A DNA stretch of 64,000 nucleotides from Selaginella moellendorffii (lineage: Eukaryota; Plantae; Lycopodiophyta): NCBI RefSeq assembly GCF_000143415.4, contig NW_003314286.1, positions 1,487,718-1,551,717 of the forward strand, given 5' to 3'. Below the pieces are notes generated by a model. The model made no database searches and was not told the origin of the DNA. It saw only the letters and a list, made by a program, of their open reading frames with translations. A program made the translations under genes and the position numbers. Positions 1 to 64,000 of this stretch are shown here, one piece after another (the stretch's first letter is position 1; each line of letters opens with the position of its first letter).

Positions 1-1400
1 AGCGGCATCCATGGCCACCCAGCCACCAGCAGTGGTGCTTCCTCCGGAAGGAACGAGCTGGAACGTAGCACGGTCAGAGTTTGCGATGTTGGTGTACACT
101 CGATGGTTGTCAGTGGCGGCTCCCCAGATCGCTCCACCTACAAAGCCACCAGGTCCGGCAGTCTTCACAAAACAGGAGGAAAACCAAAGGTGACCAGGAA
201 GGACAAGCTAGATATCAACAGGAGCTCGAGTTACCTTTTCCCAGGCAAGGCTGCCGTCGTCTCGATCGTGAGCCCAAACAATGCCGCTCTTCTGACCGGT
301 GACGAGAATATCTTGGAACTTGTTCTTGGAGAAACGGCTTGGGATCGTGAGGAGCATCGGTGACTCTCCCAGGTCGTAGTCCGGCCCAGGCTCAGGTGGA
401 CAGTTTGCTGGTGGTGGATTTGTGTCACAAGCAAGCCTCCATACGTCGTTTCCTCCGAGCCTGTTACACCAGCGTATCTCACCGTCGGGCATGTTCACGG
501 CTACAACGGCGTCGTCACAGACGCCGCGAGGATAGCAGTCGCTCGAGTTGGCGTTTCTGTTGAGGCAGTCCTGGACGTCGCTCGGGATCTGGTAGAGGTT
601 TCCAGTGCCAATGAAGGCGAGTCCTCGCTTGGGATCGATGGAAGGACTGCTTCCCCAAACTGTAACGCCGTAGAACCGGAATTTTCAGGAGCCATGTAAG
701 TTTAAGTTCTCCATATTCGTTTTCCAGTTTTCGAGTTTCTGAAAGCTTCCTTGGAATGTGCAACAGGCTGCCTTTACAAGCTCTTGGAGCGAAGACATAC
801 CAACGTAGAAAGCTCTGCCAGTATGATAGGTTCTCAAGAGCAGAAAAAAAGAAAAGAAAAGAAGTTTGCTTACCCGTCGTATGTTGTTCCTGACATGGTG
901 ATCCTTGCCAGGGGCGTTTCATCCAGATCTTCTGACATCCACACCATTCTTCCATTCTTACGGTGTAAAGCAACACCTCTAGCGGGACCGAGCAAACCAT
1001 ACAGCAAGAGCTCTTCGGTCACAGCCGGTATCGTCCGCGACAAAGTGGCAACTCCCGTGATTTCTGTCAAGTTCGTGCTCCAGAGAAGTTCTCCGTGGAT
1101 GGTAACTGCGAAGACAAGCCCGTTCCACGATGGGAAGTAGACAACACAGTCGTAAATCGCCGGTGTGGCCGAAATGTCCGCGCCGGCGTCAAAGCTCCAC
1201 TTTTCTCTTAAGTGAGGCGCCCTCCAGACGCTGATCAAGTGCTCATCTTCTGCAAAGCGACGATTCTTGAGATCTCCTCCGTGGCTGATCCATTCGCCCG
1301 TCTGGAAAAAAAATGTCAAGGCAAGCTTATTTTCCTTTGTTTGGACTACCTGACAGTTGGATTCCACCTGCAGCAAAGATTGTGCCAGCACGATCAACAT
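1..1400 (-). pseudogene. PQQ-repeat beta-propeller / polyvinyl-alcohol dehydrogenase-like gene, copy 1 (runs off the window start; frameshifted)
   Basis: Spliced ORF pieces GEWISHGGDLKNRRFA...WSFDAGADISATPAIYD...FPSWNG, ACCTFQG and PDYDLGESPMLL...GQKSGIVWAHDRDDG. Relative to copy 2 there are indels at ~670-745, and the ATG used in copy 2 is AAG here. Confidence 0.8.
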
Positions 1401-1746
1401 GAATACGAAAGAGTTCTTCTTGGAGGGGGATTTGCGACTTTGCTCGAGAAAGAAAACTCAAGGCATGCAAATGCAGTCTTTCTTTGCTTTTCTAAGATTT
1501 CATTTTCGCGTGCTGGGTTTAGACAAAGACTTTTCTTCATGCCGTGCAACACCCTGTTTGCAACACAAAGACTTTTCACCACACAAAGAGCACTCCCCGC
1601 ATTCAAGTGCGGGTAACTGGATGCGTGCATTGTTGGTAGGCAAGGGGCTTGTCCTCTTCCTTGCTATCATAGATTGGCATCACTCCCATGTCAACGAGAC
1701 CACCATCTTGAGCATGGTTCCAGCCTCGGTCGTCCTCTTGTACTGC
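1..1746. repeat. Segmental direct duplication, partner at ~8043-9744
   Basis: Near-colinear identity from agcggcatccatggccaccc (1; agcggcttcc at 8043) to tcgtcctcttgtactgc (~1746 and ~9744), including upstream non-coding DNA. Confidence 0.9.
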
Positions 1747-1960
1747 AAGCTTCTAGGAGGCGGAAGTCTCAAGCCCGCGACACGCTTGCTGGAGATTCCA
1801 TGACGAAATCGTTTTTCTTTTTGTGCACTGCCACCTTATGGTGATTCAACAACTATCTCTACTTACGCCGTTTGAAAGCGGGCCAAGGATTTGCAAGATG
1901 CTAAAGTTTGATTGATTTGTTTGAGAAGAACCATTGACCAGTTTTCATCCACTTGCCAGG

Positions 1961-2202
1961 AGGTTCGAATACCGTGGTACGCATGGGACTTCAACAAGCA
2001 GGTTCTTGTTCTTCGATAGTTTAGATAGCATCCCAACGGCGAATCTCCGACACAGGTTGGAGGCTGGACACAAGTCTACAAGGGAATGACATTTACCACA
2101 GTCAGAGGCGCTGGACACATGGTGCCTGCCACAAAGCCGCAACAGGCACTTCAAGTTTTCAAGAGCTTCTTGGCAAGAGAAGCGTTGCCCAGCTTCCCAT
2201 GA
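1961..2202 (+). pseudogene. Orphan last two exons of a serine carboxypeptidase-like gene
   Basis: VRIPWYAWDFNKQ / intron / [39 protein letters not shown]...P*. No upstream exons are recognisable before the duplicated segment. Confidence 0.8.
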
Positions 2203-2449
2203 ACAATAGGAAAGAGAGAAAGAAAACAAACACAAACGTAGCTACGCGTTCAAGGTTCGTGAAAACTATTCGTTCTAATCAGCTTGTCTTTGGAGTTTTC
2301 ACTTTGGCGTAACAGGGACGGCTGGTGGTCAGCTGATGGAGTTTTCGGAGTGGTCCATTTCCACGTACAAGATATGATAATTTCGAAATTCTATTATTGT
2401 TGCCACTGGAGATATTTATATCTCGCATTTTCTGCGAGTTTCGACACCG

Positions 2450-4281
<1,832 letters not shown>

Positions 4282-4558
4282 ATGCCAAGCGAAATTTTCA
4301 ACGTTGTGAGACTCCACTCCATTCTAAAATTTTTGCTCCAATAGATCTAGCCTCCGACATGGCATTTAAAATTTCGCTTTACCATGCCACGTCGAGTATT
4401 TTAGTATCATCATCCACTTGTTAACCTTTAGCGGACATGTCCTCGAGACAATGCCTGCGTTTTCACTGGCACTGTGAGGTGATTTTATATTTCTTCCTTC
4501 TTCTTTGCTTCTAGGGCTTTGTTTCTGGGAGCGAGAGCGAGAGAGGAGGCGAGAGGCG

Positions 4559-7500
4559 ATGGCTGGAGCGCCTGGCGATGTTGCCGAGCTTCCTCCGCGC
4601 CTGGCGATCATGCTGTTTAGGAATCGAGTCCTGCTCCCGGGAGCTGTGGTGCGCATCCGATGCACGTCGCCGACCAAGTAAGCGCTTCTTAGGCCATCGC
4701 GTAGAATTTGGGAGCTAAAATGCGGGCGGTTTGATCGTTTTTCTCCCAGCGTTAGGCTGGTCGAGCAGGAGCTGTGGCAGAAGGAAGACAGGGGATTGAT
4801 TGGAGTTTTGCCTGCCAGGGATTTGCAGCAGTCCGATCCGGCGTCTCCGCCTCCGCCTCCGCCGCCACAGCAGCAGCAGCCTCCCCCGACTCAAGGCAAG
4901 GAAAATGCCAAGGAACTGTTTTGGGAGTTACCTGTGTGTTGATTGTATCTCCAGGCGATCGAGGTGGAACTGCGCTTCCAGATTTCCAGCAATGCCTGGG
5001 AAAGCAAAATCAAGAGCTCGTGCAATGGCATCCCCGGTAAGAATTCCAGAGTGTTTCCTGATGGGTCACGTAAGAATTTTTGTAGGGGTGTAGCAGCCCG
5101 AGCTTTGCATCTCTCTCGTGGCATGGAAAAACCAAGTGGTCGGGTTACGTACACCGTCGTTTTAGAAGGCTGGTGTAGGTTCAGTCTCAAGGACATGAAT
5201 GCTCGGGATTGGTCAGCTCGATATGACAAAAGCAGGTAGCTGATGAGGCGCAGCTGTTTTACTGCTTTGGTTTTTTTCTTGTAGAGATGGAGCAGGCGGA
5301 AAAAGATCCAGAGGTGCAACTTCTGGGACAACAGTTTAAAGTTGTTGCTAGCGAATTGATCTCTGCTTTGGAGCAGGTATTCTATCGGTACATGTTCTCG
5401 AATTGCTGATTGTTTGACGTCGTAGAAGCAAAGAACTGTGGGCCGCACGAAAATATTACTCGAGACAACCTCTGCCCACAGGCTTGCGGACATCTTTGTT
5501 GCAAATTTTGAGAACAACTTTGAAGACCGGCTAGCTATGCTAGACGCCGTCGACTTAAAACAGCGACTTGTGAAAGCGACTGAAATCATAACGCGCCATC
5601 TTCAGGTTCGTGCTGACTTTCGAGTTAAGCATCCAATTTAAACTCGTGTACTGTCTCTAGACAATCAAGGTAGCCGAAAAGATATCCCAGAAAGTGGAAG
5701 GAAATCTCTCGAAGTCTCAAAAAGAGTTTCTTTTACGTCAACAAGTACTGTATTACTTATGATCCGCAAGTTTGCTTTGTCCCTCATGCCGCTTTACAGA
5801 TGAAAGCGATCAAAGAGGAGCTCGGTGATAACGATGAGGACGAAGATGATGTGGTTGCTTTGGAGAAAAAGATGCAGAATGTGGGAATGCCGGCAAACGT
5901 ATGGAAGCACACACAGAGAGAGCTGAGGTAAGATATAATTGTGTGTCTATTTTCAGCTGAAATCTTGCTGCTTGCCATTTCATAGGAGGTTGAGGAAAAT
6001 GCAGCCTCAACAGCCAGGTTATGGAAGCTCAAGAGCTTATTTGGAACTCCTTGCTGAATTACCATGGCAGATAAGTAGCGAAGAACGTGAACTAGATCTT
6101 GTTGCAGCAAAGGAACGGTTGGATAGCGAGCATTATGGGCTGGGAAAAGTCAAGAAGCGGATTATTGAGTATTTGGCTGTACGAAAAGTATGTAAGCTAT
6201 CTTCAATCTTCTTTCCTTTCTAACTAATATTTTTGACAGTTAAAACCCGACGCGAGGGGCCCTGTCCTCTGCTTCGTAGGTCCTCCGGGTGTAGGAAAAA
6301 CATCCTTGGCGTCTTCAATTGCTGGAGCTTTGGGAAGACTTTTTATCCGCATTTCATTGGGCGGAGTGAAGGATGAAGCAGACATACGAGGTCATCGTAG
6401 AACATATATAGGAAGCATGCCGGGTCGACTGATCGAAGGCATTAAGGTATGGATTGTTTAAGTTTTTTATTCCTGATGTTTTCATCATATTGCCAGCGAG
6501 TGGGAGTCAACAATCCGGTCATGCTTCTGGACGAGATCGATAAAACAGGTACGGATGTCCGTGGTGATCCGGCATCTGCTTTACTGGAGGTCTTAGATCC
6601 GGAGCAGAATAGGACGTTCAATGATCAGTACGTATAGTACCTTCGCTTTGGTCATGCTTTTAACTTGTTTCTTTGCAGTTACCTCAACGTTCCATTTGAC
6701 TTATCCAAAGTGGTTTTTGTTGCCACGGCCAATAGGATTCAACCAATTTCACCGCCTTTGCTTGATCGCATGGAAGTGATTGAGCTACCTGGATACACTT
6801 CTGAAGAAAAGCTGTGTATAGCTATGCGACATCTCATTCCTAGAGTTTTTGATCAACATGGCATAACTGTGCAGCATTTAAAAATTCCAGAGGTATAAAC
6901 TGAGTTTCTGAAATGCTTGGTTTACCATTTCCGTGTTTGTAGGCAATGGTGGAGCTTATTATTCAGCGTTATACTCGTGAAGCTGGAGTTCGTAATCTAG
7001 AAAGGCATTTGGCAGCCCTTGCAAGAGCTGCGGCTGTCAAAGTTGCAGAAAGAGAGCATTCCATCCATGTTGCTCGAGAAGTTCAAGCTCAAACAACTAC
7101 TACTACAGTGGAAGCATGTGGACGAGGCGATGGTTGAAACAGTCCTTGGCGTAAGCTATACAATTTCCTTCTCTTCTTTTTCATTGTCACTAAACTATTC
7201 TTTCTCTACAGCCACCTAAGTTTTGGCAAAGAAGCGGCTGAAAGAGTGTCCACTCCCGGTGTGGCCGTGGGCCTTGTCTGGACGGCCGTTGGTGGTGAAG
7301 TTCAATTTGTCGAGGCCACGGCCATGACAGGGAAGGGTGATCTCAGCTGGGAGATGTTATCAAAGAATCTGCTCAGATTGCTCTCACATGGGTATGTTTA
7401 CAAAAAACTTTCGCTTGTATTCAATTGTTTAAACAGGTGAGAGCACGAGCTGCCGAGTTGAAGCTTGCAACTGGCGCGGAAAGAAGTTTAATGGATAGTC

Positions 7501-7772
7501 GAGATATTCATATCCACTTTCCAGCAGGTGCTGTGCCGAAGGACGGCCCTCCGCCGGTGTTACGCTTGTGACGGCCTTGGTGTCTTTCCTAGGGAAGAGA
7601 TGCGTGCGTGCTGACACCGCAATGATTGGTGAAATGACACTACGTGTTCTCGTGTTACCAGTAGGAGGAGTGAAGGACAAGGTAAGCTTTCAGTAATTCG
7701 CCTGCCTAACTTACGAGTGTTTCCTCGCAGATATTAGCTGCTCATAGGTTCGGTATCAAACGTGTGATACTT
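4559..7772 (+). pseudogene. Peroxisomal-type Lon protease (LON2-like), frameshifted and 3'-truncated
   Basis: MAGAPGDVAELPPRLAIMLFRNRVLLPG, Walker [52 protein letters not shown]. Apparent deletions near 5205, 7120 and 7342 and a 1-nt loss in KDGPSAG (~7548). Homology stops at ~7772 with no C-terminal PTS1. Confidence 0.85.
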
Positions 7773-9469
7773 GGAGCCGGGAGTTCCTCCAAACGCAGGA
7801 GCCAGTGGAGCCCGTGAGTATCCCGTTCCAATAAAGCAACACCCGTGCCCGACTGAGAGCCCTCCATAGACCGTCGAACCAGTGGTACGTTCCCACAGTA
7901 TACGTCCACTCTCTGCGTCCAGTTCGAGAACATGACCATCGTTGTCGAATGATCCGCAGAAGACCACACCGTTGGCGACAGTCACAGGCCCGTATGCTCG
8001 CGAACCGTGTGCATTCGCAGTGGACCATTCTATTCTTCCAGTAGCGGCTTCCATGGCCACCCAGCCACCAGCGGTGGTGCTTTCTCCGGAAGGAACGAGC
8101 TGGAACGTAGCACGGTCAGAGTTTGCGATGTTGGTGTATACTCGATGGTTGTCAGTGGCGGCTCCCCAGATCGCTCCACCTACAGAGCCACCAGGTCCGG
8201 CAGTCTTCACAAAACAGGGAAAACAAACGCAAGGTGACCAAGAAGAACAGGCTAGATATCAACAGGAGCTTGAGTTACCGTTTCCCAGACAAGGCTGCCG
8301 TCGTCTCGATCGTGAGCCCAAACAATGCCGCTCTTCTGACCGGTGACGACGATATCTTGGAACTTGTTCTTGGAGTAGCGGCTTGGGATCGTGAGCAGCA
8401 TCGGTGACTCTCCAAAGTCGTAGTCCGGCCCAGGCTCAGGCGCTGGTGGTGGATTTGTGTCACAAGCAAGCCTCTATACGTCGTTTCCTCCGAGCCTGTT
8501 ACGCCAGAGTATCTCACCGTCGGCCATGTTCACGGCTACAACGGTGTCGTCGCAGACGCCGCGAGGATAGCAGTCGCTCGAGTTGGCGTTTCTGTTGAGG
8601 CAGTCCTGGACGTCGCTCGGGATCTGGTAGAGGTTCCCAGTGCCAATGAAGACGAGTCCTCGCTTGGGATCGACGGAAGGACTGCTTCCCCATACCGAAA
8701 CGCCATAGAAACCGGAGTTTTCAGGAACCATGTCAGTTCTCCATCTTCGTTTTCCATTTTTGAGGTCTAGTTTCTGAAAGCTTCCCTGGAATGTGCAGCA
8801 GGTTGCCTCCACAAGCTCTTGGCGCGAAGAGATACCAACGTAGAAAGCTCTGCCAGAATTATAGGTACTCAAGAGCAGAGAAAAAGAAAAGAAAGGAAGT
8901 TTGCTTACCCGTCGTATGCTGTTCCTGACATGGTGATCCTTGCCCGGGCCGTTTCATCCAGATCTTCCGACATCCACACCAGTCTTCCACTCTTACGGTC
9001 TAAAGCAACAACTCTAGCGGGACCGAGCAAACCATATAGCAAGAGGTCCTCGGTCACAGCAGGTGTCGTCCGCGACAAAGTGGCAACTCGCGTGATTTCT
9101 GGCAAGTTGACGCGCCAGAGAAGTTGTCCTTGGATGGAAACTGCGAAGACGAACCCGTTCCACGAAGGGAAATAGACAACGCAGTCGTAAATCGCTGGTG
9201 TGGCTGAGATGTCTGCGCCAGCGTCAAAGCTCCACCTTTCGCTTAAGTGAGGCGCGCGCCAGACGCTGATGAAGTGCTCATCCTCTGCAAAGCGACGATT
9301 CTTGAGGTCTCCTCCGTGGCTGATACATTCGCCCGTCTGGAAAAAAAAAATGTCAAGGCAAGCTTATTTTCCTTTGTTTTGCTCTTTGTTGGACTACCTG
9401 ACAGTTGGATTCCACCTGCAGCAAAGATTGCGGCATCACGATCAACAAGAATACGAAAGAGTTCTTCAT
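7734..9469 (-). pseudogene. PQQ-repeat / polyvinyl-alcohol dehydrogenase-like gene, copy 2 (nonsense codon; 3' end fused to Lon)
   Basis: Signal peptide MKNSFVFLLIV, ATCCTFQGS, VWGSSPSVD, GGAIWGAATD, GPVTVANGVVF. TAG at 8474-8476 where copy 1 has TGG. Confidence 0.8.
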
Positions 9470-10140
9470 GGAGGGGGACTTGCGACTTTGCTCGAGAAAG
9501 AAATCTCAAGGTATGCTTTTCTAATATTTCTCTTTCGCGTGCTGGGTTTAGACAAAGACTTTTTTTCAGGCCGTGCAACACTCTGTTTGCAACACAAAGA
9601 CTTTGAAAGAGCACCACACAACGAGCACTCTCGGCTTTCAAGTGCGGTAACTTCGTGATGCTGGTAGGCAATGGATTGATCCTTCCAGTGTTCTGCTCGT
9701 TCGTGCTTGGCATCGTTCCAGTCTCGATCGTCCTCTTGTACTGCTAGTGCTAGCTGGGCGTAGCTTGCATTTTCCAAGTCTCAAAAGTAGAATCTTTTGC
9801 ATTCTCCCTTTTGCTCATGAAACATATTTTAAATGTGTTTTTTAATAATGAATATTTTTCATAGTTATCTCCCAGAGATTGCTTGGGCCCTGGATGGAGA
9901 CCATGCCAGCGTGAAACTTTCTTTCGTGGATATCTTCTTGGTCTTTTCTTGCAAAGACTGGTAGCAATGGCGGTGGGCGATCACCAAATGCGCGATAACT
10001 ACATGTAACCATGACACCTCAAACAGTTCGTGGAATCTTGAAAATTCGACATGCAAGCGTGCTTGCAACCAGGATCTTTCCCCTTGGATTTCAAAACTTA
10101 CATGACCGACCAAAACTTTACATGATCGAGCTCAAAAACT

Positions 10141-10588
10141 TTACATGATCGAGCACGCGGAATTGGGGTTCTCTGCGCTAAACATTGTGGTGATGCTGTC
10201 GTCGCGTACGGGCGGGCGAAAGCGCTGCTCGTATCCATAGTCATGATCATAGAGCTGCTCCTCGTACAGCGTCGCCATTGGCGTGTAGATGGCGACCTTG
10301 GGATCGTAGAGATGGGCCGGCCAAAGCTCCACGGGCTTGCCCGCCCTGCGCAGCCGCTTGATGATGCGCTTGGGGTCTGCAGTGCCCGTGATCGTCACCT
10401 TCTGAAGCTGCCGATCGATGTCGATGCTGTCGATCCCCGGCATGAAGAGCGCTCGCTTCACCAATCGCTCGCAGCGGTCAGAGTGCATCGGTACTCGCAG
10501 CTCGATAAGCTGGAAAGGAGCAGAAGAGAGAACGTCAGATTCTTAGCGATTCTTACAAGATCAAGAGTTTCACGGAACGTACCCCCAT
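10141..10588 (-). CDS. Heavy-metal-associated isoprenylated plant protein (HIPP)-like
   Basis: Exon 1 MG, intron, then LIELRVPMHSDRCERLVKRAL...QKVTITG...VELWP, ending TMFSAENPNSACSIM* (CaaX). Confidence 0.85.
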
Positions 10589-11060
10589 GTATTACAACTA
10601 GAGCTAGACGATCGGTTCCTCGCGTTTCAGGACAAAAGTGCTGCAATTTAGAAGAAGAAACGCTGCGATAATCCTTGATTCTGGGGGGGACGAGGAGCTA
10701 AACAACTATGATCCTTGACGTGAAAGCACTGGAAATGCTTTTCGATCTATGGAAAGAGCTCTCCACTCATGAATTCCCAGGCAAGAAATATGCTCTGTTG
10801 TGTGTGCTCCGTGTAGAGATTATAAAGACAGACACTGGCAACTGGCGGTTCCCCGACAGACAGTTGCCGGTTTGTAGGCGGCACGTAGGCAATTTCGAAG
10901 CACCCAAAGTCTTTGGAGGTATGTGGCGCAACACTGTTAAAGATACGAAACTTGTGATCTAGAATCTCACAACCAAGGCTCAAAAAAGAAAAAAAAAGAA
11001 AAAAAAAGAAGATTCTTTTCCAAAGCCTATTAACAATTAACTTATTGTGATGACAATGCC

Positions 11061-12849
11061 TTAGATCTTTTGGACTAGCAGCTGGATGCCAGTGAAGGAC
11101 TGGATCACGATTTGCACCGTGGGGTTGTGCCGGTAGTTTGGAGATAGCCGGAAGGAGAAATTTTGCAGCAGCATTGCGAGGACGACCTTGGCCTCCATCA
11201 CCGCGAGTCCCTGCCCAATACACACTCGGGGGCCGAAGCTAAAACCAAGGAAGGCGTTTGGATGCTTGCATGCCTTCGTCGTCCCATTCGCAAAGCGCTC
11301 CGGCCTAAACTCGTTCGCGTCCGGTCCCCACAGCTCCGGGTCGTGCTGGAGCGACAGGATGGGAATGGTGATCCCCGTCCCTCGAGGAAGCTTGATTCCA
11401 TTGCTGAGCACTGTGTCGTGGGTGCTCGCTCTGTTCATCTCCCCGGCAGCGGGGTAAAGCCTGAGAGTCTCAAGGATTATCATACCAACCTGGAAGAAAT
11501 GTGACATTCTTGGGAACTGGAAAGAAGAAAAAAAGAACTTGAGAGCTTACCACTTTGAGCTTGCTCAGAGTTTCTCCATCGTCCACTCCATTGGGAAAGT
11601 GTTGCTGGACCTCGGCTCTGGCTTTCTCTTGCCAGTCCGGGTGTGTTGCGAGCAATAAGAGCGCCCAGGCCAGTAATGAGGAACTCGTTTCGTGGCCAGC
11701 GAGGTAGAAAGTCTTGCATTCGTCCACTATAGCTTGCTCGGGAAACTTCACAGACTTACCGCCCGTTTCACCTTCCTCGAGGATCAAGCCCAACAAGTCG
11801 CTTCCATATGGATGAGACGATCTCTCTCCCAGCTTAGCAGCGGCGATTCTTCGCTCTCGGATCAATGACAATAGAGTGCCATCGATTTCTCTGCGTAGCT
11901 TCCATATCTGGAAGTTTAGCTTTGTAGGAAGATACCTGTGAGAGCTGACTGCTATCGATTAAACACTCAAAGAATGGTTTTGTACCTGAAGAATGGTAGC
12001 CACGAGTTGTGGAAACATCTCACCAGCAGCACTCCCAGCAGAGTTAATCCTTGGAAAACTCGCTCGCCTTTCTCGTAGTTGCTACCAAACGAGGTGTGGG
12101 ATATGACATCAGCCGCCAGCCTTTTGAGGTCTTGTTGGACTTCCACCTCGGTTTCTAGTCCTTCGGCTTGCCCCACGCGCCTGCTCCACTTCTCCACCAG
12201 CTTTTCAGTACATTTTGTCATGGAAGAAAGCATTGCCTGGAAGAAAGATAATAAAAAAAGTGAAAGAATCGAAGTTAGAAAAGACCACCTTGAGCCTCTC
12301 CGTGTGAAAGGCAGGAGAGAGGACGCTTCTGTGGTGCGACCATTTATTTCCATTCAATCCAACGAGACCGGCGCCGATGAAGTCCAGCACAAACTCGAGC
12401 TGCTGCTCCGATTTTTCGAATTTGTCGAACTGCTTGGAGAGAATCTCTCGGATGGAGTCGGGGTCGAAGACTACAACCCTCGGTTCGCTCAGCCACCGTA
12501 CGAGATACGGTTTTCCTGCGCGAGAAAAAACGCAGTGAGCAAACAAGCAAGCAAACAAGCAAGCGGAACAAAGAAACTTACCGTATAGCTTGGACCAGGC
12601 AGCAACGTCGGGGCTCACATGAGCAACAATGTCGTGACTTATTCCATCCATGCCTTTGTTCCTCACGGCTTCTCTCCTGAATAATATCTCCACGACGTTT
12701 CCAGCCAGAAAGATTGGAGGTGGTCCTTTGAGCCCTTGGCCGCGGAGAGCCGCTTCCAACTTCCTCATGTGCCACAATTTTAGCCCGCTTCGACAAATTC
12801 TCTCCAGGAACACGCAGATAGCGAGCGCCAGAGCCAAACTTCCCCACAT
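11061..12849 (-). CDS. Cytochrome P450, CYP72 clan, about 5 exons
   Basis: N-terminal TM, LRGQGLKGPP, ADVISHTSFGSNY, DECKTFYLAGHETS, ETLR, PERF, FSFGPRVCIG. Confidence 0.92.
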
Positions 12850-13497
12850 TTTTTCCTTCCCTCCTCAACTCAGCTGTTCCCTTGGATTTTACACTGGTGG
12901 ATTTTATTCACACCGCCTACTATTGGTCCACGTGTATTATGAGTGTGAAAAAAAACACAGGCATAGAATATTTTACGAATATCCAATCGTTATACCCTGG
13001 ATGGGGCATCATGCCCATAGAAATGACCCATGCTATGTATGGAATGGAGCCATTCATGGCCCATAGACCCATTCATCCCATGCATTCTACCAAGTTGTTA
13101 ATGTTGCAAACCAAATGGACAATCAACTAAATTGTTTATCTAGAGCAATATGTTCTCACATCTTGCTCTTGGTGTTCATGGCAAAAGAATTGAATATCTT
13201 TTTTTGGCACACCTCTTTTAACATAGTGCTCATAGCAAGCATAAGTGAACTCCATTTAGCTCCATTGCAAAGCCATGGATATATATTATTTGGAGTTATG
13301 TCTTTAATGGATCCCATTGAGTTTATTTTTTGTTGCAATTGATTTCTAGTGTAGCTTTCTCAACACTTGAGTTTTGTATTATGATGCTTAGAAGATTTGC
13401 ATATGACTCAAAAGTAGATTGAAGTCTAACCAATTCGATGAATTGGTGGGGCTCATACTTCAATTGTGTACTATGCAAAGGTGCATAGTGTTGATGT

Positions 13498-13711
13498 TTG
13501 GACCTAGAGTTCTCTCAAGAGGAGCATGCTGAAGGAGATTTGAGAATGTGGAAGTTACAATTGCATGTAGTAACATTCAGGATAACAATAGACACTTTCA
13601 ACATTTTTCAATTATAATTGTTTCGAATTGGACCTAGAGTTCTCTCAAGAGGAGCATGCTGAAGGAGATTTGAGAATATGGAAGTTGCAATTGCATGTAG
13701 TAACATTTAGG
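13498..13711. repeat. Two ~83-bp direct repeats, 131 bp apart
   Basis: ttggacctagagttctctcaagaggagcatgctgaaggagatttgagaat...gtagtaacatt at 13498 and at 13629. Confidence 0.9.
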
Positions 13712-13954
13712 TGAGAAGAGCAATGACAATGGACAATATTTTCCAATCATAACCGTTTCAAATTTTAAAATTTGTAAAAAGGGTTTCCAAGCATGGGGCA
13801 AAACTATCCAATGTATGCCATGCACTGCGGCCGAAGAACTAGAGTTTTCAGGGATTGGAAGTTTGTGCTCACTTTGGTAAGAGTAAATTTGTAACAGCTT
13901 CCTATATGGTCTAACCCTTTTGCAATATTTGAGGTTTTTAGGTTTCCTTTTGGC

Positions 13955-14341
13955 ATGGCAAACTGGAGAGGATTCTATGACTTCTTTGAGGAACAACAAT
14001 GGATCCAACAGGGGATAGGACCGAGGATTCTATATGATGCCTCCTCCTCTCAAGGCTCGACAATCCCTCCAACAAGGCAGCCCAAGACTACTTCTAATCT
14101 TGTGCCAATCACCAAGGGGAAAGGTCTTGCTAAAGAAAGCGCTAGTGAGGGATATATTACTGCTCGAGATGCAAGTGAGGACGAGTTCACAGACCCAGAG
14201 GGTGATTTTGGTTCTACCATGAAACAGGTTGAGAGTTCCTCAAGCGAGGATGGGCATCATGTACCACCCAAGCTCGATAGTTTTGACTCAGAACCTAAAT
14301 TGGGAGTTGCTTTGGAAAGCTATAGTGATTATCCTTGGTGA
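13955..14341 (+). other. Unassigned ORF inside the transposon, convergent with the HECT gene
   Basis: 128 aa with an acidic/Ser-rich tail. The frame extends upstream to ~13790 through a single TAA. No recognisable domain. Confidence 0.3.
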
Positions 14342-14513
14342 GGCAAGCATAAGCCAAAAGGGTACCAAGGGCTGCAAATGCCTATAATGGGCATTTGTGG
14401 AATACTTTGAATATTCTTACCTTTAACTTTGCCAATGAACTGGAAAGAGTCTTTTTCAAAGTGTGAAACATATTTCAAGATAATTATCTATTTTTATTGT
14501 AAAAGTGTCTACA

Positions 14514-17500
14514 TTACTTCCACAACATCAACCCAATCCATACAAGTTCTCTAGATTTTGGAGTGCCTAGTGGATCTTGTGTTTGGTCCACTCCTTTGAC
14601 GGGTATGTAAAGGGAAGAAAACTTCTCGTGTGCATGTGGAGAACCTGGGAAATTGAGTAAATGATGTACTCTGTCTCTTAATTTGGATCCAAATAGGCTC
14701 TCTTGGTTGGAACTCTGGAGAATCAACTGCAAAGTGATGGAACTTGGATAACTCTTTCGGGCTCATATCTATAAAATGTTCAAACATACAAGATTTTTAG
14801 TTGTTTGTGAAAGTAAATAGTTACCTCGAATGATGTCTACAATCCAGCTGCGAAATTTTTCTCCAAAGTCCTGATCAAAGATCAGGTAGTTGATGAACTC
14901 CACGGGAGGAATGATCGTCCTTACTCGGAAGACCTGTAACAAAGCATCTGTCCCAATGAGTGAAAGCCCACCTAGCAATGCTGGACTCTTGTAAGGCCTC
15001 TGATGAGCTTCCATGCGCATTGAGTGTTGGAAGCCATCTCGGAGTAAGTTTCCCACTACGTTTGGCTTGATGAATAGGTAACACCAAACCACCATAGCCA
15101 CACATGCTTCCACAGCCTACTCATAACCTTCACCAAGTTCGGTGAGTCTAAACTCAAGCACTACATTGTAGTCAGTAATTGCAGGGTTCTCTAGGATGGA
15201 ATCCACAGACTTGCGCCGATCGCCCTTCTCCTTTAGGTTTGATGCACCTCGCAATTGGTTGAGTGCATTCCAGATATGCGGCGCGCATGCCTTGAAGTCC
15301 ATCTCATATAGTCCTCCTCGGGCAAGTCGTCGGTCATCCTCGTTTGGAACCTCTCCAGCTGCAATTGCTAATGTTGCAATTGTACACCCGTGAGATACCT
15401 GTGCATTACATTTGAATGCTTGGAATAGCAACCATCCCACAAAGATAGCTTGTGCATATAGAAATGAGGAGCATATAAAACTTGTGCTTTAAACTTAACT
15501 TACCACATCCCGCTCTTCTTGTCGCAATGTCCTAGAATACACTGGCATCCTGGGATGCCAATATGTGGCTCCTTCTTTAAGCACAAATAGTCCACGCGTC
15601 TGTAACACAAAGTTACTTTAGTGAGCCAAGTGAAAATTAGACTTACCAATCCTGGAATCTGGTGAACAGCCTCCCTAATGGCTTTTGCATATGGCCCACC
15701 TGCATCTATTGTGGATTCCTCCCACACCAAAGCTCCTCCAACTCCAATTCATAGGCAATCCATTGCTTACCAGAATGCGAAACGGCCTCAAACATGTACG
15801 AGCAAGTCTGTATCGCCAAAGCATGGCTTTCTCAATGCAAAAACGAGAAAACTTACAATACAGTGTTTTAGTAGTGTCAAATAGTTCTCTCAATTATTGT
15901 GCAGCCGCCCAATTCCTACGTAGGTCCCTGCACAAAACCATAAGATGGTACTAAGTGCTAAGAAATAGATACACGTACCTCTTCTCAATGAACCATGCTA
16001 TTGTGAACTCAAGAATTGAAGAAGGCACATTGATATTTACTTCAGTAAGGAGCTGTTGGATTGTGTTGTCACAAAACACATCCTCGTACTGTGCTTCTGA
16101 AAGGCCAAGCTTAAGGAGAACACTCTCCCAATCTTGCCAATGAGGCATGGCTTGGTTGAAAAGCACGCGCCGCAGAAATATTTCACCGCCAGCCCAATGG
16201 AATTCAGGGTGTCTAGCAATAACGTCTAGCATCTCCTCGTCACTTGTGCTCTCCACGCCAAAGCAACCAAGAAGCTTGTGTTTCAGCCATTGCACCTGTA
16301 AGAGAACTTCAGCATCCCCCTGTGCCTTCACCTCAAGGGTTGTGGTGGCATCCTGTAAGGCAGAAACTTCCTCATGCTGCAGCATGATGAAGTTGGCATT
16401 ATCCTGAGTGGTTAATTGAACAGCTTCATTTAATGCATTGGTGGCATCAATCCATCTTTGTTGACGCTCCAACAATCTACATGCAAACATTAGTTCAATT
16501 TTGAATGGCACAATTTTCAATTATCTTACTCTACTGTAGAAAAGTTGTTAAGCAACTCCATAAGAGTAAACGGAGTGGAGCTACTTCCCTCTAGAAAGAG
16601 GGGTGGAGGCACACCATGGTCTTCAAGGCCTCCGCCATCACTGTCATACACTACCATTGGCTTATCTGCACTCAGAAATTAGAAAATGAAGAAAATATTA
16701 ATTTATGTTAATGCTGTAAGCTCCTGAGTTTGGACTTCCCGGGAGGTCACCCAGCCCAGTACTATTCAAACCCAAAGACGCTTAACCCCAAGTATCCCAA
16801 GACCCTTAACCGATTGGAAAAGGGGGTGCACTCTTGTTCATGGGCCCTTTCCCTCTATATTTGAACCCCATGGATCGTCTCTCAAGTCGTTCCCTTTGGT
16901 TGCTTACAATCCACCACGCTTCCCTGCAAGTTCACGCCCTCGTGAACGGAAGCTGAGAGCTGCAGCTCTCCCGAGAGCCCCGCTCTCTTGACACCCTACC
17001 CCTCGGGTCGAGCCCAGCGGGAGCAAACTGGACCAGCCAGATGTCAATCAACATGTGGTGTGATTCCCTTAGCCAACCAACAGAGTCGGACCCGAGACCT
17101 CTCTGATACCAAATGTAAGCTCCTGAGTTTGGACTTCCCGGGAGGTCACCCAGCCCAGTACTATTCAAACCCAAGGACGCTTAACCCCAAGTATCCCAAG
17201 ACCCTTAACCGATTGGAAAAGGGGGTGCACTCTTGTTCATGGGCCCTTTCCCTCTATATTTGAACCCCATGGATCGTCTCTCAAGTCGTTCCCTTTGGTT
17301 GCTTACAAATGCTTCTTACCGGCTGCATGGCCTAGAGCCACTATCTTTGGTGACAAGGATGTCTCCGAAGATCCTTGGTGCAGTTTATCCCCACCATCAC
17401 CTTGTTCTTCGACTTCGCTAATGTCTATGTTGTCTTGTGTGGGGAGAGTTTCTTCTGGTAATGGAAGAATGTCCTCTTCATCCGCAGAGTCTTCTTCTTC

Positions 17501-19200
17501 ATTATTCTCGTAAGGGTTTGGTTCCTGCGTGGCTGGCCTTGGATCATCATTTGCAGTCAAGGTATTTGTAGCAGCTACAACTGCAAAGACCACAACATAT
17601 ATTTGTGAGGAGGGAACTTAAAAAAAAAAAATGACTTACGTTTACGAACATCCTTTTCCTCGAGTGCTCGGGCCTGCTTTGGATAACTTAGCTAATGTTT
17701 GTCAGTAAGATGCTCCATAACATTGTATAGGTATATTACTGTTGCCCGATTGCCATTGGCCTTGTTTGCTATAGCTCCCCATGATGTTTGAGGAGGCCAG
17801 TAGCAAGGCTGGATAGAGCTGAGGCCAAATTTTGTAGACTCGGCATGGGCCTCACCACCATTGGATTGCCTTGCACGCCAGACAAATGCTCCTGGGTTGG
17901 TCATGGATGAAGGTTGGATTCCTGAGGCTTGGAGTGATAGTAGAATTGCATGTTGGGCTATGCCAGGCTGGAAAGGAATACTGGAGTATAAGCCACCCTA
18001 TATGAGACACTCTAGGAGGTCCACTGCCAGCTCGTCAAGTTCCGTCACCTTCACAGATGGATCTCTTTTCCGCCCATACAAGTGTACATGCCAAGTCTTC
18101 GGGATTGCAATCCACTTGGTGACAAGAACTGTGGTGAACGGTCGAGGGACCAAGGGTGTCGTAGACAACATCCCACCAATGACTTTGGATCGACTGCCAT
18201 GACGTCCATAATGACAAGATAAGGACTACCGATTGTTATTGGCATAGGTGTGCACTACAGCCACAATTGGTGAGAGAGTCTAGCACAGTGAAACGAAAAT
18301 GGGTTAAACAAATCCAAAGAAGAAAAAAAATGAAGAGTGCATGGGGTCATGTTATACCTATGGCTCACATGGCAACCCACCTTGAGGGTTAGCTTGAACA
18401 TATTTGAATGTCGAAGCTCCACTAGATGATGATGTTGATCCTCGGGAGTAGTTGTGGAATGCTGATGGGGAACTATAAGCTCGCTGATGTGGCAGCATTG
18501 TCAACTCACCCTACACAGAAAAACACATGGAAAAAAAAATGGGTACAAATGAAAAACGTACCAAGCTAGACCGCTTGTTGCTTCGGGAGGTAGATGGCCA
18601 GGTATTGGCACTTGTACCGGTAGATGGAGTTGCGAGAGTTGTAGCGGTTGGTGGAGTTGTGGGGCTGGTAGCAGTAGCACTATATGGGGTTCCGTGAGCA
18701 CGTCCTGTAGTTGGTGTTGGTGGCAGCATTCCAGATTGGACAACACCATAGGCATGAGGCGTTCTGACTTGCTCATTTCGAATGCTCGAGCTGCTACTTT
18801 CCAAGGAAGGTGAGGAGAATGAAACATGCTGAAGGTTCCGCATATGTTGCAATGTATGCAATGTTAGGCGGCACTCTGCTTGCTCAAATGCAGTCAGAAG
18901 CTGTGGATGGGATGCTGTTGGAGTTGATGTCTCTGGTGCGGAGCTTGGAAAATCAAGTGGTTGGCGTGTGTCTCGCGGGACTGTTGGCTGTACTGATTGC
19001 GGAACATTAAGTGCTTGGCTGCGTACTCGTGAAGTGTTTCCTGCATAGTGTGTACTACTGTTGAGGCGTGTGGTGTTCTTGCTTCGAGCCTAGAAACCAC
19101 AAAGGATTGGTTATGCAAACCTGATCGAGGAGAAGCTACCCATCATCACAGCTGTGGCGCTCTCACTTGGGCGGTGGTCCTGCGATCAGGGGAGTGTGCA
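14514..19200 (-). pseudogene. Multi-exon HECT-domain E3 ubiquitin ligase-like gene of the transposon, interrupted by Cassandra; 5' limit approximate
   Basis: Ser/Thr/Pro-rich N-terminal exons and an acidic linker, then WEESTIDAGGP (HECT N-lobe start), GWLLFQAF, FIDMSPKELSKFHHFAVDS and FPRFSTCTREVFFP (catalytic Cys context). Confidence 0.65.
16715..17307 (-). mobile_element. Cassandra-type TRIM retrotransposon, full length (593 bp)
   Basis: Two 194-bp TG..CA LTRs (16715-16908 and 17114-17307) with one difference seen; 5-bp TSD AATGC; tRNA-iMet PBS TGGTATCAGAG on the minus strand (17101-17111); purine-rich tract next to the other LTR; 5S-like core GTTAAGCGT...TAGTACTGGGCTGGGTGACCTCCCGGGAAGTCC in each LTR. 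Confidence 0.93.
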
Positions 19201-19412
19201 CTAGAAGCCTTGCCTCCGGTTAGATGACAGGAATCGATTGGAAGAACAAACAAACCATCGACAAAATCATGTCATAAAATGAAATTGCCCCATATCCAAG
19301 GCACAATTAATATGGGTGGGACTTGGTGAAAACCCTAATCCCAAATGTGGGAACCCTAAAATTGAACAAATCAGGAATTGAATTTAAATTTGAAATGTAC
19401 ACTAAAGAACAC

Positions 19413-21150
19413 TCAATTTTCTCCGAGTATGGCCAAGTATAATTTTTCCAAAGCTCGTCGCTTCACTAGTGTTGCTGTAGGCAAGGCACTCTCAATGTAA
19501 AGTGGTAGATCTACACCCGCAGCATCAGCCATTGCACACTTCTTTGTTAGATCCAAATGAAGTAGATATTGCTCATCTAAGTTGAGTCCCTCCCGATGCA
19601 TAAAAAATGCCTGGTTTTGAACAGTGCCAAGAGCCTATAAGGTAGCCAAGCACAACAAAATAGATTTAAAGAAATTGTTGTATTCTTGCTCTAAAGATTA
19701 CCTCTAACAAAGTTGCACCTTCGACATTAGAGAGAAATGGTCCCGAAAGGTCTTCAATATCTTTTCCACCAACAGCCGGCATAATCCTACAAAAACACAT
19801 TTTATCAGGAATTCTGTAACATTACCAAAATTGTTACCCAAGCTCTCGTTCCATCAGTTGAAATAAGTTTGCAGGAACATGAGATGGTCTGAAGTAATCA
19901 CCACATCAATACGGACGGACCTCATGGAGGTTCCAAGTTGCAACCCAGTGTGAAATATCCTTCTTGAGGTACAGAGCAAAGACACAACGTAGACTCTGGT
20001 TGTGCCATGGATTAGATACATCGAGAATTCCTATATCTTCCATGAACTCAAAAAGGTGCTTATAAAACCACACCACACGCTCAAAGAGCTCTCTCCACAA
20101 ATGCTCTATGCTCTGTAAAACACATTTGATTTAGTCCTATGAGTCCTTATTTGGAAAAACTCTAATGCTGTGAGTACCTAGTTATGTATTGACGTCCCAC
20201 ATATGAAGCTCCTAGCTGCAGGACCCCAACAGCGGATCATGTCCCTCTCAACCTCATTGTGCTCTAGAGCATTGTCGCTCCGAATGTGTTTGGGCCTTCC
20301 AAATCGACGAACAGCTTGTGCATATGTGTTAAATATTGCATGGGATTCTTTGGAGGTAGATAGCTCCCAAGTTACAATATAATGAGTTGCCCCGCAAATA
20401 ATGGCATGTACATAGAAACCATAGCTTACAAGCTTGCAATATGCTACAATAAACATGTTACCACATGTGTTGATAAAAAAGCAGAAATGAAAGAATACTC
20501 ACAATCCATATGGCAAAGTGCATAAGCCTCATCGTTCCTATAAATCCGTCGTCAAATCCTTGTCATGTGCCTCTGTTCCAGCCTACTTGGATCGTGAGTG
20601 GCTAAAGCCTCATGAATTTGGCGTCGGCTAAATCAATATCCTCCAGTTTGACAGCTAGATCGGGAATTGATAATCCCTCAGTTTGTGCCACCTCGATTCA
20701 TGGCATTGTTAGTTCGAACGTGATGAAGTACCTCTTTGGGTGGTACTCTATAATATACACCTCTCCAATTTGGATCGACAAGCCGCATTTATTTGTACAG
20801 TGTTGGCTTGGAAATTCTAAGACAGCATGTGAGGTAAGCAGTAGTCTTAGTCTTAAGGATCTTCAAGTGCATCCAAGTGCCAAATGCAGCTGGACTACAG
20901 AATCCCCTCGATTGCAAAAAATTATAAAAGGCCTAGAAACATGCAAATCATGAATCTAGGAGGCTGGAAACTAACAAACCTTTGGGAGAGCATCGTTGTC
21001 ACTATCCATATTGGAACCACACTCTGAATCACTAAAATTGGATGGAAGGCCATCCACTTCATCTTCCTCCACCTCTTCTAGTAAACCTGGAAGAAAAAGT
21101 TTCAGTGACACAAATTTGAAGTAAACTAGGGAGGGAACTATACTCATAGT
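19413..21150 (-). pseudogene. Spliced DDE transposase, IS3/rve integrase-core type; 5' limit approximate
   Basis: RRIYRNDEAYALCHMD/SYCKLVSYGFYVHAIICGATHY...AVRRFGRPKHIRSDNALEH...SFICGTSIHN*/SIEHLWRELF...MEDIGILD...WVATWNLHEVR. The D, D and E are visible; TAG at ~20178 where Gln (CAG) is expected. Confidence 0.85.
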
Positions 21151-21621
21151 AGGAACTTAAAAGTCCATAGAGAACAATCGAGTAGTAAATCAAAGCCACT
21201 TCTAACACTGCCCACAAAAACATTTCAAACCACTCACTAGCAAACTAAGTTACCTTTCACATCGACTACCAAGAAACATGCCGAATAATAGAGCACTAAA
21301 GCAAGGCACTAAGGCAGGGAAGCATCTCCTAAACCCTATGACCTAATGAATCCCCATGTCATGGGGTCAAACTTAATGATATGTGGCATCTATGTGTAAC
21401 ACATTGTTTATATTATGGGGACATCATTGACCCATTGGCCAGCATCCATGGGGCATTCATGAGGCATCCAAATGACATTTAATGCTGAACCAATAGAAAA
21501 CTGCCACATGAACACTGTATTATGAGTGAAATCTACCGCAGTAACACTCACCCTTTTACGAATTGCATGCCATATGTTCGCCACTCGTGGTATATGGGGG
21601 TAGAAAAGAGTAAAAAACTCG

Positions 21622-23658
21622 TCATATATATGTACGATGGACGATTTCCCCGGTGCTGTCGTCTTGCCCCATTTGTTTTTTAGTCTTGTGCCTCGTCGCC
21701 AATGGAATCCGGCTGTTGGAAAGCAGCACGAATCCCGCTCCAGAGCTTGGATCAGAATCAAAAACCAGTGTTGCTGCTCGGGCCCCATGGAAGCCGTCAC
21801 TGTGGCTCCGACTAGCGGCCAAGAGAGTAATCCAATCGATGGAATCAGCAGCAAATGGCATGTTGGCCAGCAGCTCGTATGCATGCTCCAAGTATCCTCC
21901 TCGGCCCAGGAGATCGACCATGCAGCAGTAGTGCTGTTTCTTAGCTCGGATCCCATAGTCGCTCTCCATGGACGTGAAGTAGCATCGGCCGTCGTAAACT
22001 CGAGCTCCGCAGCTACACGAGATGAGGATCGAGACGAAGGATATGTCGTCCGGCGTGTAGAGCGCTCTCATATAATCAAAAGTTGATCTTGCTTGGTGGG
22101 AGTGGCCGTTTAGAGAGTACGCCGCGAGCATGGCACCGCAAGATATCCGGTTCTGCTCCGGCTGGCGAGTGAAAATCTTCTCGGCTTGTGCCAAGCGTCC
22201 GTTGCGAGCGTAGGCGCCGAGAATACAAGTCCAGGAGATTTCATCGCGGTGTGGAACACCAGAGTAGAACAGGCACTCGGCTTCCTCAAGCTGAGCAGCC
22301 ATGGAATACGCGGCGATCATCGTGGTCGACGAAACCATGTCGTGCTGCGGCATCCGGTCGAACAGATCCTTGGCCGAGTTGAGATGGCTCTTCACGGCAT
22401 AGGCAGCGAGGAGAGAGTTCCATGAGACCAAATCCTTGCATGGAAGCTCGTCAAAAACTTGCTTTGCATTCTCCACGCTTCCAGCTTGCGCATAAGAAGC
22501 CAAGAGAGCGTTGCATTGCACCAAGTTTACCTCCGGCAACTTTGCAAACATCTCCTTGGCGTTTTCCAAGAGGCCATTTTGGGTGTAGCCCGTGAGCATG
22601 GCATTCACGCTCACCACATTCTTCTCGGGCATCCGATCAAACAAGTCCTTTGCTCTGGCCATATCCCCGTGCTGAGCAAACGCCGCCAGCATCGAGTTCC
22701 AAGATACGAGGTTCCACTGTGGTATCTCGTCAAACATGTCTTTGGCCTCGGCCAGCTTCCCGTCCCGAGCAAGCGCGGCCAGCATCGAGTTCCACAAGAC
22801 CGTGTTGGCCTCGTAGCTCGCTGAAACGCTGTCAAAGAAGCTCTTTGCCCGTCCAAAGTGGCCGTTTTGGGCGTAGGCGACGAGCATTGAGTTCAGGGAC
22901 ACAAGATTGTGCTCGGGCATGCGCTCAAACGTCCGCTTTGCTTGCTCCATATGCCCGTTTTGGGCATATGCCGCAAGCAAAGCGTTCCAAGACACAAGGT
23001 TCCGCTGTGGCATTTCTCGGAAACATTTTTCAGCCTCTTCAGTGTCTCCCTCTTGCGAGTACGCAGCTAAAAGTGATGTCCAGCAGAACAAATCATGCTC
23101 AGGCATAGTATCAAACACCGTAAGCGCTTCCGCAAGATGCCCATTCTGGGCATATGCTACAAGAAGAGCATGCCAAGCTACCAAGTCCAACATGGGAATC
23201 TGATCCAACAGCGCTTTAGTAAGACCAAAATTCCTGACTTTCGAGCTCGCAATCACCATGCTCGTCCACGAAACCAAGTTGGCCTCCGGCATCCGCGAGA
23301 GGAGATCGCTGGTGAGCTCGAGATCCCCGTTTCGAGCGGCCGCCGATAGCAGCGTGTTCCACGCGAGTACACTATGCTGCGGCATTCGGTCCAGCAGCAG
23401 CGCCATAGCTTCTCGGATAAACCCGTTGTCGCAGTAGGCGGCGAGCATCAGGATCCAGGAAAAGATGTCCTTGCGCTGGATGCTGTGGAAGGCCGCAAGC
23501 GCCAAATCCACGCGGCCGTGCCGCCCGTGCATGGCGATGAGCTTGTTGAGGACAAAGAGATCGCGGCCATGGTGCGATCGCGCAAGCCGCTCGACGTCGC
23601 GCGCTTGGGACGGGCTCGCACAGCTCCGGATGAGAGCCAAGCACGCATCGCGCTCCAT
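21622..23658 (-). CDS. PLS-class PPR protein (long run of short S/SS motifs), E domain, no DYW
   Basis: Intronless ORF of repeated F..MP..NLVSWN.LL.AYAQ.G motifs, then HYCCMVDLLGRGG...W..LL.A...GFVLLSN. Confidence 0.92.
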   Translation of the reverse strand: MERDACLALIRSCASPSQARDVERLARSHHGRDLFVLNKLIAMHGRHGRVDLALAAFHSIQRKDIFSWILMLAAYCDNGFIREAMALLLDRMPQHSVLAWNTLLSAAARNGDLELTSDLLSRMPEANLVSWTSMVIASSKVRNFGLTKALLDQIPMLDLVAWHALLVAYAQNGHLAEALTVFDTMPEHDLFCWTSLLAAYSQEGDTEEAEKCFREMPQRNLVSWNALLAAYAQNGHMEQAKRTFERMPEHNLVSLNSMLVAYAQNGHFGRAKSFFDSVSASYEANTVLWNSMLAALARDGKLAEAKDMFDEIPQWNLVSWNSMLAAFAQHGDMARAKDLFDRMPEKNVVSVNAMLTGYTQNGLLENAKEMFAKLPEVNLVQCNALLASYAQAGSVENAKQVFDELPCKDLVSWNSLLAAYAVKSHLNSAKDLFDRMPQHDMVSSTTMIAAYSMAAQLEEAECLFYSGVPHRDEISWTCILGAYARNGRLAQAEKIFTRQPEQNRISCGAMLAAYSLNGHSHQARSTFDYMRALYTPDDISFVSILISCSCGARVYDGRCYFTSMESDYGIRAKKQHYCCMVDLLGRGGYLEHAYELLANMPFAADSIDWITLLAASRSHSDGFHGARAATLVFDSDPSSGAGFVLLSNSRIPLATRHKTKKQMGQDDSTGEIVHRTYI

Positions 23659-24020
23659 CACGCCATGTGGCAGGCTCTCTACGTGACACGTCAGACCCGA
23701 AAACTCTAACTATTGCCACGTCATTACTAACCGATGTGATAGTTTATCATTGAAAAATAACAAGAAGAAGAATCATAATATTTGCCGGCATTCCATTCCA
23801 TACGTTGCTCTCACGTCGACTTGCAACTTTCCACTTTCCTTCAAAGAAATCAAGACAGCTTTTACAGAAAGTTGCTTCATGACGACAAAGACACAACACA
23901 ATCCCAGATTTTCAAGGAATCCCTCCTTGATCTTCTTATATAGACAAATTTTTTCTGTCCTTTCACAATGAGTCGAAATATTGCAGCGAAAACTTCGAAA
24001 GATGTACCATACTACACGAA

Positions 24021-25871
24021 TCACGCTTTCAGCGCATTTCCCAGGACCACATACGCTGCTCCGGCACAGGCACCTTCCACTGCTCTAAAGCTCTTTTCCT
24101 TGAATGAATCACCATCTGGGCTTCTGCAGGAAGCTCCCAGCAGGCTCATCCATCCCTCCGAGTTGGGCTCGTATGGCATCGTCTCAATGAGCTCCTGCGC
24201 CATGCCAAAGTAGCCACCCCTCGCCAAGAGATCAACCATGCAACTGTAGTGCTGTATTCCCGGGCAAATGTTGTAGTCCTGAATCATCGACTGGAAGTAA
24301 CACCGTCCAGAGTAAACGTCTCCCTCATGGCTGCACGAGATTATCGCCGACGTAAAAGAAGACTCGTCGCGAAGAACGGTCAGTGCCATCGAGGCGAAGA
24401 GATTCTCAAAGATGCCACGCGATTCCCCGTTGCTCCAGCACCAGGCAAGCACCGCGCTCCATTCGGCAACACCCAAGAAACTGTAAGGAATGCGCTCAAA
24501 GAGACAAAGAGCGTTTCTCATGTACCCATTCCGGGCATAAGCGGCAAGCAGCGCATTCCATGAAATGGAGCTTCTATGAGGCATTGTATAAAATATTCTC
24601 TGAGCATCTCCAATCTCTCCCACGCAAGCGTAAGAGCTTAGCATGCACGTCCACGAAATAGAATCTCTCTCAGGCATTCGATCGAATGTGCTTTTTGTTA
24701 CTTCTAGATCTCCCATCTGGGCATATGCAGCAAGCACTGCATTACAAGAGACCAAGTCAATCGCTACCATAGAATCAAAAAAGCTTTTGGCAATCGACGG
24801 CTCCCCGGCCTGCACAAAACCTGCTAGCATTGCATTGCACAGGACAAGATTCCATTCCGGAATCTGGTAGAAGATCTGCTGTGCTTTCTGGAAATTCCCG
24901 TTCCTGGAATGGACCGCCAGGATCGAGCTCCAGGAGTACGAATCGTGGTAAGGCATCGAATGGAAGAGCTCGGCGGCTTCATGCCCGTTCACCATAGCTC
25001 CAAGAACAACGTTCCACGAGATTAAATCCCGGCACGGCATTCGATCAAACAGCTCCCGCAATTCGCAGGGATTCCCCGCCTGGGCATTTGCATTAAGAAG
25101 CGCATTCCAGGAAACTAGATCGTGCTGAGGCATTCGATCAAAGATCTCCTTCGCAACTCTGGAGTTGTTATCAGCTGCGATCAGGATCGAGGTCCAGGAC
25201 ATCAAATTCCTCTCTGGCATCGCCTCGAATAAGCGCAGAGCGGAGATGAGGTCCCCGTTTTGTGCATACATGTCAAGCAGCAAGTTCCACGAGACCAAGT
25301 TCCACTCGGGGAGTTTTTCAAAGAATTCTCGTGCAAATTCAACGTCTTCTCCTGCAAATGCTGCGAGCATGCTGTTCCAGGCTACAAGATCTCGCTGTGG
25401 CATCTCTTCAAAGATATGATGAGCTCTAGAAAAGTTCCCAACTCTGGCGAATGCTGCGATTATTGAAGTACAACACACAATATCCTTTTCAGGCATGTCG
25501 GAGAAAACTTCCTCGGCAGCAAAAAGATCATCTTTGTCAAGAAACGCGACCAGAATCAACGAAAACGACACCATGTCCCTCTGCGGCATCTGATCAAACA
25601 ACGTTTTGACGGTTTCCAGATGCCCTGCTTTGGCATATGCGGACATGAGCAAAACCCAGCTGAAAACGTTGCCGCTGCTGCCCAGGCTCGCAAAGGTCTC
25701 TTGAGCATCGCTTGCGCTGCCGAGCCGCCCATACATTTCAATGACCTTGTTGTAGAGGAAAACATCATCACTGGCTCTCACCACCCTTTTGATTTCCAAA
25801 TGGACCTCCCTCGCAGTACCAAGAGTTTTGCAGTTGCGAAGGGTTTCAAGGCATCTCCCCCGATCGAGCAT
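24021..25871 (-). CDS. PLS-class PPR protein (S/SS-rich), partial E domain, no DYW
   Basis: 616-aa intronless ORF with MP.RDLVSWN repeats, HYSCMVDLLARGG and WMSLLGASC. Confidence 0.9.
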   Translation of the reverse strand: MLDRGRCLETLRNCKTLGTAREVHLEIKRVVRASDDVFLYNKVIEMYGRLGSASDAQETFASLGSSGNVFSWVLLMSAYAKAGHLETVKTLFDQMPQRDMVSFSLILVAFLDKDDLFAAEEVFSDMPEKDIVCCTSIIAAFARVGNFSRAHHIFEEMPQRDLVAWNSMLAAFAGEDVEFAREFFEKLPEWNLVSWNLLLDMYAQNGDLISALRLFEAMPERNLMSWTSILIAADNNSRVAKEIFDRMPQHDLVSWNALLNANAQAGNPCELRELFDRMPCRDLISWNVVLGAMVNGHEAAELFHSMPYHDSYSWSSILAVHSRNGNFQKAQQIFYQIPEWNLVLCNAMLAGFVQAGEPSIAKSFFDSMVAIDLVSCNAVLAAYAQMGDLEVTKSTFDRMPERDSISWTCMLSSYACVGEIGDAQRIFYTMPHRSSISWNALLAAYARNGYMRNALCLFERIPYSFLGVAEWSAVLAWCWSNGESRGIFENLFASMALTVLRDESSFTSAIISCSHEGDVYSGRCYFQSMIQDYNICPGIQHYSCMVDLLARGGYFGMAQELIETMPYEPNSEGWMSLLGASCRSPDGDSFKEKSFRAVEGACAGAAYVVLGNALKA

Positions 25872-25933
25872 GAAATGATTCTTTCAAAGCCCTTGGAAGT
25901 TTTTTAAACTCGCAGCATATTCTCGCATCTAAT

Positions 25934-28744
25934 TTAGGGTGCACGTGTCTTCGTGTCCTCTTGCCACCTAAGCATGTTCGTCATGAGAACGTAGGCCGCG
26001 GCGTCGTCCCTGTCTATCTTCACGAGCGCTTCAAAGGCCACTCGTCCCACTCGCGCGTTCTTCCACTTGTGACACGCCCCAAGCAGCGTCCTCCACACCA
26101 GCGCGCTAGCTTCGCCAGGCAATCCTTCCACCATCGCCAGCGCTTCCTCTAGCTGGTTTGCTCGGCCCAGGAGATCCACCACGCAAACGTAGTGCTCCAT
26201 CGCCGGCTTGATCCCATACCTGGCCTCCATCTCCGCCAGGAGCTTCCTGCCGCGACCGACGAGCCCGGCGTGGCTGAAAGCGCTGAGGACGCACGTAAGC
26301 GCGACGTCGTCTGGCCGGACGCCTTCGTCTTGCATCCCGCGGAAGAGCTCCAAAACTCTGGCGATGTCTCCGACCCTGCTGTATCCCGAGATGAGCGAGG
26401 TCCAGCCGATGGAGCCGGGCTTTCCAGCGCTGTCGAAGACGAGCTGAGCGTCTCTGGCGCTGCTGCATTTGCCGTAGACATCGATCATGGAGTTTGAGAC
26501 GGCGTCGTCGTCGTCGTCGGTGGCTCCTGCTCTCAAGATCTCGGAGTGGACTCTCCGGAGAGTTTCGAGAGAAGCTGAGCGTCCACAGCTCTTCAAAGCC
26601 GCGAGGAAGAGCCGAGAGTCGTGAGCGCAGTGGTAGCTTTGAGTTCTCATCAGCCTCTGGAACATCTCTACACCGAGCTCGTCCTCGTTGTTCTCAAAGT
26701 ATCCCAGCGTCAGCTCGGTGCGCACCTCGTAGCTCGGGGACGGGATAGCATTAAAGAACTTGCGTGCGTCGCCCATGCTTCCACACCTGGAGTACATCTC
26801 CACGATCTTGCTGGCCACGAACTTGTCCAAGTCGAGACCACGCTGTGCGGCTTGCGAGTGGAGGTCATTTCCTCTCTTCAGCGCTTCCGTCTTCCCACCC
26901 TTACCATCTTCTTTGGCAGCAAGAGTGATGCAAGCTTTCAATGCCGCCACGTAGCTCCGACAGTCCGGCTCAAAGCCTTCGTCTTTCATCCGAGTGAAAA
27001 TGCTGAAAGCCGAGCCTGGATCATCCTTGTCGATGTAGCCGAGCATCAAAGCTGTCCATGACACCACGTCGTGTCGACGAATCTTGTCGAAAACTCGTCT
27101 CGCATTTTCCAGGCTTCCACATTTTGCGTATAGAGCGATAAGAGTACTTGCGAGAAAAACGTCCCCACCATCAAAGCAGCCCAGTTCTTCAGCCTCGGAC
27201 TCCAGCTCCAAGCCTTTTCCAAGAGCCTCAACTTTCACAACGCTGCCATCCTGCGTCTTGGTGCCTGCTTCCTTCTCTGCCAGTCCGGAGCAAGCAGTAA
27301 GAACAGCGACAAAAGTCCGAGCGTCTGGAGTGTACCTCTTGGCCTTCATTGACGTGAAAAGCTCCAAAGCCAGCTCTTCGCCACCATTTTCAGCGTAGCC
27401 CAGCAGCAAAGCCGTCCAGGAAACGACGTCGTGACGAACCATTCCGTCGAAAACTCTTTGAGCACAAGTCAAGCTCCCGCACTTCGCGTACATGTCGACT
27501 AGCGTACTGGCCAGAAACAAGTCCGAATCCCAGCTACGGTTTGCTGCTTGAGAGTGTAAAACACTCCCCCTCTCCAAGGCGTCAACTTTGACAAGCTTTC
27601 CGTCGATTCTCCGGCCTTCTTCCTTCGCTGCCATGCTGCCACAGGCCTTGAGAGCAGCGACGAAAGCTCTGGTGTCGAGTACAAAGCTCTTCTGTGACTG
27701 CGTCCGGGAAAAGATCTTCAAGGCCACCTCGGGCTGTCCGTTCTCTACGAGTCCGAGCATGAGAGCTGTAAGCGAGACGACGCTGCGGTTTGGAGTTCTT
27801 TCGAACACGTCGATGGCATCCTCAAGGCTCCCACATTTCGCATACAAGTCCACCAACGCTCCAGCGACAACCCTGTGTAACTCAGAGCCATTTTTCGCCG
27901 CTCGAGCATGCAGAGCTCTTCCGGTTTCCAAGGCCTTCGGCTTGACCACCATCCCGTCCACTGCCCGGCCCTGCTCTTTGCTCGCCAGACTCGTGCACGC
28001 GTTCAGAGCAGCCACGAAAGTTGGAGCATCCGGTTCCAATCCTCCCATGTACGAGAACAAATCCAGAGCGATCTCTGGTTGTCCATTCTCGCAGTAGCCG
28101 AGCACGAGTGAGGTCCAAGCCACCACGCTATGCGCTTTCATCCTGTCGAAAACCCTGCGCGAGTCCTCCAAACTCCCACACTTGGCGTACAAATCCAACA
28201 AGTTGCTGCCCACGAAGACGTCGGAGCGATCCAAGCCGAGCTTGGCAGCCTGGGAATGTAAAGACATACACTCGTTCAGGCATTTCATCCTCACGAATTT
28301 TCCATGAACTTTGAGCTGACCTTGTTCTTCCTTGGTAGCCAGATTGGAGCAGGCCTTCAGTGCCGCCAGGAAAGTGGGACGATCCGGCTCACATCTGGCC
28401 GGAGCCACCATCATCTCTCCAAAAACCTGCAACGCAGCCTCGCCGTGGCCGTTTTCGGCATAGCCGGAGATGAGAGAGGTCCACGACACGACGTCCCGAT
28501 GCTTCATACCGTCGAATGCTGCTCGCGCGAGCTCCATGCTGCCGCATTTGGAATACATGCCTACCAGGGCGCTGCCGACGAAGGCATCGGCGTCGTCCCC
28601 ATTCTCGGCCGCCTGCTTGTGGATTCGCTGGCCGCTCTTGAGATCCCTGGACTGCGCGCACGCCCTGAGCGACGCGAGAAGCGCCGTGATCCGCTCCCTT
28701 TGCCGCGGCGATCGGACGAGGGCACCCGCATTCTTGCCGCGCAT
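25934..28744 (-). CDS. PLS-class PPR-E protein with elongated L motifs
   Basis: Repeated MY.KCGS...A..VFD.M...DVVSWT triplets, HYVCVVDLLGRAN, WRTLLGAC, AAYVLMTN. First ATG at 28744. Confidence 0.92.
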   Translation of the reverse strand: MRGKNAGALVRSPRQRERITALLASLRACAQSRDLKSGQRIHKQAAENGDDADAFVGSALVGMYSKCGSMELARAAFDGMKHRDVVSWTSLISGYAENGHGEAALQVFGEMMVAPARCEPDRPTFLAALKACSNLATKEEQGQLKVHGKFVRMKCLNECMSLHSQAAKLGLDRSDVFVGSNLLDLYAKCGSLEDSRRVFDRMKAHSVVAWTSLVLGYCENGQPEIALDLFSYMGGLEPDAPTFVAALNACTSLASKEQGRAVDGMVVKPKALETGRALHARAAKNGSELHRVVAGALVDLYAKCGSLEDAIDVFERTPNRSVVSLTALMLGLVENGQPEVALKIFSRTQSQKSFVLDTRAFVAALKACGSMAAKEEGRRIDGKLVKVDALERGSVLHSQAANRSWDSDLFLASTLVDMYAKCGSLTCAQRVFDGMVRHDVVSWTALLLGYAENGGEELALELFTSMKAKRYTPDARTFVAVLTACSGLAEKEAGTKTQDGSVVKVEALGKGLELESEAEELGCFDGGDVFLASTLIALYAKCGSLENARRVFDKIRRHDVVSWTALMLGYIDKDDPGSAFSIFTRMKDEGFEPDCRSYVAALKACITLAAKEDGKGGKTEALKRGNDLHSQAAQRGLDLDKFVASKIVEMYSRCGSMGDARKFFNAIPSPSYEVRTELTLGYFENNEDELGVEMFQRLMRTQSYHCAHDSRLFLAALKSCGRSASLETLRRVHSEILRAGATDDDDDAVSNSMIDVYGKCSSARDAQLVFDSAGKPGSIGWTSLISGYSRVGDIARVLELFRGMQDEGVRPDDVALTCVLSAFSHAGLVGRGRKLLAEMEARYGIKPAMEHYVCVVDLLGRANQLEEALAMVEGLPGEASALVWRTLLGACHKWKNARVGRVAFEALVKIDRDDAAAYVLMTNMLRWQEDTKTRAP

Positions 28745-29599
28745 GAAGTACCATTGCAAGGTCGAAGAACCCTAAACCCTAGTAGTTTCGATTTTCTTTG
28801 ACCGGCGACTTTGACCTTGAGCCTCGCCTTCAAGTCTTTGGAAGGAAGGGTTTTTTCTCAGGCCGCGGCTCCAGCCGGAACAGCACAAGTCTTTCAACTC
28901 TGGAGTTGCTCCTCGACCGCAATGTCGGAGCGTTTGCAATCTGGCTGGCCACATGGATCAAGCTCAAGGTTTGTTTGATGTCATGATGGAGTGGATGGAT
29001 TGTCGTCAATCTTTCTCAATATCCCCTCAAGATTAAGAACAGTCCTTGCACGATCAATCCCTGTTTCAATCAATGTAATTAACTCTCCATTCCAGTCAGG
29101 CACCACAAGCAGCTCATAAATTCCAGTGGATTATGGGCTAAGTGACCATGAAAGCAACACTGGCTTGTCACACCAGTTGAGAAATCCTTTATTCAGTAGG
29201 GATGCTGTGCCACCACATGAGTAGAAAGATCAACATTTAGCTTTTTAAAGATTTTGTCTTCCACTATCAAGGCCTCTTAAATATGAATTCAGAACTTCAA
29301 AGTTCTTCTATAGCAAAAGTTTTTAAGTTGATTTTAATTAAAAGCTTGAAAAATAATATTATCAATAAATATTTGAAAATAAAACTTATTCATATGTGGA
29401 ATGTTAAAATGAAATACAGAAATATCAATTAGCCTTAAAACCCTAGCTTATATACATGAACGAGTGGTCCAGATTGAAATAAATCCAATGGCTATCAAAA
29501 TCCCATTATATTAATATTAGTATTGGAAAGATAGAAGGTAATTAGGGTTTTTTAGTAGGATCTAAAGGAACATAAAGAGGAAACATTAATAGATCTGTA

Positions 29600-32520
29600 G
29601 ATGGTGTTAGTTGTTCTTGATTTCTTTGTAAGAAATTTTTTAAGTTGTTGAATGTACACAATTTCTAGAGGATTGGCTTGTTGGAAATCATGCTAAACCT
29701 TATAAACTTGTAATTCAAGTTGTTATAATCTTTTCCATTGAACAAGGAAATTATTAAATAAACTATATACTATAATATTACAAAAATAAACTAACACTAA
29801 GTCATTTATTTTGTATTCTATAGGTGGAAGATGATAGGAGTTATATCGCCATTACTTACTTTTATATGGCCCAAGTATTTAGTAAACTTTGCTTGGATCA
29901 ATGGAAGAATGCTCATTAAATATTAATCCCAACATCTAATATCAGCAGCTCATGACAATCATGAAGGTAAACTCAATTCTATTAACTGTAAGTGACTAAA
30001 TTTTCTATTCTACTTTAGTCACTTAACCACACTTTCGACCACTTGGAAGAGTCTCGCTCACAACCTCCATAATCCTATTTTGGACTTATAGACTTTCTAA
30101 CCCCAAGAATGGCATCCATGCCACTCAACTGTTGCACGTGGTCCAAGTTCTCCATATGTTTAATCCCATGACCAACACCCCCAAGGTAACATTGACATAC
30201 TAGCCTATTACACTAAGGCCATGCTCATTCATCTTGGTCACACCTGTGGTTCAACACCACTTGCATCACAGTCCCGTCTCTCAAAGATTGGGCCATCCGT
30301 GTATGAGTGACCATCTTAGGTCCACTTTTTAGCATCCTTAAGATGCCCGTAGACATGGGGAATAGCCTTCCCCAATATCCCTTTCATAGTCCCCACCAAA
30401 TCCCTCTTTTGTCCATGGCCGTGTTCGCCAACACTGCCACTAGGGCAAAGCTCACCAACCCAATCACTAAGTCCCACTGTCCTCTGGGAATTCCTCACCA
30501 CCTGACCGTATTATTGGTCACTACACCAGAGGACCACTCCTCTTCCTTTCTATAATCTAGGATTTTGGGACAACATTTCAGAACACTGTAGCCCTACGCA
30601 AGCCTTATAGGTACTCTCCCCACCTTCTGCCTTTGGGTGCTCTAGCCCTAAGCTTAGAGTGAGGTTCCATTGAGCCACACCAGGTATCCAAGTAGGTAGT
30701 GCCACCCACATTTAGACTGGGAGCATCGGCCATTTGATCTCCCAAGGGAACTAAAGCCGACTCTTGAATACTTCACCAAGCTACCCTGCTTGTCGGTCCA
30801 TATTCACTCTAGCCTTGCATTTCCCAATGGTTATCCCATCACCCAACACTTGGGTACAGCCTTCTTGGGCCAAACTGCCCTTTCTTGGCCAAACTGGCTC
30901 CACTAGAGTCCTCCCCCTTACTATACTTTTGGAGCTCACCAAACCCTCAAAGGTTTGGGAGACGAATGCTTTGGGCTTTCACCCTCTCAAACTCAAACTC
31001 GGACTCGGACTCAGACTTGGACTCGAACTCGGGCTTGGGCTTGGTCTTGGCCTCGGTCTCGGTCTCAGTCCCGGTCTCGGTCTCGGTCTTGACTTCGGAC
31101 TCCATCTCGGGTCCTTCTCGGACTCCATCTCGGTCCATCTCGGATTCCATCTCAGACTCCATCTCGGGTCTATCTTAGACTCCATCTCGAACTCCATCTC
31201 GATCCATCTCGAACTCCATCTCGGACTCCATCTCGGGTCCATCTCAGACTCCATCTTGGTCCATCTCGGACTCTTCCACATGTCATGTGTTGGTCCTTTT
31301 GTGTCTCTTTTCTAGAGACTCACTTATGGCTCGTTTCATGCTTGTTCCTCGAGCACTTCATTGGGAGTTCCACTCCCACTCTCAACCTTTTAAGTTAGAG
31401 TTTTTAGTCTAAACATGTTATGCTTGTTTGGCTTTTACTTCGGCCACTACCATGTGGCACCCTTTTGGCTCCACTTTGGGGGCTTAGGGATTTGTGTCTC
31501 ACATTAATAATATTATATTATGACCATATAGGAATTTATATGATGAAGCACTAATAGAACTCTATACCCTTGTAACATATGTCTATTGAAGAGGCAATAA
31601 ATAATCATCCCAATTTAAATGCTAAAAATTCATGTATTTCATGATCATCCTTTTGAAAGTTCAAACAAATCGTTCCACTAAACCATTTGTATGTGGGTGA
31701 TAAGCACTTGTGAAAAAGTAGTATATCCCTAGTTAAGACATTAAAATGTATAATGCCTCAACTATAAATATAGGACCATTATTCAAAAGAATTTGCTCTG
31801 GACAAGAATGTTGGAATACCATTCAATTAAAGAAGAAATATCTAATAGAAGTTGTAAATGTGCTATCAAGAGTGTTGACTTCCACCCAACAAGTCAAATA
31901 GTCAAAGGTAATAATAACTTATTCATTACCAACATTTGACTATAGAAAAGGCCCTATTAAATCAAATGCAACAAATTCAAATAGATGGCAAACTATAATA
32001 GACTCCAATTGTTCTTCTGTGACATGAACGGGAGCATTATGAGCTTGCCATTCAATATAAATACGCATATACCGAATAATATCACATTATATCTCTAGTT
32101 AATAGAAAGATTTGTATAACTTCTCAATCATACATTGATATCTACCTAGAATAAGAGAATGATGATAAATATGGAGAAAGCATTGAATAAATATCAAAAA
32201 CACCACCAACTGTAAATGATCATCAAGATCTATTCTTACAAAAAAAAGTTCATCCTTAAAGCAATATTGAAAATATAATACCATAATAGCAAGTTATGAA
32301 GAACTGATGCAAATTTCTCAAACCCCTCATAAAGCCTTAAGATTTATGACTTAATGTTTTGAACTTCATAAACCTCACTTAAAGAAGGTAAATCTTGCTT
32401 TATATCTTATAGATATTAAACATTATGCATAGTAATTATTGATGGCACATAATCTTTATCTAGAAAATTTAATTATATTAGAATAACAGAGCTTATTAAA
32501 AATACGAGAAGACAATGATG
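29600..32520 (-). mobile_element. Decayed Ty3/gypsy integrase region, copy 1, split by a solo LTR
   Basis: Reading through stops gives FEFVAFDLIGPF, DYLTCWVE, CPEQILLNNG, TSAYHPHTNGLVERF, WDDYL and a C-terminal YKINDLVLV module. Homologous to 33230-36180. Confidence 0.8.
29987..31503. mobile_element. Solo LTR (~1.5 kb) with an internal GACTCCATCTC-type degenerate tandem array
   Basis: TGTAAG...CTCACA ends with flanks TTAAC/TTAAT (TSD, one transition). The integrase reading resumes on both sides. Array at ~30990-31270. Confidence 0.8.
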
Positions 32521-32529
32521 AAGGGAAAG

Positions 32530-32723
32530 TGTAAGCTCTTGAGTTTGGATTTCCCGGGAGGTCACCCAACCCAATACTATTCAAACCCAAGGACGCTTAA
32601 CCCCAACTATCCCAAGACCCTTAACCAATTGGAAAAGGGGGTGCACTCTTTTTCATGAGCCCTTTCCCTCTATATTTGAACCCCATGGATCGTGTCTCAA
32701 ATCCTTCTCTTTGGTTGTTTACA
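32530..32723 (-). mobile_element. Cassandra solo LTR
   Basis: 194-bp homologue of the 16715 LTR, TG..CA ends, perfect TSD GAAAG. Confidence 0.92.
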
Positions 32724-33036
32724 GAAAGGAGCTCAAAAAAAAATTATTTGTATCATATAAACTATTTATTAATGTTTAAGCCAACTAAAGTTAATTCTAA
32801 GCTCTTCACTAGTTTGTATTGGCTTAAAAATGAAATGGTTTTCAACAAAATAATCAATAAATCAGTTATTGGAAAAGTCTAAAAAAATTTGTGGAAAATT
32901 TTCCATTTTTGAGAAAGACATAACTCTTAGTTTAGAAATACAAATTTTCAAGACTCAATTAACTTCTTTTTACCAACAATTTCACATAAGTTCATTTCAA
33001 TATAAATTCTCATGACCAATAGTATATTTAAGCATC

Positions 33037-33136
33037 NNNNNNNNNNNNNNNNNNNNNNNNNNNNNNNNNNNNNNNNNNNNNNNNNNNNNNNNNNNNNNNN
33101 NNNNNNNNNNNNNNNNNNNNNNNNNNNNNNNNNNNN
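33037..33136. other. Assembly gap (100 N)
   Basis: Run of N. Confidence 1.

Positions 33137-33220
<84 letters not shown>
33137..33220. repeat. Compound (CA)n(TA)n(TG)n microsatellite
   Basis: Seen directly; abuts the gap. Confidence 0.97.
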
Positions 33221-33774
33221 CTAGTTATTCCTGATCTCTTTGTAGGAAGTGCTTTAGTTGTTGAACATGCATAATTCTAAAGATCAGCTTGTTGAATGTT
33301 ATGTGAAACTTTATAAACTTGCAATCCAACTTTACTACAACACTTGATATAATCTTTTAATTGAGTAAGGAGATTATAAAAAAAGCACATACTGTAAGAT
33401 TGCAAAAATAGATTAACATTAAATCAACTACTTTGTACTCTATAAGTGGATGATAATGGGAGTTGTACTGCCATTATTTTCCCACTTGTATGTGGCCCAA
33501 GTGTTCAATAGACTCTACTTGGACTAGTGGAAGAATGCTTTTTAAATATTAATCCCAATATCTAGCATCGACAACTCATGACAATTGTGAAGGTAAACTC
33601 AACTCTATTGGCAATATCAGATCATGACCATATAGGAGTTTATATTATGAAACCCAAATAGAACTCTATACCCTTGTGATATATGCATATCGAAAAATAT
33701 GGCAAATAACAATCTTAATTCAAATGTTGAAAGTTCACCTACTTCGCAATTATCCCTTTAAAAGTTTATACAAG

Positions 33775-35321
33775 TGTAGGTGACTAAATTTACTATTCTA
33801 CTTTAGTCATTTAACCACACTTTTAACCATATGTAAGAGTCTCATTTATAACCTCCATAAATCTTATTCCTAACTTGGGGACATACTAGCCTAAAGAATA
33901 GCATCTATGCCACTTATCCTTTGCACTTTGTCCAAGTGCTCCATGTGTTTGATCCCATGACTGACACCCAAAGGTACCACTAATATATCAGCCCATTACA
34001 CTAAAGCCATGCCCATTCACCTTTGTCACACCGATGGTCCAAAACCACGTACATCACAGTCTCATTTCTTAAAGATTAAGCCACCTATCTATGAGTGGTG
34101 ATCCCTTGACCAAACCTTAACACCCTTAATATATCTAAAGACATAAAGAACACCCTTCCTCAATATCCCTTCTTTAATCCCTACTAAATCCTTTTCCATC
34201 TATGGCTGTGCTCACCAACACTATCATTAAGTCAGGGCTCAAGGGCCCAACCATTAAGTCCCATTGACATTTGGTACATCCTCACCACATGACTATACCT
34301 TTGGTCATTATACAAGAGGACTACTCTTCTTCCTTTCTACAATTTGGGATTTTGGGATAATATTTTGAAATACCATACGCAAGTCTTATGGGTACTCTCT
34401 CTACCTTCCGCCCTTAAGTGCTTTGCCATGTGGCTAGAGCGAGGTTCCAATAAGCCACACTAGGTATCTAAGTAGGTAATACTACTCACACTTAGATTGG
34501 GAGCATTGACCATTCGATCTCCCGGGGGAGATAAAGCCAGGTCTTGAACACTCCACCAAATTACCCCTTTTGTTTGTTTATGTTCACACTAGCTTTGAAC
34601 TTCTTAGTAGTTATATCATCACCCACCACATGGATATAACCTTCTTTAGTCACACTAGACTTTCCTGGCCAAATTGGCTCCACTAGAGTTCTCCTTTTAC
34701 TATACTTTAAAGCTTACCAAACCCTCTAAGGTTTGAGAGATGATCGCTTTAGGCTTTCACCCTTGAACTCAGACTCAGACTGGAACTCCGACTTGGACTC
34801 AGACTTGAACTTGGACTCAGACTTGGACTTGGTCTCAGACTCAGTCTCGGACTCGGTCTCAATCTCAGTCTTGGTCTTGGTCTTTTTCTCGGCATCAACT
34901 TTAGACTCCATCTCATGTCTATCTTGGACTCCATCTTGGGTCCATCTCGGACTCCATCTCAGGTCTATCTCAAACTCCATCTCAAACTCCATCTCAAGTC
35001 TATCTTAGAGTACATCTTGGGTTCATCTTGAGTCCATCTCAGACTCCATCTTGAGTTCTTTTTGGACTCATTCCTAACACTTTTATGTGTCATGACACTT
35101 GTTATATATCAGTTTTTTTTGTGTCCTTTTTCAGAGACTCATTCATTGATTGCTTCATGCTCATTCCTCAAGAATTTTGTTCAGAATTCCACTCCCACTC
35201 TCAACTTTCCAAGTCAAATTCTTTGGTCCAAACATGTTACATTTGTTGGACTCCCACTTCTACCACTTCCATATAACACTTTATCTGCTCCACTTTGGGG
35301 CTTAAGGATTTGTATCTCATA
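33775..35321. mobile_element. Solo LTR, same family as 29987-31503
   Basis: TGTAGGTGACTAAA...CTCATA with flanks ACAAG/ACGAG and the same internal array (~34765-35055). Confidence 0.8.
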
Positions 35322-36359
35322 ACGAGCCGTTCCACCAAATTGTGGATGATAAGCACTTGTGAAAATATGATGTATCCCTAGCTGAGATGTTAAAACATGA
35401 AATGCCTCAGCTATAAATGAAGAACCGTTATTTAAGAGAATTTACTCTAGACAAAAATGTTGAAACACCACTTGATTGAAGAGGAAAAACCAAACAATAA
35501 TCATTAATGCACTAACAAGAGCACCAATTTTTACTCAACAAGTTAAATAGTTAGAGGCAATATTGATGTGCTTTTTACCAACAATCGACCATGGAATAGG
35601 CCCTATCAAATTAAATGCCACCAACTCAAATGGTCAGGAAATTACAATTGCCTTTAGTTGTCCTTCTGCAATACGAAAGGGAGTATTACAGGCTTAACAT
35701 CAAACACAACTACGCATATATTGGATAATATTACATTGCATCTCTGTCTAGTAAAAAGACCTATATAACTTCTCGATCATATATCAATGTCCCATATGCT
35801 CGCCTAAATTATGAGAGTTATAAGAAGCATGGAAAAAGCATGGAATAAATATTGAGGGTGCCACTAGCTGTACATGATCATCATGATCATTCGCAACAAA
35901 ATAAAAAAGGTTGTTCTTAAGGTGATATTGAGAATATAAATGCCAAAATGGTAAGCCATTAGTAAATGTTGTAATATTCTCAAACCTCTCACAAATCCTT
36001 CGGATGCATAGTTTAAACTTTTAAACCTTATGAACCAGAACGTAAATCTTTGTGGACATTAATTATTAAGTACAAAAATTGCTAATGGTATAAAATCCTT
36101 ATTCAGAAAATTCACAGATGTTAGAATAATTAATTCATCAAAAATATAAGAAGAGAGGGAAGAAAGAAAAGGAGTTCAAGAACTCCCTAAGTGATTAAAA
36201 CCTCAAAATCATATATTTAAAGCTTTAGAATCCACTAAGCAATATAACTCTTTCACTTCAATAATAAAGTAATTACAATATGATTATCTTTTAGCAATGT
36301 TTAAAACTTATATAAATATGCATAAAGCTTCTCAAAACCCTAAATTGCTATTATACACT

Positions 36360-36530
36360 TGTAAACTCCTGAGTTTAAACTTCCCAGGAGGTCACCCAAC
36401 CCAGTACTATTCAAACCCAAGGACACTTAACCCTAAATATCCCAAGAAAAAAGGGGTTTCATAGGCCCTTTCCTTTTATATTTGAACCCTAACGGATCGT
36501 CTCTCGAGTCGTTGCCTTTGGTTGCTTATA
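36360..36530 (-). mobile_element. Older, internally deleted Cassandra solo LTR inside the gypsy RNase H
   Basis: tgtaaactcctgagttt...ttcccaggaggtcacccaacccagtactattcaaaccc...gttgcttata; no matching TSD. Confidence 0.85.
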
Positions 36531-37559
36531 AGTTATGGAGTAGTTCACCTTTATTGATTATAATGTATAATTGATGTGCACAATGGGATGACACTGATTA
36601 AGCACACTCATACTTTCTTGCATTAAAACACCCTTAAGACCAATGTTTGTAGTTTTCATACCAAATGAAAGATGATATTGACGACTTTAGCAATGTTTAA
36701 AAAATGATATAATCTAATTAAAAAACTAATCAATAAAATGACTAAGATATTGCACCTTACCTAATAAGTGTTACACATTATTCACACTTTAGAGTAAGGG
36801 ACTGTTGAACGGCCACAAGTTTATCAAGATCAACTTGCAAACCTTCATGATAAATATGATACCTAAGATATATTATGTCCTTAGACTTAAACATGCATTT
36901 TGACCACTTCAGTTTTAAACAAACTTCTCACAACTAATTCAACACTTTTTAAACATCATGAATGTACTCTGCCCATGTCCCCTCCAAGTGGATTAAGATA
37001 TTATCAATGAAGTTAGCAATCACCTCTGGCATATCATAAAAAACTTTGTTCATCATCTATTAGAAAGTTGCTAAAACATTATTTAAACCAAATGGCATTA
37101 CCAAGAATTTGTACAAACTAAATGGTGTATGAAAAGTATTATTGAACATTGTTCTCGGCCATCGGAATTTGCCAATACCTAGAAGTAAAATCTAACTTAG
37201 TGAACCAACAACTTCTCCCTAAACGATCCAAAAGATTAGCAGTGTGAAGAAGAAGATACATATATAAGATAGTAACTTCGTTTAATAGTTGATAGTCAAT
37301 ACAAAAGTGAATATTTCTATCAAGTTTTATGACAAAATAAGGTTTACACAGTTAAGAATTTTGTGACTTTCAAACAATACTGTTCTTTAATATCTCTTTG
37401 GTGTTTGTATGTAAAACTTTGATCTCCTTTAGCAACCAATAACAAATAAAAATTTTGATTAAACGAGCATCCCCAGTTAGAATAGAATGATATGTTGCAA
37501 TTTTGGCCCCTACAACATGTTAAATTTAAATAATAATATACTCCTTCATGAGCTGGTCA

Positions 37560-38010
37560 ATTGCTACAAAACATAAAAACTATTAGATAGATCTAAAGAG
37601 GGAATAAAAGAGCAAGATAGAAACATAGGAGAAAGTAATGAGGAAACAAAAATAATAGAAGCAAAGATAAAAATATAAAAATGAAAAGGAACAAAAGTGA
37701 AAGGAATGAAAGAAATATAAGAAAGTATGAGACAAGGGGAGAAACTTCAAAATCACATTTGGCTCTAAATCACATTATTAACATACTTCTTTATGAACCA
37801 ATTAACTATTGCAACACAAAAACCATCAAATGGATCTGAAGAAGGAATAGAAGAGCAAGATAAAAATATATAAAGAAGTAATAGGGAAACAAAAGTGATG
37901 GAAGCAAAAGTAAAAATATAGAAATGAAGAAAAACAAAAGTGAAAGGAATGAAAGAAATATAAAAAAATATAAGACAAGAGGGAAAAACTTTAAAGTCAT
38001 ATTTGGTATA
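37560..38010. repeat. Diverged ~250-bp tandem duplication between gypsy protease and RT
   Basis: agagcaagata...aacaaaagtgaaaggaatgaaagaaatata...gacaag occurs twice (~37610-37760 and ~37850-38005). Confidence 0.8.
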
Positions 38011-40029
38011 ATTGTGTTCTAACCAATCCATACCAAAATTAAGGTTAAACGTTTGACTCAACACCACCTGTAGTGACTAAAACTCAAATTTGAGATCACC
38101 CACACTCATAACTAGTTAAAATCTTGTACAACTTATATATGTATTTGCTCCAACCACCCTTGATGATACTTTTCGAGTAACACAACATTATAAAACATTA
38201 CCTCTTCCATTTTTCAATACATATCTTTTAGCTCCACTTCCTATAAAAGATAGTTTTATTCCGATGGAAGTTAATGCTATTGTTGCTTATGTTCAAGGAT
38301 AGGGGTAAGGACATAGTTGTGGCCATAATATCCATTGCTAAGTGTATAATAAGGTTGGCTATACATATCAATGTTGTCCGAATTTTCCAGATTAATATCC
38401 TCCATTTCCTAGATGAAGGTTTTGGCATCAATAACATTTTATTGGTTGTGGTGGAAGGTCTAGATATTAAAATCCTTTTAGGTAACATTAAGTCATAAAG
38501 TTTTTGCACTAATAAATCACCATCCTTCTTTTGGGAGTATTATTAAAGGGTTCACTTAGCACTCATTGTTTACATTCCAAATTTGTTTTTATAATAAGAG
38601 GTTTTTTATTATTCTCTTCATGCTGGTTGATACAAGTTTAAGTTTATCTTTTATTGCTTGGTCTGTTGCCACATGTTATCATCTATATTTATATTATGCA
38701 ATATAGACAATTTTCATTCTTTATGGCAATGGTTGTACATATGTATATGCACAAAATGAGGTAAACTAAAGTGTTGGTTATAACATTCTTAATGTGATTT
38801 ATTTTAGCTTCACATTAAATAGGAGGCTTCGGAAGCAAACACCAAATCACATCACTGACTCAAATGACCTTGATGAAGATAATGTAATTGTTGAAAGACA
38901 TCATCACAATCATTAACATGTTTAAATTTGCACTTGAAGACATTCAAGAGAATACTCTAATCTACATGAATGACTACATTTAAATCATTATACCATTGCA
39001 ACACTATCCCTTAAAGGCATATGGGAAACTCACAGAAATACCAAATATTATCCCAAGAATGATATATAACAATCACTGTAAAGTGATTAAACCAATGGTA
39101 TACATCATCCCCAAGATTCCCATGGAAGAACTCCAACTGAATGGTAACAAGAGTAGAAGTTGTAATTACGAATGCCACTATCAACTAAGTTTAATTATTC
39201 AACTATAACTATATAGCATTAAGTAACTGCACCAAAATCAAAGAAGGAGGAGGCTATTTTTTTGCCATAAAAATAAATGAAAAGGAGAAAAAACAAAATA
39301 GAAAAATTTGAAAAAGTTATAAAGTCTAGATAATGTAAAAGTTAAATTTAGACCAAAATCCCAAATCCAAACACTCCTTAGGATAATCAAAATTGTTCCT
39401 CATTTCCATAAAAGTGAATGCATACAATATAGAAAGGGAATATATCAATTAGGACATAAATCCTAGTTAATATATAAGAGTGAGTGTATCAAAATCCCAT
39501 TATGCTAATCTTAGTGTATAGCTGTTAATATTAGTATATGGCATTGTAGCTGTACACTTTGACTTCACAAATAGAAATTTATTAAAATTAAAATATTTTT
39601 ATATGTTTATGGAAAATATATTTTTGTTGATAAGAATATAAAAATCAAAACTCTTGATGCTTTTAAATGTATTATTATTTTGTGCAGCATCACGAAGTTT
39701 CTACAGAGCCATCTTGACTTGAGTATCAAACTTTCCATCAAGGCAGCACCTTGCCATAAACACTGACCAATGTAGCAGAAAAGGGATCACCAAGCTGACA
39801 TAGAAATGAAGTTGGGTGTGTACTCTCTGCCTTGCTCCAGAGCTGAGCCCATGCAAATCCGGAGGAAAGGCTCCCCAGAGCAGAAAGTTGGCTTTGTCCA
39901 CCATGGTTTTTTCTTCATGTCTTTCTGGAGAGGAGGGGTCTCGATTGGGCCACAGTCGTAGTTTTCTGTGTCTACGAAAAATTTCAAAAGTGGCAGTCGT
40001 TGTTTGTCATACTATCTTTCGAATCCAGG

Positions 40030-40392
40030 TTTCAGCAGGGCTACATACGCTGCTCAAGCATTGCCTGACTTGACACTTTCTACTGCTCTAAAGCTCCTTT
40101 CCTTGAATGAATCAGCATCTGGGCTTCTGCAGGAAGCTCCTAACAGACTCCTCCATCCCTCCGAGTTTGGCTCATATGACATCGTTCAATGAGCTCCTGC
40201 GCCATGCCAAAGTAGCCACCCCAGATCAACCATGCAACTTGTAGTGTTGTATTCCCGGGTGAATATTGTAGTCCTGAATCATCGACTGGAAGTAACACCG
40301 TCCAGAGTAAACATCTCCTTTGTGGCTAGCCGCATGAGATTATCGCCCACGTAAAAGAAAACTCGTCCCGAAGAACAGTCATTGCCATCGAG
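40030..40392 (-). pseudogene. Frameshifted duplicate of the 3' end of PPR gene 24021-25871
   Basis: Colinear with ~24045-24393 (actgctctaaagctc...gtcctgaatcatcgactggaagtaacaccgtccagagtaaac...gccatcgag) with small indels. Confidence 0.88.
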
Positions 40393-40452
40393 CAAAGTTC
40401 AAACGGTCAATGGTAAACGAAAGTCAAATCTCATCAAAGTTGGCCTTTTTAT

Positions 40453-42509
40453 TTAGCGAGACCTTCTAATGCTCGACCACGATCTCTTCAACTCTTTCCT
40501 ACATCTCCTAAAGATGCTATCGTATAACACATCGAAGTGAATCCCAGCTCTATCTCTATTGACGATAAAATAGATGTGATCGGCTTCGAGGATGGTAAAA
40601 TACCTGTATTAAGAGAAGTTTATGAGCACGGGAAATAGAAGCAAAGAATGAAGATCACAGTACCAAACTCCAGGTTGCAAAGCTTGGCCATCTTTAAAAT
40701 CCGGTGCCAAAGGACAGTTCTTGTGAGAGTATGGAAACCGGGGATAAAGCATGGATATGGTGTTCAATGCGCCGTCATTGTCTTGCCAATCTTCGTCCCT
40801 GCTCGAAACCGTGAGAAACTTGGCACAAACAAGCAAGCACTTTGCTTTACCTGTAGCCTTCGTATGGGATATCCGGCAATGGATGCTTCCAACAGCTTAT
40901 TTGCAGCGATCTTATCATCAGCAGCGGATGGATGTCAAGGAGCCTCGAAGGCACGATCCGTCCAAGGAGTTTTGTGGTCCTTTTCGTCGCATAGCTGATA
41001 TAAGATTAGCAGGAAATGATTTAGTTCAGTTTTAGCAAGATCGAAGGAGCTGGATTTGCTTACCTGAAGTAGAATGTGTTCCTGTGAGTTCCCAAGTTGC
41101 TGTTGATCCCTACAGCGGACTGGATGCTTAGATCTGGAAGGATCCAGTCTCCGGTTGCAAATGGACCCGAATGACCAGCCAAGCACTTCACCAGGCCTCT
41201 GAGTCCAATCTTGTGCCACGGGAGTGTAAAGTGCTCGAAGCCAAAACCATAGTACTTTTTGAAGACAGGAATATCCAGCCACTCGTAGACAAGCACGGCT
41301 ATCTTGAGAAGCTGTAGAAGAGACACCGTTTTCATTGTTTTCCCATCGAGGCTGCAAGAAGAAAATGTCAGATAAGCTGCATCAAAACTGTTGTCTGATT
41401 GTTGGCTTACTTGAGACCATCGATGTAGACTCTGGTGGTGCCATTTAAAGCTCCAGATAGCGAAGTCAGGCTCAAGACCCAATCAGCAGTAGACTCGTTG
41501 TAACCTTCAAAGTGCTGCAAAGTAATCCAGAGGAACGAAACAAAAAAATCAAAACACAAAACAACAAAAGACTAATGAATCACACCTTATCTGCAAGCAT
41601 TTGTTGAAGAACACGAATAACCTGCGCACCAGTGGAGTGTCCCACGAAATGAATGGGGTGGCTTTCATCCCATTCAGGATAGTGACCTGTGAAATCAGAA
41701 GAAAAAAACTTTAGAGAAAGGATTTTCAAGTTGGCATTGCTGACCTTGGCCATAATTCTTGCCAAACTGCGAGTGTCCGTAGTGTTGGCTGTGCTCAAAG
41801 CCGTAGTCGACAATCCCACCTTTGAGATAATAAAAGAGCTCACGAGCCCTGCGTGAAGAAAAAAAAGAGAGATCAAGTTCACGAAGAACAGATCTTTTTT
41901 CACGAAGAACTTATGCGCAACCTTACCTGTCATGGATGCTTGTCAGCGAACCAAGGTCCGGAACAAGCACTCTCTCGTCCTTCTCTTCCGCTCCAGCCCA
42001 GTAAGAAATGTTCCCAAGTTTCTAAAGAACAAACAAAGAAGCTTGAGCTTGTCCTCCTCTGTTGACGATGAGCGAGGAGGAGACGAGGACGAGGATGAAG
42101 AAGGAAGAATGGAGAAAGAAAAGAAACTTACCCCTTTGCCAAATCCAAAGATCCCATGGACAAGAACAATGGGGGCCTTCTCGTGGCCGTCGAGAAATGT
42201 CCCGTGGTGCGTCGTGGCGCTGCTCTCCTGCGGCGATCTCACCTCCTTGTTAGCCAAGAACATGTGAGTCTCTTCCTCCGATTCGTCCTCGGGCTGCAAC
42301 GCCACAACCCTGGAAGCCCTGATTCGCCGCCGGAAGCTACTGCAGCATAGCTGGATCGCGTCACCTAGCAGCACCGTGCTCACGATCGTCATCGCGTACG
42401 TGAAATGTACCGCCACGCTCAGCCCCAGCTCGGCGAAGAGCCACCAGTAGTGGAAGAGACCGCGCATTATCAGCCAGCGGCGGCACGGCGATGATCGGCC
42501 GCAAGCCAT
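40453..42509 (-). CDS. Alpha/beta-hydrolase lipase (plant family resembling bacterial family I.5/I.6 lipases), multi-exon
   Basis: PIVLVHGIFGFG, VPDLGSLTSIHDR, HFVGHSTGAQV (Ser), WQDNDGALNTISM, EADHIYF; TAA at 40453-40455. The start could be the ATG ~14 codons downstream. Confidence 0.88.
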
Positions 42510-42970
42510 GACTAGAGAAATCGAGAATCCGGATGGCTGGATCGAGCGCGATCTAAGAGAGACGAGGGAGAGTGAATTTGCCCTAGCTAGTAGCGCGCAT
42601 CCAATTCAGCCATCATTCAAGGGATTAGACACACCACGGCCTCGTTTTCGCGCGGTTTTTGTTGTGAGCTGGATTTTAAATTTTAACTGAGAATGGAATC
42701 GCGCGTTTTGACTTGGCAAAGGGATTAATGTTTTTATCTCTTTCATCGAGGACCATGGGTTGACCACGCACGACCGCTTTGACAAAGTCAAGAGAAGGCT
42801 GACCATCGACTAGCAGCCTTTTACAACGACCTGGAGGTAAGAACTAGTATTGGAAGATCATACTTTTCCTGGACCTTGATCGACACAAAGGAAAGTATGA
42901 TCTTCCAATGCAAGTATGATCAAGATCTTGTGAAGCAAAGGTACGTACCTTCGATTCGCTGAAGTTTGAA

Positions 42971-44554
42971 TCACATTCGTGTGCACAAGTTGGCGAGCAG
43001 CACGTACGCAGCATCGTTCCCCGGATTCACATCCAGCGCCTCCTTGCTCGCACAGGACCCGCGTCTCAGATCTCTGTGACTCCCGCAAGCGCCCAACAAG
43101 CACGTCCAGTCGAGAGCGTCCGGCACGAACGGCATGCTGCTCACCAGCTCCTGTGCGTCTGCCAAGTGACCGGCGCGCCCGAGGAGGTCGACGATGCCGC
43201 AGTAGTGCTCTCTTGTCGGCCGCAGTTCAAAGTCGCGGCTGATCGACGCAAAGCAGCTCCAGCCAGCCTCCACTCCGCCCGTGTGGCTGAAAGCCAGCAG
43301 CACGCTGATGAGACAAACTCCGTCCGGGACGATGGTCGTGTTCATCCGGTGGAAGAGCTCGATCACCTCCTCGTGACGACCATCTCGAGCAAATGCCGCT
43401 AGCAGAGCCGTCCACGAGACGAGATCCCTGGAAAACATCTGCTCGAACGTCTGCTTTGCCGCTCGCAGCTGCCCGTCTCGAGTATACGCCGAGAGCATCG
43501 TGTTCCAGGAAACTTGGTCACGCTCCGGCATTCGATCGAAGAGAAGCTTCGTATCGACGAGGTGCTGGCCGTCGTGGTTGTACGCAGCTAGCATGGCGTT
43601 GAGAGACACCTGGTTTTTCTCCTCCATGCCGTCGAAGATGTGCTTGGCTTCTTCCAGCCGACCGCTCTTTGCGTAGGCTGAGAGCATCGCAGTCCATGAA
43701 ACAAGGTCCAGCTCCGGCATTTGGTCGAAGACTAGCTTGGCCTCTTGCAGTTTTCCACTGTTTGTCAAAAGTCCCAGCATCGCCGTGCAAGTGAGGAGGT
43801 TCTTCTCGTCCATTGTCTCGAAGACTCGCTTGGCTCTGCTCGCTTGGCCAGACTGCGCAAGAGCTACGAGCATGGCTGTCCAGGAGACGAGGTTCCTCTC
43901 GGGCATCTTGTCAAACACCTGCTTAGCCTTTTCCACCTGACCATTTTGAGCATACGCCGCTAACATCGCAGTCCATGAAACCAGGTTCCTCTCCTCCATC
44001 TCGTCAAACACTGACTTGGCTTTGTCCAGCTTCCCGTGCCGAGCGTAAACCGAAAGCATCGCACTCCACGAGATGAGATCTCTCTCTGGCATCTCGTCGA
44101 ACAACGCCTCTGCTAGTTGCAAGTGACCATTCTCCGCAAACGCGGTGAGCATAGCCGTCCAGCAAACCAGGTCCCTTTCTGGCATCCAGTCGAACAGCGT
44201 CTTTGCTTCCTCGAGGTGGCTTCGATCTGTGTAGGCGACCAGCATTCCTGTCCAGGCCACGAGATTTCTTCCCGGCATCTTGTCGAACAGTGACTTGGCC
44301 TCCTGGAGATGCCCGTTCCGGGCATACACCGAGAGTAGCAAAGCCCAAGTGAAGAGGTTCTTCTGCCGCATGGAATCGAAAACTTCCTGTGCATCGACCA
44401 TGCTGCCGCATCTTCCATACATCTCGATCACGATGTTGGAGACGAACAAGTCGCCAGCCTCGAGGAGACGCAAAACTTGAAGATGGGCCTCCCTGGCGGC
44501 GTGGATCGTCCGCGTGGATCTTATCAGATGAATGCAGCCAGCCCTGTCAACCAT
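42971..44554 (-). CDS. PLS-class PPR-E protein (S/SS-rich), no DYW
   Basis: MPERDLVSWTAML repeats, HYCGIVDLLGRAG, WTCLLGAC, AAYVLLAN. First ATG at 44554. Confidence 0.92.
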   Translation of the reverse strand: MVDRAGCIHLIRSTRTIHAAREAHLQVLRLLEAGDLFVSNIVIEMYGRCGSMVDAQEVFDSMRQKNLFTWALLLSVYARNGHLQEAKSLFDKMPGRNLVAWTGMLVAYTDRSHLEEAKTLFDWMPERDLVCWTAMLTAFAENGHLQLAEALFDEMPERDLISWSAMLSVYARHGKLDKAKSVFDEMEERNLVSWTAMLAAYAQNGQVEKAKQVFDKMPERNLVSWTAMLVALAQSGQASRAKRVFETMDEKNLLTCTAMLGLLTNSGKLQEAKLVFDQMPELDLVSWTAMLSAYAKSGRLEEAKHIFDGMEEKNQVSLNAMLAAYNHDGQHLVDTKLLFDRMPERDQVSWNTMLSAYTRDGQLRAAKQTFEQMFSRDLVSWTALLAAFARDGRHEEVIELFHRMNTTIVPDGVCLISVLLAFSHTGGVEAGWSCFASISRDFELRPTREHYCGIVDLLGRAGHLADAQELVSSMPFVPDALDWTCLLGACGSHRDLRRGSCASKEALDVNPGNDAAYVLLANLCTRM

Positions 44555-46907
44555 CTTCTCCTCCACGCGGCTGCAAAACGTTCGCCATCAGCGAGTAATC
44601 TGACCCTTGTACCTCATCGCCCCGTTGAAGTAGCGACTGGAATGTGCTCCTTGCTACCGCCAAGTCCGCCACCTTTGAGCAAGCACTGAGAATGATCCGC
44701 CAAGTCAGTCCGTTTGGCTCGTAAGGCATGGAAAGCGCCACCTCTATAGCTCGGTTCACCTGGTTGCCACGTCCGAGCAAGTCGATCAGGCAGTGGTAGT
44801 GCTCGAGGCGAGGCTCGACTTTAAACTTGGAGCCCATGCTCCGGAAGATCTCGCTGCCTGCATCCACAAGCCCAGCGTGACTACATGCGTTTAAAGCCAA
44901 GAGTAGAGTTACCGAGTCGGGATTCACGGATTGCTGCTGCATTCGGCCGAAGGCATCCAACAGACTGTCTGTCTGTCCGGCGCGGCTGTAGCCAACCATC
45001 AACGCGTTCCAAGTTACCGTCTCGTTCGTGGGAAACGAGTCAAAAACGTAAGTAGCATCGAGCGTTCTCGCGCATCTGCCATAAAAATCCACCAGAGAAT
45101 TCGTCAAGGCTGTGGAACTTTCAAATCCATACCTCAGAATGTCGCCATGGATCGACTTCCCAGTCGCCAGCTCCGTCAGGGATCCGCAGGCTTTGAGTGC
45201 CACCGCCAAAGTCGAAGCATTTGTGGTGATACTTCGAGATCGCAAATCAGCGAAGTACTCCAGTGCTATTTCACTCTCCCCGTTGTCAATGTACGCAAGG
45301 ATCAATGCGTTCCAGGATACCACGTCGTGACGAACTAGTTCGATACCGTCGAAGGCTCTTTTGGCGTCCACCATACTACCGAGGCTTGAGTACATGTCCA
45401 CCAGCGTACTCACAATCAGCCAGTTGGAGCCATAACCATCCTTCCGAGCATAGCTGTGCACAGCCATTCCTTTCTCCAGCACTTGAGCTCGATCTTCTGG
45501 TTTCAACACTTTCACAGCTAGACCACTGCACGCCTTCAACGCCACGACGAAGCTAAGAGCATCAACAGGACAGTCCTGGAGGTCAAAAGCCTGTAGAGCC
45601 TGTTGCTCGTCCCCGTTTTCCACATATCCAAGTATCAAGGCGGTCCAGGAACGAACATCACGATGCTTCATGCCGTCAAACACCCTCTGAGAATCCACCA
45701 TACTTCCACACTTTGCGTAGAAGTCCACCAAAGTGTTCCCAACGAAACTGTTGAAGTTGCCAGCCTTTTCAGCTATAGAGTGAAAAAGCATTCCTTTCTC
45801 AAGAGCTTCCACCTTGACCATCTTCTCGTTGCCAAGCTCTTTAAGCTTTTCCTTCGATGCCAAAATGCCACAAGCCTTTAGTGCAGCGACCAAGGTTCTA
45901 CTGTCGGATCGAATTTGAAACCGCATCATATCTGTGAACAAGCTTAGAGCCAGCTCGGCTTCCTGGTTCTCCACGTATCCCAGAATCAACGAATTCCAGG
46001 AAACGAGATCACGAAATGGCATCTTGTAGAACACCCTGCTCGAATCCACCATGCTCCCACACTTGGCATACATGTCCACCAGGATGTTCGAGAGAACTAG
46101 ATTCGGCTCGAAACCATTCTTCTCCGCGTCGCTGTGAATGGCCATGCCTTTGCTCAGAGCATCCAACTTGTTTCCTTTCGCACCAATACCAGCGCAAGCA
46201 CGTAGAGCAGCGGCAAAAGCTAGAGCATCCGGTCGACCAACACGTCGCAAGAGCTGGAACATCTCGAGTGCTTCCTTCTCTTCTCCATTGTAGACATATC
46301 CAGCCAGCAAAGAGTTCCAAGCCACCGCTGTTGGATGAGCCATCGCGTCAAACACCCGTCTGGAATCCGCCATGCTTCCACACTTTGCGTAGAGGTCGAC
46401 AAGAGAACTGCCAACAAAGTCGTTCCTGTGAGCTCCAATCGAGGCCGCATAGCCGTGGACGAGCTTCGCCTTTTCCAGCGATTTTAGCTTAGTTCCAGCG
46501 TTCCAATCCTCCTTTCTTGCCAGATTGACGCAAGCTCTTAGACCAGCTACGAACGATCGCGAATCTGGAGCACAGCCATACTCTTCCATCCGAAAGAGCA
46601 TCTCCAGCGCAGTCTCTTCCTGCCCATTCTCCGCGTATCCCAGAATCAAACAGTTCCACGACACGAGATCCGGCCACTGTAACGCATCAAACACCCTCCT
46701 CGCGTTCTCCGGGCTCCCACATTTCCCATACATGCTGACAATGGAATTCGCCACCAGAATCCCCTGCTCGATCCCAGCCCGGATCACGATCGCGTGGACT
46801 CTCTCCGCGCTCTGCAAATCCCTGGCGCTGCCGCAAGCGCCGAGCAAGGCAAAAATGCCCGATCCAAGGCGCTGCTGGACGGCGATGCTCGCCGCGACCT
46901 CTGTCAT
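44547..46907 (-). CDS. PLS-class PPR-E protein with elongated L motifs
   Basis: 786-aa intronless ORF with Y.KCGSM.DS..VF repeats, HYHCLIDLLGRGN, WRIILSAC and DYSLMAN. Confidence 0.92.
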   Translation of the reverse strand: MTEVAASIAVQQRLGSGIFALLGACGSARDLQSAERVHAIVIRAGIEQGILVANSIVSMYGKCGSPENARRVFDALQWPDLVSWNCLILGYAENGQEETALEMLFRMEEYGCAPDSRSFVAGLRACVNLARKEDWNAGTKLKSLEKAKLVHGYAASIGAHRNDFVGSSLVDLYAKCGSMADSRRVFDAMAHPTAVAWNSLLAGYVYNGEEKEALEMFQLLRRVGRPDALAFAAALRACAGIGAKGNKLDALSKGMAIHSDAEKNGFEPNLVLSNILVDMYAKCGSMVDSSRVFYKMPFRDLVSWNSLILGYVENQEAELALSLFTDMMRFQIRSDSRTLVAALKACGILASKEKLKELGNEKMVKVEALEKGMLFHSIAEKAGNFNSFVGNTLVDFYAKCGSMVDSQRVFDGMKHRDVRSWTALILGYVENGDEQQALQAFDLQDCPVDALSFVVALKACSGLAVKVLKPEDRAQVLEKGMAVHSYARKDGYGSNWLIVSTLVDMYSSLGSMVDAKRAFDGIELVRHDVVSWNALILAYIDNGESEIALEYFADLRSRSITTNASTLAVALKACGSLTELATGKSIHGDILRYGFESSTALTNSLVDFYGRCARTLDATYVFDSFPTNETVTWNALMVGYSRAGQTDSLLDAFGRMQQQSVNPDSVTLLLALNACSHAGLVDAGSEIFRSMGSKFKVEPRLEHYHCLIDLLGRGNQVNRAIEVALSMPYEPNGLTWRIILSACSKVADLAVARSTFQSLLQRGDEVQGSDYSLMANVLQPRGGEDG

Positions 46908-47132
46908 GCATCGCCGCTAGCTGGAAAGAACCTACTCACAGGAATCGACGAGCGCCAGAGCCAAGAACCCTAGAGAACGAGCTAAGAACCCTAGAACACA
47001 TACATTCCCGCCATTATAAATAGCCAAAAGCTCGAATTTTATTCGTGTATCGGCACCATCGTTTAGAAAACTTGTCCAGGCCACTGCGCGGCCTCGTTGC
47101 TAGCTATTCATACAAACACAAAGGAATTTTCC

Positions 47133-48819
47133 TTACCCCCGGCTGGCTATGTACGAGACCACCACCGTGATGTCGTCCATTTTGCCACCATGGAAGCGAT
47201 ATCCAGCGTCTTGGGCCGCCGCCGCGAATGGAGTCTGGCGATTCCTGTCCAGAGCGCTCGACCTGGCAAGAGTCGCCAGTTTCTCCGCTGTAAGCTGCGG
47301 CCCAAATCCCGATCGAGTCGAATGAACGACGACGCTGGCTACTTCTGTATCATACACGTTGTCGAACAGGCCGTCCGTTCCCACGACTATAACATCTCCG
47401 GCAGCAACTTGCACCGAGAACACCTGCGTAGAAACCGGAAGAACTTAAAGAGTTTTCTAGCGAGAGATGTCTGGCGAACCTGTGCGCAAGTCGGTGGATC
47501 GCTGCCGCCGTGCTCGAGTTGATACGGGATGTTGAAGAGGTGTTGTTGAACTGGCGACTTAAACACTGTTTTCCCGTTTCTCAGCACGATGAAGCCACTG
47601 TCACCAAGGTTTGCTGCTTGAAGTCCCTGCAAAACAGGAACACTATCAGTAAAGAAGATAAAAAACGAGAAGGAAAGTTCTCACATTGTCCGAGAGAGCT
47701 AGAATGCATGCTGTGGATGACCCCTTACACTTCGTCTTCGAGTGAGCTCTAACGAGAATCCTGACAGGGTCGACCAGCCCGTGAGGCTCTTGCTGCGCGG
47801 CTATGATGGACTGCACCATAAGTTCCCTCGCGTACTGGCCAGCGTCCACTCCAACGTCGGCCCAGCCGCCAACACCGTCGGCAACACCCACGACTTTTTC
47901 GTTGTCGCAGATGAAATGCGCATCTTCGCCACCCTTGGCTTGTTTGTCTGGATGAGGAAGATAGCACGCACCCGAGACCAGCGTCAGTGGTCTACTTTGT
48001 CCAGCAGTCCTGCATCAAACCGGATCAAACACAAAGAAACAAAGAAAGAAGCGACAGGAGAAAGAATCTTTGTTACCCCTCCGAGCAGCCTGAAACATTC
48101 CCCTCAGTGTCGGAGTCCAAAACTATCCCTGGCGAGAGAAGATCAGCCTCCTTGGAGCTGGAGTTGTGCTGAGACAATCTCCGCGAGCTTGCGGCGTCCT
48201 TGTCGAAAGCTCCCTGGCCAAGCCGGAAGCAATGATACGCAGCAGTGTCATGGAGAAGGCCACGACCCCCTGTCCCTCTCGAGGAGGAGAAAGTATTCTC
48301 GATCCACTTGGACCAGGAATCTCTCCCTTCCTTGCCACCTCCACCACCGTCCAGTTGGAACTCACACACTGCCCCGCCCCCTCTCGCCACGCACGACGAA
48401 CTACCCCCGGAGTTCTTCCCCGAGAAAGAGACCGGCAACCTTCCATCGACCAAAAGTTGCCACGACTGGTAGCTACAGCTCTGCCAAGCCGGACCAAACA
48501 CCGAGGGAGTGGCGAATGCCCGAGAGAATGCCTCGGACACCGAAAGCGGAGCGCCCTCTTCGAAATTGGAAGAATCGGCGCTGGAAGAACTCGAGGAAGA
48601 CGAAGACGATGGTGGCACTCTTCGCGTACCCCGAGCAGCGCCACCAATGGCGGTCTTGGCCGAAGAATAGACGGGATAGGCTGCGGCGGCCTTGGCCCTT
48701 CCAAACAAAACGTTGAGCCGATGCTGTGATTGCCTATAGCTACTGCTAGTACCTGCTTTCAACTTCCACACGATCTGGGGGGTCGGCATCCTCAGCTCGC
48801 AAGAGGGCGAGCACTGCAT
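47133..48819 (-). CDS. Protein phosphatase 2C, PTC7-like, multi-exon
   Basis: CYLPHPDK...[48 protein letters not shown]; long transit-peptide-like N-terminus. Start at 48819 or 48789. Confidence 0.9.
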
Positions 48820-49124
48820 GATTCGGCCGCCCGCCTGCGAATCAGCAATCCCTCACCATCGCCGCCTTCCCATGGAGCTGGAGAAGAGAAAGGAGAGAGA
48901 AAGAGAGCGAATCAGTCCCACGCACGGAAGAACCCTAGGGTTTTTCCTGTTCCAAAGTCTTTACCTGGCTGTTGGAGCTCCCGGGAGCCGGGCAGTGGAG
49001 TGACCGATCGATCGTGTGGATCGATTGCCCTAGATTGTCGCTGACCTAGGCAAGAAAGAGGGCTTAGTTTTCTTCCGTGCTCCACCCTCTCTTCTCACGA
49101 GCAAATGACATGGCTAGAAAGGTG

Positions 49125-49158
49125 ACGCGTGTCACGGGTACATTTGTGACACGTGTCA
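49125..49158. promoter_or_regulatory. CE3-like plus ABRE/G-box pair in the divergent PP2C / ALG5-like promoter
   Basis: ACGCGTGTC (49125-49133) and palindrome TGACACGTGTCA (49147-49158). Confidence 0.45.
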
Positions 49159-49274
49159 AATAGATTCTTCACTGTATTTGGCTCGAGGCGGGAAGAGCTC
49201 TTTTGTGTTTGTCCGAGCTAGGGTCTTGCGGCGCAGCGATACGTGTTCTTGAGGGATCCCGCATTGGAGGTGCC

Positions 49275-50585
49275 ATGGCTGAATTAGCGCTTGTAGTGAC
49301 TCTCGCTCTCGCGGTAAGACCTCGCTTCTTCTCCCGGCGAGCGATCTTCCAAAGAATCAACGATTTGTGTGTTCTGTGATGAAGATCGTGTGGAGATTTC
49401 GGCTCAATATGCTCGATCTGGATGTACAGAGCAGGTCTGCCGCTGGAATCGCACAACTTGGATCGAAAAGCGCTCGTCTTTTGTGATATTTTCAGGAGGG
49501 ATGAGATATTCTGGATGGAAGATACCGCGTCTACATGGAGCACGCAGGTTTTTCCCGCAGCATTCCTCTCCTCGATTGAAATTTCTTGCAGGTTTTGTGC
49601 CCGTCGATCCATGAAGCTCCCTCCAAGTATCTCTCCGTGGTGATACCTGCGTACAACGAGGAAAAGGGGCTTCCTTCTACGATAAATGAGACTCTAAGGT
49701 AACACCTCAGTACAAATTCCGAAAGAACTGCCGCGCTCGGTTTTACAGGTACCTGGACGAGCGAAGCTTTGACGATGCAAACTTTACATACGAGGTGACA
49801 ATCATCGACGATGGAAGCGAAGATTTGACGTACAATGTGACACTGGATCATGCGTCGCGGTTGAGAGTGATCAAGCAAACACCAAATCTCGGAAAGGGTG
49901 CTGCGATTCGCAAGGTATGTCCCGTCCATGCCTTGCCATCCTCCATTGTGCTTTTAACCTGCGCTTTCCAGGGAGTTCTCTGCTCTCGCGGTCAGCTCGT
50001 GATCACAGCAGACGCTGATTCAGCAATCTTCATACGAGATATGGGGAAACTGGAAGAGAAAGCACTGAACCTGACTGCATCAGGAGATCCCATAGCTGTG
50101 TTTGGCTCGCGCTGCAAAGTAAAGGTAAACGAGCCTCGCTACTTTGCATTGGCATGGAGCTCGCTCCAAGACTTAACTCGTCATGATTTTGATCTCTTCA
50201 GCAACCTCTTCTTCGAAGCATCATGTCGAAGGTCTTTCACGCTCTCGCGGTCTTAATAACCGGGACCGACGTGGCCGACACCCAGTGCGGGCTCAAGCTC
50301 TTTACGAGGCCCGCAGCGGCCAGACTGTTTACGAACCTGAGGCTCCAGAGGTAGAGTTTCTTCTCTTCTCTCGGAAGTTCTCACAAGCAGTGTTCTCTCA
50401 GGTGGGCTTTCGACGTGGAGCTGATCTATCTCGCCAGACGCCTGGGAATCCCAGTGTACGAGGTGGCCGTGAACGCCGTGGACGTTACCGGATCCAAGCT
50501 TCGCGCTTCCAGCGTCTGCCACGCGCTGTACGAGATCACGATGGTGGTCATAGCCTATGGACTTGGCTTCTGGGAGATTCGGTAG
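49275..50585 (+). CDS. Dolichyl-phosphate beta-glucosyltransferase (ALG5)-like GT2, divergent paralogue 1
   Basis: N-terminal TM, CPSIHEAPSKYLSVVIPAYNEE, IIDDGSED, NLGKGAAIR, ADADSA, VFGSR, DTQCGLKLF, WAFDVEL, GSKL; TAG at 50583-50585. Confidence 0.85.
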
Positions 50586-50934
50586 GGAAGATCGGAAGAT
50601 CCATTCTTTTTCCTCGGTGGAGTAAGTAAATTTTGCCGCGTTTTACTATAAACCAAATCTTTCGGTGATTGTCGTAAACTAAATAGCAAAGTGGTAAATG
50701 CTGCAGAGCAGGGAGAGAGACATTAAAAATAAATAATATGAACCACCTTGATGATCTTTAATTGCAGCTCACTAAGTGTGCCGATGTGGTAGCAGAGCAG
50801 AGGTGCTGTGATGGAGAGAGACATTAAAAATTTTGGTTCCATGGTCTTTTTATTTTTTCTGTCTGGTGATTAAAACCGAGGAAAAATCAAGCATATATAT
50901 CCCGGAAGAGAACGTGAGCCCGAAAGAAAAGCAA

Positions 50935-52719
50935 ATGCTGGAGCTACTGGGATTGCTGCTGCTGCTGCTGCTAGCGCTGCTCTCAATCCACCGCTTCTCG
51001 CGAGGTGGAGGACGCGATGGAGGATTGCCACTGATTGGCCACACGGTGGAAATTCTAGCCAATTACCACCGGATCTTCGACTTGCTCCTGGAGAAATTCC
51101 AGAGCCAGGGCACGAGCACCGTGCCGCTGTGGATTCCTGGCCAATCCTACGTCTTCACGGTGGATCCAGCCAATGTAGAGTACATTCTCAAGACAAGATT
51201 CCAGAACTTCCCAAAGGTATCTTATATGATCTCCAAATGGAGGGAGTGCGTGAATGATCGCAGGGTGAGCGCTTCCGGGAGAAATTCCAGCCGCTGCTGG
51301 GCGGCGGGATCTTCAACGCCGATGGCGCGGCGTGGAAGAGCCAGCGCAAGGCGGCCAGCTTCGAGTTCGCGTCCAGGGTTTTGCGGGAGTGGAGCGGCAG
51401 CGTGTTCCGGGATCACGCGCTGGAGCTCGCCCGGATTGTGGACGCCGCGGCGTCCAAGCAGAGCTCCCTGGAAATGCAGGCAAGAAAGATCTCTCGCTCT
51501 TACCGAGAGTCACTTCTTTCCTTCTTTGCACATAGGACCTCTTCCAGCGGATGACGCTGGACACGATTTGTAGCCTGGGATTTGGCGTGCGCCTCGGCCT
51601 CCTCTCTCCGACGCTCCCGCACAACGATTTCGCGGCCGCTTGCGACCGATGCAACGCGATCGTCTCCTTTCGCTTCGCGGATCCCTTTTGGAAGCTTAAG
51701 AGGCTGCTGCGCATCGGCGAGGAGCGCGATCTCCCAAAGAACCTGGCCACGGTCGACGAATTCACGTACAATATCATTCGCAAGAGGAGGATCCAGCTCT
51801 CCAAAGAGAACGAGGATCTTCGCGTAAGAGATTTCTCGTAAACATTGATCTTGACGTGGTGCTTTCTTCCTTCCAGGCTCGCAAGAAAGATCTTCTTTCG
51901 CGGTTCATGCTACTGGACGAGAGTTCCTCCGACGTTTATCTCCGCGACATGGTCCTCAACTTCGTGATAGCTGGGAGGGACACCACCGCCGCGACCCTCT
52001 CGTATTTCATCTACATGGTTGCCTCTCACCCCGATTGCCAGGGCAGGATCCATTCGGAGCTTCTCGACTTCGAGCGCTCCAGTCGCCAACATCCAGGCCA
52101 TGACGACGATCCAAGCTCCATAGAAAGCTTTGCAAATCTCCTCAAGTTCGAGGCTCTGGCCAAGCTCCCCTATCTCCACGCCGCAGTAAACGAGACCCTC
52201 CGCCTCTACCCGACCCTGCCACTGGTACGTAAAGTTTATTGAGAATCTCTTTTTGTTTATAGCGTGGGGATCTCCAGAACTTTAAAGGCGTTGCCAGCGA
52301 CGACGTTCTTCCGGATGGCACGCCCGTCCGAAGAGGCGAGATCGTGTCTTACGCGGCATACTGCATGGGCCGGATGGAATCGCTGTGGGGACCCGATGCT
52401 GCGGACTTCCGCCCCGAGAGATGGCGCACTGCCGATGGATCCAACTGGGATTTCAACCCGTCGCCCTTCAAGTTCACAGCATTCCAGGTTCTTGAAATGT
52501 TCGCTATAGCCATCTTAGATCCGAAAACCTCTCCTCTCACAGGCAGGGCCTCGCGTTTGCCTTGGCAAGGACAGCGCTTATCTCCAGATAAAGATCACCG
52601 CGGCGCTTCTCTGCCGCTTCTTCGAGTTTCGTCTCGTTCCGAACCAGACTTTCCACTATCGAGTCATGGCCACGATTTCTCTGGCTTCTGGGATTAAAGT
52701 GGTGCCACTGAAAAGGTGA
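50935..52719 (+). CDS. Cytochrome P450, CYP86 clan (CYP704-like), copy A
   Basis: TVDPANVEYILKTRFQNFPKG, GIFNADG..W..QRK.ASFEF, NFVIAGRDTT, ETLRLYP, FQAGPRVCLGKDSAY. Confidence 0.92.
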
Positions 52720-55700
52720 CGGCATCTTGCCAACTGGTAAAATTTAATGACTAGAAACAAAAGTGGGAGCCGATGTTTGTCGCCATCGTTCAACTAAAAA
52801 TAACAAGGAGCTGCTTGCACAACTTTAAAGTTGACACTTTTGTGCCGATGAAGCTTAATGTGGTGATCTTGGAGTCCATAAAACTACTGGAACTTTAGTG
52901 ATGGGGATGTTATATACAGGTTGCAAATCACGAGCTGAGAGTTCCTTGAAGAATCTTGGCTGCTTATGTGCTGCGAGCGATCCGGCATGGCACAGTTTCT
53001 TCTTCTTGCGCTTGCCAGATCCTACCATGCCTATGGACTTGGCTTCACCATGGTGGAATATCCTCTATTCTTTTTCCTCGGTGGATACTTTAAACCAAAT
53101 AGAAAGAAAAAGGAAACTTTGCCCTTCTTCTTTACTATATAGAGTTTTGGTTACTAGGGCATACCTAAAGAAGAAGCTAACGATGTATCTTTCGGTTGTT
53201 ATTCCCGCGTACAATGAAGCGTTGCGCATCGCAGAACCCCTGGATCACACCTTAAGGTATGTCTTGATTGAAACCTTAGTAGCATATATGTTTATATGCA
53301 TGTTTTTCATAGATACCTAGCCCAGAGAGCCAAAAGGAATCGCCACTTCACATACGAGGTTATTGTCGTGGATGGCTGCAGCAAAGATTTAACACCTGAC
53401 ATTGTCTGGGAGATGACTAAACGGTACCCTTGCCTGCGGTTGATACAGCTTGATTGCAATCTGGGCAAAGGTGGAGCAGTCAAAGAGGTTTGTGAAAAAC
53501 AAGCCCATGGTTTAGAATAATCTCTAATAGTTTTTTCTTCTTCCTCTTCTATTCTGCAGGGAGTTTTAGATTCACGTGGTGAATTGATATTAATGGTTGA
53601 TGCGGATGGTGCGGTTGACATCACCGCTTTTGAAACTTTTGAGCCAAAGGTATATTTAATTAGTGAAAATTTTACAATAATACATATACTAATGTTGGTT
53701 CAATAACAGATTGAGAGATTTCGGAACAACAAGCCAATGGTATGGTTTGGTTCTCGCCTGCGTGAAAAGGTCTATTAGTTGAATTTGATACTTTAGAAAA
53801 CCTCTATACATGTGCTTCCAGAGACAATGGTACCGGAGCATACTGTCCCAAGGCTTTCATTATCTCACAAGGATGTTCATTGGAAAGCATGATATCAAAG
53901 ACACTCAGGTATTAGAATTATAGAAACTTTTTTGTGCTTTACTAATTCTGGTTTTATTTCAATAGTGTGGGTTTAAATTATTTACTAAATCAGCAGCTAA
54001 AAAATTATTCAAAGAGCTCTCAACCAGTAGGTGGTCTTTCGACGTGGAACTAATCATGCTTTGCAATGTTTATGGCATCCCAATCACTGAAGTTCCAGTT
54101 GATTTCACAGACATTCCGGGCTCCAAGATCACCACATTAAGCTTCATCCATACCATCTACGAACTGGCATGCATAGGCTTCAACTTTAAAATCAAGAGAG
54201 CTGTGTGTTCTCAATATGAGCAGCTCCTTACAATGTTTAGTTGAATCGAAGATGGCGACAAAGATCGGCCACTCCGGTCTTTACCCATTTTTGTTTCTAG
54301 TCATTATCCCGTCACCTTCTCAGTGGCACGACTTTAATGCCAGAAGCCAGAGAAATCGTAGCCATCACGCGGTAGTGGAGATTCTGGTTGGGAACGAGAC
54401 GAAACTCAAAGAAGCGACAGAGAAGCGCCGCGGTGATCTTTATCTGGAGATAAGCGCTGTCTTTGCCAAGGCAAACGCGAGGCCCTGCCTGTGAGAGGAG
54501 AGGTTTTAAGATTTAAGATGGCTATAGCGAAGATTTCAAGAACCTGGAATGCTGTGAACTTGAAAGGTGACGAGTTGAAATCCCAGTCGGATCCATCGAC
54601 GGCGCGCCATCTCTCCGGGCGGAAGTCCGCGGCATCGGGCCCCCACAGTGATTCCATCCGGCCCATGCAGTATGGCACGTAAGACACGATCTCACCTCTT
54701 CGGACGCGCGTGCCATCCGGAAGAACGTCGTCGCTGGCGACGCCTTTAAAGTTCTGGAGATCAAGTTAAAAAACGAGATTCTGAAGCAACTTTACGTACC
54801 AGTGGCACGGATGGATAGAGGCGCAGGGTCTCGTTTACTGCGGCGTGGAGGTAGGGGAGCTTGGCCAGCGCCTCGAGCGTGAGGAGCTTTGCAAAACTTT
54901 CCATGGAGCTTGGGTCATCGTCATGGTGTTCGTGTTGCCGGCTGGAGTGATCAAAGTCGAGAAGCTCCGAATGGAGCCTGGCCTGGCAATCGGGGTGAGA
55001 GGCAACCATGTAGATGAAATACGAGAGCGTCGCGGCGGTGGTGTCCCTCCCAGCGATGACGAAGTTGAGGACAATGTCGCGGAGATAAGCGTCGGAGGAA
55101 CTCTCGTCCAGTAGCATGAATCGCGAAAGAAGATCTTTCTTGCGAGCCTGGAACAAAGAAAGCATTGCATGAAACAGAAGGGCAAAGAGAAAGTTTCTTA
55201 CGCGAAGATCCTCGTTCTCTTTGGAGAGCTGGATCCTCCTCTTGCGAATGATATTGTACGTGAATTCGTCGACCGTGGCCAGGTTCTTCGGGAGATCCCC
55301 CTCCTCGCCGATTCGCAGCAGCCTCTTGAGCTTCCAGAAAGGATCCGCAAAGCGAAAGGAGACTATGGCGTTGCATCGGTCGAAAGCGGCCGCGAAATCG
55401 TTGTGCGGGAGCGTCGAGGAGAGGAGGCCGAGGTGTACGCCAAATCCCAGGTTACAAATCGTGTCGAGCGTCATTCGCAGGAAGAGATCCTGTGATCCAA
55501 AGAAAGAAATATTTCGCGATTATCTAAGAACAGAGAGCGAGAGGAGAGATCTTCCTTGCCTGCATTTCCAGGGAGGTCTTGTTGGATGCCGCGGCACGCA
55601 CAATCCGGGCGAGCTCCAGCGCGTGATCCCGGAACACGCTGCCGCTCCACTCCCGCAAAACCCTGGACGCGAACTCGAAGCTGGCCGTCTTGCGCTGGCT

Positions 55701-56100
55701 CTTCCACGCCGCGCCATCGGCGTTGAAGATCCCGGCGCCCAGCAGAGGCTGGAATTTCTCCCGGAAGCGCTCGCCCTGCGATCATTCACACACTCCCTCC
55801 ATTTGGAGATCATACAAGATACCTTTGGGAAGTTCTGGAATCTTGTCTTGAGAATGTACTCTACATTGGCTGGATCCACCGTGAAGACGTAGGACTGGCC
55901 AGGAATCCACAGTGGCACGGTGCTCGTGCCCTGGCTCTGGAATTTCTCCAGGAGCAAGTCGAAGATCCGGTGGTAATTGGCTAGAACTTCCACCGTGTGG
56001 CCAATCAGTGGCAATCCTCCATCGCGTCCTCCACCTCGCGAGAAGCGGTGGATTGAGAGCAGCGCTAGCACCAGCAGCAGCAATCCCAGTAGGATTTCCA
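50940..56100. repeat. ~2-kb inverted duplication (arms ~50940-52945 and ~54045-56100)
   Basis: The two CYP copies are reverse complements. The match continues past their stops into the last ALG5-like exon (gatgaagcttaatgtggtgatcttggag at ~52846; its reverse complement at ~54121-54148). Confidence 0.9.
53183..54244 (+). CDS. ALG5-like GT2 paralogue 2 (AT-rich; N-terminal TM exons not found, possibly 5'-truncated)
   Basis: MYLSVVIPAYNEA, VVDGCSKD, NLGKGGAVK, VDADGA, WFGSR, IKDTQ/CGFKLF, RWSFDVEL, PGSKI. Confidence 0.75.
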
Positions 56101-56116
56101 GCTGCAACATTTCCAT
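54312..56116 (-). CDS. Cytochrome P450, CYP86 clan (CYP704-like), copy B
   Basis: Same exon structure and motifs as copy A; TGA at 54312-54314. Confidence 0.92.
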
Positions 56117-57194
56117 TTCTTTTGCCTTATCCTTGGCTCACGTTCTTTTCCAGGATATCAGTATACTGGCGAAGCCTAAATGCTGGACAGTTGATGTCAA
56201 GATTTCATTTCCCACCATTTGCAACAATCTGGAATTGGACCGGACGATTGTTCCATGAAAAGTAAAAAGAGGGGAAGGATTAACATCTCACCATTTCTAG
56301 CACCTCACCACTCTCAAGTTTCCGATGCCTATGCCCAGATTGGCATACACCCAGATTTGCCATACACAATACACCGATCGTCAGCATCGGCATCGTATAA
56401 GGGACACACTTACTTGAATCACCCGTAGACTTAGCAATAGAAGTACGTCACAGCAAAACCTCCCAGATTGAATTTTCTCTAGCCACAGTAAACCTCGCTC
56501 GGATCGTCAAGATTCTCATCACATTCATGAGACAGGTAGCAAGCATATTGCACTGCTAAGTTGCATTACTCAGGAATGCTTGAATTTGAACCTATTTGGA
56601 TTTGAAACTTAGGTTCTTTCTACTGCTGCCAACTGTGAGATACAGCCCTAGAGCCAGGGCTGTGAGATCCGTGCAATCCCAGGTCGCCAAGGAACTCGTT
56701 CGCCTTCTCACTCACTGCCAAGCAGCAGCAAGTGTCCGGATCTGCGCAGCTCCAGCTGCCTGCCATGAGCGCCAAGCCAGTTGGAATCAAGAGAGCGAGC
56801 GATAATATGCCGAGGAGAGAGCCTCGGCCGTGCATGTAAGTGCCGCATTCCCCACTTCTGTCAGTCTCACAAAGCTTGAATGCTTTAGGAGCAACCTTTT
56901 GTACCAGTAAGAATCATATTCCCTTCGTTAAGGAAGAAAAGAATGCTGTCCTTCGGCCAGCACCTGGTGACTTGAGTCTGAGTTTGAGCTTATCTTTTTG
57001 AGTGAAAATGTCAAACCCAAAATTGCAATGGATAGACTTGCATGGCAGAAAACAGTTGTTGCACCTCTGCCTTCGCTCCCTGGCCACAACTCATTTGCCC
57101 ACGAAAACACCCATACAACCATGTGGTCCCGAACCTAAAATAGAGCTCTTCGTTTATTATATTGATTTTATGGCAACCACAGTACTACTTCTGC

Positions 57195-57681
57195 TCAACC
57201 TTGCACTGGCTTAGGGCAAGTGCACGTCTCGCAGCTGCAGGTCCTGCCGCACTTGCAGAATGGCTCGCCGGATGCCGTCATCTTGGCGCAGGTACACGTC
57301 TCGCAGTTGCAATTTGCGCCGCACTCACAAAACACCCCCTCGTGACCACTGAAAAGAAAAAACACAGGAACCCAAATAGAACAAAATAAATGCAAGAATT
57401 ATATGATTTCAAAAGATCAAACTTTCGAATCCAAGATACCCTTCCAAGAATAATTCAAGGGATTATCTCAACTTACCCTCGTCCGGTTGCGGAGGTTGCA
57501 CCACCACTGGTCGCAGTGGCAGCACATCTGCAAGCATCGCAAACCACCATCGAGTTAGCAAAAACCGATACAGATTTGCAAAAGAAGCAAGGGAATCTTA
57601 CTTGCAATCGTCCCCGCAGGGGCAGGGAGACCCGGAAGCGCAACCGGCAGTGCAGTCACAGGTGTTGACAGTGGTGGCCAT
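57195..57681 (-). CDS. Ec / type-4-like plant metallothionein, 3 exons
   Basis: Splicing at canonical GT-AG sites gives MATTVNTCDCTAGCASGSPCPCGDDCKCAATATSGGATSATGRGGHEGVFCECGANCNCETCTCAKMTASGEPFCKCGRTCSCETCTCPKPVQG*, with three Cys clusters (7+6+6). Confidence 0.88.
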
Positions 57682-57772
57682 CACGCAGATCAAACAAAGA
57701 AAAAGAAAAGAGAGAGGAAAAAGAGATTGCGAGAGAGATGGATCGAGTGATTCGTTTCAAACGAGCCCTCCA

Positions 57773-57813
57773 TTTTATAAAACAACCCCATGCAAATGGA
57801 GAGCCCGCGTGGC
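57773..57813 (-). promoter_or_regulatory. Putative metallothionein promoter: TATA, RY and CE3/ABRE-like motifs
   Basis: TATAAAA on the minus strand (~57773-57779), CATGCA at 57789-57794, CGCGTGGC at 57806-57813. Confidence 0.5.
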
Positions 57814-57903
57814 GCGCGCAGCCACCGCCAATTGTCCGATTCCTTCTTTTTTTGGAGCTAACCCTCAAAACAAGTATATAAGCTTCTGTGCATTGTTTGG
57901 TTT

Positions 57904-60123
57904 CTATCTTTCGGACGCTGTGACGCAAAGGCCGTTTGCCATGGAGAGAATTGCCATCATCCGGTACTTGACTTGGTGGCCCGGGACGAGCTCGAAGCGG
58001 AAGAATCGGCAGAGCGTCGCGGCGGTCATCTTCATCTGGAGATAAGCACTGTCCTTTCCAAGGCAAATTCGAGGACCCGCCTGCATGAACAAAACGAAAA
58101 CACGACGAGAATTTAGATATCCTTTCCTGTTGAAACGATCAAGAGCTGCTAGTGTGTGGAAGGAATAAGAAGAACACGGAACACGAGAGAGAGGAAGTGG
58201 CAGACCCCACGCCAAGAATATGATCACAAGGACCAAGGAGAGACCAAAGAACTTTAGCATCGAACTTTCGCTTTCTTTTTTTTTTACTCTCTCGCAGCAG
58301 CTCAGGAAAGAGAAGGAAAGTTTCCACACCACTCGCATGCTTCTCAGAGAGCACTGAAAGGAGGGAGTACCTGGAATGCGGTGAATTTGAATGGCGAGAC
58401 GGGCTGGAAGACTCCGTCCTTGGAGAGCCATCTCTCGGGCTTGTACTCGCGAGCGTCTTCTCCCCAGAGCGACTCCATCCGTCCCATGCACCACGGAACA
58501 AAGTTGATCTGGTCCCCGGCTTTCACTTTCTTTCCGTCTGGAAGCGTATCGTCGGCCAGCACGCCTTTAATGTCCTGGGACACACACACACAAAGGTGGT
58601 CACAGTTAGGTGCACGCTATACAAACAGTCATACATCTACCAAAATAAGTGCCTGCCAAACTGACTAACGCAAAGGAGAGAGACGAGGAGAAAAGTTTAC
58701 CTCTGGCACGGCTGGGAATAGCCGGAGTGTCTCGGTGATGGCCGCGTGAAGGTAGGCCAGCTTTGCCAAAGAGTCATACGTCAGGAGCTTGGCGAAGCTT
58801 GAAATTTGAGACCCGGCCGTAGTGTCTTCGCTGGCTTTAATTGCTGCCGTTGACATCTCATCGGTCTCTAGCTTGCAAAGCTCCGCGTAGATCTTGTCCC
58901 CGCAGTCTGGATGAGTGGCCAGCATGTAGACAAACCACGAGAGCGTAACAGCGGTGGTATCGCGGCCGGCGATTACAAAATTCAGCACAATGTCGCGCAA
59001 TGTCTTGTCGTTGATCTGGTTCTTAGGATCGTCACTGAGCAGCATAAATCGAGATAGAATGTCTGCCTTCTTCTGCAAAACAGCAGAGAGCGCGTCAGCA
59101 ACAAGTCACGAAACCGAGTTTCTCTTCATTCCTCAAATTCCTCGAAGAAGAAAAATTCGTCTTACTTCGTCTGCGCACTTTCCCTGTAGCTCAGCGCGCC
59201 TTGTCTTTATCACGTTGTATGTGAAGTCGTCTACAATCTTGGCATTCTTTGCGAGCTGAGCCTCGCGGCCGAGTTTAAGAAGGCTGCCGACCTTCCAGAA
59301 GGGATCGACGAACCTGTTGGTGACCCAAGCGTTGGCGTTGTCGAACGCTATCGCAAATTTGTTCTCCGGCAGGGAAGCGGACAGCGTTCCAATCTCCACT
59401 CCAAATCCTAGCTTGCAAATCGAATCCAGTGTCATCCGCATGAACAAGTCCTGCGCACGTGTATCGCTTGAATCAGCACAAAGAAGATTAGAGCGAGACG
59501 AAGTCACCTGCATATCGAAGCTTTGTCCTCTGCTCGTGCACCCCGATACGATATCCGCCAGTTTGACGGCGTAGTCTCTAAACACCACCGTGCTGAAGTC
59601 CCTCAGAATTTTGGAGGCGAACTCAAAGCTTGCGGTCTTCCTCTGCCGTTTCCACACCTCGCCATCCGAGTTGAATATCCCGTCTCCGAGAAGAACTTCC
59701 ATGATATCGTGAAATTTGTCACCCTGCAAAGAAAATTCTGAGAGCTCGGAAAAGAAACCGCGGCGCATCCATTACCTTTGGATAGTTCGCGAAGTTGTTC
59801 TTGAGAATGTGCTCCACCACGTCGGGGTCGACTGTGTAGTAGTAGTCGAAGGTCGGCATTGGCGCTCTGAATGTCTTGGAATTGTAGAGCTTCTCGTTGC
59901 GCAAAAACTTTTCGAGTAGGAAATCGTGCATGTGATCATAGTGCTTAGCCAGTTGCAACGAAGAACCGAAGATAGGAAAAATCGTGAGGAAGGAAGGATA
60001 ATTTCTTCGTTGTCGTGCGTAGATTGCCAAAAACCAGCCCAGCGTCGCTACTAGAAACACGGCCGTAAGTCCCCAGCTCGAGCTAAAGCTTGAATTCATG
60101 TCGCTGCTTGCTGTGGACGACAT
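57904..60123 (-). CDS. Cytochrome P450 CYP704B-like (long-chain fatty-acid omega-hydroxylase)
   Basis: VEHILKNNFANYPKG, MEVLLGDGIFNSDG, NFVIAGRDTTAVTLSWF, FQAGPRICLGKDSAYLQMKM, VKYRMMAILSMANGL (CYP704B-type C-terminus). Confidence 0.9.
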
Positions 60124-61244
60124 AGCGGTGCTGAGCCGCGCCCCAAACCAGACCTTTCCCGCTGAAGAAGAGCAGAGGAGCACGCCAAGTTGAAGGAGAA
60201 GTCGTCGAGCCTTTTGAAAACTCTCCAATCGTTTCGCAGCTCTGTTTATGCTGAAACTTTTTCTCGAGGACGAAGACGTTGTGCGTGATATCGTTCCCCG
60301 GGCAGCGGATTAAGCGTCTTAAGCAGAAGTGGTCAGAAGAAGCGGTACCCACACCAAAAGAATTGCTACAGCGAGTGTGATTATAAAAATAATTCTTTGG
60401 AAGATCATACGAGAAGCACCCGGCGAGGATAAGTAATAAGCAGCTGAAAGAGCACTAGACACCGACCTGCATATGAGTTTTAGTTCCCGAAGTGTTTGAA
60501 CTCTACCAAGAACAAGCTTGAAAGCTGAAGTTGCGATTGCATACCTCGTCCCTAGAATATATATGGGTTCCCGTCCGCCCGCATTACATATATTCAACTT
60601 TGGTGGACTTCCTGCAAAGAAGCCTGCCTTTGGGAGTGGGCATGGTGCCAGACGACTGAGAACACTTTGAACCGTGAAGCGCCTGTTTGAAAGAGAGCGG
60701 TAGAAATTTTTGCTGTATAAAAAAAAGAAAGTGAGTCGGGTGACATATCAATTTTGAGATAAAAAACACCTACCTTATTGACTATGGAGTGAATCTGATC
60801 CTTCGCAACTGTGACGATCAAAGGTCTACACGATGGTCCTCAAAAACATCCTTGCACGGAATTAAAACCGGAGCGAAGGTCAACGTTGTGCCAAGTTTCT
60901 TCCTTCGCGATGCTTCATAGAATCGGTCCATTGATGGCACATATATCTACCAGCGGAAATTTGATTTTGTCGTCGAGCCGATTTGTTTGTTTCTTGAAAC
61001 GATCGCGGAGACGTTGACGGCCAGCCTCGGTCCATCATAGTTAAGTTGGTATGAACAAATACCAAAGTCTCTCTTCCCGCATCAAGTTACAGTCCTGCAA
61101 GTCGCAACTTCCTCTTTCGAGAAAGAGCGGTCTCGAGTGAGTTATACGCTGTATGACAAAGTAACGATGTCAGCAAGTGTTTGAGAACCGAGATTATACC
61201 TTTCGGCTTGACGCCTGGAGATTCCGCCAACGAAGCTCACTTGC

Positions 61245-61272
61245 ATGCCGATACGTGTCGCAGCGGTTTACC

Positions 61273-61305
<33 letters not shown>

Positions 61306-61496
61306 CGCAGCAGGAAACCAAGAAACGCTCGGATGCGGGGGCTCCAGTTGATCAGGATGCCTCCAGGGAAGAACTGAAGAAAAGGAGCGAACAAGGTGAG
61401 ACGGTGATCAAGGGAGGAACCGGTGGCAAGTCGCTGGAAGCTCAGGAAAATCTCGCCAAAGGCCGCAGTAAAGGTGGGCAGTCCGGTCAAACATGA
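61245..61496 (+). CDS. Em-like / LEA_5 small hydrophilic protein; start unresolved, short C-terminus
   Basis: [39 protein letters not shown] matches the Em signature GETVVPGGTGGKS.EAQ..LAEGRS.GGQ. Confidence 0.7.
61276..61303. repeat. (AG)14 microsatellite directly after an ATG
   Basis: ccATG(AG)14TGCGCAGCAG. Confidence 0.95.
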
Positions 61497-61946
61497 AGAA
61501 CTTGGTGAAAAAACTTATTTAGCATGTGTTGTTTTTGTTGTAGTTTGTTTTAAATCTGTGAAAAAGAGAGAAGCACCTTTTAGTTTCGAAGAAGTTTGAA
61601 CCGTATGATCTACTTTTTACTTGATCTCAAACTTTTGGCTTCCGATGCAACGGCACGAGATAAAACAAACTATGGCAGATGGGCCGCTTACGTCTCCAAA
61701 GTGGCCCCAGTTGCTAAAGTTTCTTTTATTAAAAGAAAACTGCTTGTACCTTGTCGAAAGCGGAGGCCAGCGCTGATTGATTGCCTGAAGTCCTTTAACG
61801 CATCACAAGCACCACTACACCGTGGGTTGCCAGCTTTTGAAGGCTAGAACGAATCTTTCCTGCAAAAAACTTCAGTAGATAAGGTCCAAGTATCCCACCT
61901 CGGCATCTAGGATCCTCCAAGCGCTTGCTCTTCTGATGTATCAGGT

Positions 61947-63439
61947 ATGAATGCTGATTTCCTGATCCATCAAGAGTTAGAAACACCAATCCCAATAATG
62001 GTGGAGGAAGAGCTGACCTGGAAAGAGCCCGTCCAAAGAGTGCAAGCACTTGCAGAGAAAGGTCTCAAGGAAGTTCCTCCATCTTATATACGGCCTGTAT
62101 CAGAGCGCCCCTGTCTGGATAAGCAGATCCATCTCGGTGACGATGGTTCAATCCCGGTTATTGATTTCTCTGGCCTGGAAGATCACCGAAGAGAGGATAC
62201 CATGGATCAAATCTCGCGTGCCTGTGAGGAATGGGGGTTCTTCCAGCTGATCAACCACTGTGTTCCTGTACCCGTCATGGACCGCACCGTTGCAGCAGCC
62301 AGAGAGTTCTTTGATCTTCCACTCGAGGAGAAACAGGTATATGCTAACAAGCCTTGGTCGTTGGTAGGCTACGGGAGCCGCATAGGAGTGACGGAGGGAG
62401 CCATCCTCGACTGGGGCGATTACTTTCTCCATTATCTCTGGCCTCTGGACAAGCGAGACGTTGATCAGGAATGGCCTAGAAAACCAGCTTCATACGTGTA
62501 AGTTCTTCACCCTGTTCATGCTTTGGAAGGAAAAACAGAATGACACTTACCAGCATTTGAGTCCAAAGTTGTCCATTTGGTTGCCATCTCTCAGCACCAA
62601 AAATTCAATCATCCTTTCTCGATTTCCAGCTATAAACATCAGGCGCCTCATAGCTTTAGCCGCAAAGATTGCCGGAAATTTCACAAAAAAACTTAGCAAA
62701 ACACTTACTTGGATCTTTCCTTTTGCTGCGCAGGGAGACCCTGGACGAATACACTCACGCGCTCCACAATCTTTGTAGCCGCTTGCTGGAAGCTCTATCC
62801 GAGAGCCTAGGGCTGCGAAAGGATTACATTGGCGAGATCTTTGGATGGCCGGACACAAACCTGGTGCTGCGCATCAACTACTACCCGCCGTGCCCGTCGC
62901 CAGATCTCACGCTTGGCGTCGGCTCTCACTCCGACGGCGGTGTTATCACATTCCTCCTCCACGACAACGTCCCCGGCCTCCAGGTTATCTTAAACCCTAA
63001 ACTTGAGTTTTGGCGCCAAAAGCAGTCTTTTAAAAATTTGGGGGAATTTTTCTCTTCCAGGTTCGCAAGGGAGATCGCTGGCTGCTGCTGGAGCCGATCC
63101 CCAACGCGATCGTGGTGAACATCGCGGACCAATTGCAGGTGTGATCCACGATTCCGAGCGAAATTTTGAGGGATTTCAGCAACATTTTCCTGCCAGATTC
63201 TCAGCAATGGGCGATTCAAGAGCGTGGAGCATCGCGTAGCGGTGAACAAGGACACCGTGCGAATGTCCCTGGCGACGTTTTGCAATCCAGATGTGGACAC
63301 GATCATCGCTCCAGCCGAGGATCTCGTGAACGATGATAATCCCGCGCTCTACAGAGCCATGACCTATGGCGAATTTTTGGAGTCGCTCTGTAGGGATGGA
63401 TTGAAAGGGAAGGACTATGTGGAGTCCTTCCGGAGATGA
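61947..63439 (+). CDS. 2-oxoglutarate/Fe(II) dioxygenase (DOXC class), 4 exons
   Basis: EPVQRVQALAE, IPVIDF, ACEEWGFFQLINH, LDWGDYF, RINYYPPCP, HSD, SVEHR...RMSLA. Start at 61947 or 61998. Confidence 0.92.
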
Positions 63440-63607
63440 GAGTTTTGTGTTGATGCGGGGGTTCGAAACTCTATATCATCATATTTTCATTGCGAACGGA
63501 GGTTCGAATCTCACCCTGGACACTAAGAATCTAATTTTGTTTTGGCTGGATATTCCATTTTATTTTGCTCGAGAGGAGGAAGGAGAAAGGGTTCGCCCGG
63601 AGCGGCG

Positions 63608-64000
63608 ATGGATCCTTTCGAGAGTTTCTTCCGCCAGGCGGATGTGGACGGCGACGGCAGGATCAGCGGGATGGAAGCTATCGCCTTCTTCCGGGGCGCC
63701 GGATTGCCGCAGATCGTCTTGGCCAAGGTATGAATTCGCGCTCGCTTTGTCCCGGATTTAGGTCTTTGGAAATGCCTGCATTCTCCGGACGAGCTGGACG
63801 ATGGTTTTCCCGGGCGGCTGAATCGATTTCTTTGCGCATTCTTGACAGATCTGGCAGCTCGCGGATCAAGCGCAGCGAGGGTTCCTCACAAAGCCAGAGT
63901 TCTTCCACGCGTTGAAGCTCGTCACTGTCGCGCAGTCTGGGAGAGAATTAACTCCGGAGATCTCCAGAGCCGCATTGCTAGGGCCAGCGTCTACGCAAAT
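63608..64000 (+). CDS. EPS15-homology (EH) domain endocytic protein (AtEH/Pan1-like), 5' part
   Basis: MDPFESFFRQADVDGDGRISGMEAIAFFRGAGLPQIVLAK / IWQLADQAQRGFLTKPEFFHALKLVTVAQSGRELTPE; runs off the window end. Confidence 0.9.

What the first reader, a model, noticed from the sequence alone, without database searches (positions are those of the whole stretch)
12890..21594. IS3EU-like DNA transposon (IS3-type DDE transposase plus HECT ligase gene) in a land-plant genome
Seen: a spliced transposase with motifs RRxY..L.H.D..KL..YGF.VH, RSD and G.S.HN.[S]IE.LW, followed on the same strand by a long spliced gene ending in a HECT-like domain. Known (from memory): this integrase-core type and the transposase + HECT pairing characterise the IS3EU superfamily, which I recall from animals and fungi rather than plants. 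It does not resemble the usual plant DNA transposons (hAT, Mutator, CACTA, PIF/Harbinger, Tc1/mariner). Inference: a plant IS3EU-like family, either ancient or horizontally acquired. It has host-style short introns and carries a plant Cassandra insertion, so it is resident and not contamination. This copy is dead (TAG at ~20178, frameshifts).
Basis: partly seen in the sequence, partly recalled or inferred. Interest (0 to 1): 0.82.

Follow-up and report, generated by a model that had tools for sequence, protein, structure and literature searches.

The report
Dead GingerRoot transposon with HECT gene
This stretch is a long-dead copy of a GingerRoot (IS3EU-type) jumping gene, a kind already described in spikemosses, and it also carries a decayed ubiquitin-ligase (HECT) gene that the papers on these elements do not mention.

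Summary
On the minus strand, window 21574 to 12883 is one copy of a multi-copy DNA transposon of Selaginella moellendorffii. It sits between a PPR gene and a P450 gene.

- **Gene 1** is a spliced DDE transposase (Pfam rva_4).
- **Gene 2** ends in a very diverged HECT domain.
- **A 593-bp Cassandra TRIM** sits in an intron of gene 2. It is absent from four other copies.

Five further copies define the ends: TA..TA termini, an inverted repeat of about 26 to 54 bp, and a 5-bp target duplication. All copies are broken and decay neutrally.

The transposase is IS3EU-type, but this lineage is already catalogued in plants as GingerRoot (S. lepidophylla, 2019) and was merged with IS3EU in 2023.

Two things go beyond the papers I could search: the 5-bp rather than 6-bp duplication, and the HECT partner gene. 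I also found Pfam-HECT genes next to rva_4 transposase genes in a green alga, a whitefly and a sea cucumber.

The scan met this family before on other DNA: s1-341407 agrees, and s1-419785 denied the HECT gene.

The parts
12883..21574 (-). Whole GingerRoot/IS3EU-type transposon copy (8,692 bp including the Cassandra insert); 5' end at 21574, 3' end at 12883
   Evidence: Collinear blastn to five other S. moellendorffii copies, all starting at 21574 and ending at 12883. Pairwise identity is 90-97%.
21521..21574 (-). 5' terminal inverted repeat (26 bp near-perfect core 21549-21574, beginning TATGGC; about 54 bp imperfect)
   Evidence: Terminal 24-mer found once in the window and at both ends of L003, L010 and L011 in inverted orientation.
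12883..12912 (-). Inner remnant of the 3' TIR; the outer ~24 bp (..GCCATA) present in the other copies is deleted here
   Evidence: End alignment of copies.
21575..21579 (-). 5' copy of the 5-bp target-site duplication (GAACA on the minus strand)
   Evidence: Flank of the 5' terminus. The 5-bp TSD is perfect in L002, L003, L010 and L011.
12875..12879 (-). Probable 3' copy of the TSD (GAACA), 3 nt beyond the end of homology
   Evidence: Sequence read directly. This is an inference, because the terminal 24 bp are missing.
19413..21087 (-). Gene 1: spliced transposase (acidic N-terminus, HTH-like exon, rva_4/DDE core); stop TGA at 19413-19415
   Evidence: Pfam rva_4 on two exons. Exon map by alignment to the sister-copy model. 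Models P0003 and P0005 end at the same ..AILGEN stop.
20504..20506 (-). First catalytic Asp codon (..CHMD), followed by a 59-nt intron 20502-20444
20274..20276 (-). Second catalytic Asp codon (IRSDN)
20104..20106 (-). Catalytic Glu codon (SIEHLW)
   Evidence: Aligns with the IS3EU HNQRIERLW motif in the published alignment.
20178..20180 (-). Premature TAG at the conserved Gln of the HNQ-IE motif
   Evidence: Copy P0005 has Gln here.
20113..20177 (-). 65-nt GT..AG intron inside the transposase core
20552..20554 (-). In-frame TGA just upstream of the RRIY motif
14551..19142 (-). Gene 2 (about 950 codons when intact): Ser/Thr/Pro-rich part, acidic part, helical part (189-aa ORF 15954-16520), C-terminal HECT domain; stop TAG 14551-14553. 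The start is not defined.
   Evidence: ORF pieces. Sister-copy models P0151, P0152 and P0153. Exon map.
14554..15748 (-). HECT-like domain exons (broken by a ~100-bp deletion near 15740 and a -1 frameshift in the last exon)
   Evidence: Pfam HECT E 2.2e-4 and 3.7e-4 on the equivalent part of P0151 and P0152. ESM Atlas: 29 of 30 nearest clusters are HECT, with TM 0.53-0.60 to HECT ligases.
14632..14634 (-). Codon of the presumed catalytic Cys (..FSTCT..)
   Evidence: It lies 34 residues from the C-terminus in P0151, the usual HECT position.
16715..17307 (-). Cassandra TRIM insertion (593 bp, TG..CA, LTRs 16715-16909 and 17114-17307, TSD AATGC at 16710-16714 and 17308-17312). It lies 12 nt into a 56-nt intron of gene 2.
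   Evidence: Empty site in L003, L004, L010 and L011.

Best explanation
Window 21574-12883 (minus strand) is a defective, nearly full-length copy of a cut-and-paste DNA transposon family of Selaginella moellendorffii. The family belongs to the IS3EU/GingerRoot superfamily. When the family was active, gene 1 made a transposase with an N-terminal helix-turn-helix part and an rve-like DDE core. That enzyme would bind the TA-ended inverted repeats, excise the element and insert it with a 5-bp staggered cut, leaving a 5-bp target duplication. Gene 2, carried in tandem, encoded a roughly 950-residue protein ending in a HECT-type ubiquitin-ligase domain. I infer that it was an accessory protein that ubiquitinates a host factor or the transposase to help transposition or to blunt silencing. 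Shown: family membership by transposase, termini, TSD, copy number, linkage of the two genes, and decay. Inferred: the transposition chemistry (by homology) and any role of the HECT protein. This copy landed between a PPR gene and a P450 gene. It then lost the outer 24 bp of its 3' repeat, gained stops and frameshifts in both genes, and later received a Cassandra TRIM in an intron of gene 2.
For: The window is 100% identical to scaffold GL377590.1 of S. moellendorffii. Five other copies (L002, L003, L004, L010, L011) share the same ends. Termini are 5'-TATGGC...GCCATA-3'. TSDs are CTCTC, TTTTT, GAATG and GCTCA (perfect) and CAAGC/CAAAC. Pfam rva_4 hits both core exons. All 44 long relatives carry rva_4, often with an HTH domain, and none carries RT or RNase H. 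The published alignment shows S. lepidophylla GingerRoot rows with the same HMDSY-KL..YGF..H.II.GAT..IV and IFN.YA.AV motifs, and IS3EU rows with HNQRIERLW. Ginger1 and Ginger2 have HPQSNG..ER instead. HECT evidence: Pfam hit on the C-lobe, profile positions 213-301 of 306, in two copies. UniRef names P0151 a HECT domain protein. ESM Atlas feature score is 0.96 with 29 of 30 neighbours HECT, and structure TM is 0.53-0.60 over about 290 residues. Differences among copies show no codon-position bias, and exons change as fast as non-coding DNA, so the copies decay neutrally. Literature: PMC6839031, PMC10045372.
Against: The TSD is 5 bp, whereas the papers give 'usually 6 bp' for IS3EU and 6-8 bp for GingerRoot. 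The TIR is shorter than the 100-150 bp reported for S. lepidophylla. The HECT call rests on sub-threshold Pfam scores and on language-model and structure look-alikes. Pfam finds nothing on the window's own exons. phmmer against the PDB finds nothing. My AlphaFold model failed with pLDDT 30. hhalign and BLASTP to the whitefly HECT partner are not significant. I could not place the transposase in a tree with Repbase IS3EU or GingerRoot reference sequences.
Confidence: 0.88

Rival explanations
1. Gene 2 is not an original part of the element. It is a host HECT-ligase gene fragment picked up by this one family, as GingerRoot elements often pick up gene fragments.
For: 28.6% of intact S. lepidophylla GingerRoots carry host gene fragments (PMC6839031). 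The Selaginella HECT part has no significant sequence similarity to the HECT partners found in other taxa, so shared ancestry of the partners is not shown.
Against: Captured fragments in that paper are 84-1,654 bp and 79-98% identical to their parent genes. Here a gene of several kilobases with its own short introns is present. Its only relatives in the 5.8-billion-protein search are other copies of the element. It is so diverged that Pfam HECT stays below threshold. HECT genes lie beside rva_4 genes in three unrelated taxa. Elements of S. lepidophylla without gene fragments average 8.88 kb, the same size as this two-gene element.
Confidence: 0.1
2. It is a real, possibly domesticated host gene, as annotated: SELMODRAFT_414985, a 1,200-residue 'integrase core domain-containing protein'.
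For: A public gene model (P0001) spans the whole stretch.
Against: The model threads around stops and skips half of the DDE core. The locus has TIRs and a TSD and is one of at least six 90-97% identical copies. There are in-frame stops and frameshifts. Substitutions show no codon-position bias.
Confidence: 0.01
3. The integrase-like gene is a remnant of an LTR retrotransposon or of a Ginger2/TDD element. The 5-bp duplication is typical of both.
For: The TSD is 5 bp. Pfam rve also hits at E 1e-8. Cerbin et al. found the GingerRoot core close to a Gypsy integrase in their tree.
Against: There are no LTRs, RT, RNase H, HHCC or GPY motifs in any copy or in 44 relatives. The ends are inverted repeats ending in TA, not TG..CA. 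rva_4 scores well above rve. The HNQ-IE-LW signature is that of IS3EU, not the HSQSQG.IER of Ginger2.
Confidence: 0.01

Closest known systems
GingerRoot DNA transposons of Selaginella lepidophylla (Cerbin et al. 2019, PMC6839031)
   Same: Same plant genus. Integrase-like DDE transposase with the same core motifs in the published alignment. TA..TA termini and terminal inverted repeats. Element size is about 8.5-8.9 kb. No HHCC or GPY motifs.
   Different: The duplication here is 5 bp, not 6-8 bp. The TIR is about 26-54 bp, not 100-150 bp. S. moellendorffii is not named in that paper's main text. The paper says nothing of a second gene or a HECT domain (0 occurrences). All copies seen here are dead.
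IS3EU superfamily (Repbase; animals and fungi; merged with GingerRoot by Kojima and Bao 2023, PMC10045372)
   Same: The Pfam rva_4 core with HNQRIE-LW, an N-terminal HTH and TA..TA termini. Repbase protein names such as '1p' and '2p' imply more than one gene per element.
   Different: About 30-43% identity in the core. In my one-exon tree the Selaginella clade lies outside the 42-row animal and fungal clade, on the side of Coccomyxa. TSD is 5 bp against 'usually 6 bp'.
Ginger2/TDD transposons
   Same: Integrase-related DDE DNA transposons with a 4-5 bp duplication.
   Different: They have TG..CA termini and a different catalytic signature. Not a member.
Fungal DNA transposons carrying TET/JBP dioxygenase genes, including IS3EU families (Kojima 2025, PMC12730594)
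   Same: This is a 'works like' comparison only: a DNA transposon that carries a host-type enzyme gene, thought there to counter silencing.
   Different: The enzyme differs (ubiquitin ligase against DNA demethylation). No function is shown here.
Cassandra TRIM retrotransposons
   Same: A 593-bp non-coding element with two LTRs, each holding a 5S rRNA-like segment. TG..CA ends and a 5-bp duplication.
   Different: Nothing unusual. The 5S matches are 1-3 bits below Rfam's gathering score.

Membership tests
IS3EU/GingerRoot superfamily | DDE transposase with the IS3EU-type core (Pfam rva_4; ..H.D..KL.., ..R.D.., HNQRIE.LW) | tested here: met
   rva_4 E 5.9e-14 and 1.5e-14 on the two core exons. 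Motif-by-motif agreement with the IS3EU and SL_GR rows of the published alignment.
IS3EU/GingerRoot superfamily | No HHCC zinc finger, GPY/F or chromodomain, and no RT or RNase H (separates it from Ginger1 and LTR elements) | tested here: met
   Pfam on P0001, P0002, P0152 and 44 relatives shows only rva_4, rve and HTH families.
IS3EU/GingerRoot superfamily | Termini 5'-TA..TA-3' with terminal inverted repeats | tested here: met
   TATGGC...GCCATA in L002, L003, L004, L010 and L011, and at the window's 5' end. About 26 bp near-perfect and about 54 bp imperfect. This is shorter than the 100-150 bp of S. lepidophylla.
IS3EU/GingerRoot superfamily | Target-site duplication of 6 bp ('usually' in IS3EU; 6-8 bp in GingerRoot) | tested here: not met
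   5 bp in four perfect cases and one with a single mismatch. 6-bp readings fail in every copy. The papers give this as a usual, not invariable, trait, so I treat it as a family-level variant.
IS3EU/GingerRoot superfamily | Placement inside the clade in a tree with Repbase IS3EU and Cerbin GingerRoot reference transposases | not testable with these tools
   Reference sequences were readable only as supplement text and cannot be passed to the tools by reference. A partial tree with database relatives has the Selaginella clade at 98% SH-aLRT, outside the animal and fungal clade.
HECT-type E3 ubiquitin ligases | HECT domain (N-lobe plus C-lobe) recognised by profile or fold | tested here: inconclusive
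   Pfam HECT scores 21.4 and 20.7 bits against a cut-off of 23.9, C-lobe only, on P0151 and P0152. There is no hit on the window exons. ESM Atlas features score 0.96, with 29 of 30 neighbours HECT and structure TM 0.53-0.60. My own AlphaFold model was unusable.
HECT-type E3 ubiquitin ligases | Catalytic Cys about 35 residues from the C-terminus | tested here: met
   ..FSTCT.. with the Cys 34 residues from the end of P0151. The window codon is 14632-14634.
HECT-type E3 ubiquitin ligases | Ubiquitin thioester formation and transfer | not testable with these tools
   This needs biochemistry, and all copies seen are broken.
Cassandra TRIM | Short non-coding element with two LTRs that each contain a 5S rRNA-like segment | tested here: met
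   LTRs of 195 bp, 99.5% identical, 399 bp apart. 5S_rRNA scores 37.1 and 35 bits against a gathering score of 38.
Ginger2/TDD | TG..CA termini and the HSQSQG.IER-type catalytic signature | tested here: not met
   Termini are TA..TA and the signature is HN(Q)SIEHLW.

The most novel reading that the evidence does not exclude
The HECT ubiquitin-ligase gene is an ancestral, conserved accessory gene of the whole IS3EU/GingerRoot superfamily, from green algae and lycophytes to insects and echinoderms. It is fast-evolving because it targets host factors, such as silencing or repair proteins. This would be a transposon-borne E3 ligase that the published descriptions of these elements have overlooked.
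Probability: 0.4. Interest if true: 0.6.

Novelty: new member of a known kind. Interest (0 to 1): 0.36.

Why it matters
As a transposon it is ordinary. It adds S. moellendorffii to the hosts of GingerRoot/IS3EU, and it shows that several public 'hypothetical protein' models (SELMODRAFT_414985, 412061, 413916, 413917, 421051, 407700, 424697) are decayed transposon genes.

The part worth following is the second gene. If a HECT ligase is a regular passenger of this superfamily across kingdoms, these elements would join the small set of DNA transposons that carry an enzyme to act on the host. Examples are the TET/JBP genes in fungal transposons. The many lineage-specific 'uncharacterised HECT' genes in animal genomes might then be transposon genes.

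The 5-bp duplication also widens the stated 6-bp hallmark of the superfamily.

Tried and rejected
**HECT searches that gave nothing**
- Pfam HECT on each window exon and on the longer ORFs of L003 and L004: no hit, even at E up to 10.
- phmmer of HECT exons and of P0151 against PDB sequences: nothing relevant.
- AlphaFold2 of P0151 with a 4-row alignment: pLDDT 30, unusable, so no fold search was run on it.
- BLASTP and hhalign of the Selaginella gene 2 against the whitefly HECT partner P0191: not significant.
- tblastn of P0151 and P0152 against the alga, fungus, echinoderm, insect and metagenome loci: only marginal hits.
- ESM Atlas on the 189-aa ORF: uninformative bacterial TPR look-alikes.

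**Other searches that led nowhere**
- Searches for relatives of gene 2, of the whitefly HECT exon, and of long rva_4 fusion proteins returned only self hits or near-identical copies.
- TIR search around the alga, sea cucumber and whitefly gene pairs: no convincing ends. It is therefore not shown that those pairs are single mobile units.
- Fungal locus L006 and metagenome locus L013: no HECT found beside the transposase.
- No second copy of the element in the window.

**Readings rejected**
- A 6-bp TSD and shifted termini were tested and rejected.
- Selection on either gene was tested by codon position and rejected.

The window's sequence was searched exon by exon. Whole-gene queries used public gene models of this and sister copies.
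Full report
**What is there**

The window is Selaginella moellendorffii. A fetched stretch of scaffold GL377590.1 (GCA_000143415.2) is 100% identical over 13 kb. An earlier scan note said the same.

The finding lies on the minus strand between a PPR gene (stop at 21622) and the first exon of a P450 gene (ATG at 12849). The public annotation covers it with one fused model, SELMODRAFT_414985 (P0001, 1,200 aa). That model threads around stops and skips part of the catalytic core.

**Transposase**

- RRIYRNDEAYALCHMD, then a 59-nt GT..AG intron (20502-20444), then SYCKLVSYGFYVHA
- IRSDN
- GTSIHN, TAG (20178-20180), a 65-nt intron (20177-20113), then SIEHLW

Pfam rva_4 (PF24764) matches both core exons at E 5.9e-14 and 1.5e-14, and rve is weaker. 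The TAG replaces a Gln kept in a sister copy (NQRIEHLW in P0005). A TGA lies at 20552-20554.

An exhaustive phmmer search with the 106-residue exon gave 200 hits at E up to 0.001. The best are S. moellendorffii models. After them come Coccomyxa (a green alga), fungi, the whitefly Bemisia, the sea cucumber Apostichopus, a jellyfish, and metagenome fragments.

All 44 long hits carry rva_4, often with an N-terminal HTH. None has reverse transcriptase or RNase H.

**Family and literature**

GingerRoot was described in 2019 from S. lepidophylla (PMC6839031). It is also reported there in S. tamariscina, mosses, fish and corals. The paper gives it a 6-bp duplication, TA..TA ends and 100-150 bp inverted repeats.

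Kojima and Bao (2023, PMC10045372) showed that IS3EU and GingerRoot form one lineage with bootstrap 99.

Their published alignment shows the following:
- S. lepidophylla row SL_GR-020 has LWHMDSYDKL..YGFRFHGIIDGATRFIVAC and IFNNYARAVKKYG.
- The window has LCHMDSYCKL..YGFYVHAIICGATHYIVTW and IFNTYAQAVRRFG.
- IS3EU rows carry HNQRIERLW.
- Ginger1 and Ginger2 carry HPQSNG..ER instead.

So the transposase is IS3EU/GingerRoot by signature. I could not feed those reference rows into a tree.

A one-exon tree with database relatives puts the four Selaginella rows in one clade (98% SH-aLRT). That clade lies outside the 42-row animal and fungal clade, on the side of Coccomyxa.

**Limits, ends and duplication**

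| Copy | Scaffold | Position in fetched locus | TSD |
|---|---|---|---|
| L003 | GL377587.1 | 9784-18324 | TTTTT |
| L010 | GL377634.1 | 5665-14156 | GAATG |
| L011 | GL377572.1 | 5237-13694 | GCTCA |
| L004 | GL377614.1 | 8967-19133 | CAAGC / CAAAC |
| L002 | GL377582.1 | 13159-8744, rearranged | CTCTC |

All five align with window 21574 down to 12883. The ends are 5'-TATGGC...GCCATA-3'. The inverted repeat is about 26 bp near-perfect and about 54 bp imperfect.

The duplication is 5 bp, and no 6-bp reading works in any copy.

The window copy has lost the outer 24 bp of its 3' repeat. The pentamer GAACA that flanks its 5' end recurs 3 nt past the break.

Copies are 90-97% identical. Their differences are spread evenly over codon positions, and exons change as fast as non-coding DNA. 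Every copy has stops or frameshifts against the best model. The family is therefore extinct, or at least all sampled copies are relics.

**Gene 2 and the HECT domain**

Downstream of the transposase stop (19413-19415) lies a gene of about 950 codons with short introns (47-105 nt in the sister-copy model). It has four parts:
- a Ser/Thr/Pro-rich part
- an acidic part
- a helical part, seen as the intact 189-aa ORF 15954-16520
- exons from about 15748 to 14554 that read like a HECT domain (..VWEESTIDAGGP....FPRFSTCTREVFFP..)

Formal support is mixed.
- **Pfam:** HECT misses the window exons. It hits models of two sister copies (P0151, P0152) at E 2.2e-4 and 3.7e-4. That is just below the gathering score, on profile positions 213-301 of 306, at the very C-terminus.
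- **UniRef** calls P0151 a HECT domain protein.
- **ESM Atlas,** residues 395-747 of P0151: 29 of the 30 nearest clusters by language-model features are HECT, with a top score of 0.96. All eight structural neighbours listed are HECT families, with TM 0.53-0.60 over about 290 residues.
- **The presumed catalytic Cys** lies 34 residues from the end.

I take the HECT reading as likely, about 0.8. This agrees with earlier scan note s1-341407 and disagrees with s1-419785.

The window copy of the domain is broken by a ~100-bp deletion near 15740 and a -1 frameshift in the last exon.

**Is the pairing general?**

No searchable paper holds both 'IS3EU' and 'HECT'. The GingerRoot and IS481EU papers never mention HECT or ubiquitin.

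I looked at the neighbours of rva_4 genes in four annotated genomes.

| Organism | Locus | HECT gene position | Orientation relative to transposase |
|---|---|---|---|
| Coccomyxa | L005 | 2.4 kb upstream | same strand |
| Apostichopus | L007 | a few kb downstream | opposite strand |
| Bemisia | L008 | about 5 kb downstream | opposite strand |
| Ephemerocybe (agaric) | L006 | none found | n/a |

I re-checked the HECT hits myself: 32.5, 28.0 and 43.8 bits, all above the cut-off of 23.9.

HECT genes are a tiny fraction of any gene set, so three of four by chance is very unlikely. That is an inference, not a computed test.

I could not show that those pairs lie inside one mobile unit. I also could not show that the ligases are related to the Selaginella one beyond the fold.

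**Cassandra**

Window 16715-17307 is a 593-bp TRIM with TG..CA ends. It has 195-bp LTRs with one mismatch, a 5S rRNA-like segment in each LTR (37.1 and 35 bits), and a duplication AATGC.

It sits 12 nt into a 56-nt intron of gene 2 and is absent from the four other full copies. It therefore arrived after this copy inserted.

**Verdict**

The classification as IS3EU-like, the linkage with a HECT gene, residency and death of the copy are all supported.

The claim of novelty in plants is not supported, because GingerRoot is exactly this lineage in this genus.

What remains beyond the papers I could read:
- the species
- a 5-bp rather than 6-bp duplication
- a shorter repeat
- the HECT partner gene and its recurrence beside rva_4 transposases in an alga and two animals

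Repbase and Dfam entries could not be consulted, so the partner gene may already be known to their curators.

**Method note**

The window's genes were searched exon by exon, by reference. I made no joined or repaired protein from them. Whole-gene queries used public gene models.

Noticed in passing
window 12849-12883 and 21574-21622: The transposon fills almost the whole space between the two host genes. Its 5' end is 48 nt past the PPR stop codon, and its truncated 3' end is 34 nt before the annotated P450 ATG. Without it the two coding regions would be under 100 bp apart, so the P450 promoter or 5' UTR must now lie in or across the element's end, or the annotated start is wrong.
   Followed up: no
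window 32527-32723 and 36360-36531: Further Cassandra-LTR-like segments (93% and 78% identical to the LTRs at 16715-17307). They lie in a markedly AT-rich part of the window (GC 0.29-0.39 between 32 and 40 kb).
   Followed up: no
window 13955-14341 (+), equivalent to L003:16476-17066 (-) and L010:12377-12967 (-): A small acidic ORF antisense to the two main genes near the 3' end of the element. It has no Pfam hit and is interrupted in L004 and L011, so there is no sign that it is kept.
   Followed up: partly
window 13498-13764: An approximately 130-bp tandem duplication (84-96% identical units) in the 3' non-coding part of the element, present in all copies.
   Followed up: no
L004:12623-14489 and L004:5957-6009: The L004 copy carries a 1.9-kb insert full of short tandem repeats (translating as ..DGVRDGV.. 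and ..SPRW.. runs). A second 3' end of the element, with the same flanking sequence as the real 3' end, lies 3 kb upstream of the copy. This suggests a local duplication.
   Followed up: no
L002:8744-13159: This copy is internally deleted (most of gene 2 is missing) and has an inverted middle segment. The public model SELMODRAFT_412061 (P0002) stitches sense and antisense pieces together.
   Followed up: partly
P0004 (SELMODRAFT_416308, scaffold of 1.9 Mb): A second, more distant rva_4 fragment in S. moellendorffii (58% identity to the window exon). It hints at another GingerRoot family in the genome.
   Followed up: no
L008 (Bemisia tabaci OU963862.1) and L007 (Apostichopus japonicus CM075714.1): In both animals the rva_4 gene and the HECT gene are convergent and a few kb apart. 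In Bemisia the pair lies inside an intron of a Groucho/TLE-like gene. Both are annotated as 'uncharacterized protein' with isoforms, so they may be intact or domesticated.
   Followed up: partly
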